Part shown: positions 1-47,313 of the stretch, in pieces
Numbering within the stretch: position 1 is the stretch's first letter
Layout: every line of letters starts with the position of its first letter
NCBI GenBank assembly: GCA_964446775.1
Contig: CAYURA010000002.1
Coordinates: forward strand, 1-47,313
Length of the DNA stretch: 47,313 nt
Source of the DNA: an uncultured Gammaproteobacteria bacterium
GTDB taxonomy: Bacteria > Patescibacteriota > Patescibacteriia > Patescibacteriales > UBA12465
Reading direction: 5' to 3'
Position numbers and translations under genes: made by a program
Notes under the pieces: generated by a model
The model's input: only the letters and a program-made list of their open reading frames with translations
Told to the model about the DNA's origin: nothing
Database searches by the model: none

Positions 1-354
1 TTGGTTCAAATATAATGATTAATTTACCAACCATTTTTGTCAATTAAACCGTTTTCCAGTTTACATTTTATTTATGTACATTTTGTGTGATAAAGGCTTG
101 AACCGCGATATTCAGCGCTCAATGAATTATTTATTTGAAGCTCTTTTTTCAGAGTGAACGATAAATACAATTAAATTATATAATCGGTACTTAAGACTAT
201 CAAGTTCAAATGAGTTCTGATAGGGCTTATAATGGCTAATATTAAAAAAAATTTAAAAGTAATTATTTCTTTTAAATAATATTATAGCGATAGGCTGTTA
301 ATACTTTTAAAGTTTTGACATAAATTTTCAGCAGTTTTTTTATTTTTCATTCTA

Positions 355-363
355 TGTTAAAAT
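355..363 (+). promoter_or_regulatory. candidate extended -10 promoter (TGtTAAAAT) ahead of the 412.. gene array
   Basis: TG at 355-356, then TAAAAT at 358-363, about 49 nt upstream of the ATG at 412. A TTGACA at 315-320 is too far away to be its -35. The AT-rich background makes chance hits common. Confidence 0.3.
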
Positions 364-411
364 ACTAAGGTAATACTTGGTTTAAATCGTTTTGAATTTT
401 TATATTTTATT

Positions 412-1902
412 ATGCAAATAATAATTGATACTAGTAGATTAGATAGATTTTTTAATCTCCCGCCTGACCAAATGTTGTGGGAATTTTTCATTAATATTGG
501 CTGGATTTTTATCGCCGTCCTTTTCCTTTATGCAGTTTTAATTATGTATCTCCAGAGTATTCGTGCTTATTGGGCAGCTAATAATTTAAAATTTATCCTA
601 TTAGCCCTTGACATACCCAAGGGTAATGAACAATCACCGAAAGCAGTAGAGAACATGTTTACCTATTTAGCTGGAGCTCATAGTACCCCTAATTTTTTTG
701 AAAAATGGTTTGATGGTAAATTTCAGGTTTCTTTTAGTTATGAAATCGTTAGTTTAGAAGGTTATACGCAATTTTTAATTAGAACCCCAATTGAGTTCCG
801 AGACTTAATTGAAACTTCAATATACTCTCAATATCCTGATGCAGAAATTGCTGAGGTAGATGATTATATAGATACTGTACCGCATAGATTTCCTGATGAG
901 GATTATGATGTTTGGGGGACTGAATTTGTTCAAGCAAACCACTGGGCTTTTCCGATTAAACTATACCCTGAGTTTGAGTATAAATCTGGTCCCCTGGAGA
1001 CACAATTTAAAGATCCAATGGCCTCATTGATGGATCTCTGTAGCTCTTTAAGAGAGGGTGAAAATTTATGGTTTCAGATGGTTGTCATTCCTATTGGTTT
1101 TAAATGGACTGAAGAAAGTGATGCTCAAGTAGAAAAAATAATTGGTAGAAAAAAAACCAATAAAGGCCTAGATACGAAAATAATTGAGTGGATCGGTGAT
1201 GCTAGTGAATTTATTTATAGTATTTGGGGAGATATTGAGAATAAGGAAAAAGAAGATCGGCCAAAGCTAGTTATGGAGCTAGATCCAAAACAGCAAGCAC
1301 AAATTGAAGCAATTGAACTTAAATCTTCAAAAGTTTCTTTCGCTATGAAAACAAGGATGGTTTATGTTGCGAGAAAGGATCTAATGTCACGTTCTAAAGT
1401 GGTTAATGGAGTAATTGGCTATACCAAGCAGTTTGCATCCCTCCACTTAAATAATTTAATGCCAGATATAAAGTATACCATGACTAAAACATCCTATTTC
1501 AATAAGAAAAAAAGATTGATTAGGAAGAAAAATGCTATTATGAATAATTACATCACCCGTGATGATTTTAATGGGCGTACTCCAGGCATATATAATATTG
1601 AGGAGCTAGCAACTTTATGGCACTTTCCTATTGAGGCAAATGTTAAATCACCAATGATTCAGAAAGCCCCAGGTAGGAAAGCAGACGCACCTTCTTCTTT
1701 GCCAGTTTTAAGTGATATTGCTGGTAGTTCAAGTCAGTTTTTTGAAGATGATATTTTAGCAGCTGATATTAATAAACAAGTTGCTAGCAAGAAAGATGAG
1801 AATAAAGAAGTAAAAGAAACTAATCATACATTAGAATTTGATAAGTCAGATTATAAATCAAATGGAAAAGACCAAGTTCCAGATAATTTACCATTTATAT
1901 AA
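412..1902 (+). CDS. membrane-anchored protein, ATPase-less paralog of the N-terminal module of the 35254..37785 TraD/VirD4-like ATPase
   Basis: 496-aa ORF with one N-terminal TM helix (WIFIAVLFLYAVLIMYL). Residues ~60-430 are collinear with residues ~55-400 of the 843-aa ORF (VSFSYEIV..YPDAEIAEVDDY vs FSFEIV..YPEAVIEEIEDY; EELATLWHFP vs EELTSIFHLP). No P-loop is present. Its stop overlaps the next ATG (TAATG). Confidence 0.6.
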   Translation: MQIIIDTSRLDRFFNLPPDQMLWEFFINIGWIFIAVLFLYAVLIMYLQSIRAYWAANNLKFILLALDIPKGNEQSPKAVENMFTYLAGAHSTPNFFEKWFDGKFQVSFSYEIVSLEGYTQFLIRTPIEFRDLIETSIYSQYPDAEIAEVDDYIDTVPHRFPDEDYDVWGTEFVQANHWAFPIKLYPEFEYKSGPLETQFKDPMASLMDLCSSLREGENLWFQMVVIPIGFKWTEESDAQVEKIIGRKKTNKGLDTKIIEWIGDASEFIYSIWGDIENKEKEDRPKLVMELDPKQQAQIEAIELKSSKVSFAMKTRMVYVARKDLMSRSKVVNGVIGYTKQFASLHLNNLMPDIKYTMTKTSYFNKKKRLIRKKNAIMNNYITRDDFNGRTPGIYNIEELATLWHFPIEANVKSPMIQKAPGRKADAPSSLPVLSDIAGSSSQFFEDDILAADINKQVASKKDENKEVKETNHTLEFDKSDYKSNGKDQVPDNLPFI

Positions 1903-3107
1903 TGAAAACTCCAGTTCAAAATTTAACAAAAAAAACTTTGCGTATTGGCATTGATGCTCGTTTTTATGGCCCCTTAGGTAAGGGATTGGGTCGTTATGTG
2001 CAGGAGTTAGTTGATAATCTGATTAAGATAAATGATGAAAGGGCTGGCGAATTTGAATATGTCATATTCTTAAGTAAAGCTAATTTTGATGAATTTCAAT
2101 CTTCTTCCTTATTTATCAAAAAAAAACTGGTTAATTTAAAATGGTATTCTTGGGAAGAACAATTTTTTTTCCCGAAGATTATTAAACAAGAAATGATAGA
2201 TTTGATGCATTTTCCTCATTTTAATGTGCCGATTTTTAGTCAGATTCCATTTGTAGTAACTATTCATGATTTAATTCTAACCCGTTTTCCTAGCCGACGC
2301 GCTTCTATATTACCTGCTGCTTTATATTGGTTTAAACAGCTTGCATATCGTCTAATTATTAAAACAGCCTTACTAAGAGCAAAGAAGATTATTACTGTTT
2401 CAAATTTTACAAAAGAAGACATTGTTAAACAATTTAAGATTAAACCAAAAAAAATATTAGTAACGTATGAGGGCGTTTCTAAGTTAGAGAAAATAACAAC
2501 GTCTAATAAAAAAGTTAATAATTCAATTGTACTTTGGCAGAAATATAAAGTTAAAAAACCTTTTATATTGTATGTTGGCAATGCATATCCCCATAAAAAC
2601 TTAGAATCATTACTTTTCGTTACTCGGAAATTAATTAATGAACATCCAGATTTAAAAATTGTTATGGTTGGCAAGGAAGATTATTTCTATCGAAGACTTA
2701 AAGATAGGTCAAGAGAAATTAAAGCTAGCTTAACTGACAATAATAATTTACATATTTTTCCTGGATTCGTTCCTGATGAGGATTTAGCAATTTTTTATCA
2801 GAATGCTCTCTTCTATATTTTTCCTTCTTTGTATGAAGGGTTCGGTTTGCCGCCTTTAGAAGCAATGTCTTTTTCTTGCCCAGTTCTTTCGTCTGATCAA
2901 GCTAGTTTGCCAGAGATTATTGGTGAGGCAGCTTTATTCTTTAATCCTTATGATGAATCAGACTTAGAAAGTAAAATAAAATTAATGATTAATGATGATA
3001 AATTAAGATATGATTTATCCGTTCTTGGTCAGGAGAGGGTTAAACTTTTTAATTGGTTAGATTGTGCTGAGAATACCAGGGAAGTATATCAAAATATTTT
3101 ATTATAG
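1902..3107 (+). CDS. glycosyltransferase, GT-B fold family 4 (GT4/GT1-type)
   Basis: 401 aa. The C-terminal EGFGLPPLEAM motif, the preceding PSLYEGFG and the N-terminal RIGIDARF are typical of retaining GT4 enzymes. Translationally coupled to the upstream ORF. Confidence 0.85.
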   Translation: MKTPVQNLTKKTLRIGIDARFYGPLGKGLGRYVQELVDNLIKINDERAGEFEYVIFLSKANFDEFQSSSLFIKKKLVNLKWYSWEEQFFFPKIIKQEMIDLMHFPHFNVPIFSQIPFVVTIHDLILTRFPSRRASILPAALYWFKQLAYRLIIKTALLRAKKIITVSNFTKEDIVKQFKIKPKKILVTYEGVSKLEKITTSNKKVNNSIVLWQKYKVKKPFILYVGNAYPHKNLESLLFVTRKLINEHPDLKIVMVGKEDYFYRRLKDRSREIKASLTDNNNLHIFPGFVPDEDLAIFYQNALFYIFPSLYEGFGLPPLEAMSFSCPVLSSDQASLPEIIGEAALFFNPYDESDLESKIKLMINDDKLRYDLSVLGQERVKLFNWLDCAENTREVYQNILL

Positions 3108-3114
3108 AATTCCT

Positions 3115-5607
3115 ATGTTTCATTTTTTATTAAAAAATAAAAAAAATAGACAAACAATGAAACAAGCTCAAGTTAGAGCACGTGACTCCTTTATTGTTGA
3201 TTTAAGACCTCTTATAGAGAAACAAACAAAAACAGCAATTAATATTCCTTATGAGAAAGTAGTCAAACGAATTAATAATTCTAAAAATTCTTCCTTCATT
3301 GTAAGTCCAGAAAAAAATGAAAAGAGAAATAAGAAATTTAAGCGACAGAGATCCTATCGAGTGTCATTTAAGTCGTTAGCAGCTATTAAATTTTATTCTT
3401 GGCAGAGAAAAAAACGATTATTAAAAGATTTGCCATTATATAAAAAAGTAAAAAAGAACTTTAATATCTATAATGCTAACTCTTTAAAACAATTAAAGTC
3501 GACCAAAAGAATAATTAAGAAAAAAAATAAAAATCTAAAAGATAGAAATCAAGCAAATAGATACCTTTTAAATTGCTATCGGTCAATCTTTAGTTTTGTT
3601 ATTGTTTTAATTATAATCATATTACCTTTTAAGATCTTAGCTTATTTTAAAATTATTGATTTGCCAAATTTAAAAGATACTGTCTTAAATAAATCATTAT
3701 TAGCAATGGAGAATATGGTCATTGCTGGTAGTCAAGCATCAAATTTATCATGGAATGAAGCTACTAATAATTTTAGCATTGCCTCTCAGAGTTTTAATGA
3801 AGCTCAAAGTTCTTTAGATAAGGTAGATGATTGGTTGCTTTCTTTTGCTGCCTTTTCTAAAAACTCAGATTTAAAAATGGCTTCTTTTAGTAAGTCATTT
3901 TTAAGGGCTGGGCTAGCTGCTGCCCAGATGGGGCAATACTTGAGTACTGCTGGAGAAGTGATGGAGAGTGAAGAGACTGATAAAAATTGGGGAGCTTTGA
4001 TTGACTCTTTTGTTCTCTATGGTAAATTAGCTCAAGTTGAAGCTAGGAAAGTAGAATCTGAACTAGCTGATATTAAGCCTAGCTCTTTACCACAAAAATA
4101 TCAGGCTCAATTTTTAGATTTTCAAAATAAATTAAAACAGATAACTCAATCTTTAGAGTTATTATTATCTTCTGCTGATTCTGTTAAAAGCTTTTTAGGG
4201 GTAAGTGCAGATAAAAGATATTTACTTATTTTCCAAAATAATACAGAGATGAGAGGTTCAGGAGGATTCTTGGGTAGCTATGCTTTAGTTGATATTAGGA
4301 ATGGGAATATTAGAAAATTAGAGGTACCGAATGGTGGTTCATATGATACAGAAGCAGGGATGCGTTTGTTTATAAAGGCACCAGAGCCATTACGTTTAGT
4401 GAATCCACGTTGGTTTTTCTGGGACGCTAATTGGTGGCCTGATTGGCCATTAACCGCTAAATCTTTAATGTGGTTCTATGAAAAAAGTGATGGCCCAACT
4501 GTTGATGGTGTTATTAGCTTTACACCTGATGTTCTGGAAGACTTGTTGATTATTAGTGGAGAGATTGATTTAGAGTCAGAATATGGCTTAACAATTAACG
4601 CCAGTAATTTCTATGATTTAATCCAGAAGGTTGTAGAAAAACCTAACTTGAAATTAACTTATCCAGAAGAAATCTTGAATTTGCCAGACAGTCCTGATAG
4701 TGAACCGAAAAAGATTATTGGTGATTTAATGATAAAAATTATCGAACAGTTACCTCAAGTGCTTAATAAAGAAAATCTACCAGCATTAGCCGTCGCGCTT
4801 GAGAAAAATTTAGCAGCTAAGAACATTCTTTTATATTTTAACGATGAAGATTTGCAAGCTAAGTTAAATAATTTTGGTATAAATGGTGCCATTAAAAATA
4901 ATGAACATGATTATTTAATGGTAACTCATACGAATATTGCTGGTCAAAAAACTGATCGGGTGATGGAAGATAAGATTATTCATGAAACAGAAATTTTAGC
5001 TGATGGTAGTGTTATTGATAATTTAACCATCTATCGTGCTCATAAAGCTAATCGGGGAGATATTTTTAGCGGTGTTAGGAATGTCGATTGGTTAAGGGTC
5101 TATGTTCCTGAAGGTAGCATGCTACTAGATGCTAGTGGTTTTACATCGCCTGATGAACACTATTTTGATGAGCCGCAAGCAGAATGGCTTGATTTTCCAG
5201 CAATTTTTGATAATGAAGGAAAATATTTTACAGACCTAGAAAGTGCTACCAAAATATACAAAGAAAGTGGAAAGACAGTTTTTGCGAATTGGGTGATGAC
5301 AGATCCTGGAGAAGTCTCTATAATTAACTTTAAGTATCGCTTACCATTAAAAATAAAAAAAACTGATTTAAGTTCAGATTCTTGGTTTGATAAAGCGGAG
5401 AGAATACTAGCGGGTAAGTTACCAGACTATTATCAATTTACACTTTTAATTCAGAAGCAACCCGGCGCTAAAGAAGCTTTATATAATCTGTCATTAAAAT
5501 TACCTAATTTTTGGAGAATAGCTTGGAATTATCCAAAAAATACATCGTGGTCAGGAGATTTTAAATTAAATAGAGATAGATTTCAAGCGGTACTATTAGA
5601 AAATTAG
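3115..5607 (+). CDS. DUF4012 domain membrane protein
   Basis: Lys-rich N-terminus, a single TM (FSFVIVLIIIILPF), then MRGSGGFLGSYALVD, which I recognise as the DUF4012 signature. The ORF-track start at 3064 is a GTG overlapping the previous gene. The first ATG (3115) follows that gene's stop. Confidence 0.7.
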   Translation: MFHFLLKNKKNRQTMKQAQVRARDSFIVDLRPLIEKQTKTAINIPYEKVVKRINNSKNSSFIVSPEKNEKRNKKFKRQRSYRVSFKSLAAIKFYSWQRKKRLLKDLPLYKKVKKNFNIYNANSLKQLKSTKRIIKKKNKNLKDRNQANRYLLNCYRSIFSFVIVLIIIILPFKILAYFKIIDLPNLKDTVLNKSLLAMENMVIAGSQASNLSWNEATNNFSIASQSFNEAQSSLDKVDDWLLSFAAFSKNSDLKMASFSKSFLRAGLAAAQMGQYLSTAGEVMESEETDKNWGALIDSFVLYGKLAQVEARKVESELADIKPSSLPQKYQAQFLDFQNKLKQITQSLELLLSSADSVKSFLGVSADKRYLLIFQNNTEMRGSGGFLGSYALVDIRNGNIRKLEVPNGGSYDTEAGMRLFIKAPEPLRLVNPRWFFWDANWWPDWPLTAKSLMWFYEKSDGPTVDGVISFTPDVLEDLLIISGEIDLESEYGLTINASNFYDLIQKVVEKPNLKLTYPEEILNLPDSPDSEPKKIIGDLMIKIIEQLPQVLNKENLPALAVALEKNLAAKNILLYFNDEDLQAKLNNFGINGAIKNNEHDYLMVTHTNIAGQKTDRVMEDKIIHETEILADGSVIDNLTIYRAHKANRGDIFSGVRNVDWLRVYVPEGSMLLDASGFTSPDEHYFDEPQAEWLDFPAIFDNEGKYFTDLESATKIYKESGKTVFANWVMTDPGEVSIINFKYRLPLKIKKTDLSSDSWFDKAERILAGKLPDYYQFTLLIQKQPGAKEALYNLSLKLPNFWRIAWNYPKNTSWSGDFKLNRDRFQAVLLEN

Positions 5608-5639
5608 CTTGATAGTTTATATAATTAAGTATTTTTTAT

Positions 5640-7703
5640 ATGGCTATTTTAAATAAAATGAATTTAGAAAAAAATAAAGAGAATAATCTTGAAACTAAAA
5701 AAGCAAAGAAGAAGCAGCTTAATAAATCATCATTAGAATCAACTTTCTTAGAACGACCACTACCTAAAGTTGAAGATGTTTCTCGTTTTGAGAGTTTAAT
5801 CGAAAAAGAATTACAAATAGGGGAGACTGATGCTAATCTTTCTGCTATTTATAGTGATAATAAAGGGAAATTGGTTGATGTTAGTAAAGTTAAAAAGAAG
5901 AAAAGAGTGCCGATAATAATCTTTTTTAAACGAATTTTTGTTTTGACTATAATACTTTCAGCTGCTTATAGTCTTTATTATTATTATTTTCAGCAACCTG
6001 AAAACACTGGGAGCCTAAATTTTTATATTAATGCTCCTGAAAGAGTTACTCTTGGCGAGGAGTTCAATTATGAAATTATTTATGAAAATAATGGCCAAAT
6101 AGTTCTTGATCAAGTTATGTTGGAAGTAGTGACGCCCGATAGCTCAGTATTAATAGAGTCTGTCCCAGAATTAGAGAATTATAAAAAATTATCCATTGGC
6201 ACTCTTATGCCCGGAGAAAAGGGTTCATTAAAAATTAAGGCTTATTTAATAGCTCCAGCTGATTCAGCTAATATTTTTAGCGCTAGATTAACTTATATCC
6301 CGTCTAATTTCTCTAGTGAATTCCGCAAAGAGGCTAGTGTTAATACAGTTATATCCAACTTGGGTTTAATAATAAATATTGATTATCTTAATACGGCCTT
6401 AGTCGGTCGTCTGAATGATTTAAAATTTAATATATCATCTTTTAATAGTAATAATGATAATTTAAATGAAATATATTTAGATATAAATGGCTCAAATAAC
6501 TTTCAATTGAAAAAGAATGTTAATAATGACTTAGAGTCTCATAGCGTAAAGACTAAAGCCCCGTTGAATAAAAATGATAATTTACAGAGTGCAGTTAAAG
6601 TAGAGGAAATCAGTGATTTTCGTTATCTATTAAGTGAAATTCCAAGAAAATCAGATGATCGATTTAGCTTACCGATTAATTTTAGTTTCAAAGAAAAGTC
6701 TGAAGCTAAAGAAGATCTTACCTTTCGATTATTAAAAAAGACGGCTGATAGCAAAGAGCTTATTTTTTGGGACAAAACTTTATCTTTTGATTTAGTAAAT
6801 AGTGACTTGAATCTTGAGTTATCACTAAATGAAAAAAAAGGTGATCAAGCAGTTAATTTTGGCGATAATCTTAATTATTCTTTGTCTTATGTAAATAATG
6901 GAGAGACAGCTTTATTTGATTTGGTTTTAATGGTAGTTATTAATGGGGATCTGGTGGACTGGTCTTCTTTAGTTGATCCATTAGGATCTTCAGTGGCTGG
7001 CAATACGATGATCTGGACTAAAGAAGATATTCCCGCCTTATCAGAACTAGCTCCTGGTAAATTAGGCAAAATAGATTTTAGTTTGCGTGTAAAAGATTTC
7101 TCTCTAAATAATATTTCTACTGATAATCAAATTATTAGTTATGCTCAATATGGTTTGAGTGCAGCAGTAGAAGCTGAAGCCGAAGATAGCCGTAGTAACA
7201 CAATTATTAGTCCACTAAATAGCGATTTATCTTTAACTGAGAAGATTCTCTATTTCAATGAAGATAATCTTCCAGTTGGTTCTGGTCCTTTACCACCAAA
7301 AGTTGGTGAAAAGACTAGCATGAGAGTAATGTGGACTATTAAAAATAATTTACATGATTTAGAGAATGCAGAAGTTGTTATGAATTTAGCTCAAGGTCTT
7401 AGTTGGGATGAGAAAGCTAATACTAATGTAGGTCGGATATTATATAACGAGGAAAATAGATCGATTACATGGCGTCTGGGATACTTACCTTTGTCAGTTT
7501 ATCGAGCTGATGCAGAGTTTAATATTAGCCTCACTCCTAATGAGGATGATCGTGACAAGATTCTTATATTATCTTCAGGGACGACAGTGAAGGCAATTGA
7601 TGCAAAAACTAAGGCGGAAATTAATCATAAAACTAAAGCTAAGACCACTAAGTTAGAAGATGATGAAATAGCGGGTCTATCTAGTAATGGGAGGGTTGAA
7701 TAG
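5640..7703 (+). CDS. membrane-anchored surface protein with Ig-like (DUF11/CARDB-like) repeats and a C-terminal GPLPPKVG domain
   Basis: 687 aa with a basic N-terminus and one TM (IIIFFKRIFVLTIILSAAYSLYYYYF). It has repeated beta-rich segments of the type v-x-G-e-x-f-x-Y-x-i-x-Y-x-N-x-G. The C-terminal domain is paralogous to 42688..43776. Confidence 0.6.
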   Translation: MAILNKMNLEKNKENNLETKKAKKKQLNKSSLESTFLERPLPKVEDVSRFESLIEKELQIGETDANLSAIYSDNKGKLVDVSKVKKKKRVPIIIFFKRIFVLTIILSAAYSLYYYYFQQPENTGSLNFYINAPERVTLGEEFNYEIIYENNGQIVLDQVMLEVVTPDSSVLIESVPELENYKKLSIGTLMPGEKGSLKIKAYLIAPADSANIFSARLTYIPSNFSSEFRKEASVNTVISNLGLIINIDYLNTALVGRLNDLKFNISSFNSNNDNLNEIYLDINGSNNFQLKKNVNNDLESHSVKTKAPLNKNDNLQSAVKVEEISDFRYLLSEIPRKSDDRFSLPINFSFKEKSEAKEDLTFRLLKKTADSKELIFWDKTLSFDLVNSDLNLELSLNEKKGDQAVNFGDNLNYSLSYVNNGETALFDLVLMVVINGDLVDWSSLVDPLGSSVAGNTMIWTKEDIPALSELAPGKLGKIDFSLRVKDFSLNNISTDNQIISYAQYGLSAAVEAEAEDSRSNTIISPLNSDLSLTEKILYFNEDNLPVGSGPLPPKVGEKTSMRVMWTIKNNLHDLENAEVVMNLAQGLSWDEKANTNVGRILYNEENRSITWRLGYLPLSVYRADAEFNISLTPNEDDRDKILILSSGTTVKAIDAKTKAEINHKTKAKTTKLEDDEIAGLSSNGRVE

Positions 7704-7704
7704 T

Positions 7705-8871
7705 ATGACTATTGTAAAAAGCATAAATAATGATGATCATTCACCACGGTTTCGAAGCTTAAAAACTAATCATGGTATATTAAGCACGCCTTTTTTTATG
7801 CCAGACGCTACCAGGTCTTTTATCAAGACCTTAAGTATTGATGACTTAAAAAAGACAAAAACGGAATCAATAGTGGTTAATACCTTTCATCTTTATTTAC
7901 AACCAGGGATTGATGTTTTAAAAAAAGCTGGTGGAATCCATAAATTTATGGATTGGGATCTTCCAATCGTTTCTGATTCTGGTGGTTTTCAAATTTTTTC
8001 ATTAATACATGGTAGTCAATCTAGAATGGGGAAAGTTGATGATGATAAGGCTAGTTTTAAATCTCCCATTGATGGTTCCTGGCATGAAATTAGTCCAGAA
8101 AAATCAATACAGATTCAGTTTGACTTAGGTGTTGATATTATTATTTGTTTAGATGAGTGCCCTCCAAATGACTGGTCGCGAGAGGACTTAGGTGTAGCGG
8201 TCAAGCGGAGTATTAATTGGGCAAAACGCTGTAAACAAGAATATCTAAGACAACTTCATATGAGAGGTTTAAATAATAATAATCGGCCATTAATTACTGC
8301 CGTTATTCAAGGAGGAGAAGATGAGGCTCTGCGTAAATACTGTGCTCAAGAATTAGTAAAGATTTCTTTTGATATTTATGGATTTGGTGCCAGCCCTGTA
8401 GACACTCAAGGTAATTTTATGGCAGAGACATTATTTAAAACAGCTTCTTTTATACCAAGTAATGCATATCGATTTGCTTTAGGTATTGGCAACCCAGAAG
8501 ATATCTATCGATCGTTTCTTATGGGTTGGGATATTTTTGATTGTGTTATTCCTACTAGGGAAGGGCGTCATGGTCGGCTTTTCTACTTTAATTCTGATTT
8601 CCATGGTTTTTCTGGACAAGCTAGAGAGAGTAGAGCCATTATCGATTTCCCTGATTTTTATAAGACCATTAATATAGCTAATTCGAGATTTAGAGATGAT
8701 TTTTCTCCAATTAATGCAAAAAGTGGTTTTAGTGAATTACGTAATTATACTAAGGCTTATTTATATCATCTTTTTAAATCCAAAGAATCATTAGGTCAAA
8801 AATTAGCGAGCCTGAATAATTTAGAGTTTTATCAAAACTTAATCTTAGAATTAAAGAAAATAAATAAATAA
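7705..8871 (+). CDS. tgt: tRNA-guanine transglycosylase family protein (divergent, zinc ligands absent)
   Basis: Motifs VSDSGGFQ, CLDECPP, VIQGG, LGIGNPEDI and WDIFDCVIPTREGRHG match Tgt. The ATG at 7705 is preceded by GGGAGGG (7689-7695) and follows the upstream stop. The ORF-track start at 7687 overlaps the previous gene. Confidence 0.8.
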   Translation: MTIVKSINNDDHSPRFRSLKTNHGILSTPFFMPDATRSFIKTLSIDDLKKTKTESIVVNTFHLYLQPGIDVLKKAGGIHKFMDWDLPIVSDSGGFQIFSLIHGSQSRMGKVDDDKASFKSPIDGSWHEISPEKSIQIQFDLGVDIIICLDECPPNDWSREDLGVAVKRSINWAKRCKQEYLRQLHMRGLNNNNRPLITAVIQGGEDEALRKYCAQELVKISFDIYGFGASPVDTQGNFMAETLFKTASFIPSNAYRFALGIGNPEDIYRSFLMGWDIFDCVIPTREGRHGRLFYFNSDFHGFSGQARESRAIIDFPDFYKTINIANSRFRDDFSPINAKSGFSELRNYTKAYLYHLFKSKESLGQKLASLNNLEFYQNLILELKKINK

Positions 8872-8889
8872 ATAAATAAAAATATTACT

Positions 8890-9921
8890 ATGCTGACAAA
8901 AATAATTGCTACAATTGGAACAAAAAGTGAATCACCAGACAACTTAATAGCTCTTTTAGATGCTGGTGTAAAAATTGTGAGGGTAAATTTTTCTCATGCT
9001 AATTATCATCAATATAAAAGGATTCAGAATATTGTTCGCACATATAACAAAGAGAAAAAACAAAACATAAAAATGATGTTGGACCTGCAGGGCCCTAGGA
9101 TTAGGGTGGGTCAAATGCCAGAAGATGGAGTGGATCTTCATACAGGTGAAATATACCATTTTACTTATAGTAATAAGGCGTATCAAAAAGATGGTGATAT
9201 TATTCCAATAGATAGTCCAGATTTGTATAAATTTATGAGAAAAGGAGCAATGCTATTTTTATGTAATGGTGATATTGAACTTAAAGTAATTAGTGTGGCT
9301 GACAGAGTTATTAAAGCCCAAGTGATAAATCGTGGCGTACTCAATTCGCGTAAAAGCATTAATGTGCCAGATACGGTCATAAAAGAAGGCGGATTAACGG
9401 CTAAAGATTTAAAAGATCTTCAGTTTGGAATAAAAGCTGGAATGGATTATGTGGCTCTTTCGTTTGTGCAATCAGCTAAAGATGTTATGAAACTAAAGAA
9501 GATATTAGGCCCTAAGTCTAATGTAAAAATTATTTCCAAAATAGAACGGAGAATTGCTTTGAAGAATATTGATAAAATTATTTTTGCTTCAGATTTAATA
9601 ATGGTGGCAAGGGGTGATTTAGGAATAGAAGTGCCAATAGAAGAGTTGCCTATTTTGCAAAAAAATTTAGTTCGTCATGCTCATTGGCATAATCGTCCGG
9701 TTATTATAGCCACTCAAGTAATGACTTCAATGATAAAAAATCCACACCCTACTAGAGCTGAAGTTTCCGATATTGCCAACGCTGTTTATGATGGAGCCGA
9801 TATGATCATGCTGTCAGATGAAACAACCGTCGGGGAATATCCAGTCATGGCAGTTAAGATGCTTAAAAAAGTTATTAAAAGAACTGAAGATAGTATTTAT
9901 AAAACTAATCTAATTAATTAA
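8890..9921 (+). CDS. pyk: pyruvate kinase, short form lacking the C-terminal domain
   Basis: KIIATIGT, VRVNFSH, MLDLQGPRIR, MVARGDLGIE and MLSDETTVGEYP motifs. The protein is 343 aa and ends just after the A-domain. Confidence 0.85.
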   Translation: MLTKIIATIGTKSESPDNLIALLDAGVKIVRVNFSHANYHQYKRIQNIVRTYNKEKKQNIKMMLDLQGPRIRVGQMPEDGVDLHTGEIYHFTYSNKAYQKDGDIIPIDSPDLYKFMRKGAMLFLCNGDIELKVISVADRVIKAQVINRGVLNSRKSINVPDTVIKEGGLTAKDLKDLQFGIKAGMDYVALSFVQSAKDVMKLKKILGPKSNVKIISKIERRIALKNIDKIIFASDLIMVARGDLGIEVPIEELPILQKNLVRHAHWHNRPVIIATQVMTSMIKNPHPTRAEVSDIANAVYDGADMIMLSDETTVGEYPVMAVKMLKKVIKRTEDSIYKTNLIN

Positions 9922-9937
9922 TTAATATTTTAATTTT

Positions 9938-11221
9938 ATGAGAATAAAAGAAATTACTGCCTTAGAAATAATAGACTCGAGAGCATGCCCCACCATCTCT
10001 GTAACAGTTAGATTAGAGGACGGAAGTTTTGGTGAGTCTTCTGTGCCTTCAGGAGCTTCTACTGGAGCTTATGAAGCCGTAGAGTTAAGAGATGATGATA
10101 AGTCACGTTATCACGGTTCTGGCGTCCTCCAAGTAATTAGGAATATAGAAGAGATAATAGATCCTAAACTTATTAACCAGGATGTCTATAAGCAAGAAGA
10201 AATAGATCAGATAATGATTGACTTAGATGGAACTGATAATAAATCAAAATTAGGAGCAAATGCTATTCTAGCAGTTTCCATGGCTTGTGCTAAAGCAGCG
10301 TCAGTTTCAAGCAGTATGCCTCTTTATGAATACTTGTCTCAGCTTAACCCCAAGTTTTCTGGAAATTATTTAATGCCAATACCGATGATGAACCTTTTAA
10401 ATGGCGGTAAGCATGCTGACTGGTCAACAGATATTCAGGAATATATGATATTACCAGTTGGTGCTAAAAATTTCGATCAGGCTATTAGGATGGGTGTTGA
10501 AATTTATCAGTCTTTAAAGAGTATTCTGCAAAAAAATAATTATTCTATTTGTGTTGGTGATGAGGGTGGTTTTGCCCCTAAGTTTAAAGATAATGAAGAA
10601 GCTTTTAAATTTTTAGAGCAAGCTGTCATCACTTCAAATTATAAATTAAATAAAGATATAGTTTTTGCAATTGATGCAGCTGCTACTGAATTCCATCACG
10701 GTAACCTATACCACCTAACTAAAGAAGGAAGACAATTAACTTCAAATCAACTAATTAAATTTTATAAAAATTTAGCTGACACTTATCCGATTATCTCCTT
10801 TGAAGACCCCTTAGCAGAAGATGATTGGCAAGGCTTTAAAGATTTTAGTCAATCTTTAAAGGGAGTGCAAGTTGTTGGTGACGACCTTTATGTTACTAAC
10901 ACAAAAAGATTAGAGCGTGGGATTAAAGAAAAAAGCACTAATTCAATCTTAATTAAACTTAATCAAATTGGCACGCTTTCAGAAACGATTAAGGCAATTA
11001 ATTTAGCTCAAGAAAATAATCTTACTACAATTATTTCTCATCGGAGCGGGGAGACTGAAGATACTTTTATTGCTGATTTATCCGTTGCAATGGAGAGCGG
11101 ACAGATTAAGACTGGGGCTCCATGTCGTAGTGAAAGAACTTCAAAATATAATCGTCTTTTAAGAATTGCCTCTGAATTAGGCCCAAAAACAACTTATGCT
11201 AAATTTCCTTTTAAAGTATGA
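9938..11221 (+). CDS. eno: enolase (phosphopyruvate hydratase)
   Basis: 427 aa with SVPSGASTG, DDLYVTN, IKLNQIGTLSET and SHRSGETED motifs. The TGA stop overlaps the next ATG (ATGA). Confidence 0.95.
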   Translation: MRIKEITALEIIDSRACPTISVTVRLEDGSFGESSVPSGASTGAYEAVELRDDDKSRYHGSGVLQVIRNIEEIIDPKLINQDVYKQEEIDQIMIDLDGTDNKSKLGANAILAVSMACAKAASVSSSMPLYEYLSQLNPKFSGNYLMPIPMMNLLNGGKHADWSTDIQEYMILPVGAKNFDQAIRMGVEIYQSLKSILQKNNYSICVGDEGGFAPKFKDNEEAFKFLEQAVITSNYKLNKDIVFAIDAAATEFHHGNLYHLTKEGRQLTSNQLIKFYKNLADTYPIISFEDPLAEDDWQGFKDFSQSLKGVQVVGDDLYVTNTKRLERGIKEKSTNSILIKLNQIGTLSETIKAINLAQENNLTTIISHRSGETEDTFIADLSVAMESGQIKTGAPCRSERTSKYNRLLRIASELGPKTTYAKFPFKV

Positions 11222-12312
11222 AATATCTATTATCAATATTAACATTATTTTCATACCTGGGAGCCCACGTTTTAATGTTTTTTACCTGGCGTTATTTTTT
11301 ATTAATAACTGACCCTTATCTACAAATAGCAATCGCTTTTATTCTACTAATGGCGATCATATTGTCAATCATTGCCCCGCTGTTGATATATTGGAAAGAT
11401 AATATTTTTAGTCGTTCTTTGTATTTAGTTATTGGTCTTTGGGTGGGCCTATTAGCTAACTCAATCTTATTAGCCACAGTCTATTATTTATTCATCATAA
11501 TTTTTCCAAGTTTAGAGCTAAATTTCTATTTAAGGTCTCTCTACATTACGATTCTACCGATATTACTCTTGATTCCAGAGGCTTGGTCAGCTAGAGTCTG
11601 GAAAATAAAAAGAATCAAAGTGGCTATTAAAGATTTACCTGATTATTGGGTGGATAAAAAAATTATACACCTTTCAGATATACATTTAGGACCAATTTGG
11701 CGCCAGAGTTTTTTTGACAAATTACTAAAACGGCTTGATGAGCTTAAACCTGAGGCAATATTTATAACCGGAGATCTATTTGATGGCATGGAAGCAAATT
11801 TTACTTGGTTCAGCCAACGTAAAATCAATACCCCTAGCGGTGTTTATTACTCTTTTGGTAACCATGATGTACAATTGGGTAAGAATCGGGTTAAATTACT
11901 TTTAAAAAATTCAGGCATTAGAGTGCTTGATGATGAATTGCACGAAGAAAAAGGCGTACAAATTATTGGCCTTAGTTTCTACACAGAGAAATGCAATAAT
12001 TTGAGTGAAAAAATCAGGAGAGAGGTAAAGTATAGTCCTTCAAAACCTAGCATTTTGTTATATCATGAGCCAAAAGATGTAAAAATAATAATGGAAACTG
12101 GAATAGATTTGCAGTTATCTGGGCATACTCACGCCGGTCAAATTTGGCCATTTAATCTATTAATTAAGTTATTATATAGAGGCTTTGTTCATGGCATCTA
12201 TCGGAACAAAGATTACACACTTTCGGTTAGCGCGGGTACTGGCACATGGGGGCCGCCTTTACGTTTAGGATCGCGTTCAGAGATAATTGTTTTACAGCTT
12301 ATAAAAAAATAA
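11218..12312 (+). CDS. membrane-anchored metallophosphoesterase (calcineurin-like)
   Basis: About four N-terminal TM helices, then HLSDIHLG, GDLFDG, GNHD and GHTHAGQ metal-binding motifs. Confidence 0.8.
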   Translation: MKYLLSILTLFSYLGAHVLMFFTWRYFLLITDPYLQIAIAFILLMAIILSIIAPLLIYWKDNIFSRSLYLVIGLWVGLLANSILLATVYYLFIIIFPSLELNFYLRSLYITILPILLLIPEAWSARVWKIKRIKVAIKDLPDYWVDKKIIHLSDIHLGPIWRQSFFDKLLKRLDELKPEAIFITGDLFDGMEANFTWFSQRKINTPSGVYYSFGNHDVQLGKNRVKLLLKNSGIRVLDDELHEEKGVQIIGLSFYTEKCNNLSEKIRREVKYSPSKPSILLYHEPKDVKIIMETGIDLQLSGHTHAGQIWPFNLLIKLLYRGFVHGIYRNKDYTLSVSAGTGTWGPPLRLGSRSEIIVLQLIKK

Positions 12313-12322
12313 TTTAATTTTT

Positions 12323-13351
12323 ATGGATATTTCTCAGCTTTCTAAAACTTTAAAAGCTTTACCTAAATATCGATTTAATCAGGCTTTTCAAGCAGTCTAT
12401 CAAGACTATATTTCTGACTGGCAAGAATTAAGTGTCTTTCCGTTAGCCTTAAGAGCGGATTTAAATTTAATTTGCCCGCTGACAATTAATGGGAAAGTAA
12501 TAAAAGACGGCACTAATCGAGATACGGAAAAAGCTTTAATAACTTATAAGGATGGAGTTGTGGTCGAAACAGTCTTAATTCGTCATCGGGATAAGAGGCA
12601 TACCCTCTGTCTTTCAACACAAGCAGGCTGTCCTTTAGCTTGTAGTTTTTGTGCTACTGGTAACGCAGGATTTCAAAGAGATTTGACGTCCGAAGAAATC
12701 CAACAGCAGTATATATTTTGGGCTAGAGAGCTTAAACAAAAAAAAATAAAAGAAAGAATTGATAATCTAGTCTTTATGGGTATGGGAGAGCCTTTTTTAA
12801 ATTATGATAATTTTATTAATGCGGCTAAGGAATTTCATAATCCAGAAAAATTTAATATTGGCTCAAGGCGGATGTCAGTTTCAACTTCTGGAATTGTTGA
12901 AGGTATTAAAAAATTAGCTACTGAAAAAATGCAAGTTAATTTGGCGGTTTCTCTCCATGCTCCGGTTGACTCTTTGCGTATACGCTTGATGCCAATCGCT
13001 AAAAAATATTCAATAAATAATATCTTAAAAGCTGTGGATTTTTATATTGCTAAAACAGGTAGGCGAGTCATGTTTGAGTATTTGATGTTAAAAAATATTA
13101 ATGATGGAGATGATGATGCGGAAGCCCTGTCTTTAATCATGAGGAAAAAACTTTATCTTATCAATCTTATCCCTTACAATCCGACTGGCAATTTTCAAGC
13201 ATCAAGCCCGATTAGAATTGAACAATTCAAGAAAAAACTAGAAGAGCTGGGTGTCGCGGTAACTTGCAGACATAGCCAGGGGCAGTCAATTAATGCTGCC
13301 TGTGGTCAATTAGCTGGAGAGAAGAAAAGATCATCTGTTATAAATACTTAA
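12323..13351 (+). CDS. rlmN: 23S rRNA/tRNA (adenine-C2)-methyltransferase, radical SAM
   Basis: CPLACSFCATG (CxxxCxxC), MGMGEPFLN, and a C-terminal catalytic Cys in NAACGQL. Confidence 0.9.
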   Translation: MDISQLSKTLKALPKYRFNQAFQAVYQDYISDWQELSVFPLALRADLNLICPLTINGKVIKDGTNRDTEKALITYKDGVVVETVLIRHRDKRHTLCLSTQAGCPLACSFCATGNAGFQRDLTSEEIQQQYIFWARELKQKKIKERIDNLVFMGMGEPFLNYDNFINAAKEFHNPEKFNIGSRRMSVSTSGIVEGIKKLATEKMQVNLAVSLHAPVDSLRIRLMPIAKKYSINNILKAVDFYIAKTGRRVMFEYLMLKNINDGDDDAEALSLIMRKKLYLINLIPYNPTGNFQASSPIRIEQFKKKLEELGVAVTCRHSQGQSINAACGQLAGEKKRSSVINT

Positions 13352-13462
13352 TTTTGCTTGAGTTAATTATTATTGATATGATTAAAAAAATAACATAATT
13401 GAAAATATTATTTATAATCTGGTTTACTGGTTCAAAGTAATCTTTCTTTTTCCCTTACTTAT

Positions 13463-13654
13463 ATGATTATTGCTAAAAAAATTAGAATCTTAAATACTTT
13501 AGGAACAATTGTGATGTATCCAGTCTTATTTCTAATAGCTTCTATCTTAATTATTATGCTTATTGGTAACTATGGCAGTCTAGTTTTATTAGTAGTTGGG
13601 ATTATTATATATTTATGCTTTAGATATAAAATAGTAAGAGCCTTAGTCGCCTAA
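13463..13654 (+). CDS. small hydrophobic protein (possibly the 5' part of a stop-interrupted 121-codon ORF)
   Basis: 63 aa with two predicted TM segments. The same frame stays open after the TAA at 13652-13654 until a TAG at 13826-13828, and encodes another TM-like segment. Confidence 0.3.
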   Translation: MIIAKKIRILNTLGTIVMYPVLFLIASILIIMLIGNYGSLVLLVVGIIIYLCFRYKIVRALVA

Positions 13655-13860
13655 TTAATTAGCGTAATTTTTAGTTTAATCCTATTTGAAAGCCACAGTG
13701 GCTCAGATGAGGAGGTGATATCTTTTTTAATTATATTACCCGCTTTTATATCCGCTATTTTCTTCTTTGTGAGTTATCGCTTAGAGAAAAAATTATTTAA
13801 ACAGAAAAAACTTGTGACCAATAAATAGATTATTGATTAATTTTTTGTGTTTAGATTTTT

Positions 13861-13892
13861 AAAAAACCATCTTTTAAAAAAGATGGTTTTCT
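13861..13892. terminator. bidirectional rho-independent terminator
   Basis: AAAAAACCATCTTTT-AAAA-AAGATGGTTTTCT: a perfect inverted repeat flanked by an A-run and a T-run. It sits immediately after the stop of the minus-strand gene and downstream of the small plus-strand ORF. Confidence 0.75.
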
Positions 13893-14756
13893 CTACTTTT
13901 GAAGTTCAGCAATCACCTGTTGTAGGTGCTGCAGAACTTTTTTGTGTGGAGCCTTGATTATTGTTTCGAATTTTTTAGCTTTTGGAAGTCTAAAAAATTG
14001 ACATACTTCTAATTTTTTATTTGACAATAGCCAAGTGAAATCTTCTCCTCCATCTTTATATTGGATAACAGTTAAGTATGGAGATTTCTCTAAGAAGGCT
14101 TCGCGCAGTCTTGAGAAATCAAGATATTCTGAAATGTTATCCAAGTACGTAAATCCAATTTTGCGCCCTGGAATACGTATCAAAAAATTAATTTTTAAAG
14201 ATTTTATGGCTTTGTTTGTTATTTTTTGCGCTCGGTGATAGAGCTCATAAAAACTTTCGACTAAGGGGCTGCTCCCCTCACTAGCTATTTCAGTGATTAC
14301 TTCTTCATAAATAGCTTCATAAATAGCTAAATTTGAATTTAAGCCTTTTATCATCGCTGTTTTTAAAGCTTTCACATATCTGGAGACTTCCAGATTAGTT
14401 TGCCAATTATCAGAGGCCATATCACCATCTTTTTTTCTCATTGACTTAGTGTAGATCTTTGTCATGAGTTCGTCTATATCAGTATTATCTTTTTCCCAAT
14501 TATCAAAAGGAAAAAAGATGATATGAGAAATAAGATTAATCTTTTCACTAAGATAGATTTCAATATCAGGATGATATTGGATTGATGAGGTGATTGATTT
14601 AGGATCTATGTTACAAAGAATTATTTCTTTTGCACCACTAGCCCAAAGTGCACTCGGAGTGGTGGCTGAGACTAGAATATAGCCAGCATTTTTGGCTGCG
14701 GCTAAGAAGAAGATTGAAGAAACATTATAAGGGTTATATATTATTATTTTTTTCAT
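13893..14756 (-). CDS. hypothetical protein, no family recognised
   Basis: 287-aa ORF, monocistronic on the minus strand, with its own terminator. A TTGACA-17-CAATAT promoter candidate lies upstream. Confidence 0.55.
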   Translation of the reverse strand: MKKIIIYNPYNVSSIFFLAAAKNAGYILVSATTPSALWASGAKEIILCNIDPKSITSSIQYHPDIEIYLSEKINLISHIIFFPFDNWEKDNTDIDELMTKIYTKSMRKKDGDMASDNWQTNLEVSRYVKALKTAMIKGLNSNLAIYEAIYEEVITEIASEGSSPLVESFYELYHRAQKITNKAIKSLKINFLIRIPGRKIGFTYLDNISEYLDFSRLREAFLEKSPYLTVIQYKDGGEDFTWLLSNKKLEVCQFFRLPKAKKFETIIKAPHKKVLQHLQQVIAELQK

Positions 14757-14838
14757 GATAAATATTTTTTAATGTTCTTCAAGAATATTGACACACTATT
14801 ACTTAGTTGTCAAAAAATAGATATTTTAATAAATATTT

Positions 14839-14867
14839 TAGACATAAAATTAATTATTTGTTATTAT
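14839..14867 (+). promoter_or_regulatory. candidate sod promoter (TAGACA-17-TATTAT with TG extension)
   Basis: TAGACA at 14839-14844, a 17-nt spacer, TG at 14859-14860 and TATTAT at 14862-14867. It lies 37 nt upstream of the ATG. Confidence 0.4.
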
Positions 14868-14903
14868 GTTTATAGTATTTAATAATTATTAATTTAAAAA
14901 AAT

Positions 14904-15500
14904 ATGTTTAAAATAAGTCTTTTGCCTTATAATTTTACTGCTCTAGAGCCTTATATTTCTCGTCAGACAATGGAGCTTCATTATTCAAAGCATCATCAAG
15001 CTTATGTTAATAAGTTGAACGAGTTAATAGACAAGACAGAAATGGAGAAGAAGAGTTTAGAGGAAATAATTAGGTTGAGCCATAATAATATAGAGTATAG
15101 TTCAATTTTCAACAATGCTGGACAGCATTATAATCATGAACTGTTTTGGTCGAGTTTAAGCCCTCTGGCAGATGACAGGGAGGTGCCAGAGTTATTGTTA
15201 AAAATGATTAATCGAGATTTTATTTCAATGGATGGCCTATTAGCGGCTTTTAAAAGAGAAGCAGCAGCGCAATTTGGTAGCGGTTGGGTTTGGCTTGTTT
15301 TAGAAGGAGATAGCTTAGCAGTTAAAAAAACAGGCAACGCTGAACCTATTTTTTTACAAAATTTAAAACCACTTTTAGCTTTAGATGTTTGGGAACATTC
15401 ATATTATCTTGATTATCAAAATATGCGTTTAAATTTTGTCGAAGCAGTGTTTAATAATCTTTTTAACTGGAAATTTGCCGCAGGGCAGGTTGGTATTTAA
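14904..15500 (+). CDS. sodB: superoxide dismutase, Fe-type
   Basis: LPYNFTALEPYIS, HYSKHHQAYV and DVWEHSYYLDYQN motifs. FNNAGQHYNH (Gln at the Fe-type position) and GNAEP (not NQ) favour Fe over Mn. Confidence 0.9.
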   Translation: MFKISLLPYNFTALEPYISRQTMELHYSKHHQAYVNKLNELIDKTEMEKKSLEEIIRLSHNNIEYSSIFNNAGQHYNHELFWSSLSPLADDREVPELLLKMINRDFISMDGLLAAFKREAAAQFGSGWVWLVLEGDSLAVKKTGNAEPIFLQNLKPLLALDVWEHSYYLDYQNMRLNFVEAVFNNLFNWKFAAGQVGI

Positions 15501-15504
15501 TTTT

Positions 15505-16170
15505 ATGAAGGCGAGTCCATATTCGATGATAAAACCCGAAATACGTTTACCTTATACAGAAATATACTTAATTAGACATGCTAATCCTGATTATAGTTTA
15601 CAAGCTAGTCTTGGAGACAAGGCCATGCCTCTGTCAAAAGCTGGTATAGAACAATCTAAACTATTAGCTTTAGCTTTGAAAAAAAGTGAAATAGATGTTG
15701 TTTATGCTAGTGAGATGCAAAGGGCTAAATCAACTGCAGAATTTTTAGTCCCCAGAAAAAAAATCATTATTGATCCGCGATTAAATGAGATTGATTGGGT
15801 TAACTGGCATCGAGTTAAATATTTTCGTACTTCTGAAAATCGGCGTAAACAATATTTAAAAAACTACCATGATTTAGACAAGCAACTTGATAAATTTCAA
15901 GCTAGAATGCGTAAACTATTGGCTAGCATGGTTAGGAATAATAAAGGAAAAAAAGTGGCTTTATTTTGTCATGGGAATATCATTAAATCAGTATTAACCA
16001 GTATTATCAATGCAGATGTAATAGGTTTCTTGTCATTAGAAATTTTTCAAGCTTCAATTAGCCGTTTAGTCATTGACCAAAACAATTACGTTAAAGTTTT
16101 ATGTATTAATGATTTTAAGCATTTAAAAACTCAACCTAGCGAGGACTTGTTTACCACTTTATTAGATTAA
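15505..16170 (+). CDS. histidine phosphatase family protein (phosphoglycerate mutase-like)
   Basis: IYLIRHANPDY (RH catalytic motif) and a distal CHGN histidine. The ATG at 15505 follows the sod stop, whereas the ORF-track start at 15436 overlaps sod. Confidence 0.7.
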   Translation: MKASPYSMIKPEIRLPYTEIYLIRHANPDYSLQASLGDKAMPLSKAGIEQSKLLALALKKSEIDVVYASEMQRAKSTAEFLVPRKKIIIDPRLNEIDWVNWHRVKYFRTSENRRKQYLKNYHDLDKQLDKFQARMRKLLASMVRNNKGKKVALFCHGNIIKSVLTSIINADVIGFLSLEIFQASISRLVIDQNNYVKVLCINDFKHLKTQPSEDLFTTLLD

Positions 16171-16214
16171 CATTTATTTATCTTTTATTAGCATAATATT
16201 TAGAATATAAGCTC

Positions 16215-16243
16215 TTGACATGGTCTTTATTTTAAGTTATTCT
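16215..16243 (+). promoter_or_regulatory. candidate rpsB-tsf promoter (TTGACA-17-TATTCT)
   Basis: Perfect -35 at 16215-16220, a 17-nt spacer and TATTCT at 16238-16243. This would give a ~165-nt leader. Confidence 0.35.
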
Positions 16244-16411
16244 AATATCAGATTAAATCTTTCTATTTCAAAAGATTTTTTCATTTTGAGTTTTTATTTA
16301 TTAAATAATAATGTCACGCTTATTTAATTTTTCTTGCCTTAATATCTTTTAAGAAGATTTAAGATTAATGAGCGGATGCCTCATAATTTATATGGGGGAC
16401 AAAGAAAATTT

Positions 16412-17107
16412 ATGTCAAAGTTACCAAGTCTAGAAGAGATGTTAAAAGCAGGTATGCATTTTGGCCACCGGACTCACCGTTGGCACCCAAAAATGAAGCC
16501 TTATATTTTTGCAGCTAAAAATGGTATTTATGTTATTGATTTGGAAAAAAGTAGGGAAAAGTTGTCCGAAGCTTTGGATTTTATGTCCAAATTAATCAAG
16601 GACGGCAAGACTATATTATTTGTTGGCACTAAAAGTCAGATTAAAGAACCAATGCGAAAAATGGCAGAAATTACGGGGCAACCTTATATCGTCGGGAAAT
16701 GGCTTGGTGGTTATCTTACCAATTTTACAGTTGTTAAAAAATCAGTTAAAAAGTATCAGGAGCTAGTAGAGAATAGAGATGCTGGTAAATTAGATAAATA
16801 TACAAAGAAAGAAAGATTAGATTTTGATCGCGAAATAAAAAGGTTACACGAAAGGGTTGGCGGTTTAACTAACTTAAATAAAATGCCAGATGCAGTTTTT
16901 GTTTGGGATATTAAGGAGGAGTCGACCGCTGTTGCTGAGGCGACTAAAAAGAACATACCGATTATTGGCATTTGTGATACTAATGTTAATCCCGAATTAG
17001 TCACCTATCCAATACCAGCAAATGACGACGCGACTAAAACCGTTAAATTGCTTATAGGAATTATTCAATCAATAATTATTGATGCCAAGAAAGACTTAAA
17101 AAATTAA
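16412..17107 (+). CDS. rpsB: 30S ribosomal protein S2
   Basis: LKAGMHFGHRTHRWHPKM, plus VWDIKEE and IIGICDTN motifs. The ATG at 16412 is preceded by GGGGGA. Confidence 0.95.
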   Translation: MSKLPSLEEMLKAGMHFGHRTHRWHPKMKPYIFAAKNGIYVIDLEKSREKLSEALDFMSKLIKDGKTILFVGTKSQIKEPMRKMAEITGQPYIVGKWLGGYLTNFTVVKKSVKKYQELVENRDAGKLDKYTKKERLDFDREIKRLHERVGGLTNLNKMPDAVFVWDIKEESTAVAEATKKNIPIIGICDTNVNPELVTYPIPANDDATKTVKLLIGIIQSIIIDAKKDLKN

Positions 17108-17117
17108 TTTAATTAAT

Positions 17118-17912
17118 ATGGAATTAATAAAACAATTAAGAGAAATTACTGGGGCTGGCATGGTAGATTGCAAGAAGGCTCTAGATGAGGCTAATAATGA
17201 TTTACAACAGGCAGTTGGTCTATTAAGAAAAAAAGGAATAGCTAAAGCTGCTAAGAGAAGTGGTAGAGAGACTAATGAAGGGGTGGTTAAAGTGGCTATT
17301 AATGCTGATAAAAATGAAGCTTATATTTTAAGTCTTAGTTCAGAAACCGATTTCGTAGCTCGTAATGATAAGTTTCAGAGTTTTGCTGATTCAGTTATTG
17401 TATTAGCAATGGAGAAAAAAGTCGATAGCATGGAATCTTTATTAGCCCTAAAGCTTATCAATGGGACCGTCAAAGAAGACTTGGATATTTTGAGTGGCAC
17501 AATAGGAGAAAAGTTGGATATTTCGGCTTATGGTAAAGTCACGGGGGCCACTGTATCTGCATATTCTCATTTAGGTGGTAAAATAGGTGTAGTTGTCGCT
17601 TTAGATCAACCTGATAAAGAGGATATAGCTAGTGATATAGCAATGCAAATAGCTGCGACTGACCCGAGGTATTTAGAACCAGAAGAAATCAAAGCCGAAG
17701 AACTAGAACGCGAAAAAGAAATTTATAGAGAGCAGCTAATTAAAGAGGGCAAGCCTGAATTAATGATTGAAAAAATCTTACTCGGTAAACTGGCTAAATA
17801 CTATAGTGAGGTATGTTTAGTGGAGCAAGAATTTATTAAAGATGATAAGAAAAAAGTTAAGGATATTTTGGCGGATGTTAAGGTTATTTCTTATCTTCGA
17901 TTTAGCCTTTAA
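17118..17912 (+). CDS. tsf: translation elongation factor Ts
   Basis: LREITGAGMVDCKKAL N-terminal UBA-like motif, SETDFVARN, and the conserved position after rpsB. Confidence 0.9.
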   Translation: MELIKQLREITGAGMVDCKKALDEANNDLQQAVGLLRKKGIAKAAKRSGRETNEGVVKVAINADKNEAYILSLSSETDFVARNDKFQSFADSVIVLAMEKKVDSMESLLALKLINGTVKEDLDILSGTIGEKLDISAYGKVTGATVSAYSHLGGKIGVVVALDQPDKEDIASDIAMQIAATDPRYLEPEEIKAEELEREKEIYREQLIKEGKPELMIEKILLGKLAKYYSEVCLVEQEFIKDDKKKVKDILADVKVISYLRFSL

Positions 17913-17929
17913 TAGAAACAAAAAATATT

Positions 17930-17951
17930 AGAAGGCCTATAAGGGCCTTCT
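17930..17951 (+). terminator. hairpin terminator after tsf
   Basis: AGAAGGCC-TATAAG-GGCCTTCT (8-bp GC-rich stem) followed by CTTGTTTAT. Confidence 0.5.
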
Positions 17952-17958
17952 CTTGTTT

Positions 17959-18798
17959 ATGAAAATTGCACAAGTTCGATTCTCAAAGTGGGATAAATTA
18001 TATAGCTTTAGTCTAAGTGAAGACTTACCAATAAAGATCAATGATTTTGTTGTGGTTAATACTAATCTAGGTCAAGAAATAGGTAAGCTAATTTCTATTA
18101 CTAAAGAAGAAATGAGGGCCGACCTAGAATTGCAAGCAGTTATAAGGTTAGCAGAAGAAGCAGAAATTGAGAGAGTTTATGATTTAAAAAAGAGAAAAGA
18201 AGCTCTAGATATTTGTCAGGCAACTGCTAATCGATTAAAACTTAAAATGAAATTTATTGATGCTCGTTTTTCTTTAGAACCAAAGAAGCTTGTTTTTGCT
18301 TTTGTTTCTGAGAATAGAATTGATTTTCGTAATTTAGTAAAAGAATTAACAACTACTTTTAATTTAAATATTAGACTTCTACAGATAGGATCTCGAGATC
18401 AGGCTAAAGTTCAAGGAGATTGTGGCCCGTGCGGACTTAAACTTTGCTGTCGTTCTTTTATGAGTGATTTCACTACCGTTAGCACGGAAATGGCTGAGGC
18501 GCAGCAATTAAATCATCGTGGTAGTGATCGGATATCGGGCATGTGTGGGCGTTTAATGTGTTGCTTAGGTTTTGAATATGAAGGTTATAAATACTTAGCA
18601 AATGAGTTAGCTCCAATTGGTACAAAAATTAGAGTTGAAAACAGAACAGGTACAGTTATTGGTCATCATCTATTAACACAGCAACTTGATGTTCGTTTCC
18701 CTGCAGAAAGGAATGATGAACGAGATCAAATAGTTAAGATTGATTCAAAACAAAGAAAATATAGCCTGATTAATAAGAAAAAAAGGTTTAGTAAGTGA
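17959..18798 (+). CDS. ricT: PSP1 domain protein (YaaT/RicT-like)
   Basis: Cys-rich PSP1 C-terminal region DCGPCGLKLCCRSF...GMCGRLMCCLGFE. The ATG at 17959 is used because the track start at 17953 is a TTG inside the terminator. Confidence 0.75.
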   Translation: MKIAQVRFSKWDKLYSFSLSEDLPIKINDFVVVNTNLGQEIGKLISITKEEMRADLELQAVIRLAEEAEIERVYDLKKRKEALDICQATANRLKLKMKFIDARFSLEPKKLVFAFVSENRIDFRNLVKELTTTFNLNIRLLQIGSRDQAKVQGDCGPCGLKLCCRSFMSDFTTVSTEMAEAQQLNHRGSDRISGMCGRLMCCLGFEYEGYKYLANELAPIGTKIRVENRTGTVIGHHLLTQQLDVRFPAERNDERDQIVKIDSKQRKYSLINKKKRFSK

Positions 18799-18840
18799 GG
18801 CTAGTCTGGGATTTTAAAATTTTTTTTGTTAGTATAAATA

Positions 18841-18849
18841 TGCTATAAT
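18841..18849 (+). promoter_or_regulatory. candidate extended -10 promoter (TGcTATAAT) for gap
   Basis: TG at 18841-18842 and a perfect TATAAT at 18844-18849, 31 nt upstream of the gap ATG. Confidence 0.45.
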
Positions 18850-18879
18850 TATATATCTAATTAATTAAATAAAAATTTT

Positions 18880-19887
18880 ATGGCTATTAATATTGCAATA
18901 AATGGTTTTGGCCGGATAGGCCGAGCAGCTTTTAAGAATATCATTGATTATTATCCAGAATTAAAAGTTGTAGCTATTAATGATTTAAGTGATAAGAAGA
19001 ACATCGCTCTATTGCTCCAAAGTGATTCCTGTTATGGTCGCTATCATCGAATAGTTAGCAGTGATGAGCAGGGCATTATTGTCGACAAAAAAAGATATCC
19101 AGTTTTTGCTGAAAAAGAACCAGAATTATTGCCTTGGAAAAAATTAAAGATTGATATTGTTTTAGAATGTACTGGTAGGTTTAATAGTGAAAAAGGTGCT
19201 AATTTACACCTCATTGCAGGAGCTAAAAAAGTTATACTTTCCGCACCAGCAAAAGAGGGTAAAGTTAAAACGATTGTTTTAGGTGTTAATGAAAATAAAT
19301 TAAAGAAAACCGACCATATTATTTCTAATGCTTCTTGTACTACTAATTGCCTTGCCCCTGTAATGGCCGTTCTTAAAGAAAAAATTGGTGTTAAAAAGGC
19401 AATTATGACAACCATACATTCATACACTGCTGATCAGAATTTAGTTGACGGCGCTCATAAAGATCCACGGCGTGCTAGAGCAGCCGCCGTTAATATTATT
19501 CCTACTACGACTGGAGCAGCTATTTCAGTCACAGAAACCATTCCTAGCTTAGTTGGCAAATTCGACGGTATAGCAGTTAGAGTGCCAACTCCTGTAGTTT
19601 CTTTATGCGACATAGTTTTTATTGCTTCTAAAAAAACCAGTATTGAAGTTATAAATAAAGCTTTTGAAAATGCAGCTGAAACTAAACAAGGCCTCCTTGA
19701 TGCATCAAAAGAAGATTTGGTTTCCACTGATATTATTGGTGATAGTCATAGTGCGATTATTGATTTAAAAAACACTAAAGTAGTTGATGGTGATTTGGTT
19801 AAAGTAATAGCTTGGTATGATAATGAGTGGGCCTATGCTTGTCGATTGGTTGATTTGGCTTTTTTAACAACTAAATTTATTAAATGA
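18880..19887 (+). CDS. gap: glyceraldehyde-3-phosphate dehydrogenase
   Basis: INGFGRIGR, SNASCTTNCLAP (catalytic Cys) and WYDNEW motifs. TGA stop. Confidence 0.95.
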   Translation: MAINIAINGFGRIGRAAFKNIIDYYPELKVVAINDLSDKKNIALLLQSDSCYGRYHRIVSSDEQGIIVDKKRYPVFAEKEPELLPWKKLKIDIVLECTGRFNSEKGANLHLIAGAKKVILSAPAKEGKVKTIVLGVNENKLKKTDHIISNASCTTNCLAPVMAVLKEKIGVKKAIMTTIHSYTADQNLVDGAHKDPRRARAAAVNIIPTTTGAAISVTETIPSLVGKFDGIAVRVPTPVVSLCDIVFIASKKTSIEVINKAFENAAETKQGLLDASKEDLVSTDIIGDSHSAIIDLKNTKVVDGDLVKVIAWYDNEWAYACRLVDLAFLTTKFIK

Positions 19888-19902
19888 GTCAATTAATGTT
19901 CT

Positions 19903-20691
19903 ATGCAAGATAGTAATCAGTTAGCTAATAAAGAAGAGAGCAGGGAGAAGCTCATTTCATTTTTTTCGTTGCTTAAGAGTACCTGGCAGTTTTATCATCA
20001 TCGATTTCTTGACTTTACTGAAATGTACATCTGGGGCTTATTTGGAGCTATCCCCTTGCTAATCATTGGTTTAATTATTCTTGGATTCTCTTTTTTAGGC
20101 TTGGATTCAGCATTGTTGAGATTTATTTTTGTCATTCTAATAATCTTAGCCTTACTTTATTTTCTTTATTATAGTATAAGAGCTCATATTGGTATCATTT
20201 TATTGATAAAAAATGAAAAGGCCAAAGTAAAACCAATTTTTATAGAAACAAAAAAATTCTTTAGATCATATCTCAATACTAGTGTTAATGTCGGAATTTA
20301 TATATTTTTTCTAACTATCTTATTTATAATTCCAGGAATTATCTTTTATATTTATTGGATTTTTACTACCCTATTAGTTGTTTTAGAAGAAATAAAAAAA
20401 CCGATGGAAGCCATAAAAAGAAGCAAAAACTTAGTTAAGGGCTATTGGTGGGCAGTGGCTGGTCGTCTGATTCTTATATTTTTTATTTACTTAATAGTGT
20501 TGAGTATTATTATGTTACCTGCTGCTATTAATATTGATCCTGTAACTAAAATCGAGACATTTAAGTACTTAAGTCAAGATCTTGGTCAAGTTTATCAAAT
20601 CTTAGCAAATCTTATCGGGGCTCTTTTAAGTCCTATATTAGTTGTCTTTAGCTATTTCTTATACAAAGACATATTAGCTAAGAAAAAATAA
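19903..20691 (+). CDS. polytopic membrane protein, family not recognised
   Basis: 262 aa with about six hydrophobic helices and no catalytic motif seen. Confidence 0.5.
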   Translation: MQDSNQLANKEESREKLISFFSLLKSTWQFYHHRFLDFTEMYIWGLFGAIPLLIIGLIILGFSFLGLDSALLRFIFVILIILALLYFLYYSIRAHIGIILLIKNEKAKVKPIFIETKKFFRSYLNTSVNVGIYIFFLTILFIIPGIIFYIYWIFTTLLVVLEEIKKPMEAIKRSKNLVKGYWWAVAGRLILIFFIYLIVLSIIMLPAAINIDPVTKIETFKYLSQDLGQVYQILANLIGALLSPILVVFSYFLYKDILAKKK

Positions 20692-20694
20692 TTA

Positions 20695-22158
20695 ATGTTT
20701 ATCCCGGATTACATTTTAGATATTTTAAAACGTTTAGGAGCGTCTGGTTTTAGTGTAGAATTAGTGGGTGGCTGTGTGCGTGATTTATTGATGGATAATC
20801 AGCCTAAAGATTGGGATTTAACAAGTAAAGCTCATCCTGAGCAAATATTAAAAATATTTGCAGAAGCTAAGTATGAAAATAATTTTGCAACCGTTATTAT
20901 TCCAATTAAAAAAGATAATGAATTATTATCTGTAGTTGAAATTACTACTTATAGAAGTGAACAAGCGTATTCTGATAGGAGACATCCTGATGAGATTAAA
21001 TTTGAGACTGAGTTAGATAAAGATTTAGAAAGACGTGATTTTACTATAAATGCCATGGCCTTACGCTTAAATGATTCTGGCCCTATTGTTATCTCCGACC
21101 ATAGGTTTGAGATAATTGACCTTTTTGGTGGACAAAAAGACTTAAAGAAAAAAGTTATTAGAGCAGTTGGCGAGCCAATAGATCGTTTTAAAGAAGATGC
21201 TTTACGAATGATGCGGGCGATTAGGTTTTCGGCTCAATTAGAATTCAGTCTCGAGCCAAAAACCTTAAGAGCGATTACTAAGATGCCTGGCAGTATTAAA
21301 TTTGTGGCCAAGGAAAGAATAAAGGATGAATTGATCAAGATTTTGTCATCTAATCATGCTGCCGAAGGCTTTTTACTTCTCCATGAGGCCAAATTATTAC
21401 AATATATTATTCCTGAGCTTGAGCAGGGAATAGGAGTTAAACAAAATCATCATCATATATATGAAGTTTTTAAGCACAATATTCTCTCATTAAAATATTG
21501 TCCAAACCCTAATTGGAGAGTTCGTTTTGCCGCCCTATTACATGATATTGGTAAGCCCAAATCTAAGAAAATAATTAATGGTCAAGCAACCTTCTATAAT
21601 CATGAATACATTGGAGCTAAAATGGTTGATAGAATAATGTTGCGCTTAAAGTTTAACAATGAGGATCGAGAACGAGTTGTAAATTTAGTAAGAAACCACA
21701 TGTTCTATTACAACGTAGGGGAAGTGACAGGCGCTTCAGTGAGAAGGTTGATCAATAAAGTCGGTCATGAAAATTTACAAGATTTAATTCATTTAAGGGT
21801 AGCTGATCGTTTAGGCTCAGGTACTCCTAAAGCAATGCCCTATAAGTTGAGGCATCTCCAGTATATGATGGAAAAAGTTCAGCATGATCCAGTGTCAGTT
21901 AAAATGTTAAAAATTAATGGAAGCGACTTGATTAATAATTTAAAATTAGAACCTGGTCCTAAACTAGGAGCAATATTAGATGTTTTGTTAGGAGAAGTTC
22001 TAGAAGACCCGAATCTAAATAATCGACAAGTGTTGTTAGATAAAGCAAATCTTTTAAATTTAAAAGATTTAGCTGTCTTAAGACAAGATGCAAAAATCTT
22101 AATTGAAGAGAGAAGAGAAGATGATGACAAAGGCATGCAACGGAAATTTAGAGTCTAA
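20695..22158 (+). CDS. cca: CCA-adding tRNA nucleotidyltransferase with HD domain
   Basis: VGGCVRDLLM, DWDL, RRDFTINAMA, and the HD motif LLHDIGKP. Confidence 0.85.
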   Translation: MFIPDYILDILKRLGASGFSVELVGGCVRDLLMDNQPKDWDLTSKAHPEQILKIFAEAKYENNFATVIIPIKKDNELLSVVEITTYRSEQAYSDRRHPDEIKFETELDKDLERRDFTINAMALRLNDSGPIVISDHRFEIIDLFGGQKDLKKKVIRAVGEPIDRFKEDALRMMRAIRFSAQLEFSLEPKTLRAITKMPGSIKFVAKERIKDELIKILSSNHAAEGFLLLHEAKLLQYIIPELEQGIGVKQNHHHIYEVFKHNILSLKYCPNPNWRVRFAALLHDIGKPKSKKIINGQATFYNHEYIGAKMVDRIMLRLKFNNEDRERVVNLVRNHMFYYNVGEVTGASVRRLINKVGHENLQDLIHLRVADRLGSGTPKAMPYKLRHLQYMMEKVQHDPVSVKMLKINGSDLINNLKLEPGPKLGAILDVLLGEVLEDPNLNNRQVLLDKANLLNLKDLAVLRQDAKILIEERREDDDKGMQRKFRV

Positions 22159-22209
22159 ACCTATAAATCACATCATTTATATACTTCAAATATTAAATAA
22201 AAAAATAAT

Positions 22210-22971
22210 ATGAATAAATTTAATCAATTATTATCCTTAACTGTTTTATTATCCGTGATGATTACATTGTCCGCTTGTGGAACAGCTAAGCCTAATGTTA
22301 ATGACAATATGAATTTACCACTAATTAATAAACAGCCTAGTGATTCTAAGCCAGAAGAGACTAATAAAAAGGTGGATGTAGGAGATCTAAGTATTGAAGA
22401 AAATCCGGGAGTGCTTGAAGAGGTTCAAATAAAAAAAGAAGTTTCTGATAATAAACCACTAGCACCAGCGCATCAGCCTAATCTTATATCTCAGTATAAG
22501 GGGGCTATTATTCAGACCAGCGAAGGAGACATTGAAGTAAAATTATATAACTCAGAAACTCCTATTACAGCTAATAATTTTATGTATTTAGCTGAATCAG
22601 GCTTCTATAACGGCACACTGTTTCATCGAGTCATGAAAGACTTCATGATCCAGGGAGGTGATCCAAATAGTAAGGATGAAAATTGGGCAATCCATGGCAC
22701 AGGTGGCCCTGGCTATAAGTTTATTGATGAATCTAATGATAAAAAATTAGTAGCTGGTTCCTTGGCCATGGCTAATAGTGGTATTAATACTAATGGTTCT
22801 CAATTCTTTATTGTGACCGCAGAATCAACTCCTTGGTTAGATGGAGCCCATACAAATTTCGGTGAGGTAGTTTCTGGAATGGATATTGTAAGGAAAATAG
22901 AGGCAGCTACAGTAGATGGAACTCATCCAGTAGCAGATATCATAATTAAAAATATTAAATTAGTAAAATAA
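22210..22971 (+). CDS. cyclophilin-type peptidyl-prolyl isomerase, lipoprotein
   Basis: Signal peptide with lipobox LSAC-G, then FHRVMKDFMIQGGDP, MANSG and GSQFFI cyclophilin motifs. Confidence 0.9.
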   Translation: MNKFNQLLSLTVLLSVMITLSACGTAKPNVNDNMNLPLINKQPSDSKPEETNKKVDVGDLSIEENPGVLEEVQIKKEVSDNKPLAPAHQPNLISQYKGAIIQTSEGDIEVKLYNSETPITANNFMYLAESGFYNGTLFHRVMKDFMIQGGDPNSKDENWAIHGTGGPGYKFIDESNDKKLVAGSLAMANSGINTNGSQFFIVTAESTPWLDGAHTNFGEVVSGMDIVRKIEAATVDGTHPVADIIIKNIKLVK

Positions 22972-23025
22972 GATATTAATAAATATTTTTTATTTGAGTA
23001 AAATTTTTATAAAATATTTTTCTAT

Positions 23026-23058
23026 AAAAAAACTTCCGCAATAAAGCGGAAGTTTTTT
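23026..23058. terminator. bidirectional rho-independent terminator between convergent genes
   Basis: AAAAAACTTCCGC-AATAAA-GCGGAAGTTTTTT lies between the PPIase (+) and the RRM gene (-). Confidence 0.75.
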
Positions 23059-23083
23059 ATTGAACAGGTTTTGACCGTTGTTT

Positions 23084-23341
23084 TTAGAAGCGCTTTTCCA
23101 TAGGACGTGCTTCGTTAACTGCGATGCGTCGTCCATCAAGTTCCTGGCCATTCCACATGGTAATAGCTGCCTGAGCCTCTTCTTCGGTTTCCATTTCTAC
23201 AAAACCAAAACCTTTTGAGCGCTGAGTCATTCTATCTTGGATGATAACGGCTGAAACAACATTGCCAGCTTTAGCAAAAGCGTCTGCTAAAACTTGCTCA
23301 GTGGTTTGAAAAGACAAACCACCAACGAATAATTTCTTCAT
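23084..23341 (-). CDS. RRM-type RNA-binding protein
   Basis: RNP2 LFVGGLS and RNP1 KGFGFVEM motifs. The ATG at 23341 is preferred over the TTG at 23356. Confidence 0.85.
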   Translation of the reverse strand: MKKLFVGGLSFQTTEQVLADAFAKAGNVVSAVIIQDRMTQRSKGFGFVEMETEEEAQAAITMWNGQELDGRRIAVNEARPMEKRF

Positions 23342-23519
23342 TTTTTTGGATTTCAATTACTGCCTAAGCAGATCATGAAATATTTTTTTACAAATTTGTA
23401 AGGCGACCTTTGTTGCCTACAAACTACAAACGGCTAGCCCATCTTGTTTCAGTTGAAACAAACTGAACTAGCCGCTCGTGTTTCTAACAAAACTTACATA
23501 TTTATGATAACTCATTATT

Positions 23520-23545
23520 AAAAAAAAGTCAAGCTCACTTGATTA
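23520..23545 (-). terminator. candidate terminator after rplA
   Basis: On the minus strand, TCAAG-TGAG-CTTGA is followed by C and T8 just after the rplA stop. The stem is short (5 bp). Confidence 0.4.
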
Positions 23546-23551
23546 AGATAT

Positions 23552-24250
23552 TTATTCTAAATCAAGCTTTATGCTCGGGCTCATAGATGCACAAATAGAA
23601 GCACTTTTAATATAGGTTCCTTTAGCTGAGGCGGGTTTTATTTTTCTAAGATTTATAATGAAAGCTTGATAATTTTCAATTAATTTTGAATCGTCAAAAC
23701 TTAATTTACCTATAACTGTGTGTAAATTACTAGTGTCATCATTTTTAAAACTTATTTTACCTTTCTTTAATTCGCTAATAGTTTTGGCTGGATTAGGAGA
23801 AACAGTGTCATTTTTAGGTGAGGGCATTAAACCGCGAGTACCTAAGATTTTAGCAATAGGTGCTAGATTTCTCATCATCAAAGGTTCAGCTACTGCAACG
23901 TCAAAATCAGTTTTTTCAGTTTTTTTAATTTCTGCGATTAAAGTCTCTCCGCCACATACATCTGCTCCAGCGTCCTTACAATCTGATTCATTCTCAGGGG
24001 AAACAAAGGCAGCAATCCGGATAATCTTACCAGTACCATGGGGCAGGCTGACGGCACCTCTAATTTGTTGATCGCTCTTCTTGGGATCGATATTTAGTCT
24101 AATGTGAAGTTCTATTGACGGGTCAAATTTTGAATGATCAATTTTTTTTAAGATAGCAATAGCATCTTTTAAGCTATACTTAGTCATCTTATTATAGACC
24201 TCTGATAAATCAGCTTTCTTTTTATCACTCTTTTTTTTTATTGTATTCAT
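23552..24250 (-). CDS. rplA: 50S ribosomal protein L1
   Basis: 232 aa with the SLPHGTGK motif and the conserved position after rplK. Confidence 0.95.
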   Translation of the reverse strand: MNTIKKKSDKKKADLSEVYNKMTKYSLKDAIAILKKIDHSKFDPSIELHIRLNIDPKKSDQQIRGAVSLPHGTGKIIRIAAFVSPENESDCKDAGADVCGGETLIAEIKKTEKTDFDVAVAEPLMMRNLAPIAKILGTRGLMPSPKNDTVSPNPAKTISELKKGKISFKNDDTSNLHTVIGKLSFDDSKLIENYQAFIINLRKIKPASAKGTYIKSASICASMSPSIKLDLE

Positions 24251-24304
24251 ATTTTTTTCGTGGTAAGGCGCTAGTTATAGCTCCCACAAGTTATTTTAAA
24301 TAAA

Positions 24305-24730
24305 TTAATCTTTAATTTCAATCCCCATTTGGCGAGCTGTTCCTTTAATGATATTCATTGCTGCTTCAGTATTTTTAGCATTAAGATCGGGCATTTTTGT
24401 TTTAGCGATTTCTATTAATTGAGAATTTGATATTTTACCAATTTTATCTGACCTTGGCTTACTTGAACCTTTTTTAATGCCAGCTGCTTTTTTTAACAAT
24501 TCAGCCGCAGGTGGAGTTTTAAGGATAAAATCATAGCTTCTATCTTCATAAACAGATATTTCAACTGGAATAATATCACCCATTTTATCTTTTGTCGCCT
24601 CATTAAATTTTTGACAAAATTCAGAAATGTTCAAACCATGTTGACCTAATGCAGGACCAACTGGAGGGGCTGGGTTGGCTTGTCCACCAGGAATTTGTAA
24701 TTTTATTTTTGTTTTTAACTTTTTTGCCAT
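24305..24730 (-). CDS. rplK: 50S ribosomal protein L11
   Basis: [24 protein letters not shown] signature. The ATG at 24730 (MAKK..) is preferred over the upstream track start. Confidence 0.95.
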
Positions 24731-24781
24731 AGTATTATAGAGCTGAATTGTTAGAAGCAATCATTTCAGCTAAATTATTAT

Positions 24782-25327
24782 TTAAGATCTTTTTATTTGA
24801 AGGAAATCAAGTTCAATAGGAGTTTCGCGACCGAACATTGAAACTGACACCTTAACTTTGCCTTTCGCTTCATCGATGTTAGTAACTTTTCCTTCCATAT
24901 TTTTGAAAGGACCTTCATTTATTTGCACAGAAGCTCCGATAGTAACATCAATGGTAAATTTAGGATCCTCAACCCCCATCCTTTTTTGTAAACTTTTAAC
25001 CTCTTCTTCGCTAATTGGCGTAGGTATTGTGCCAGTACCAATAAAACCTGTAACATTAGGCGTATTTCGTACAACATACCAAGAATCATCAGTTACCTCC
25101 ATTTCAACAAGAATATAACCAGGGAATATCTTTTCTTCACTAACTTTACGTTTGCCATTTTTGATTTTGATTTTTTTCTCAGTAGGAATCAAAATGTTGA
25201 AAATCTTATTCTCCATGTCTAGAGATTCAACCCTTTGTTTAAGATTTTGAGCGACATTTTCTTCATATCCAGAATAGGTATGAAGCACATACCAGCGTCG
25301 ACCTTGGTTTAAAAATTGTTTTGCCAT
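24782..25327 (-). CDS. nusG: transcription termination/antitermination factor NusG
   Basis: WYVLHTYSGYE NGN motif, C-terminal KOW (GPFKNMEGKV), and the position between secE and rplK. Confidence 0.95.
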   Translation of the reverse strand: MAKQFLNQGRRWYVLHTYSGYEENVAQNLKQRVESLDMENKIFNILIPTEKKIKIKNGKRKVSEEKIFPGYILVEMEVTDDSWYVVRNTPNVTGFIGTGTIPTPISEEEVKSLQKRMGVEDPKFTIDVTIGASVQINEGPFKNMEGKVTNIDEAKGKVKVSVSMFGRETPIELDFLQIKRS

Positions 25328-25373
25328 ATTTTTTTAAATATAAAATTTTTATTAATTTTAAAAAAATTAAAGT

Positions 25374-25559
25374 TTATTTAATAATTAATTTTTCAAAACC
25401 TAAGTTAAAACCAAAATCCAGAGCACCTAGAAAAGCGGCGACTACCAAAGAAATACCAATAACTAAAACAGTATATTGATAGGTTTCTTTTTTACTAGGC
25501 CAGGTAACCTTCTTTAACTCTTCAATTGATTGTTTAATATATTTTTTAATTTTGTTCAT
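25374..25559 (-). CDS. secE: preprotein translocase subunit SecE
   Basis: 61 aa with ELKKVTWPSKKE followed by a single TM. Conserved position upstream of nusG. Confidence 0.8.
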   Translation of the reverse strand: MNKIKKYIKQSIEELKKVTWPSKKETYQYTVLVIGISLVVAAFLGALDFGFNLGFEKLIIK

Positions 25560-25618
25560 ATTTTCAAATATTAAAATATTAAAAAGAGCCTCTCGGCTAC
25601 TTTTTATATCTATAATAC

Positions 25619-25647
25619 ATGTTAGCGAAATTGCGCCACCCTGTCAA
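25619..25647 (-). promoter_or_regulatory. candidate secE operon promoter (TTGACA-17-TAACAT)
   Basis: On the minus strand, TTGACA (25647-25642), a 17-nt spacer and TAACAT (25624-25619), about 60 nt upstream of the secE ATG. Confidence 0.45.
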
Positions 25648-25823
25648 GACTTTTAGAAGAGAATTATTAGCTTAAAATTGGATAAAATATAAGTCTAATT
25701 ACTAAATTGATAATCAGACATTAAGTAAAATATATATTATAATTGTCTATCTAAAAGGTAAAATACCTTTTATATTGCTTTTTAAGTCTAAACAGGATAA
25801 AATAGGAAAGAATTATATAAAGT

Positions 25824-27548
25824 ATGGTTAGTCCTAATTTAGTTGAAAAAAAAATAGAGAGTGGTACAGAGGAGTTAAATGTCAATGCTAAAAAGCTATT
25901 TCAAGCTGTTTATAATGATATTCATGCTGCGGATGATAAGAATGACGGTTCGCCACATATACGCGTATCAGAACTTATTTCCAAGATGGCTTTTTTCTAT
26001 GAGAAAATTCGTAATGCTGTTGATTATGATGAAGATCATCTTCTGCGAAAAAATGCTATCGCGAGAATATTAAAAAGACAAGTTCGTATTGAGGGTTTGT
26101 TGAAGGTCTCAAGTAATGAAGAATTAGCTCAACATCTTTTAGCGGAATTAATTCGTGCTGGTTATTTACAAAATAATCATTTACCTGAAAGTAAGATTAA
26201 AGAGGTGGCTAATATTTTGGATAAATATCTAAAACTGAAGGATATGGTGGTAAAGCATGAAGAAAATAACGCTAAGGCTAAAAGGATTAATAAAAAATCA
26301 AAAGAATTGTTGAAGGATAAGACTAGTTTAATCGTTTTTTTACTTAATATTGCTGCCTGTGAAATTGAAGAAGGTTTAGTGCAAAGTCGAACTAAACGAG
26401 CCATGGTAAATGTTATGTTTGATGCTATCAATAGAATAATCGAGCTACCTGATGATCTCCCTTATTCTTCTGATTTACAAATACAAATTTATTTAAGCAT
26501 TGGTCGTAATTATTCTCGTTTTGATGAAGATATGTTAGCTTTCGTCCTATTTAAATATTACAATACGGGTTGGACTGGCGATCATATTGATTTAATGTTT
26601 AGTCCAGCCGACGAGCAAATTAAGCAGATGGCTTTTTCTATTCATGATTTACGCCAAGCAATTGAATATCAGTTAAATCATCCTTTAAAAAAACAGCTTG
26701 ATAAAATTGTGCGTCGTTATGCTCTTTATTTTACCGTTCTACAAGATGCTATAATTAAAGATCCGGCTAAGGTTTACAATGAATTTAAATATAATCCTAA
26801 AACTTTTTATACTGCAATTCGTAAAGTATGTAATTTAAAATATAAGAAAGCTAAATCTCGTTTGTGGCGGGCAGCACTTAGAAGTATTATTTACATTTTT
26901 TTAACAAAATCTATTTTTGTCTTGTTAATAGAGATTCCTGCTATTCATTTATTCCATCAACCTCTTAATTATATTTCGTTAATTATTAATATTTCTTTTC
27001 CAGCTGTTTTACTTTTTTTTATAGTGTTATTAACTAGAGTTCCTGGAGATAATAATACTGAGAAGATAATTGAAGGGGTAAGCGAAATTGCTATTTTAGG
27101 AAAAGAAAGAAATAGACCGATTAAATTAAGGAATCCTCAAAAAAGAGGATATGTTCTGAATGCAATTTTTAATTTAATTTATTTTAGTACTTTTTTGATA
27201 TCACTTTATGCTATTGTTTGGCTGTTGATTAAAGTTAATTTTAATTGGGTTAGCATCATTATTTTCCTTTTTTTCTTAGCTTTTGTGAGCTTCTTTAGTA
27301 TTATAGTAACTCGCGGAGTTAAAGAGCTAATAGTTCTAGAAAAGAAGGAAAACCTATTCAGTTTTTTAATGGATTTATTTTATATGCCTATAATTATTGC
27401 GGGGAAGTGGTTGTCTAATAACATATCCAAGATTAATGTTTTTATTTTCGTATTCGATTTCATTATCGAAGCTCCGTTTAAAATATTAGTTGATGTAGCT
27501 GAGGATTGGACTAAATATCTTAAAGAACGTAAAGATAACATGGTTTAA
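25824..27548 (+). CDS. large membrane protein, family not recognised
   Basis: 574 aa with a ~340-aa soluble helical N-terminal region followed by about five TM helices. Confidence 0.5.
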   Translation: MVSPNLVEKKIESGTEELNVNAKKLFQAVYNDIHAADDKNDGSPHIRVSELISKMAFFYEKIRNAVDYDEDHLLRKNAIARILKRQVRIEGLLKVSSNEELAQHLLAELIRAGYLQNNHLPESKIKEVANILDKYLKLKDMVVKHEENNAKAKRINKKSKELLKDKTSLIVFLLNIAACEIEEGLVQSRTKRAMVNVMFDAINRIIELPDDLPYSSDLQIQIYLSIGRNYSRFDEDMLAFVLFKYYNTGWTGDHIDLMFSPADEQIKQMAFSIHDLRQAIEYQLNHPLKKQLDKIVRRYALYFTVLQDAIIKDPAKVYNEFKYNPKTFYTAIRKVCNLKYKKAKSRLWRAALRSIIYIFLTKSIFVLLIEIPAIHLFHQPLNYISLIINISFPAVLLFFIVLLTRVPGDNNTEKIIEGVSEIAILGKERNRPIKLRNPQKRGYVLNAIFNLIYFSTFLISLYAIVWLLIKVNFNWVSIIIFLFFLAFVSFFSIIVTRGVKELIVLEKKENLFSFLMDLFYMPIIIAGKWLSNNISKINVFIFVFDFIIEAPFKILVDVAEDWTKYLKERKDNMV

Positions 27549-27550
27549 TT

Positions 27551-28252
27551 ATGTCTATTGGTAAATTATATGTCGCTGGAACGCCGATTGGTAATTTGGA
27601 AGATGTTAGCTTAAGAGTTTTGCGAATTCTTGCTGAGGTCGACTATATTTTATGTGAGGATACACGCGTCACTAAACGACTGCTTAATCGTTATAAAATA
27701 AATACTAAAACACTTTCCTATCATCAACATTCGCGCGTTTCAAAGGTAGAGCAAATTCTTGACTATTTAAGTGAGGGTAAAGATTTGCTTTTAGTGAGTG
27801 ATGCTGGCACACCCGGGATATCAGATCCAGGATCACTTTTAGTTAGTGCGGCCAGAGATCGTTATGGTGATAAGATTATAATTAGCCCTCTACCAGGGCC
27901 ATCTGCTTTGATTTCCGCTCTTTCAGTATCTGGTTGGCCAGTAGATAGATTTTCTTTTTTTGGTTTTTTACCTCATAAGAAAGGTAGACAAACAATGTTA
28001 AAAGAAATTGTGGCCAGCCCATATCCTTCAGCTTTTTATGAGTCTAAACATAGATTGATTAAGTGTCTGAACGAGCTATTAGTCATTGAAGGAGCGCAGA
28101 ATAGAAAGTTAGAAATTATGATTGCTCGAGAAATAAGTAAAATTTTTGAAAGCTTTTATTTCGGCTCAGCTCAAGACCTTATAGAAAAATTATCGAGCGA
28201 CATTAATTTACAAAAAGGAGAATTCGTACTGCTTTTAAGAACTATCAAATAA
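27551..28252 (+). CDS. rsmI: 16S rRNA (cytidine1402-2'-O)-methyltransferase
   Basis: LYVAGTPIGNLEDVSLR, CEDTR and SDAGTPGISDPG motifs. Confidence 0.9.
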   Translation: MSIGKLYVAGTPIGNLEDVSLRVLRILAEVDYILCEDTRVTKRLLNRYKINTKTLSYHQHSRVSKVEQILDYLSEGKDLLLVSDAGTPGISDPGSLLVSAARDRYGDKIIISPLPGPSALISALSVSGWPVDRFSFFGFLPHKKGRQTMLKEIVASPYPSAFYESKHRLIKCLNELLVIEGAQNRKLEIMIAREISKIFESFYFGSAQDLIEKLSSDINLQKGEFVLLLRTIK

Positions 28253-28253
28253 T

Positions 28254-29702
28254 ATGAATCAAAATAATGATAATTTCTATATAAGTACAACTTTGCCATA
28301 TACTAACTCCGCGCCACACCTTGGTTTTGCGGCTGAGATTATTAAAGCTGATGTTATTGCTAGGTATCAAAATCTTTTAGGGAAAAAAGTAATATTTAAC
28401 ACAGGCACTGATGAGCATGGTTTAAAAATACAGCAAGCAGCAAATAAAATAGCTTTATCACCACGTGATTATTGCACTCCTTACGTTGAAGAGTTTAAAT
28501 CTTTGATTAAAGTTTTGAATTTAAGTGTTAGTAATTTTATACGTACAAGCGATGAAGATCATAAGAAAGCGGCTCAACATTTTTGGAAATTATGTGAGGC
28601 CAATGGTGATATTTATAAAAAATCATATAAGATTAAGTATTGTGTCGGTTGTGAAATGGAAAAAAAGGATTCAGATTTAGTAGCCGGATCTTGCCCATTT
28701 CATCCTAATAGAGATTTGGAAATAATTGAAGAAGAGAACTATTTTTTTAGATTTTCTAAATATCAGTCTCAATTATTAGATTTATATGAGCAGAATAAAG
28801 ACTTTGTTCTTCCTCGTCATCGCTTCAAAGAAATAAAGAACTTCGTGTCTAGTGGTTTGCAAGATTTTAGTATTTCTAGGTTAAAGTCAAAAATGCCTAA
28901 TGGAGTTGATGTCCCTGGAGATAGTGAGCAAGTAATGTATGTTTGGTTCGATGCATTAGTAAATTATATTTCTACTCTTTCTTGGCCTAAGGTTAATTCT
29001 CAATTTAATGATTTTTGGCCTGTAGTTCAAGTCTGTGGAAAGGATAATTTGCGCCAACAATCAGCTATGTGGCAGGCCATGCTCCTATCAGCAGGTCTAA
29101 CTCCCTCAAAGCAAATCTTAGTTTTTGGTTTTTTGACTATTGATGGGGAAAAGATTAGTAAGAGTCAAGGAAAATCAATTGATCTGTTTGATCTAACTAA
29201 TAAATTTGGATATGAGGCGTTGCGCTATTATTTGCTTAGTGATATTCCTACATTTGAAGATGGAGACTTTTCTGAACAACGTTTGATACTTAAATATAAT
29301 GCTGATTTGGCTAATGGTTTAGGCAATTTAGTCTCAAGACTTAGTAATTTATTAGAAAAGAATAAAATAAAAACTAACTTAAGGGTCACAAATAAAGCTT
29401 TAATAGATTTGGCTAATGCATCTGGTTTAAGCAATTATCAGTTTAATCAATCTTTGCAATTTATTTGGCAAAAAATTTCTTTTTGTAATGAAACTTTATC
29501 AAATAAAGCACCCTGGAAAATGGAGAGTCGCGATGAAATCATTAAAGTGTTAATTCCTTTAGCTGAAGAGGTTTTGGACATAGCTACGATTTTACAAGTA
29601 TTCTTGCCAGATTCAGCTAATAAAATAATTGAATTATTTAGCCAAGAACAGATTACTAAAAGTACAAGCTTATTTCCACGCATAGATTCAAAACTTAATT
29701 AA
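28254..29702 (+). CDS. metG: methionine--tRNA ligase (short form)
   Basis: PYTNSAPHLGF (HIGH region), KISKSQG (KMSKS) and the zinc knuckle CVGCE...CPFH. Confidence 0.9.
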   Translation: MNQNNDNFYISTTLPYTNSAPHLGFAAEIIKADVIARYQNLLGKKVIFNTGTDEHGLKIQQAANKIALSPRDYCTPYVEEFKSLIKVLNLSVSNFIRTSDEDHKKAAQHFWKLCEANGDIYKKSYKIKYCVGCEMEKKDSDLVAGSCPFHPNRDLEIIEEENYFFRFSKYQSQLLDLYEQNKDFVLPRHRFKEIKNFVSSGLQDFSISRLKSKMPNGVDVPGDSEQVMYVWFDALVNYISTLSWPKVNSQFNDFWPVVQVCGKDNLRQQSAMWQAMLLSAGLTPSKQILVFGFLTIDGEKISKSQGKSIDLFDLTNKFGYEALRYYLLSDIPTFEDGDFSEQRLILKYNADLANGLGNLVSRLSNLLEKNKIKTNLRVTNKALIDLANASGLSNYQFNQSLQFIWQKISFCNETLSNKAPWKMESRDEIIKVLIPLAEEVLDIATILQVFLPDSANKIIELFSQEQITKSTSLFPRIDSKLN

Positions 29703-29710
29703 TTTATATT

Positions 29711-30226
29711 ATGTCTTATTTCGATATTGCTCTAATAATATTTGTTGCAGCTTTTACTATCAATGGCTTTATTAAAGGTTTTATTAAGCTATTAGGTAAA
29801 ATATTTGGTTTAATAATTGGTATTTTTATTGCCAGTCATTTTTACTTACAGTTTTATGAATGGACTCAAAATATATTTGCATCTAGAGTTGCGCTAGGAA
29901 AAGTTCTTTCATTTATCATTGTTTTTGTGGTGATCACAGTAATTATAGACTTTGTTTTCGTAATCTTAGAAAAAGTTTATAAATTAATTTCTATCATTCC
30001 TTTCACAAAATTGATTAATAGGACTCTAGGTGCTTCATTGGGGTTCATTGAAGGTTCTCTTTTTATCGGGATTATTCTTTTTGTTGTGTCTAGATATGCT
30101 TGGATTGGCAGCTTGTTAGGCGACAAGCTAGTTAATTCACAAGTAGCTCCTTTTTTCATAAAGCTGGTTAATTTAATCATGCCTATCTTGCCTCAAGCTT
30201 TGAAGGCTCTTCAATCTATTATATAA
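29711..30226 (+). CDS. cvpA: CvpA family membrane protein
   Basis: 171 aa with four TM helices. The N-terminus FDIALIIFVAAFTINGFIKGFIK is typical of CvpA. Confidence 0.65.
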   Translation: MSYFDIALIIFVAAFTINGFIKGFIKLLGKIFGLIIGIFIASHFYLQFYEWTQNIFASRVALGKVLSFIIVFVVITVIIDFVFVILEKVYKLISIIPFTKLINRTLGASLGFIEGSLFIGIILFVVSRYAWIGSLLGDKLVNSQVAPFFIKLVNLIMPILPQALKALQSII

Positions 30227-30227
30227 T

Positions 30228-30827
30228 ATGGAAATAATAGATTTAAAGAACCGTAGTTTACTTAGATCTAGAGAATCTATAAAAAATTATTTTTTGAGAG
30301 ATAAGGTGGTTGTAATGCCCACTGATACCATTGATGGTATTTCAGTTAGAGCTGATAGCTTTACAGCTGTTGAAAAGATTTATAAAATTAAAAAAAGAAA
30401 TAAAAATAAATCGTTGATCATCTTAGTTTCTAGTATTAACATGTTAAAAAAATATTGTTATTTAAGCCAAGCTCAAGAACGGGTATTAAAAAAAATTTGG
30501 CAATCTGAAAACCCGACAACAGTTCTATTAACTCATAAAAAAAAGTTAGCTACAAATTTAACAAATAATAAATATTTAGCTGTCCGTTTGCCTAAAAATG
30601 ATTTTTTACGTAAAATGATTAAGTCATTAAGAATCCCCATAGTTTCTACTAGTTTAAATATTAGTGGTGAAAAAAATCTAACAATTAATCAATCATTAGA
30701 ATTATTTAGATCCACATTACGGCCGGATTTAGTAGTTATTAATGGGATAAATGATAAGTTAAAAATTAAAGCCTCTCGTTTGCTTTCATTAAATCAAGAG
30801 GGTGAGTTTAAAATTATAAGGAAATAA
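30228..30827 (+). CDS. tsaC: L-threonylcarbamoyladenylate synthase (YrdC/TsaC family)
   Basis: MPTDTIDGIS (a PTDT-x-YG-like motif), IKKRNKNKSLIILV and VSTSLNISGE. Confidence 0.7.
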   Translation: MEIIDLKNRSLLRSRESIKNYFLRDKVVVMPTDTIDGISVRADSFTAVEKIYKIKKRNKNKSLIILVSSINMLKKYCYLSQAQERVLKKIWQSENPTTVLLTHKKKLATNLTNNKYLAVRLPKNDFLRKMIKSLRIPIVSTSLNISGEKNLTINQSLELFRSTLRPDLVVINGINDKLKIKASRLLSLNQEGEFKIIRK

Positions 30828-30830
30828 TAT

Positions 30831-32060
30831 ATGAATTTATATAATAGGATTAAAAACAAACCAGCTTTAGTATCGGTCATTATTGTTGCGTTAATGATCT
30901 TTTCTTTTGGTGTAGGCTCAGTTTGGTCAAGTGGAGAAAATAATGATCTCAGAATTCGCCACCTAGCTTATTCCCCTGAGGCTAAAAAAATAGCAAATAA
31001 TTCTGCTTTAGATTTCGATCTATATTGGGAAGTTTGGCATCGTTTAAAACAAGATCATATTGATAAGAATAAAGTTAGTGATGAGGAAATGTTCTATGGA
31101 TCATTACGCGGTTTAGTAAGATCAATGAATGATCCATATACTATATTTATGGATCCGGAAGAGAGCATAGAATTTACTACCGATATGTCTGGTAGTTTTG
31201 AGGGCATAGGTGCTGAGGTAGGAATGAAAGATGATATTATTACTATTATTGCGCCGTTAGCAGGAATGCCTGCAGAAAAGGCAGGAATAAAGGCTGGTGA
31301 TCGAGTCTATGCTATCGATGGGTTGAATACCCTAGGGATGAGCGTTGATGAGGCTGTAAAAAAAATTAGAGGCATCAAAGATACAGAGGTGATACTTACA
31401 GTGATTAGAGACGAAGAAGACAAACCTTTAGACATCAGTATTACCAGAGGCATCATCGTGGTTAAAAGTATAAAAACAGAGATGAGAGATGATGGAATAA
31501 TGATACTGACTATTAATAGTTTTAATGACGATACTGAGGCATTATTTGTCTCTGCTATTCAAGAAATATTACTGAAAAACCCTAAAGGTATTATTTTAGA
31601 TCTAAGAAATAATCCTGGCGGTTATCTCGACACAGCTGTTACAGTTGCTAGTGCTTGGATACCAGAGGGCCCAGTAGTGGTTGAGCAGTTTGGCGAGGGA
31701 GTGAGAGAAGAATATTTTGCGATAGGTGGAGCACCTTTAAAAAATTTTAAAACAATTGTTTTAATTAACGGTGGTAGCGCATCAGCGTCCGAGATTGTTG
31801 CTGGTGCTTTACGTGACTATAATAAAGCTATTTTACTTGGGCAAAAATCTTTTGGGAAAGGATCAGTTCAAAGTTTTAAAGATTTAAGTGATGGATCAGC
31901 TTTGAAAATAACTGTTGCACAATGGTTGACTCCAGAAGGAGATTATATAAATGATAAAGGAATTATACCTGAGATAGAAGTGGAAATAACTAGAGAAGAT
32001 ATTGATGATGATCGTGATCCGCAGCTCTTAAAGGCTATTAATTTATTATTAGATAAATAA
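30831..32060 (+). CDS. S41 carboxy-terminal processing peptidase with PDZ domain
   Basis: N-terminal TM, PDZ (AGIKAGDRVYAIDG), DLRNNPGG, GGSASASEI and SFGKGSVQ catalytic motifs. Confidence 0.9.
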   Translation: MNLYNRIKNKPALVSVIIVALMIFSFGVGSVWSSGENNDLRIRHLAYSPEAKKIANNSALDFDLYWEVWHRLKQDHIDKNKVSDEEMFYGSLRGLVRSMNDPYTIFMDPEESIEFTTDMSGSFEGIGAEVGMKDDIITIIAPLAGMPAEKAGIKAGDRVYAIDGLNTLGMSVDEAVKKIRGIKDTEVILTVIRDEEDKPLDISITRGIIVVKSIKTEMRDDGIMILTINSFNDDTEALFVSAIQEILLKNPKGIILDLRNNPGGYLDTAVTVASAWIPEGPVVVEQFGEGVREEYFAIGGAPLKNFKTIVLINGGSASASEIVAGALRDYNKAILLGQKSFGKGSVQSFKDLSDGSALKITVAQWLTPEGDYINDKGIIPEIEVEITREDIDDDRDPQLLKAINLLLDK

Positions 32061-32104
32061 TTTAATTAAATTAAATTAATGAAAGCATATTGCTTTGTTA
32101 TACT

Positions 32105-33793
32105 ATGGAAAAAAAATTAAATTTAAAAAATCATCAAAAAAATGGCAAAACTGTTAAATATATTTTTGTTGTTGGTGGAGTAATGTCTGGTGTAGGGAAG
32201 GGGGTTAGTGCTGCTTCTATTGGTCAAATACTACAGGCCCAGGGCTATAATGTTAGTGCAATTAAGATTGATCCATATATTAATGTCGATGCTGGCACTA
32301 TGAATCCCGTAGAACATGGTGAGGTTTTTGTTACTGATGATGGCGATGAAACAGACCAAGATTTAGGTAATTATGAACGTTTTTTAAATAAAAACATTTA
32401 TCGTGAAAATTACATGACCACTGGCAGAGTCTATCAAACAGTTATTAATCGCGAAAGAAATTTAGGCTATAATGGGAAGTGTGTTCAAGTTGTGCCTCAT
32501 ATTCCGATGGAAGTTAGAGATAGGATTAATAAGGCTGCTATTAAAAGTCAAGCTGATATTATGACAGTAGAGATTGGCGGCACTGTCGGAGAGTATGAGA
32601 ATCTACTTTTTTTAGAAGCCGCTAGAGTAATGAAGTTGTATAATCCAAATGATATTCTTTTTGTGATGGTTTCATATTTACCCTTTCCACACATAGTCGG
32701 TGAACTTAAAACAAAACCAACTCAGCATGCTGTTAGGAGTTTAAATAGTGCTGGAATTCAACCAGACTTTTTAATTGCTAGAAGTGAAAAAATGATTGAT
32801 TATAAAAGAAAGGAGAAATTAGCTATTCATTGTAATGTGGCAATTGAGGATGTTATTGCTGCACCAGACGCAGATTCTATATATGATATACCATTAAATT
32901 TTGAAAGGGAAAATCTCGCTGAAAGGATACTCACCAAACTAAATTTAAAAGTAAAAGATAAAAAAGCTAATAATAATGCATGGAAAAATTTCGTATCAGC
33001 TACTAAAAATCAAAAAAAGAGTGTTGATTTAGGTATTGTGGGTAAATATTTTAAAACGGGCGATTATTCATTATCTGATTCTTATATTTCTGTGATTGAG
33101 GCTATTAAACACGCTGCCGCTGTTAATCATTGCAAGCTAAACTTAAATTGGTTAAATGCTGAAGACTTTGAGAAAAAAGATGTTAAAGTCTTAGCTAAAC
33201 TGGATGGTATAATCATTCCGCAAGGTTGGGGTGGTAGAGGTTCAGCTGGAAAAATAAGAGCTATTAAATATTGTCGAGAAAATAAAATCCCTTTTTTTGG
33301 TCTTTGTTATGGCATGCAAATGGCGGTGATTGAGTTTGCTCGTAATGTAGCAGGTTTAGTAGACGCAGATTCAGAAGAAATTAATCCTAAAACTAGTGAT
33401 CCCGTCATACATATTATGCTCGAGCAGAAAAAACTAATCGATGAAAAAGCTTATGGAGGCACTATTCGCTTAGGGTCTTGGCCCTGCCTATTAAAACCTA
33501 GTTCTCATTTAAGTAAAGCTTACCGAAAATATACAGATAAAAAAATAGTGTCAGAACGTCATCGTCATCGTTATGAGTTTAATAACAATTATCGTAAGCT
33601 ATTAGAAAAGTCTGGTTTAATTATTTCAGGTACTTCGCCTGATAATAAAATTGTTGAGGCTATAGAGTTGAAGGATCATCCATTTTTTATTGGTGTGCAA
33701 TTTCACCCCGAATACATCTCTCGACCTTTAGACCCACATCCGTTATTCGTTGAATTTGTTAGAATTGCGTTAAAAGAGCAAAAAAATAAATAA
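32105..33793 (+). CDS. pyrG: CTP synthase
   Basis: KYIFVVGGVMSGVGKG, DPYINVDAGTM, GLCYGMQ (GATase Cys) and HRHRYEFN. The ATG at 32105 is preferred over the TTG at 32090. Confidence 0.95.
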   Translation: MEKKLNLKNHQKNGKTVKYIFVVGGVMSGVGKGVSAASIGQILQAQGYNVSAIKIDPYINVDAGTMNPVEHGEVFVTDDGDETDQDLGNYERFLNKNIYRENYMTTGRVYQTVINRERNLGYNGKCVQVVPHIPMEVRDRINKAAIKSQADIMTVEIGGTVGEYENLLFLEAARVMKLYNPNDILFVMVSYLPFPHIVGELKTKPTQHAVRSLNSAGIQPDFLIARSEKMIDYKRKEKLAIHCNVAIEDVIAAPDADSIYDIPLNFERENLAERILTKLNLKVKDKKANNNAWKNFVSATKNQKKSVDLGIVGKYFKTGDYSLSDSYISVIEAIKHAAAVNHCKLNLNWLNAEDFEKKDVKVLAKLDGIIIPQGWGGRGSAGKIRAIKYCRENKIPFFGLCYGMQMAVIEFARNVAGLVDADSEEINPKTSDPVIHIMLEQKKLIDEKAYGGTIRLGSWPCLLKPSSHLSKAYRKYTDKKIVSERHRHRYEFNNNYRKLLEKSGLIISGTSPDNKIVEAIELKDHPFFIGVQFHPEYISRPLDPHPLFVEFVRIALKEQKNK

Positions 33794-33807
33794 GAGTAAG
33801 ATAAAAT

Positions 33808-33846
33808 AAAAAAAGCTTTAATATATAGATTAAAGCTTTTTTTTGT
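33808..33846. terminator. bidirectional rho-independent terminator
   Basis: AAAAAAAGCTTTAAT-ATATAG-ATTAAAGCTTTTTTTT lies between the convergent pyrG (+) and rpmA (-). Confidence 0.7.
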
Positions 33847-33851
33847 TTTTT

Positions 33852-34124
33852 TTAACAAACGCTAACGATTTTAGAGTCTTTAAGCTTACCAGTAAACTTT
33901 TTTAATTTTTTACTAGTAAATTTCACTAAACCATCAGATACAGCAAAAAGGGTATCGTCGTTACCGCGTTTTACATTTTTTCCTGGATGATATTTGGTTC
34001 CACGCTGGCGGATAATAATATTACCAGCCTTAGCTTTTTGGCCATCAGATAACTTGACGCCTAAACGTTTGCTCTCTGAATCGCGACCCAAGGCAGTTGA
34101 ACTGCCAGCTTTCTTATGTGCCAT
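33852..34124 (-). CDS. rpmA: 50S ribosomal protein L27
   Basis: [24 protein letters not shown] signature. The ATG at 34124 is preferred over the track start at 34172. Confidence 0.95.
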
Positions 34125-34221
34125 AAAGATAATATTGGTTATATTTTTTTCAAAATGAAAATAATTAACCATTTTTCATTAAATAATGTATTAAGTTAAG
34201 ATATATTAAGTTAACGATGTC

Positions 34222-34250
34222 AATATAACAAAATGGGCGTTACTTGTCAA
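34222..34250 (-). promoter_or_regulatory. candidate rpmA promoter (TTGACA-17-TATATT)
   Basis: On the minus strand, TTGACA (34250-34245), an exact 17-nt spacer and TATATT (34227-34222), about 95 nt upstream of the rpmA ATG. Confidence 0.5.
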
Positions 34251-34271
34251 TTGATAAGAGATGATTGTAAA

Positions 34272-34343
34272 GGCAATTTAGAAATGTCATAGTGGTGGGC
34301 AATTTAGAAATGTCATACCTTCGTTTTCAATAGAAATGTCATA
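34272..34343. repeat. three tandem direct repeats with 26-bp period (core TAGAAATGTCATA)
   Basis: GGCAATTTAGAAATGTCATA at 34272-34291 and at 34298-34317 are identical. A third core copy, TAGAAATGTCATAC, starts at 34331. The cores start at 34279, 34305 and 34331. Confidence 0.85.
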
Positions 34344-34506
34344 CTTGAGAAAATATGTTAATTATTTAAACTTTAATTCATTGGCTAAGTCTTGTTAATA
34401 TCTATTATAGGGTATGATGTTTCAATGAATGCTTAAATATGCTTCACATATCTACTTATAATCACTTGGATATAAGCGTTCTGAGACTATTATTTTTTAG
34501 AAACTA

Positions 34507-34515
34507 TGCTATACT
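34507..34515 (+). promoter_or_regulatory. candidate extended -10 promoter (TGcTATACT) for the ferredoxin-led operon
   Basis: TG at 34507-34508 and TATACT at 34510-34515, about 75 nt upstream of the ATG at 34590. Confidence 0.4.
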
Positions 34516-34589
34516 TTATAAAGTAATAGTTAAAAGTAATAGCTAAGAGTAAATATAAAGAAGTCTAGCTACTTTATTGTTTTTTATAT

Positions 34590-34760
34590 ATGATTAAGAT
34601 TAAAAATGAAGAGTGCATAGGTTGCGGTTTATGTGTCAGTCTTTGCCCAGATGTTTTTGTTTTAGGTAAGGACTATAAGGCAGTGGTGGTTAATGATATT
34701 AACAAAGATTGTGCTAAAAAAGCAGCTTTGAATTGCCCTGTTAACGCTATAATTATCTAA
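34590..34760 (+). CDS. fdx: small 4Fe-4S ferredoxin (56 aa), absent from the ORF track
   Basis: My own translation is MIKIKNEECIGCGLCVSLCPDVFVLGKDYKAVVVNDINKDCAKKAALNCPVNAIII. The CxxCxxC...CP plus distal C...CP pattern is that of monocluster ferredoxins. The stop is 4 nt before the next ATG. Confidence 0.8.
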   Translation: MIKIKNEECIGCGLCVSLCPDVFVLGKDYKAVVVNDINKDCAKKAALNCPVNAIII

Positions 34761-34764
34761 AAAT

Positions 34765-35247
34765 ATGGCCAATAATTTAAACAAGATTGAGGAAATTCCA
34801 TCACCTCACGTAGCAGAAATACCTCGAGAAGGCTCAGAAACAAATGTAGAAAGAGTCGGAGAAATACTGCCAGAGATAAAAAAAAATAATGATAAAGGCG
34901 TTCGACCACCTACTGCAAAGAAGCCTGTCCCATCGCCACTGAAGGTAGAAGACCAAAATAACTATGAGGGTAAGAAGATCAAAGCTATTGAAAATATCAT
35001 GTCGAGTGGCTTAGATAAAATTTTCTTAGAAATGAGTCCTAGAGAGCGTAAGCGTTTTAAAGACGAAGGAGAAAAAACAGCTCTAAAAATTAGCGAATTA
35101 TTATCAAAAGTTCGACTTAGTGCTGATAAAATTGTTAAATTAATTAAAGACTGGCTAAAATTAATCCCTGGTGTGAATCGTTTCTTTCTTGAGCAAGAAG
35201 CAAAAATTAAGACAGATAAAATAATAAATATCAAGAAAAGCCTTTAA
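34765..35247 (+). CDS. hypothetical protein, no family recognised
   Basis: 160 aa with a Pro/Lys-rich N-terminal half and a helical C-terminal half. Tightly packed between the ferredoxin and the ATPase. Confidence 0.5.
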   Translation: MANNLNKIEEIPSPHVAEIPREGSETNVERVGEILPEIKKNNDKGVRPPTAKKPVPSPLKVEDQNNYEGKKIKAIENIMSSGLDKIFLEMSPRERKRFKDEGEKTALKISELLSKVRLSADKIVKLIKDWLKLIPGVNRFFLEQEAKIKTDKIINIKKSL

Positions 35248-35253
35248 AATCAT

Positions 35254-37785
35254 ATGTTCGAATTTTCATCTAGCGCTTTCCAAGGTCCATCAGATCAATT
35301 AATTAGCTCATTAATTATAGTGCTAATAATTTTAGGTATTTTAATAGTACTAACCTTAATTATTCGTTTGCTTGTGAGGCAAGCAATGGTCAACAATAGT
35401 TATTTTGATCATCAAGTATTTTTAATTAAATTGCCTAAGGAAAAGCCAGAGGATGAAAAAAATAATAGTGATTCATTACAACAAATAAGAGAAGAAATTG
35501 CAAAAGGAGAAACCATTTTTGCTAGTATTGGGGGTTTAAAGGCACAAAGAGGTATTTCTGCTTGGTTTTTAGGGAGAAATGACCATTTTTCTTTTGAAAT
35601 TGTAGCTTATAATAATAAAATTGCTTTTTATGTAGTATCACCACGTGCTATGTCACGCTATTTAGACCAACAGATAACGGCCTATTATCCAGAAGCTGTG
35701 ATTGAAGAAATCGAAGATTATAATATTTTCAATGCCTATAGCAATATTATGAGTGCTTCATTAAAAACAAAAAAAAATTATATTTTACCCTTGCGCACCT
35801 ACCAAAAGATTGAAGTAGATCCTCTTAACTCTTTAATTAATGTCATGTCTAAATTAGATAAAGATGAAAGTATGGCAGTCCAATATATTGTTCGTAGCGC
35901 TAAAGGTTCTTGGCATGGTGAAGTGAGAAAAGCTGTCCGTAGAATTCAAGCAAAAAATTCAGTTAGTGCCGGAATTCATGTTAATAAATTTTCTGAAATA
36001 ATGTCTCATTTAACTGAGATATTTTCTGTTGCAAGTAGTAAACCAAAGGACCCTAATAGTCAGGATGCCCAGAAAAGATTATCAGCCGTGGAAGAAGAAA
36101 CTTTAAAGTCGATTGAAGAGAAAAATTTAAGAGCTGGACTTGATGTTAATATTCGCATAATTGTTGCTACCGCCAGTAAAGAGCGCTCAGTGACTTATTT
36201 AGAGAATGTGGCCAGTACTTTTACTGAATACAATAATTATAGTTATGGCAATAACTTTTCTCGAGCGATAAAGTCTAATCAAGAAAAATTAATTAAAGAT
36301 TTTATATATCGTCGTTTTCGTGAAGAAATGTCGTTTTTATTAAATACTGAAGAGCTCACTAGTATTTTCCATCTGCCACTAAGACATATGGAAACTCCTA
36401 ATATTTTATGGTTAACAGCTAAGAGTGCCCCAGCTCCAGCAGATCTCCCAAGTGAGGGCTTGCTACTTGGAAATAATTTCTATCGCGGAGTTAACAAAGA
36501 GATAAGGATAAAGGGCCAAGATAGAAGGAGGCATACCTATATTGTTGGTAAATCTGGTGTTGGTAAATCCGTGCTATTAACCAATATGGCGGTCCAAGAT
36601 ATTCAAAATGGTGAAGGTGTTTGTGTTCTTGATCCACATGGTGATTTAATAGAAGATATTCTACAGAGAATACCTCCAGAGAGAGCTGAAGATGTGGTAA
36701 TTTTTTCACCTGCAGACACTGAAAGGCCATTAGCTTTAAATCTACTAGAGTATGATCCTCGTTATCCTGAACAAAAAAGTTTTGTGATTAATGAAATGAT
36801 CGGAATTTTTGATAAATTATATGATTTAAAGCAGACTGGTGGCCCGATGTTTGAACAATACATGCGTAATGCTCTATTACTAATTATGGAAGACCCTGAG
36901 AGTGGATCTACTTTAATGGAAATTCCCAAAGTCCTTTCAGATGAAAATTTTAGAAGTTTGAAACTATCTCGTTGTAAGAATAGAACTGTTGTCGATTTTT
37001 GGAGGAAAGAGGCTGAAAAAGCAGGCGGTGATGCTGCATTAGCTAATATAGTCCCTTATATTACCTCTAAGTTAACTTCTTTTATTTCCAACGATATGAT
37101 GCGCCCGATTATTGGCCAGCAGAACAGTTCTTTTAATTTTAGAGATTTAATGGATCGCCAAAAAATATTATTAATTGATTTACCAAAAGGCGTTGTGGGT
37201 GAGATGAATGCCTATCTTTTAGGCATGATTGTTGTGGGTAAGATTTTAATGGCTGCCTTATCGAGAACAGATATACCAGGAGAAGATCGAAAAGATTTTT
37301 ATCTTTATATTGATGAATTTCAAAACTTTACCACCGATTCAATTTCACAAATTCTATCTGAGGCAAGAAAATATGCGCTTAATCTAATCATTGCGCATCA
37401 ATATGTTGGTCAATTGACTAAAAATAATAATACGGAAATAAAGGATGCGGTGTTTGGTAATGTGGGCACAATGATAAGTTTTAAAATAGGTACCGAAGAT
37501 GCTGAATTTTTAGTCAAAGAGTTTTCTCCAGTTTTTAACGCTTTTGATTTAATAAATATTGATAAAGGGACTGCTTATATCAAATTATTAGTTGATAATA
37601 GTGCAACTCGTCCTTTCTCTATGAGAACTGTTTGGCCTTTGATTGGCGTGGCTCGTCCTGAATTATCTAAAAAAATTAGGACTTTAAGCCGCTTAAAATT
37701 TGGTCAAGATCGATCAATAATTGAAGCAAATATTATTAGAAGGACTGAGAATATAGTCTTGCCTAAATCAACTTTAAAAGAATAA
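35254..37785 (+). CDS. membrane-anchored TraD/VirD4-like (type IV coupling protein family) P-loop ATPase with a novel N-terminal module
   Basis: TM helix at aa ~17-40. Walker A GKSGVGKS (aa 432-439, nt 36547-36570) is followed by VLDPHGDL. Walker B is YLYIDEFQNF (D687/E688). ARKYALNLIIAHQYVGQL resembles the TraG/TraD C-terminal motif. Confidence 0.75.
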   Translation: MFEFSSSAFQGPSDQLISSLIIVLIILGILIVLTLIIRLLVRQAMVNNSYFDHQVFLIKLPKEKPEDEKNNSDSLQQIREEIAKGETIFASIGGLKAQRGISAWFLGRNDHFSFEIVAYNNKIAFYVVSPRAMSRYLDQQITAYYPEAVIEEIEDYNIFNAYSNIMSASLKTKKNYILPLRTYQKIEVDPLNSLINVMSKLDKDESMAVQYIVRSAKGSWHGEVRKAVRRIQAKNSVSAGIHVNKFSEIMSHLTEIFSVASSKPKDPNSQDAQKRLSAVEEETLKSIEEKNLRAGLDVNIRIIVATASKERSVTYLENVASTFTEYNNYSYGNNFSRAIKSNQEKLIKDFIYRRFREEMSFLLNTEELTSIFHLPLRHMETPNILWLTAKSAPAPADLPSEGLLLGNNFYRGVNKEIRIKGQDRRRHTYIVGKSGVGKSVLLTNMAVQDIQNGEGVCVLDPHGDLIEDILQRIPPERAEDVVIFSPADTERPLALNLLEYDPRYPEQKSFVINEMIGIFDKLYDLKQTGGPMFEQYMRNALLLIMEDPESGSTLMEIPKVLSDENFRSLKLSRCKNRTVVDFWRKEAEKAGGDAALANIVPYITSKLTSFISNDMMRPIIGQQNSSFNFRDLMDRQKILLIDLPKGVVGEMNAYLLGMIVVGKILMAALSRTDIPGEDRKDFYLYIDEFQNFTTDSISQILSEARKYALNLIIAHQYVGQLTKNNNTEIKDAVFGNVGTMISFKIGTEDAEFLVKEFSPVFNAFDLINIDKGTAYIKLLVDNSATRPFSMRTVWPLIGVARPELSKKIRTLSRLKFGQDRSIIEANIIRRTENIVLPKSTLKE

Positions 37786-37795
37786 ATATTTAAAT

Positions 37796-39391
37796 ATGTC
37801 AGTTCTATATCGCAATTATCGGCCTCAAAAATTTAGTGATATTTTGGGTCAAAATCATCTTAAAATTAGTCTGCAGAATGAAATCGTTAGTAATTCCTTA
37901 GCTCATGCTTATCTTTTTTGTGGTCCGAGAGCGGTTGGTAAAACAAGTATGGCTAGAGTTCTGGCTCAAGCAGTTAATTGCGAAAAACGTAAAGAAAATC
38001 AATATGAACCCTGCGGAGAGTGTGGTGCGTGTTTAAGCATCAGACAGGGCCGAGCTCTAGATGTTATTGAAATTGATGCAGCCTCTAATACAGGCGTAGA
38101 CAATGTGAGAGATAATATTATTTCTTCTGTAAGAGTGACGCCGAGTTATTTAAAGATGAAAGTTTTTATCATCGATGAAGTACACATGTTGTCAACGCAA
38201 GCATTTAATGCACTTCTTAAGACTCTGGAGGAGCCACCGGCTCACATTATTTTTATTCTTTGCACAACTGAAGCACATAAGGTGCCATTAACTATTATCT
38301 CACGCTGTCAACGTTTCGATTTTAAGCGAATTAGCCAATCAGAAGTGATTAAGAAATTACAAAAAATTTCTTTACAAGAGAAAGTAGATGTAGACATTTC
38401 AGTTTTGGAGAGTATCGCTAAACAATCCGAAGGCCATTTAAGAGATGCTGAGAGCTTATTAGGCCAAGTTTTAGCTTTGGGTGAAAATAAAATAACTTCC
38501 GCAATGGCAGAATTAATCTTACCTAGACATAACCAGCATGAAGCTCTAGATTTGATTAATGCTTTATATCAACGTGATGCAGCTACAGCAATCTCAATTC
38601 TTAATAATTTAGCTGAAAATGGAATTAATTTTAAAAATTTTTTGGCAGATCTACTTTTGATTTTAAGAAAAATAATGCTGCAGAAATTACAACCAGGATT
38701 AGCTGTTAGCTTGGGTCTAGATCTTGGTGAGCAATTAGAATTAAAAATTTTAGAAATATCTCGGAATATAGAGATAGAGATGACTCTAAAAATTATACGA
38801 AGTTTTATTTCTCTATCTAAAGATAGTGCTAGTTCTTTTAATCAGCTAAGTTTCGAGCTTACTATCGCGGAACTTTGCTTACCAACAAAGACGGAGATGA
38901 TTTACCCTTCTGTAGTGAAAAGAGATGGCGAGCCTCATATTAATGAATCAAAAGTTGTGGAAATAAAAAAAGATTCAGCCAAGAGAGATGCTGAAAAATC
39001 TGTTAATTTAAGTGAGGCTGAAGTTCAAACTTTATGGCCCGAATTGTTGATTAAAATTAAAAAGTATAATCATTCTTTGTCATTCATAATGCAGAATTGT
39101 CAAGCATCAGCTATTAAAAATGGACTTATTACCCTAATATTTAAATACAAATTTCATCGAGACCGCGTGACGAGCAAAGACATAAAGCAGATTACTGAAG
39201 ATGCTTTAAAAGAAGTTTATGGTGGACAAATAGATATTGAAGCTGTCCTGGATGAGAAGTTAATTGTGCTTAATAACGAGTCAAAGCTAGATGATGAACA
39301 AGAAGAAAATATGACATCTAAAGAAGAAAAAATAAATAATTCAAGTTCATTAACTAATCTATTGGCAAATTTTGGTGGAGAAACATTATAA
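37796..39391 (+). CDS. dnaX: DNA polymerase III subunit gamma/tau
   Basis: YRPQKFSDILGQ, GPRAVGKTS (Walker A), Zn module CEKRK..CGECGAC, IIDEVHMLS and SRCQRFDF motifs. Confidence 0.9.
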   Translation: MSVLYRNYRPQKFSDILGQNHLKISLQNEIVSNSLAHAYLFCGPRAVGKTSMARVLAQAVNCEKRKENQYEPCGECGACLSIRQGRALDVIEIDAASNTGVDNVRDNIISSVRVTPSYLKMKVFIIDEVHMLSTQAFNALLKTLEEPPAHIIFILCTTEAHKVPLTIISRCQRFDFKRISQSEVIKKLQKISLQEKVDVDISVLESIAKQSEGHLRDAESLLGQVLALGENKITSAMAELILPRHNQHEALDLINALYQRDAATAISILNNLAENGINFKNFLADLLLILRKIMLQKLQPGLAVSLGLDLGEQLELKILEISRNIEIEMTLKIIRSFISLSKDSASSFNQLSFELTIAELCLPTKTEMIYPSVVKRDGEPHINESKVVEIKKDSAKRDAEKSVNLSEAEVQTLWPELLIKIKKYNHSLSFIMQNCQASAIKNGLITLIFKYKFHRDRVTSKDIKQITEDALKEVYGGQIDIEAVLDEKLIVLNNESKLDDEQEENMTSKEEKINNSSSLTNLLANFGGETL

Positions 39392-39401
39392 ACTTTATTT
39401 T

Positions 39402-40664
39402 ATGCTAGATGTAAAATTAATAAGAGAGAAGCGAGTCAAAGTAGAACAAGCTTTGTTTAAAAGAATGAAGCCTGGAAGTTTTGATTTAAATATTATTATT
39501 AAATTAGATGACAAGCGTAAAGAATTAATAAATAGAAGCGAGTCTTTGAAGGCTAAGCGAAGGCAAAATTCAAAAGTCAAGCCAAGCACTGAGATAATTT
39601 CTAGTTTAAAAAATATTGGTGATGAAATAAAAAAAATAGATACTCATTTAAGTCAAGTAGAGGATGATTTAAAAAAACATTTATCAGCTTTACCTAACCT
39701 ACCAGATGAAGATATTTTAGCGGGTGGAAAAGAGCATAACCAAGTAGTTTATACTTATGGAGAGCAGCCCAGATTTGATTTTAATTTTAAAGACCATATT
39801 TTCTTAGCAGAGGAACTAAACATGATTGACTATGATAGAGCGGTAAAAATTTCTGGTTCAGGTTTTTGGGCCTATCATAATTGGGGGGCTTTGTTAGAAT
39901 GGGCTTTATTATCTTATTTTATAGAGTATCATCAACAGAATGGATACACTTTTATTATCCCCCCTTTTCTATTAAATGAAGAATCTGCATACAGTACGGG
40001 TCAGTTACCTAAATTTGGTGATGATTTATTCTGGACGCAAGATAAATTATGTTTAAATGCTACCAGTGAGATGATGTTAGGCAATTATCATCGTGGTGAG
40101 ATATTGCCGGTTTCACAATTGCCCTTAAAGTATTTTGCCTACTCACCTTGTTTTAGGAGAGAGGCTGGTAGTTATCGTCAGTCGGAAAGAGGAATGGTCC
40201 GCGGTCATCAGTTTAATAAAGTGGAGATGTTTGTTTTATGTAAATCAGAAGATTCATCAATTATTTTTGATGAACTACTAGAACACGCACAGGCATTATT
40301 GAGCGGATTAAACCTACATTATCAAGTATCTAAATTAGCCGCCGGAGATTGTTCTGCAGCTATGTCCCGAACTTATGATTTAGAGGTTTGGTTGCCGAGT
40401 ATGAATATCTACAAAGAGGTTAGCAGTGTCTCTAAGTCTTTAGACTATCAGGCCCGCCGTGGCCAAATTAGATATAAAAACGAACAAGGTGATAATGTGT
40501 TTGTTCACACTTTAAATGGCTCAGGATTAGCCACAAGTAGGTTATTACCTGCGATTTTAGAACAAAATCAGCGGGCTGACCATTCAGTGCAGATACCAAG
40601 CATATTGAGAAAGTATCTACCAGGCAATCCAAAATATTTTTATCCAGATCAAAATAAATTCTAA
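39402..40664 (+). CDS. serS: serine--tRNA ligase
   Basis: MLDVKLIRE N-terminus with a coiled-coil arm, and class II motifs FRREAGS and NGSGLATSR. The ATG at 39402 is preferred over the overlapping track start. Confidence 0.9.
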   Translation: MLDVKLIREKRVKVEQALFKRMKPGSFDLNIIIKLDDKRKELINRSESLKAKRRQNSKVKPSTEIISSLKNIGDEIKKIDTHLSQVEDDLKKHLSALPNLPDEDILAGGKEHNQVVYTYGEQPRFDFNFKDHIFLAEELNMIDYDRAVKISGSGFWAYHNWGALLEWALLSYFIEYHQQNGYTFIIPPFLLNEESAYSTGQLPKFGDDLFWTQDKLCLNATSEMMLGNYHRGEILPVSQLPLKYFAYSPCFRREAGSYRQSERGMVRGHQFNKVEMFVLCKSEDSSIIFDELLEHAQALLSGLNLHYQVSKLAAGDCSAAMSRTYDLEVWLPSMNIYKEVSSVSKSLDYQARRGQIRYKNEQGDNVFVHTLNGSGLATSRLLPAILEQNQRADHSVQIPSILRKYLPGNPKYFYPDQNKF

Positions 40665-40669
40665 ACCAA

Positions 40670-42673
40670 ATGAGATTTTTTTTAGTTTCTGTCTTTACAT
40701 TTTTTTGTTTATATCTGCCATCTGCAGTTTTTGCCCAGTTAGATTACCCACTTCTAGCTAATTATTTTCTAAAATGGGACATCACTGAGGAAGAGGCAGT
40801 GTCTTTATCTCGTTGGGATTTATTAATTTTAGATATGGAAATTCAGGAAAATCAACCTGAATTAATTAAAAAAATCAGGCAACTCAATCCCGAAATAAAA
40901 ATTTTAGCATATATTACTTCACAGGAAATCATCGATGATGTGACCAGTTATTCAAATAATAAATTAAGACAAAAACTATCTAGACAAATTATTGAAGACT
41001 GGCGCTTAAAAGATCAAACTGGTGCTGCAGTTATTAATTGGCCAAACACATCCATGTTTAATCTGAGTAATGAGGCTGGGAGAAATGAGCATAACCAACT
41101 CTTTAATGAGTTCTTGCCAGAATTTATTAAAGATAATATTTATCATTCTGGACTCTGGGATGGAATATTTTATGATAATACTTGGGGAGACATCTTTTGG
41201 GTTAATAATGGAGACATTGATTTAAATAGAGATGGGAAAAAAGATAAGCCTGAATATGCAGATTTTTTATGGCAAGAAGGATTTAATAAAGTCTTGAATT
41301 CAACCAGAATTTTATGCGGTCCAGACTTTCTTGTAATGGGTAATGGCCGTATCTACTGGCCATATCAATCCTTGCTAAACGGCATGATGTTGGAAGGATT
41401 TCCTTCTAGCTGGGAAAATGGTGGTACTTGGCAAGGATCAATGGAGTCATATCTGAAGTTAGCAGACATTAATCAAAAACCATTTATTCCAGTTATTAAT
41501 GTTTATGAAAATAATCAAGAAAATTATAAGCGTTTCCGTTTTGGTTTAGCTAGCACCCTATTAGGCGATGGTTATTATAGTTTCGATTATGATGTGACTA
41601 GCCACGGCCAGTTATGGTGGTATGATGAATATGATTATCGGTTAGGCACAGCGCAATCAAAAGCGTATAATATTTTAAACAATTCTAGCCAGGAAATTGA
41701 GCCAGGTATTTGGAGACGTGATTTCGAATATGCTTCAGTAATTCTTAATTCAACTAATGAGGCGAAAAGGCTTGTTTTTGATAAAGAAGAATTTGAAAAG
41801 ATTACAGGGAAACAAGACACATTGGTAAATAGTGGTCTAAAAATAAACCACCTTAACTTAGCATCAAATGATGGCATTGTATTATTAAAAAAAATAGATT
41901 TTTTACAGGGAACTAGCTTCACGAATGGGTCCTTTATAAGGATATATGATGATTCGGGGCGACAATCACGAAATGGTTTTTTTTCATATCTTCCTTTTTT
42001 GCCAGCTGGTAGCGATGTCATTGCTGGTCATTTTTTGAATGATAGAGATCTAGATTATATCTACTTAGATAAAGGAGTCTTAAATTTACAGAGAAATGAT
42101 AAAAAAATTTGGAGTATTAGGCCATTTGCCCCTGGTTTCAAAGGCTCTGCGTCGATAGTCGTGGCTGATATTAATGGCGACTCTATTCCAGAAATAATAA
42201 TCGGCGCGGGTCCTGGCGGCGGCCCCCAAGTATTAGTGTTTGACTTTGATGGTAGAGTCTTAATAAATTTCTTCGCTTATGACAATAATTTTCGTGGCGG
42301 GGTTAATGTAGCTGCTGCTGATATTAATGGCAATGGAAAAGCAGAAATTATTACTGGTGCAGGTCCTGGTGGTGGTCCCCACGTTCGTATTTTCGATGAA
42401 ACCGGAAAATTTCTTAGTCATTTTTTTGCTTATGATGAAAAATTACGTGATGGAGTAAAACTTGCTGCAGGCGATTTAGATGGAGATGCAAAAGCTGAAA
42501 TATTTACAGTGGATGCCTCTGGATCAGGGTCGCTTATAAAGATATTTGATTTAAACGGCCAGGAAAAAAATAATTTTCAGGCATTTGATAAAGATTTTAA
42601 AAATATTATTTCTATTTCCTATGCTAATAACCTGAATCAGTCTGAAATAGCTATAGGTATTTCTGAGTTTTAG
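40670..42673 (+). CDS. secreted protein: N-terminal glycoside-hydrolase-like TIM-barrel region plus C-terminal FG-GAP/VCBS repeats
   Basis: Signal peptide MRFFLVSVFTFFCLYLPSAVFA. Three repeats of the type DINGDxxxEIIxGAGPGGGPxVxxFD (nt ~42170-42530). The N-terminal WDLLILDME..ILAYITSQE pattern recalls GHL-type hypothetical glycosidases, a weaker call. Confidence 0.65.
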   Translation: MRFFLVSVFTFFCLYLPSAVFAQLDYPLLANYFLKWDITEEEAVSLSRWDLLILDMEIQENQPELIKKIRQLNPEIKILAYITSQEIIDDVTSYSNNKLRQKLSRQIIEDWRLKDQTGAAVINWPNTSMFNLSNEAGRNEHNQLFNEFLPEFIKDNIYHSGLWDGIFYDNTWGDIFWVNNGDIDLNRDGKKDKPEYADFLWQEGFNKVLNSTRILCGPDFLVMGNGRIYWPYQSLLNGMMLEGFPSSWENGGTWQGSMESYLKLADINQKPFIPVINVYENNQENYKRFRFGLASTLLGDGYYSFDYDVTSHGQLWWYDEYDYRLGTAQSKAYNILNNSSQEIEPGIWRRDFEYASVILNSTNEAKRLVFDKEEFEKITGKQDTLVNSGLKINHLNLASNDGIVLLKKIDFLQGTSFTNGSFIRIYDDSGRQSRNGFFSYLPFLPAGSDVIAGHFLNDRDLDYIYLDKGVLNLQRNDKKIWSIRPFAPGFKGSASIVVADINGDSIPEIIIGAGPGGGPQVLVFDFDGRVLINFFAYDNNFRGGVNVAAADINGNGKAEIITGAGPGGGPHVRIFDETGKFLSHFFAYDEKLRDGVKLAAGDLDGDAKAEIFTVDASGSGSLIKIFDLNGQEKNNFQAFDKDFKNIISISYANNLNQSEIAIGISEF

Positions 42674-42687
42674 TTTTAATTAATTAA

Positions 42688-43776
42688 ATGATTATGAATA
42701 ATAAACTTTTTAAATTTTGGAAGCGTAGGCGTGATCGATTCTATCGTCGGCATAAATGGCAAATAGTCCTGGATTTTTCTTTGATTATCATAATTATTAT
42801 TTTAATAGCAATTTTTATTAGGCTAGTATCATTCAAACCTATTTTAAACAATTTCGTGAAATGGCCGACTTTAAGCTCGACCACACTAGCAATTGATGAT
42901 CAAATATTATCCTTTGATATTATTGTTAGTTTGGATGAAAAGACGATAGCTGTTAATGAAAATATTTCTTGGAAGATTCAATTTAAAAATAACGGTGAAA
43001 AAAATATTAATCAAGCTTATTTAGACTTTATTTTTCCAGATCATACATTTTTAATTGATGAGCTTAGTTCTGATAATAAAGATTTATTAATAAAAAATAA
43101 TCAAATAATAATTAACAATGTTCAGGCTGGCAAGACAATAGATTTCAATGTAGAATTAAAATGGCATAAGAATCAGATTCATGCATCACGATCAATAAAA
43201 AGTAATTTAAAAGCTAGTGTAATTAGTGACGACGGTCATAAACTAGAAAAAATGCTAGTCCTAGAGGAAGTCAAGATTATTGCAGATTTAAAGTTAAAAG
43301 CTGAGCTTTTCTATCATAGTCTTCAAGGCGATCAGCTAGGGATTGGCCCGATTCCACCAGAGGTGGGTATAGCTACTAAATATTGGTTGATTATAAAAGT
43401 TGATAATTTAGATAATCAAATTAACAATTTTATTTTCTCAACTCAATTAGCTGAAAATGTTGAGTTAAGTGATGATTATAGCCTGTTAGCAGGTAAATTT
43501 TCTTATGATAAGGATCGTCGTCTATTAATTTGGAAAATTGATCAGCTTGGATTTGAGGAAAATGATTATGTAGCTAATTTTGCGTTATATTTAACACCGA
43601 CAAAAAATCAGTTAGGAAAAAATGTTGAAATATTAAAGAATATAAATTATTATGCTGATGACCCGTGGTCAGGTACCACTATCAGTGCTCATTTAAATAA
43701 CTTAGATAGCTCATTGCCTGCTGATAAGATTAATAAAGGGCAGGGAATAGTGATCAGCAATGAAAATGCTTACTAA
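42688..43776 (+). CDS. membrane-anchored surface protein, paralog of the 5640..7703 C-terminal region
   Basis: Basic N-terminus and one TM (IVLDFSLIIIIIILIAIFIRLV), followed by an Ig-like segment. GIGPIPPEVGIATKYW matches GSGPLPPKVGEKTSMRV, and LIWKIDQLG matches ITWRLGYLP. Confidence 0.55.
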   Translation: MIMNNKLFKFWKRRRDRFYRRHKWQIVLDFSLIIIIIILIAIFIRLVSFKPILNNFVKWPTLSSTTLAIDDQILSFDIIVSLDEKTIAVNENISWKIQFKNNGEKNINQAYLDFIFPDHTFLIDELSSDNKDLLIKNNQIIINNVQAGKTIDFNVELKWHKNQIHASRSIKSNLKASVISDDGHKLEKMLVLEEVKIIADLKLKAELFYHSLQGDQLGIGPIPPEVGIATKYWLIIKVDNLDNQINNFIFSTQLAENVELSDDYSLLAGKFSYDKDRRLLIWKIDQLGFEENDYVANFALYLTPTKNQLGKNVEILKNINYYADDPWSGTTISAHLNNLDSSLPADKINKGQGIVISNENAY

Positions 43777-44911
43777 TTATTTAAGGCAACTTATAAAGCC
43801 GAACTATAATACACTTAACCGGATTGAGATTAATCAAACTGCTATTTTAAATAATCTGAAAATTATTCAATCGGAACAAGCTAATTCAAAGATTATACCA
43901 GTATTAAAATCTAATGCCTATGGTCACGGTTTAAAAGAAATTGCCACAATATTAAACAAATCTAATGTAGAAATGGTTGCAGTTGATTCTTTTCCTGAGG
44001 CACAAATTGTTTATCAATATTTTAAAAAGAAGGTTTTAATTATGGGTGAGATGCCAGCCGCAGTGTATAAGTTTTTAGATTGGAAAAGGACTGAAGTTTG
44101 CATTTATAGTAATTATAATTTGCAGAATTTAATGAGTTTAAAAAGGAAAATTAATATTCATTTATTTATTAACACCGGCATGAATCGAGAAGGTATTAAT
44201 GATATCCAATCATTTTTACAGAAGAACGAAAACAAATTTCATAATTTACGGATTACTGGCCTTTGTTCTCATTTATCTAACGCAGAGACAAGTGATGGAA
44301 AAAACAGGGAACAGCTCAGGATATTTTTAGAAAGCTTAGATTTATTAGAAAAAAAATATAAAACTTTAAAATATATTCATTTAGCTAATAGTGCGGGTGT
44401 TTTTAGCCTGCATCATCATCGGCTCAATACTTGTCGACCTGGCTTAGCAGTCTATGGAATAAATCCTTTTAAAGAAGGCAGTCCCTATTTTCAGAAAGCT
44501 TCTTTATTATTGCCCGTTATGTCGGTATATAGCACAGTCATAGCCTTACAAGAAATAAAGGCAGGTGATAGTGTCTCATATAATAATAATTATCAGGCTA
44601 AAAAAGACTTAAAAATTGCTGTTATTCCTTTTGGCTATTATGAGGGATTAGATCGTCGTTTAAGCAATACTGGGCAGTTTAAATTAGGAGCAGATTACGT
44701 TAAAGTTGCTGGTAGCATATGTATGAACATGACCTGTCTTGAATTAGGTAATAAATCTACCATTAAAACAGGGCAGGAAATACAAATTATTTCAGCTAAA
44801 TCTGAGGACCTAAATTCAGTTGTTCAATTAGCAAGAATACAGAAAACAATCAGTCATGAGATTTTAATAGGATTCCGTGATAATATAAGAAAGATTATTG
44901 TTGATAAATAG
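43760..44911 (+). CDS. alr: alanine racemase
   Basis: IPVLKSNAYGHG (PLP lysine), RPGLAVYGINP and PFGYYEGLDR. The start is ambiguous (43760 or 43766). Confidence 0.85.
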   Translation: MKMLTNYLRQLIKPNYNTLNRIEINQTAILNNLKIIQSEQANSKIIPVLKSNAYGHGLKEIATILNKSNVEMVAVDSFPEAQIVYQYFKKKVLIMGEMPAAVYKFLDWKRTEVCIYSNYNLQNLMSLKRKINIHLFINTGMNREGINDIQSFLQKNENKFHNLRITGLCSHLSNAETSDGKNREQLRIFLESLDLLEKKYKTLKYIHLANSAGVFSLHHHRLNTCRPGLAVYGINPFKEGSPYFQKASLLLPVMSVYSTVIALQEIKAGDSVSYNNNYQAKKDLKIAVIPFGYYEGLDRRLSNTGQFKLGADYVKVAGSICMNMTCLELGNKSTIKTGQEIQIISAKSEDLNSVVQLARIQKTISHEILIGFRDNIRKIIVDK

Positions 44912-44919
44912 TGTCGTTT

Positions 44920-45804
44920 ATGTTTATAAGAAAAAGACAAAAGAATAAAAATAGTAGGGGAAAGTTTAAAAAAAAGATAAAAAAAGATTATCAGTTTAAA
45001 TCTTTAAATAATCCTTTCTTTCGAGTTAAAAAAAATAAAGAGACTAAATCTAAAAAAAATAGAAAAATATTGAAATTTATAATATTTATCCTTGGTATTT
45101 TAGCTTTAATTTATCTAATATTTTTTTCAATGGTTTTCAAAATTAAAACTCTAGATGTATCTGGTTTAACTAGGATTAATAACGAAGCCATTGAGGAGTT
45201 TATGAAAACTTATCAGGAAAAAAAATCTTATTTAATTTTTCCTCGAACTAATATAATATTTTTAAATTCTAATGACTTAGCAGAACAAATTAAAGTCAAA
45301 TTTAAATTATCTCAAGCAGAAGTTAAAAAGAAATATTTTCATAAATTATTTATTATTCTTGATGAGAGACAGATATCTTTTATTTGGCGGGATGATCAAG
45401 AAGTGGCATACAGTGATATTAATGGTTGTTTGATTAGAGAGGCTCTCTTTTCTGATAATGATTTAGAAAAATATCCAATTTTACTTAGTGATACTAATAT
45501 TAACTATTTGAAAGATAATGATTGCCTAGATTTCAGGCCTGAGTATTTTCAAGCAGTACTTAGCTTAAATGATAGACTAATCAAAATAAAAGAATTGAAG
45601 CCAAAGAGTTTTATTCTAAGTTCAGAACTTAATAGTTTAATCGTAGATTTAGAGGATGGTCCAAATATTATATTTAATACTAAAGAGGATTTAGACCAAC
45701 AGATAAAAAAACTTTTGATTATTAAGCAAGAAAGAGTGGCAGAAGATTTTTTAGCTCTTGAGTATATTGATTTACGTTTTGGAGACTTAATTTATTTAAA
45801 ATAA
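44920..45804 (+). CDS. ftsQ: FtsQ/DivIB-like cell division protein (POTRA)
   Basis: Lys-rich N-terminus and a single TM, then a POTRA-like segment FKIKTLDVSGLTRINNEAIEEF. The alternative GTG start at 44911 overlaps the alr stop. Confidence 0.55.
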   Translation: MFIRKRQKNKNSRGKFKKKIKKDYQFKSLNNPFFRVKKNKETKSKKNRKILKFIIFILGILALIYLIFFSMVFKIKTLDVSGLTRINNEAIEEFMKTYQEKKSYLIFPRTNIIFLNSNDLAEQIKVKFKLSQAEVKKKYFHKLFIILDERQISFIWRDDQEVAYSDINGCLIREALFSDNDLEKYPILLSDTNINYLKDNDCLDFRPEYFQAVLSLNDRLIKIKELKPKSFILSSELNSLIVDLEDGPNIIFNTKEDLDQQIKKLLIIKQERVAEDFLALEYIDLRFGDLIYLK

Positions 45805-45823
45805 AAAATAATAATTAAACAAT

Positions 45824-45964
45824 ATGGAAAGAACTTTTAAACTTTTATTCGCTTTAGCAATCTTTTTATTTTCTCTTATAAGTATAGGCATATTTTTATT
45901 AATACTTAAAGTATTATTAATGTTTAACCCTGAATTACATATTTTGGGTTTAATAGTTAGTTAA
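45824..45964 (+). CDS. possible 46-aa hydrophobic peptide
   Basis: My own translation is MERTFKLLFALAIFLFSLISIGIFLLILKVLLMFNPELHILGLIVS. It starts 20 nt after the ftsQ-like stop. No homology was recognised. Confidence 0.25.
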   Translation: MERTFKLLFALAIFLFSLISIGIFLLILKVLLMFNPELHILGLIVS

Positions 45965-46280
45965 TATTGTTTAAGGTTCATTAATATACATTATGCGAAG
46001 TATTGCGATAGACTTAAAGCTAATCTTTTGATTAGCTTTTTCTATTTCTCACTTCCCTAATAACTTTAATTATTTTTAAGTTTAATCGTCTTTTTTAGAT
46101 CATCTTATATGATGTTTTTTAAATTTTAATTTATCAGCTTTATTATTATTCCTGTTTACTAAGTACTAAGATTATGTCTCATTAATCACTATAATTTAAA
46201 GTATTTCAGGTCATATCTATCAACTAGCATTTTAAATTTAAGTCTATAAAAACCAAATTTAGAACTTCCCTCCTAATTTA

Positions 46281-46289
46281 TGATATAAT
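46281..46289 (+). promoter_or_regulatory. candidate extended -10 promoter (TGaTATAAT) abutting the recombinase ATG
   Basis: TG at 46281-46282 and a perfect TATAAT at 46284-46289. The ATG is at 46298, so the transcript would be leaderless or nearly so. Confidence 0.4.
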
Positions 46290-46297
46290 ACAAATAT

Positions 46298-47254
46298 ATG
46301 AATGAAGAAAAAGCTATAATTAAATATTTAGGTAATTATCTTGATTACTGTGAAATTGAAAAAGGCTTATCTAATAAGACACAAGAAAACTACAGTCGTT
46401 TTTTACAAAAATTTTTTAATTGGTTAAAAAATAATGATTTAAATAAATTAAAGCCAAGCCAATTAACAATTGATCAGATATGGCATTATAAGGTTTTTTT
46501 GTCAAGACATAGGGACTCTAAGACTAGTAAAGCTTTGATGAAAAGTACTCAAAATTATTATTTAATTGCTTTGCGGTCACTTTTAGAGTTTTTTGTAGAG
46601 AAAGACATCCCCTCCCTAGCTCCGACAAAAGTAAAATTAGCTAAGGATCGAAGTGATAAGGAGATTAATTTCCTAAACTTAGATCAACTCTCTGCCCTAT
46701 TGAGTGCCCCAGATCTAAAGACTATTATCGGCTTGCGGGATAAAGCAATATTAGAATGTCTCTTTTCTACTGGTTTACGTGTCGCCGAGTTAACTGCTTT
46801 GAATTTAGAGCAAGTTAGGATTAAAGAAGGCGTAAAATCTTTGGAGATTGCTATTATTGGCAAAGGTTCTAAAGTACGGACAGTTTACTTCTCTTCTCGC
46901 GCTTTACAAGCTCTTAAAAACTATCTCAATGTACGTAAAGACTTAGACCCAGCCCTCTTTATTAATTATAAGCCAGGCAGCTCTAATTCGGCAGATTCAC
47001 GAAGGTTAACAGTTAAAAGTATTGAGAATATAGTTAAAAAATATGTTAAGATAGCGGGCTTGCCGATAATGGTTAGCCCTCACACTTTACGCCACTCATT
47101 TGCTACTGACTTACTTAATCAAGGTGTTGACTTAAGGACGGTGCAGGAGTTTCTCGGGCATAGCAATATAGCCACTACTCAAATCTATACCCATGTGACT
47201 AATAAGCAATTAGGAGATGTTCATCGTAAGGTTCATGAAAATAGAGATATATAG
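46298..47254 (+). CDS. xerC: tyrosine site-specific recombinase, XerC/XerD family
   Basis: N-terminal SAM-like core-binding domain, then GLRVAEL (Arg), HTLRHSFAT (H-x-x-R), GHSNIATTQIYTHV (His, Tyr). XerC versus XerD cannot be distinguished by eye. Confidence 0.85.
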   Translation: MNEEKAIIKYLGNYLDYCEIEKGLSNKTQENYSRFLQKFFNWLKNNDLNKLKPSQLTIDQIWHYKVFLSRHRDSKTSKALMKSTQNYYLIALRSLLEFFVEKDIPSLAPTKVKLAKDRSDKEINFLNLDQLSALLSAPDLKTIIGLRDKAILECLFSTGLRVAELTALNLEQVRIKEGVKSLEIAIIGKGSKVRTVYFSSRALQALKNYLNVRKDLDPALFINYKPGSSNSADSRRLTVKSIENIVKKYVKIAGLPIMVSPHTLRHSFATDLLNQGVDLRTVQEFLGHSNIATTQIYTHVTNKQLGDVHRKVHENRDI

Positions 47255-47267
47255 TATAGCATTTGTA

Positions 47268-47300
47268 AAAAAATAGATTCGTTTAAAGAATCTATTTTTA
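47268..47300 (+). terminator. rho-independent terminator after the recombinase gene
   Basis: AAAAAATAGATTC-GTTTAAA-GAATCTATTTTT starts 14 nt after the stop. Confidence 0.65.
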
Positions 47301-47313
47301 AATAATTTTTTAT

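Follow-up and report, generated by a model that had tools for sequence, protein, structure and literature searches.

The window (the whole stretch of 47,313 nt analyzed here) contains an open reading frame, at positions 412 to 1,902, whose product resembles the N-terminal part of an 843-aa ATPase encoded in the same window, lacks an ATPase of its own, and is encoded immediately before a glycosyltransferase gene. The locus raises the question of the partner with which such a free module works. An earlier note had suggested an autonomous membrane-proximal domain (adaptor, gate or receptor), which could act in trans with the 843-aa ATPase or with the envelope genes located downstream. The product is instead, with a probability of about 0.8, the membrane-anchor half of a split type-B ATPase of the VirB4/VirD4 superfamily. 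Homology, fission origin, identity and retention of the partner ATPase, and a breakpoint specific to the genus were all established by sequence comparison. The explanation (gene fission, then rearrangement) is a fairly ordinary one. The features on which the analysis relies are listed in Table 1.

Table 1. Location of the free DUF8128 gene, of its parts, and of the related or compared loci of the same genome
Feature	Position	Strand	Basis or description
Free DUF8128 protein, 496 aa	window, 412..1902	+	BLASTP, HHalign, MAFFT alignment, type-B placement in tree, precomputed Pfam PF26449
Single N-terminal TM helix, about aa 20-52	window, 469..567	+	sole hydrophobic stretch of the 496-aa protein
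DUF8128 globular module, about aa 61-431	window, 592..1704	+	region aligned to the 843-aa protein; pLDDT mostly 80-90
Variable, acidic and polar disordered linker, about aa 432-488	window, 1705..1875	+	low pLDDT; columns unconserved
C-terminal motif VPDNLPFI (P-x-N-L-P-F)	window, 1876..1899	+	conservation in the free-family alignment
TAATG stop/start overlap with the GT4 glycosyltransferase gene (1902-3107)	window, 1900..1904	+	read directly in the sequence
Type-A fused paralogue, 843 aa: TM helix, DUF8128 module (to about aa 400), VirD4/TrwB-like P-loop ATPase	window, 35254..37785	+	family scans; separate clade from free, solo and type-B proteins in both trees
Solo type-B ATPase, 633 aa	contig 30, 1564-3465		Walker A and B intact, no TM segment
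T4SS locus of the same genome	contig 16, 3389-9953	-	514-aa unknown, PrgI/VirB3 (143 aa), 225-aa unknown, VirB4-like ATPase (639 aa), 204-aa NTF2-like, RadA

The 496-aa protein and its fused paralogue

The collinear likeness of the 496-aa protein to the N-module of the 843-aa protein, first noticed by eye in four motif pairs, holds true upon closer inspection. A single collinear alignment was obtained by BLASTP (aa 80-431 vs. aa 86-399, 21% identity, E 2e-15, computed with composition-adjusted statistics), and HHalign of 41 free-family sequences against 41 fused N-modules gave a probability of 99.5% (E 7e-23) over 308 columns. Both pairwise comparisons, which the earlier note had suggested, are significant, and the likeness is therefore not compositional, as it is found with adjusted statistics and again at the profile level. 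The four motif pairs are aligned both by BLASTP and in the MAFFT alignment of the two families, in which 36 columns are invariant throughout, the EEL..H.P block among them. On these alignments the 496-aa protein is confirmed as a true paralogue of the N-module of the ATPase. A profile derived from the free family alone missed the fused paralogue of the same genome, hence a two-family profile was built.

The 843-aa protein features a Walker A motif (GKSGVGKS) at 432 and a Walker B motif (YLYIDEF) at 683. Its ATPase half scores on the TrwB_AAD_bind, T4SS-DNA_transf and TraG-D_C models, TrwB being its sole sequence-level match in the PDB. The gene is preceded, at a distance of 6 nt, by an open reading frame of 160 aa belonging to no Pfam family (window 34765-35247), and is followed by dnaX and serS.

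Neither a P-loop nor any ATPase family was matched by the 496-aa protein in Pfam and NCBIfam scans, which assigned it to no family at all, the model set being one without PF26449. No match to PDB sequences was found, either with the protein or with the two-family profile. Precomputed Pfam annotation places PF26449 (DUF8128) on an identical protein and on 117 of the other 119 listed homologues, as well as on the N-half of the 843-aa protein and of all its listed homologues. The module is thus already catalogued, as a domain of unknown function; the entry covers neither the split/fused paralogy nor the partner. A full-text literature search for 'DUF8128' and 'PF26449' retrieved no paper.

In the AF2 model of the 496-aa protein a long helix (aa 18-58) runs over the TM segment; the module which follows closes with the sequences EELATLWHFP and APSSLP. 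As the protein has a single TM helix, and the ATPase of the fused paralogues must be cytoplasmic, the module would reside on the cytoplasmic side of the membrane, in an N-out/C-in orientation. This argues against the extracytoplasmic receptor or gate envisaged at first.

The acidic, low-complexity tail had been described as standing in place of an ATPase. This is correct as to the missing P-loop, but the description overlooked a conserved C-terminal motif, P-x-[DNE]-[LIM]-P-F, found in 119 of the best 120 homologues out of more than 2,500 matches. In the free-family alignment P490, L493 and P494 are invariant, N492 is at least 90% conserved, and the columns of the linker are unconserved. The predicted pLDDT is below 50 for residues 420-488, and the linker is missing from the free forms of distant lineages, 421-454 aa in length. 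A PPxNLP sequence marks the module-ATPase junction of all fused proteins, type A as type B, and the C-terminus of the distant free forms. The VPDNLPFI tail is a second copy of this junction motif. Distant free forms stop at the motif; the class to which the 496-aa protein belongs has gained both the variable linker and the second copy.

Spread of DUF8128 proteins and gene fission

The survey of CPR genomes for domain architectures proposed in the earlier note was carried out with the two-family profile on 301 Patescibacteria genomes (248 genera), sampled evenly over the phylum. Matches were found in 300 of them, most genomes having two and some up to six; both free and fused forms were detected, with open frames of about 420-540 aa and about 806-1107 aa, respectively. 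The genome under study (813 kb, 99% complete) encodes DUF8128 exactly twice, once as a free protein and once in a fusion, so that the coexistence of both states in one genome, as stated in the earlier note, is correct. The free family exceeds 2,500 matches, the best 120 of which are 55-78% identical to the 496-aa protein and mostly 470-510 aa long.

The gene 156 product of Bacillus phage G (JN638751.1, 3905-6382, 825 aa), annotated as 'MsbA-like', is a fused DUF8128-ATPase, matched by the fused N-module of the window in tblastn searches (E 3e-11), and the module is therefore not strictly confined to Patescibacteria. In the phage genome gp156 comes directly after gp155, annotated as VirB-like. 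The free protein gave no match to phages by tblastn.

In Patescibacteria, DUF8128-ATPases make up two ancient paralogues, each formed by a TM helix, a DUF8128 module and a coupling-protein-like P-loop ATPase. Type A occurs only in the fused state; type B is a fusion in part of the lineages and a pair of adjoining genes in others. Trees were obtained by quick searches, with SH-aLRT support only and a midpoint root. Type A forms one clade in both the N-module and the ATPase trees (SH-aLRT 100), solo and fused type-B ATPases the other clade in the ATPase tree (SH-aLRT 100). In the N-module tree all free forms fall into a single group (SH-aLRT 92), whose sister is a fused type-B protein (99), a result which implies one fission event. 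The midpoint root leaves three fused type-B N-modules on the side of type A, a weakly supported position (73-88). The free module of the window pairs with that of the L030 genome (SH-aLRT 89), as the solo ATPase of contig 30 pairs with the solo ATPase of L030 (93), and the two halves were therefore inherited together.

The site of the split can be read from the ends of the two products. Free forms finish with ...PPxDLPxx, solo ATPases open with M..I.LFG.TNFRN..FGIK.DDRRRH.Y.IGKTG.GK, and the two ends rebuild the sequence found at the junction of fused forms (..EPPANLP.EG......FG.TNFR...), so that the split point is the fused junction. Rather than an autonomous domain, as suggested in the earlier note, the 496-aa protein is the N-terminal product of a gene fission.

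Type-A and type-B fused genes lie close to each other, on the same strand and with type A upstream, in four distant Patescibacteria (L037, L038, L039 and L048). Such closeness may point to a tandem duplication in an ancestor and, possibly, to a joint function.

The probable partner ATPase and the gene neighborhood

The solo ATPase of contig 30 scores on the same three models (TrwB_AAD_bind, T4SS-DNA_transf, TraG-D_C) as the ATPase half of the 843-aa protein. In 14 of 16 distant genomes the free DUF8128 gene is immediately followed by a gene for a stand-alone ATPase, at distances ranging from -56 to 148 nt. The encoded ATPases vary in size from 493 to 755 aa and share 50-70% identity with the contig-30 ATPase and about 44% with residues 400-830 of the 843-aa protein; the contig-30 ATPase is placed by the ATPase tree as their orthologue. 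In ten other sampled loci an ATPase of the contig-30 type is fused to the DUF8128 module, in proteins of 844-1107 aa. The supposition that the free copy works in trans with an ATPase stands, with a change of partner: the likeliest one is the 633-aa ATPase of contig 30, not the 843-aa protein, because the orthologue of the former adjoins, or is fused to, the module in most other Patescibacteria.

The C-terminus of the contig-30 ATPase is a treble-clef zinc finger (PF23477). Its gene is preceded by NrdR and by a 100-aa open reading frame of no family; an RNase T/DEDD exonuclease gene follows after 3 nt.

The free module might still pair in trans with the 843-aa type-A ATPase, giving mixed type-A/type-B assemblies instead of, or besides, those formed with the contig-30 ATPase. 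The two paralogues are found together in almost every genome, their genes are tandem neighbors in several lineages, and in one family (f2) the type-A gene is only 7-11 kb away from the free gene; moreover, once unlinked, the free protein could have switched partner, type A included, the free and the type-A genes being 35-38 kb apart on one contig in the genus. Such assemblies are nevertheless improbable, as type A is already provided with a covalent DUF8128 module of its own, and it is the type-B ATPase, not type A, that goes along with the free module in the trees, in fusions and in gene adjacency.

Retention of the type-B pair and its separation were monitored in close relatives. Of 21 genus and order relatives, all 21 retain a free module as well as a solo ATPase and a type-A protein. 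Adjacency of the two halves is seen in six of eight genomes of the same order; in the 13 genomes of the genus the halves are without exception unlinked. The wider conserved context includes SecA, SecD, SecF, Sigma70_r4/HARE-HTH, DUF8128, ATPase, MnmA and AlaRS genes. In families of the same order the block reads Sigma70_r4/HARE-HTH, DUF8128, ATPase, x, GT2-like, and the breakpoint of the genus falls exactly between the DUF8128 and the ATPase genes. Past the break, DUF8128 is still found with the HARE-HTH gene, and has GT4 and DUF4012 downstream; the ATPase is still found with the GT2-like gene, and has NrdR and the small open reading frame upstream. The break thus placed GT4 and DUF4012 downstream of the module, and the envelope link is therefore genus-specific.

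The contig-30 ATPase as partner has to be weighed also against the view that the module is an autonomous adaptor, gate or receptor domain working with the downstream envelope genes (GT4, DUF4012, DUF11 surface protein). The TAATG overlap which joins the gene to GT4, reported in the earlier note, is present. Close relatives feature the order Sigma70_r4/HARE-HTH, DUF8128, GT4, DUF4012, DUF11-like surface protein, TGT, PK, enolase, so that the DUF8128-GT4-DUF4012-surface protein succession is kept, and one metatranscriptome contig spans the DUF8128/GT4 junction. Yet the housekeeping genes TGT, PK and enolase are equally syntenic, and the GT4/DUF4012 order is therefore ordinary synteny. The overlap itself is replaced in close relatives by gaps of 10-34 nt. 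Neither GT4 nor DUF4012 resides beside the DUF8128 gene in any of 16 more distant genomes, families of the same order have the ATPase at that place, and the module would be on the cytoplasmic side. A functional link to the envelope genes is on this evidence very unlikely: it is limited to one genus and to a rearrangement breakpoint, and the glycosyltransferase gene is best regarded as a neighbor acquired recently and by chance.

The gene is probably transcribed. In two metatranscriptome runs a few 151-nt contigs, 100% identical, map inside the open reading frame, and one more spans the stop/start overlap; transcription and read-through are weakly supported by these data, and DNA carry-over is possible. 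The Sigma70_r4/HARE-HTH gene, located ahead of DUF8128 in all relatives, is found at the extreme end of contig 47 (74-1120, minus strand), which probably joins the start of the contig of the window, the assembly break falling in the intergenic region between them. Single-pass surface proteins with DUF11-type (CLIPPER-like) Ig-fold repeats are encoded in the window at 5640-7703 and 42688-43776, and a 667-aa protein with a GHL15 glycosyl-hydrolase-like domain and FG-GAP repeats at 40670-42673.

Relation to type IV secretion ATPases and putative role

According to literature data, 2,918 of 3,035 Patescibacteria genomes host 5,713 VirD4-type homologues, mostly far from virB4, and exaptation of these proteins 'cannot be ruled out' (PMC12102498). 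Like the coupling proteins TrwB of R388, VirD4 and TraD/TraG, DUF8128-ATPases are anchored by an N-terminal TM segment. Unlike them, they carry a module of about 350 aa between the TM segment and the ATPase, are encoded far from virB4 with no relaxase gene in the loci examined, and are chromosomal, near-universal core genes of Patescibacteria. The 496-aa protein further differs in having no P-loop, Walker motifs being found only in its paralogue and in its partner. Nor is its context that of a coupling protein, as the neighbors of the gene are housekeeping or envelope genes, and the T4SS is encoded on contig 16.

A resemblance to VirB4 emerged from structure models. The free protein was modelled by AF2 (pLDDT 69.8, pTM 0.64) with a mixed alpha/beta core and a disordered tail starting at residue 420. 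The top seven Foldseek matches in the PDB are TrwK/VirB4 chains (E 1e-4 to 3e-3, probability 0.91-1.0, TM-score 0.25-0.34). With the model of the fused protein (pLDDT 72.1) the top 13 are VirB4 chains, with E values from 7e-10 up, most over at least 900 columns; TrwB, HerA and Cag-beta rank below, covering the ATPase half only. TM-scores of the VirB4 matches are only 0.22-0.34 and the global RMSD is large, the likeness being at the fold level only. The fold of the module is, judging from these models, likely to be similar to that of the VirB4 N-domain. VirB4 (TrwK of R388) has the same order as the fused form, an N-domain followed by a RecA-like ATPase. Likeness at the sequence level is missing, both in HHalign against the VirB4 of this genome and in an HMM search of PDB sequences, and the ATPase half is in sequence nearer to VirD4 than to VirB4. 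The VirB4 N-terminal models (CagE_TrbE_VirB / TIGR00929) did not match the 496-aa protein in Pfam and NCBIfam scans, and a true VirB4 is encoded separately, on contig 16.

A precedent for a stand-alone, ATPase-less protein encoded beside its ATPase is TrsD of pGO1-type Gram-positive conjugation systems, a relative of the VirB4 N-terminus (PMC12102498). TrsD, compared here by description only, goes with VirB4 inside T4SS loci, the DUF8128 protein with a VirD4-like ATPase outside of them. That the 496-aa protein is a TrsD-like accessory serving the VirB4 machine of contig 16 is barely tenable: although VirB4 tops the fold search and TrsD-type, VirB4-N-terminus-like proteins are the commonest T4SS component in Patescibacteria (PMC12102498), the T4SS locus has its own small 225-aa gene in the TrsD position, between PrgI and VirB4, the DUF8128 gene is beside virB4 in none of the loci examined, and HHalign of the module profile against both the VirB4 and the 225-aa protein of this genome returned nothing. 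A role as a replacement of FtsK was also considered, and rejected, since the genome has a normal FtsK.

For the membrane-anchor half of a split type-B ATPase, the following sequence of events may be proposed. In the lineage including this organism, type B was split once, right after PPxNLP, yielding a DUF8128 protein along with a soluble ATPase. Later on, a rearrangement in the genus parted the two genes; the ATPase half is now on contig 30, and the DUF8128 half kept the upstream Sigma70_r4/HARE-HTH gene and gained GT4 and DUF4012 downstream. The single TM helix would hold the cytoplasmic module at the membrane, and the module may dock the ring formed by the soluble ATPase. The flexible tail ending in PDNLPF may replace the lost covalent link, acting as a tether. 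Nucleic acid as the cargo is a guess, and a doubtful one, prompted by the DNA-binding upstream neighbor and by the zinc-finger tail of the ATPase.

More tentatively, DUF8128-ATPases might represent a third, phylum-wide branch of the VirB4/VirD4 superfamily, combining a VirB4-like N-domain and a VirD4-like motor in a chromosomal housekeeping machine independent of T4SS, with type A fused and type B fused, split or split and scattered; in this genus the duplicated PxNLPF tail of the free anchor would have evolved as a tether retaining a non-covalent motor. Were this so, the machine could be, for example, a membrane-tethered nucleic-acid translocase cooperating with the Sigma70_r4/HARE-HTH protein.

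Nearly every Patescibacteria genome has about two 'orphan' coupling-protein homologues located far from T4SS genes. One of these would be a two-subunit enzyme, with anchor and motor genes that can even reside in different chromosomal regions; pipelines will therefore label the anchor as 'hypothetical', and the motor as a coupling protein with no TM segment. Recognition of the pair keeps the module from being wrongly tied in function to the envelope glycosylation genes, supplies an anatomy for a nearly universal and uncharacterised machine found in ultra-small bacteria and, along with the short C-terminal motif, provides defined targets for interaction and structural tests.

DNA near-identical to positions 412-3107 of the window (96-100% of sampled words) was detected in at least ten studies, in metagenomes of bioreactors, manure, landfills, wastewater and groundwater. 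Bioreactors, landfills and wastewater are examples of the engineered and waste-associated habitats in which the organism is widespread.

Follow-up and report, generated by a model that had tools for sequence, protein, structure and literature searches.

A conserved chromosomal ATPase of the VirD4/TraD coupling protein type with a predicted VirB4-like N-terminal domain in a patescibacterium

Coupling proteins are membrane-anchored motors that pass DNA or proteins to bacterial conjugation machines. Canonical type IV coupling proteins (T4CPs) of the VirD4/TraD family, including TrwB of plasmid R388, have a short N-terminus with two transmembrane (TM) helices and are linked to relaxase or Dtr genes. 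VirB4 proteins of type IV secretion systems (T4SSs), such as TrwK of R388, carry N-terminal domains (NTDs) that link protomers and touch VirB3 and VirB8 (PMC12857230). Both kinds of ATPase occur in Patescibacteria. The survey by Quinonero-Coronel et al. (2025; PMC12102498) reports VirB4 in 2,417 of 3,035 genomes (80%) and T4CP homologs in 2,918 (96%); these homologs are chromosomal, VirD4-type and almost never close to virB4 (148 of 5,713 T4CP genes). Most surveyed genomes lack a relaxase, and its authors suggest exaptation. In S. epibionticum the T4CP homolog is dispensable while the T4SS is essential, according to the same survey; Wang et al. found no recognisable coupling protein in the T4SS of this species (PMC10633639).

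The DNA analysed here (the window) is a stretch of 47,313 nucleotides from a Falkowbacteria-like (ABY1) patescibacterium. It encodes an 843-aa ATPase in a string of four genes, preceded by a ferredoxin gene and p160, a 160-aa ORF, and followed by dnaX (Table 1). The ORFs and motifs are as described in an initial annotation of this sequence, as are the gaps of 4, 6 and 10 nt between successive genes of the string. No intrinsic-terminator-like site was found between any of the four genes in a scan of the locus. The 417-nt gap between rpmA and the ferredoxin gene contains several promoter-like sites and three direct repeats of AGAAATGTCATA; it is likely to be the promoter region driving the string.

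Table 1. Position of the coupling-type ATPase, its domains and its neighbours in the window
Feature	Coordinates	Strand	Basis or remark
Stand-alone paralog, 496 aa, one TM + DUF8128, no ATPase	412..1902	+	BLASTP, PF26449
rpmA	33852..34172	-	divergent, upstream of ferredoxin
Divergent intergenic region rpmA/ferredoxin, 417 nt	34173..34589	.	likely promoter region
Ferredoxin, 56 aa	34590..34760	+	ORF list; single-cluster 4Fe-4S
p160, 160 aa	34765..35247	+	ORF list
Coupling ATPase, 843 aa, whole gene	35254..37785	+	ORF list, Pfam
Single N-terminal TM helix, about aa 11-47	35284..35394	+	AlphaFold models, Kyte-Doolittle
DUF8128 domain, aa ~50-400, predicted VirB4-NTD-like fold	35401..36453	+	precomputed Pfam PF26449; model
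T4CP-type P-loop ATPase domain with helical insertion, aa ~415-795	36496..37638	+	Pfam, PDB profile, Foldseek
Walker A GKSGVGKS, aa 432-439	36547..36570	+	read from sequence; invariant in 48 orthologs
Walker B YLYIDEFQNF, aa 683-692	37300..37329	+	read from sequence; D687, E688 invariant
dnaX, DNA polymerase III tau/gamma, 531 aa	37796..39391	+	ORF list; Pfam labels of orthologous gene
serS	39372..40664	+	ORF list

As initially proposed, the 843-aa protein has a coupling ATPase of the TraD/VirD4/TrwB type as its C-terminal half. Walker A is followed by VLDPHGDL, and ARKYALNLIIAHQY lies at aa 704-717. The catalytic positions G432, K433, S434, G435, G437, K438, S439, D687, E688, R705, H715 and Q716 are all invariant in 48 orthologs. 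Four T4CP/HerA Pfam families exceed their gathering cut-offs; TrwB_AAD_bind scores 34 bits, T4SS-DNA_transf 28.9 and TraG-D_C 26.4, and PF10412, PF02534 and PF12696 are among the families that pass. The NCBIfam TraD and CD1115 models match only partially, and the NCBIfam equivalog scores 50 bits, far below its cut-off of 366. In a profile search of PDB sequences, TrwB is the best match, followed by DotL; no other ATPase relatives were recovered. The AlphaFold full-length model resembles TrwB in Foldseek (E 2e-9, TMt 0.54). It places helices at aa 506-634 between Walker A and Walker B, where TrwB and the VirD4/TraD family also have a helical insertion; parts of the all-alpha region have low model confidence. 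By homology to TrwB, the protein is presumably a hexamer. In contrast to the canonical family, it has one TM helix and a VirB4-NTD-like domain of about 350 aa ahead of the ATPase, and its gene is not linked to a relaxase or Dtr gene.

Both AlphaFold models contain a long helix at residues 12-48, and about aa 11-47 is the only strongly hydrophobic stretch in a Kyte-Doolittle scan. Since the ATPase is cytoplasmic and there is a single TM helix, DUF8128 should lie in the cytoplasm as well. The initial annotation treated the N-terminal module as unknown, apart from its resemblance to the 496-aa ORF; the resemblance is borne out (BLASTP, 21% identity to aa 9-399, E 3e-16), while the module itself belongs to Pfam PF26449/DUF8128 according to precomputed labels on homologs. 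It is catalogued rather than characterised. The N-domain model is confident (pLDDT 88.9, pTM 0.85). In the PDB, R388 TrwK/VirB4 accounts for each of its top 11 Foldseek matches (E 2.6e-6 to 3e-4); unrelated structures follow. For the full-length model TrwK/VirB4 ranks first, then TrwB, with ~930 columns aligned to full-length TrwK (E 1.9e-13). TM-scores to VirB4 are low (0.28-0.40 overall; 0.36-0.40 for the NTD likeness), and profiles compared with a Bacillus VirB4 align at the P-loop alone. The likeness of DUF8128 to the VirB4 NTD is thus one of modelled structure only: the N-terminal fold and two-domain plan appear common to VirB4 (PDB 7o42, 7o43, 8rtd) and the 843-aa protein, while the sequence signature of the VirB4 ATPase domain is absent from the latter.

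Homologs are found on 320 plasmids. Collinear full-length homologs are coupling proteins in conjugation operons of Bacillus, Shouchella, Embleya and haloarchaeal plasmids; DUF8128 occurs fused or split in T4CPs of conjugative plasmids from Bacillota, Actinomycetota and haloarchaea, and also in Bacillus phages. The plasmid proteins are labelled 'DUF87 domain-containing' or 'TraM recognition domain-containing'; examples are Shouchella clausii NZ_CP012476 WP_248290882, B. subtilis NZ_CP154917 WP_345805471 and Embleya NZ_CP108778 WP_331738717. They are 812-885 aa long and collinear with the 843-aa ATPase over their full length, with 24-28% identity over aa ~104-795 (tblastn, E 2e-43 to 2e-60) and 27-74 bits to an N-domain HMM. 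An HMM built from the N-domain alone matches the N-regions of plasmid and phage T4CPs at 27-86 bits. Their genes lie within T4SS operons with VirB4 (AAA_10), PrgI/VirB3, a cell-wall hydrolase and, immediately 3', a relaxase-like gene (Replic_Relax, PF13814). The order on the Shouchella and B. subtilis plasmids is homolog, Replic_Relax, conjugal transfer proteins and AAA_10 VirB4; on the Embleya plasmid it is PrgI, VirB4-like ATPase, homolog, Replic_Relax and NlpC/P60. On Natrinema pNVE500, a split gene pair adjoins a pilin and a conjugal transfer protein. Unlike these plasmid genes, the patescibacterial gene has dnaX downstream, lacks T4SS neighbours and is far more conserved; p160 is absent from the plasmid elements.

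The phage relatives form PHROG phrog_5156, which includes Gp156 of Bacillus phage G, proteins of phages JL, SBSphiC, Goe26 and PBC5, gp23 of D6E and gp50 of 035JT001. The phrog_5156 profile matches the 843-aa ATPase over its full length (7.9e-89, aa 108-840); identity is 20-24% (tblastn). Gp156 is also the top BFVD match of the N-domain fold (E 9e-19, TMq 0.55). The phage genes lie in early or lysogeny regions, have no assigned function and come without a p160 homolog, and no T4SS genes were found in the two phage flanks examined. Because DUF8128 is also present in plasmid coupling proteins and Bacillus phages, the combination of TM helix, DUF8128 and T4CP ATPase is an inherited architecture and not a novel fusion.

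In this patescibacterium, the ATPase gene has joined the vertically inherited core of the chromosome, and purifying selection on it is very strong. There are more than 2,900 homologs, the best 120 of which are full length with at least 69% identity; orthologs occur in at least 567 GTDB species, with identities of 53-87%. The 20-kb synteny around the gene is conserved among species, with core genes in the flanks. In a common set of 26 species, the ATPase has a median identity of 70%, compared with 50% for DnaX, 62.5% for SerS, 72.7% for PyrG and 72% for L27; conservation of the ATPase equals the level of CTP synthase. The traits specific to Patescibacteria are this conservation, the syntenic housekeeping context on the chromosome without a relaxase, and p160.

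p160 consists of a disordered, variable N-terminal region of ~70 aa and a conserved C-terminal region of ~90 aa with the motif WLxxIPGVNxFFLEQEAKIKxDKI. It has no match in Pfam, NCBIfam, PHROG, PADLOC or PDB, and none of its 727 homologs has a Pfam family or name. The initial annotation proposed a three-gene unit; across 80 species loci this holds for p160 and fails for the ferredoxin. p160 lies directly upstream of the ATPase in 73 loci (tblastn), usually 1-15 nt away or overlapping (about 70 species). The gap is -8 to +37 nt in all but two of the 71 loci where both ORFs can be delimited; the exceptions are a 183-nt gap and an in-frame fusion to the ATPase. On these sequence grounds, p160 appears to be a Patescibacteria-specific partner of the ATPase. 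The ferredoxin (Fer4_13, 7e-14 in Pfam) is upstream in 51 loci and is missing from lineages with ATPase identity of about 62% or less, where p160 stays; it is probably a clade-restricted neighbour and not a functional part. dnaX is downstream in 64 of the 80 loci, mostly immediately or after about 0.7-1.5 kb, and inserted genes break the adjacency in several lineages. Ferredoxin and dnaX would be operon neighbours of the ATPase rather than components.

The stand-alone DUF8128 paralog is a candidate partner subunit of the ATPase. It belongs to PF26449, has 2,500 homologs, and is flanked by sigma factor and glycosyltransferase/DUF4012 genes. Stand-alone and fused DUF8128 genes also adjoin in phage G, where Gp155, an N-domain protein, lies next to Gp156, mirroring the paralog and the ATPase; pNVE500 has its split pair. 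A comparable arrangement is seen with TrsD of pGO1, which stands alone and is related to the N-terminus of VirB4 (PMC12102498): a separate VirB4-NTD-like protein goes with a T4SS ATPase, as the paralog may do here. According to that source, most TrsD homologs of Patescibacteria adjoin virB4, and one in Table S3 carries PF11130; the paralog differs from them in its DUF8128 domain and its surroundings.

VirB4, VirB6, relaxase and pilin families have no match among those ORFs of the window that reach 100 aa, checked by Pfam scan or by precomputed Pfam labels on syntenic orthologs. All ORFs so checked are housekeeping or unknown, in agreement with the initial reading that the window holds no other conjugation gene. 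No T4SS genes are linked to the ATPase in the window or in the 80 related loci. The ATPase is thus an orphan locally; for the genome as a whole the term probably does not hold, given how widespread VirB4 is in the survey. Table S3 of the survey lists VirB4, VirB3 and VirB2 genes in a Falkowbacteria genome, well away from its t4cp1 match, and two 'VirB4' matches in a Magasanikbacteria genome; the 't4cp1' entries of both are probably orthologs of the 843-aa ATPase. By analogy, a T4SS is probably encoded elsewhere in this patescibacterium. The available part of the survey gives no account of the DUF8128/VirB4-like N-domain, the paralog or p160, nor of how conserved the gene is or of its relatives in plasmids and phages.

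The reading we favour, as reasonably probable, is that the 843-aa protein is a domesticated, membrane-anchored T4CP of a subclass with a TM helix and a VirB4-NTD-like DUF8128 domain ahead of the T4CP nucleotide-binding and all-alpha domains, coupled to the patescibacterial T4SS and/or the paralog. The ATPase would form a ring on the cytoplasmic side of the membrane, docked to membrane partners through its N-domain by NTD-NTD or VirB3/VirB8-type contacts, most likely with the VirB4 complex of a T4SS encoded elsewhere and/or with the DUF8128 paralog. Energy from ATP hydrolysis would serve to deliver a conserved substrate, either protein or nucleic acid, and the co-translated p160 might serve as adaptor, regulator or cargo. 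The missing relaxase and the vertical, core-gene-like inheritance of the gene make a non-classical role plausible, as initially suggested. Two points from the surveyed literature count against T4SS coupling: T4CP homologs are commoner than VirB4 (PMC12102498), and the S. epibionticum data (PMC12102498; PMC10633639) argue against obligatory coupling if the Saccharibacteria gene is assumed to be an ortholog. Bacillus phages share the architecture, and the two phage flanks examined hold no T4SS genes, so it may work without a T4SS. ATPase, p160 and paralog could form a machine of their own, independent of the VirB4 T4SS, moving for example DNA, nucleotides or proteins across the single membrane, much as the initial annotation envisaged; we consider this distinctly less probable, though a serious alternative. 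Its appeal lies in the unlinked gene, the wider spread of T4CP homologs and the exaptation raised by the survey authors, housekeeping-level conservation, the lineage-specific p160 and the phage G pair. Yet the ATPase gene has no linked channel-forming component, subunits with one TM helix each would hardly make a translocation pore, the closest non-phage homologs lie inside T4SS operons, and ABY1 genomes encode T4SS parts elsewhere (PMC12102498).

The Foldseek ranking of full-length TrwK/VirB4, first for the N-domain and whole models, raises the question of a second VirB4-like ATPase that assembles a machine or pilus and is not a substrate receptor. Length (about 840 aa) and domain order (membrane-associated NTD, RecA-like C-terminal domain) fit VirB4, and the paired 'VirB4' matches in Magasanikbacteria agree with it. 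This is nevertheless improbable: VirB4 sequence models reach the P-loop only (TIGR00929, 21 bits against a cut-off of 643), a Pfam scan of the protein gives no AAA_10 or CagE_TrbE_VirB match, TrwB and DotL turn up in the PDB sequence profile search whereas VirB4 does not, and the plasmid homolog coexists with a separate AAA_10 VirB4 and adjoins a relaxase-like gene, which is the T4CP position. An FtsK-like housekeeping DNA pump for chromosome segregation or replication-linked DNA handling would suit the relation of T4CPs to FtsK and HerA, the conservation level, the frequent dnaX neighbour and the XerC/D-type recombinase and ftsQ genes about 7-9 kb downstream. It is less probable still, as the 843-aa protein has no FtsK_SpoIIIE Pfam match and no gamma domain, HerA signals are marginal, NurA is absent and dnaX adjacency is lost in several lineages. 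FtsK is reportedly discussed in two transcriptome studies of TM7x, a Saccharibacteria strain, which was also counted against this pump. Homologs of this kind are typical of plasmids and phages, and the gene might be a functionless remnant of an integrated conjugative element or prophage; this is effectively refuted by conservation and synteny. Flanking core-gene synteny is identical across species, the catalytic motifs are invariant in the 48 orthologs, identity is 53-87% across at least 567 species, no integrase, relaxase or repeat boundary is adjacent, and the window shows no island signature in GC content or GC skew.

On the favoured T4CP reading, an ultra-small bacterium has a conjugation-type motor firmly established on its chromosome, a variant of a known family and not a new machine.

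The C-terminal half of the ATPase is related to type IV coupling proteins (T4CPs). Four Pfam families match aa ~415-765 above their gathering cut-offs: TrwB_AAD_bind (PF10412, 34 bits), T4SS-DNA_transf (PF02534, 28.9), TraG-D_C (PF12696, 26.4) and, just above the cut-off, DUF87 (25.6). NCBIfam adds partial TraD and CD1115 VirD4-like matches far below the equivalog cut-offs; none of its TraD, TraG or CD1115 models reaches equivalog level, the best being SXT_TraD (50 bits; cut-off 366). TrwB is the best match among PDB sequences, followed by DotL, with both the single sequence and a 48-sequence profile; VirB4 is found by neither search. These Pfam, NCBIfam and PDB matches show that the initial annotation, which had placed this half with TraD/VirD4 and expected T4CP families, is correct. 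Its motifs are also present as described (Walker A GKSGVGKS, aa 432-439; Walker B YLYIDEFQNF, aa 683-692; the ARKYALNLIIAHQY segment), with catalytic positions invariant in 48 orthologs.

Between the two Walker motifs the predicted model has helices at aa 506-634, part of this region having pLDDT <50; the model matches TrwB in Foldseek (E 2e-9, TMt 0.54). This suggests, with moderate confidence, that a TrwB-like all-alpha domain is inserted here. The membrane anchor differs from that of canonical T4CPs. In these, two TM helices lie directly before the NBD; in contrast, the ATPase has one predicted TM helix, with a 350-aa extra domain between it and the NBD.

The extra domain had been described as matching nothing recognisable; it is already catalogued as PF26449 (DUF8128), a label that comes solely from precomputed annotations and is carried by the ATPase itself, all listed orthologs and the stand-alone paralog. 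The Pfam copy scanned locally was without that model, and local Pfam and NCBIfam scans of the N-terminal half, p160 and the paralog gave no match. The reported resemblance to the paralog was confirmed (21% identity over aa 9-399, E 3e-16). A profile search puts the DUF8128 family at 3,829 clusters at 50% identity, most of them stand-alone proteins of 420-600 aa; no paper found by literature search names 'DUF8128'.

An AlphaFold2 model of aa 1-410, built from an alignment of 108 orthologs and paralogs (pLDDT 88.9, pTM 0.85), consists of a single long helix at the N-terminus and, after it, an alpha/beta domain. All 11 significant Foldseek matches of this model in the PDB are to TrwK/VirB4 of plasmid R388 (E 2.6e-6 to 3e-4, probability ~1, TMq 0.36-0.40); only unrelated folds follow (E > 7e-3). 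The full-length model (pLDDT 74.6) aligns with full-length TrwK over ~930 columns (E 1.9e-13), ahead of TrwB and then HerA. The low global TM-scores are explained by the different orientation of the two domains. When the DUF8128 alignment was compared with a Bacillus plasmid VirB4 by hhalign, the P-loop alone was aligned; the link to the VirB4 N-terminal domain (NTD) therefore rests on predicted structure and is not demonstrable by sequence. At that level, the N-domain is predicted to have a VirB4-type NTD fold. VirB4 NTDs join the protomers within each dimer and contact VirB3 and VirB8 (PMC12857230). Since there is a single predicted TM helix and the ATPase is necessarily cytoplasmic, the DUF8128 domain is probably cytoplasmic and close to the membrane.

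The window belongs to contig SACD01000002.1 (assembly GCA_009928735.1). The ATPase lies in a compact gene string downstream of a divergent rpmA. ORF positions are exactly as first annotated. Gaps of 4, 6 and 10 nt separate ferredoxin, p160, the ATPase and dnaX; there is no terminator-like site between these genes, and no GC or skew anomaly in the ATPase region.

Coordinates of the ATPase gene string and of other features in the window
Feature	Position	Strand	Remarks
Paralog cluster	412-7703		
Stand-alone DUF8128 paralog	412-1902	+	496 aa
ORF without Pfam family	13893-14756	-	
ORF without Pfam family	19903-20691		
ORF without Pfam family	25824-27548		
rpmA promoter, sigma70-like	34250..34222	-	11/12 matches, with TG
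AGAAATGTCATA direct repeats	34272-34344		three copies
ferredoxin	34590-34760	+	56 aa
p160	34765-35247	+	160 aa, no family
ATPase	35254-37785	+	843 aa
dnaX	37796-39391	+	
serS	39372-40664	+	
ORF without Pfam family	42688-43776		

Window ORFs of >=100 aa, surveyed by Pfam scan and by the precomputed Pfam labels of syntenic orthologs, are all housekeeping or unknown. Within this survey there is no match to VirB4, VirB6, relaxase or pilin families, which bears out the earlier remark that the window holds no other conjugation gene. Relaxase and mating-pair-formation genes are absent from the 47-kb window and from the flanks of 80 orthologous loci, and VirB3, VirB6 and VirB8 genes are not found in the window or related loci. 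Pfam assigns no family to four ORFs of 262-574 aa; synteny of the 574-aa ORF is conserved in three related loci (L001-L003). The rpmA-ferredoxin intergenic region contains three direct copies of approximately AGAAATGTCATA, two of which are part of 20-nt repeats (ggcaatttagaaatgtcata). They adjoin the strong rpmA promoter and may serve a regulator of the divergent promoters as operators.

At least 567 GTDB species representatives have an ortholog of the ATPase. A comparison of all genes was feasible for 26 species; against the window proteins the median identities there are 70% (ATPase), 50% (DnaX), 62.5% (SerS), 72.7% (PyrG) and 72% (L27). The ATPase is thus under housekeeping-level constraint, which extends into the all-alpha domain. 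Neighbours were surveyed by tblastn on 80 of the ortholog loci. In 73 of them p160 gives a match just ahead of the ATPase gene, also in Magasanikbacteria, where ATPase identity is 53-55%; dnaX is downstream in 64. Ferredoxin occurs in 51, all in the closer clade; the co-occurrence that was to be checked for three genes holds for p160 and not for ferredoxin.

More distant lineages have a ~190-aa family without Pfam match between the ATPase and dnaX (motif VIEGVFDGExMIGxDGKxYxVPxNYASKSKLVEGD). It is found just downstream of the ATPase in loci L058, L060, L064, L067, L068, L070-L072, L074, L077 and L083, and just upstream of dnaX in L057 and L061. It was rejected as a system component: the window lacks it, Pfam gives no match for it, and in L057 and L061, whose ATPase and dnaX genes have become separated, it accompanies dnaX. 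The clearly patescibacterial syntenic block is also carried by many MAG contigs (L012, L014-L017, L051, L055, L057 and others) whose record titles say 'uncultured Gammaproteobacteria', 'Bacillota', 'Planctomycetota', 'Saccharimonadales' or 'Nanoarchaeia', which points to wrong taxonomy or mis-binning in public records.

The linkage of p160 to the ATPase is close: the gap is -8 to +37 nt in all but two of the 71 loci with both ORFs delimited. None of its 727 homologs has a Pfam family or a name. The N-terminal ~70 aa are variable and Pro/Glu/Ala-rich; the C-terminal ~90 aa are conserved and Lys-rich (WLxxIPGVNxFFLEQEAKIKxDKI). There is no TM segment, PHROGs and PADLOC return nothing, and the p160 profile against PDB sequences gives only a low-complexity match to SNF11 (E 0.17). 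L070, the locus of a single GTDB species, has p160 joined in frame to the ATPase in a 1010-aa ORF (3694-6726). This fusion, which may reflect stop-codon loss or a sequencing error, puts p160 N-terminal to the TM helix and is topologically awkward.

Although the ATPase had been presented as fused to an unknown membrane module, its architecture is not new; collinear homologs occur on plasmids and in phages. The full-length PHROGs family phrog_5156 matches aa 108-840 (E 7.9e-89; profile positions 75-817 of 824). By tblastn, a homolog is present on 320 plasmids, including those of Bacillus (98), Streptomyces (71), Staphylococcus (33), Clostridium (18), Sulfolobus (11) and several haloarchaeal genera, with single HSPs spanning aa ~86-830. 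An HMM of the N-domain only scores 86, 74, 46, 27 and 27 bits on the N-regions of relatives. On plasmids of Shouchella clausii and B. subtilis the gene directly after the homolog encodes a Replic_Relax protein; genes for 'conjugal transfer' proteins and a VirB4 of AAA_10 type come next. An Embleya plasmid carries, in this order, genes for a PrgI family protein, a VirB4-like ATPase, the homolog, Replic_Relax and NlpC/P60; Natrinema pNVE500 encodes the N-domain and the ATPase in two adjoining genes beside a pilin and a conjugal transfer protein.

Phage homologs were found by tblastn in Bacillus, Geobacillus and Brevibacillus phages (e.g. G gp156, JL, SBSphiC, Goe26, PBC5, D6E gp23, 035JT001 gp50). 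The N-domain model matches phage G Gp156 (E 9e-19, TMq 0.55) and also the neighbouring stand-alone Gp155. In phage G (JN638751, 90955-93072 and adjacent gene) the fused protein thus lies beside a stand-alone N-domain protein. The two phage contexts examined, D6E (L088) and 035JT001 (L089), are early or lysogeny regions; several phage homologs carry the erroneous annotation 'lipid A export ATP-binding/permease MsbA'.

The plasmid and phage homologs, with their contexts, show that one class of conjugative systems, found in monoderm bacteria and in archaea, has a VirB4-like NTD joined to a T4CP ATPase as its coupling protein. This fits the derivation of the patescibacterial type IV secretion system (T4SS) from the MPF-FATA class, as concluded by Quinonero-Coronel et al. 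2025 (PMC12102498). The ATPase shares collinear homology with the plasmid T4CPs over both domains; they are found in a conjugation operon with Replic_Relax and VirB4, whereas the ATPase has p160 upstream and dnaX downstream. No p160 homolog is present in the plasmid and phage loci. MOB-suite types 254 of the 320 plasmids as 'non-mobilizable', among them NZ_CP012476, NZ_CP108778 and NZ_CP154917 (L090, L091, L093), whose conjugation operon of Gram-positive type looks complete (T4CP homolog, Replic_Relax, VirB4/AAA_10, conjugal transfer proteins). Standard typing seems to overlook the Replic_Relax relaxase-like family; as a by-product, Replic_Relax conjugation operons of Bacillus, Actinomycetota and haloarchaea emerge as an entire class that this tool types 'non-mobilizable'.

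The stand-alone paralog belongs to a conserved cluster, also seen in L004, L094 and L095, in the order sigma factor (a sigma-70/HARE-HTH protein), DUF8128, GT4 glycosyltransferase, DUF4012 (830-847 aa) and DUF11/CLIPPER (660-690 aa). The cluster comes after a set of genes for the cell wall (PBP, Mur ligase, dTDP-sugar genes), which hints at a link between the VirB4-NTD-like paralog and envelope or glycan machinery.

Quinonero-Coronel et al. (PMC12102498) report VirB4 in 2,417 of 3,035 Patescibacteria genomes and 5,713 VirD4-type T4CP homologs in 2,918; only 148 of these genes are near virB4, and relaxases are nearly absent. Table S3 lists VirB4, VirB3, several VirB2 genes and a t4cp1 match away from virB4 in one Falkowbacteria genome, and T4CP exaptation is proposed as a possibility. 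The Saccharibacteria T4SS is essential and has no recognisable coupling protein or relaxase (Wang et al. 2023, PMC10633639). The one genetically tractable patescibacterial species needs its T4SS, for which neither a coupling protein nor a substrate or function is known (PMC10633639, PMC12102498). The gene family itself is on record, with ordinary conjugative coupling proteins as its closest relatives; the literature searched contains no description of the domesticated state, extreme conservation, p160 partner or VirB4-like docking domain.

Family membership, predicted fold, contexts of the homologs, p160 linkage and conservation are together best read as a chromosomally fixed, relaxase-less, NTD-bearing T4CP, which is the probable identity of the ATPase. 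It would act on its putative substrate as a membrane-anchored hexamer; the VirB4-like NTD would dock it to the T4SS inner-membrane complex and/or the stand-alone paralog, and p160 may be an adaptor, a regulator or cargo. The existence of phage homologs, and the wider distribution of T4CPs than of VirB4, would also suit an autonomous translocase independent of any T4SS; this is possible but somewhat unlikely, as no channel component is linked to the gene.

Despite the predicted fold of its N-domain, the ATPase is very unlikely to be a VirB4-like assembly ATPase: on its C-terminal half the VirB4 model TIGR00929 reaches only 21 bits (cut-off 643), at the P-loop alone, and AAA_10 and PF03135 (CagE_TrbE_VirB) give no Pfam match. 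FtsK is reportedly discussed in two transcriptome studies of Saccharibacteria TM7x. An FtsK-like housekeeping pump is highly improbable here, since FtsK_SpoIIIE (PF01580) is absent from the Pfam matches even at E <= 1 and the combination of motor domain and gamma KOPS/Xer domain is not seen. HerA signals are limited to DUF87 and HerA_C (E 0.086); NurA has no match among Pfam-scanned window ORFs and the genes flanking the ATPase are p160 and dnaX, so the pairing of HerA domains with an adjacent NurA nuclease is not observed. PADLOC matches the ATPase domain to mad8 (3e-15), a component of a methylation-associated defence system, and weakly to HerA. These matches were dismissed as generic T4CP/HerA-type ATPase similarity, given a housekeeping, syntenic context without defence genes. 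Synteny, composition and conservation leave a mobile-element remnant barely credible.

Overall, the initial observations of ORFs, motifs and gaps stand, and its interpretation holds for the coupling ATPase but not for a novel N-module. A near-universal but unplaced patescibacterial T4CP homolog is now assigned to a defined architectural subclass with clear conjugative relatives. The linked p160 and the stand-alone N-domain paralog are candidate partners, and the three proteins are concrete targets for experiment. The predicted fold suggests NTD-mediated insertion beside VirB4 as a possible docking mode.

Patescibacteria depend on host cells. A bolder and unlikely reading is that the DUF8128-T4CP, p160 and the paralog make up a core machine specific to Patescibacteria and derived from conjugation, and that this machine has lost plasmid transfer and handles a conserved cellular cargo at the host interface (e.g. 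host-derived DNA, nucleotides or protein), through the essential pilus-bearing T4SS or by a route of its own. If this were true, the epibiotic lifestyle would have the ATPase, which is as conserved as CTP synthase, as one of its central components.
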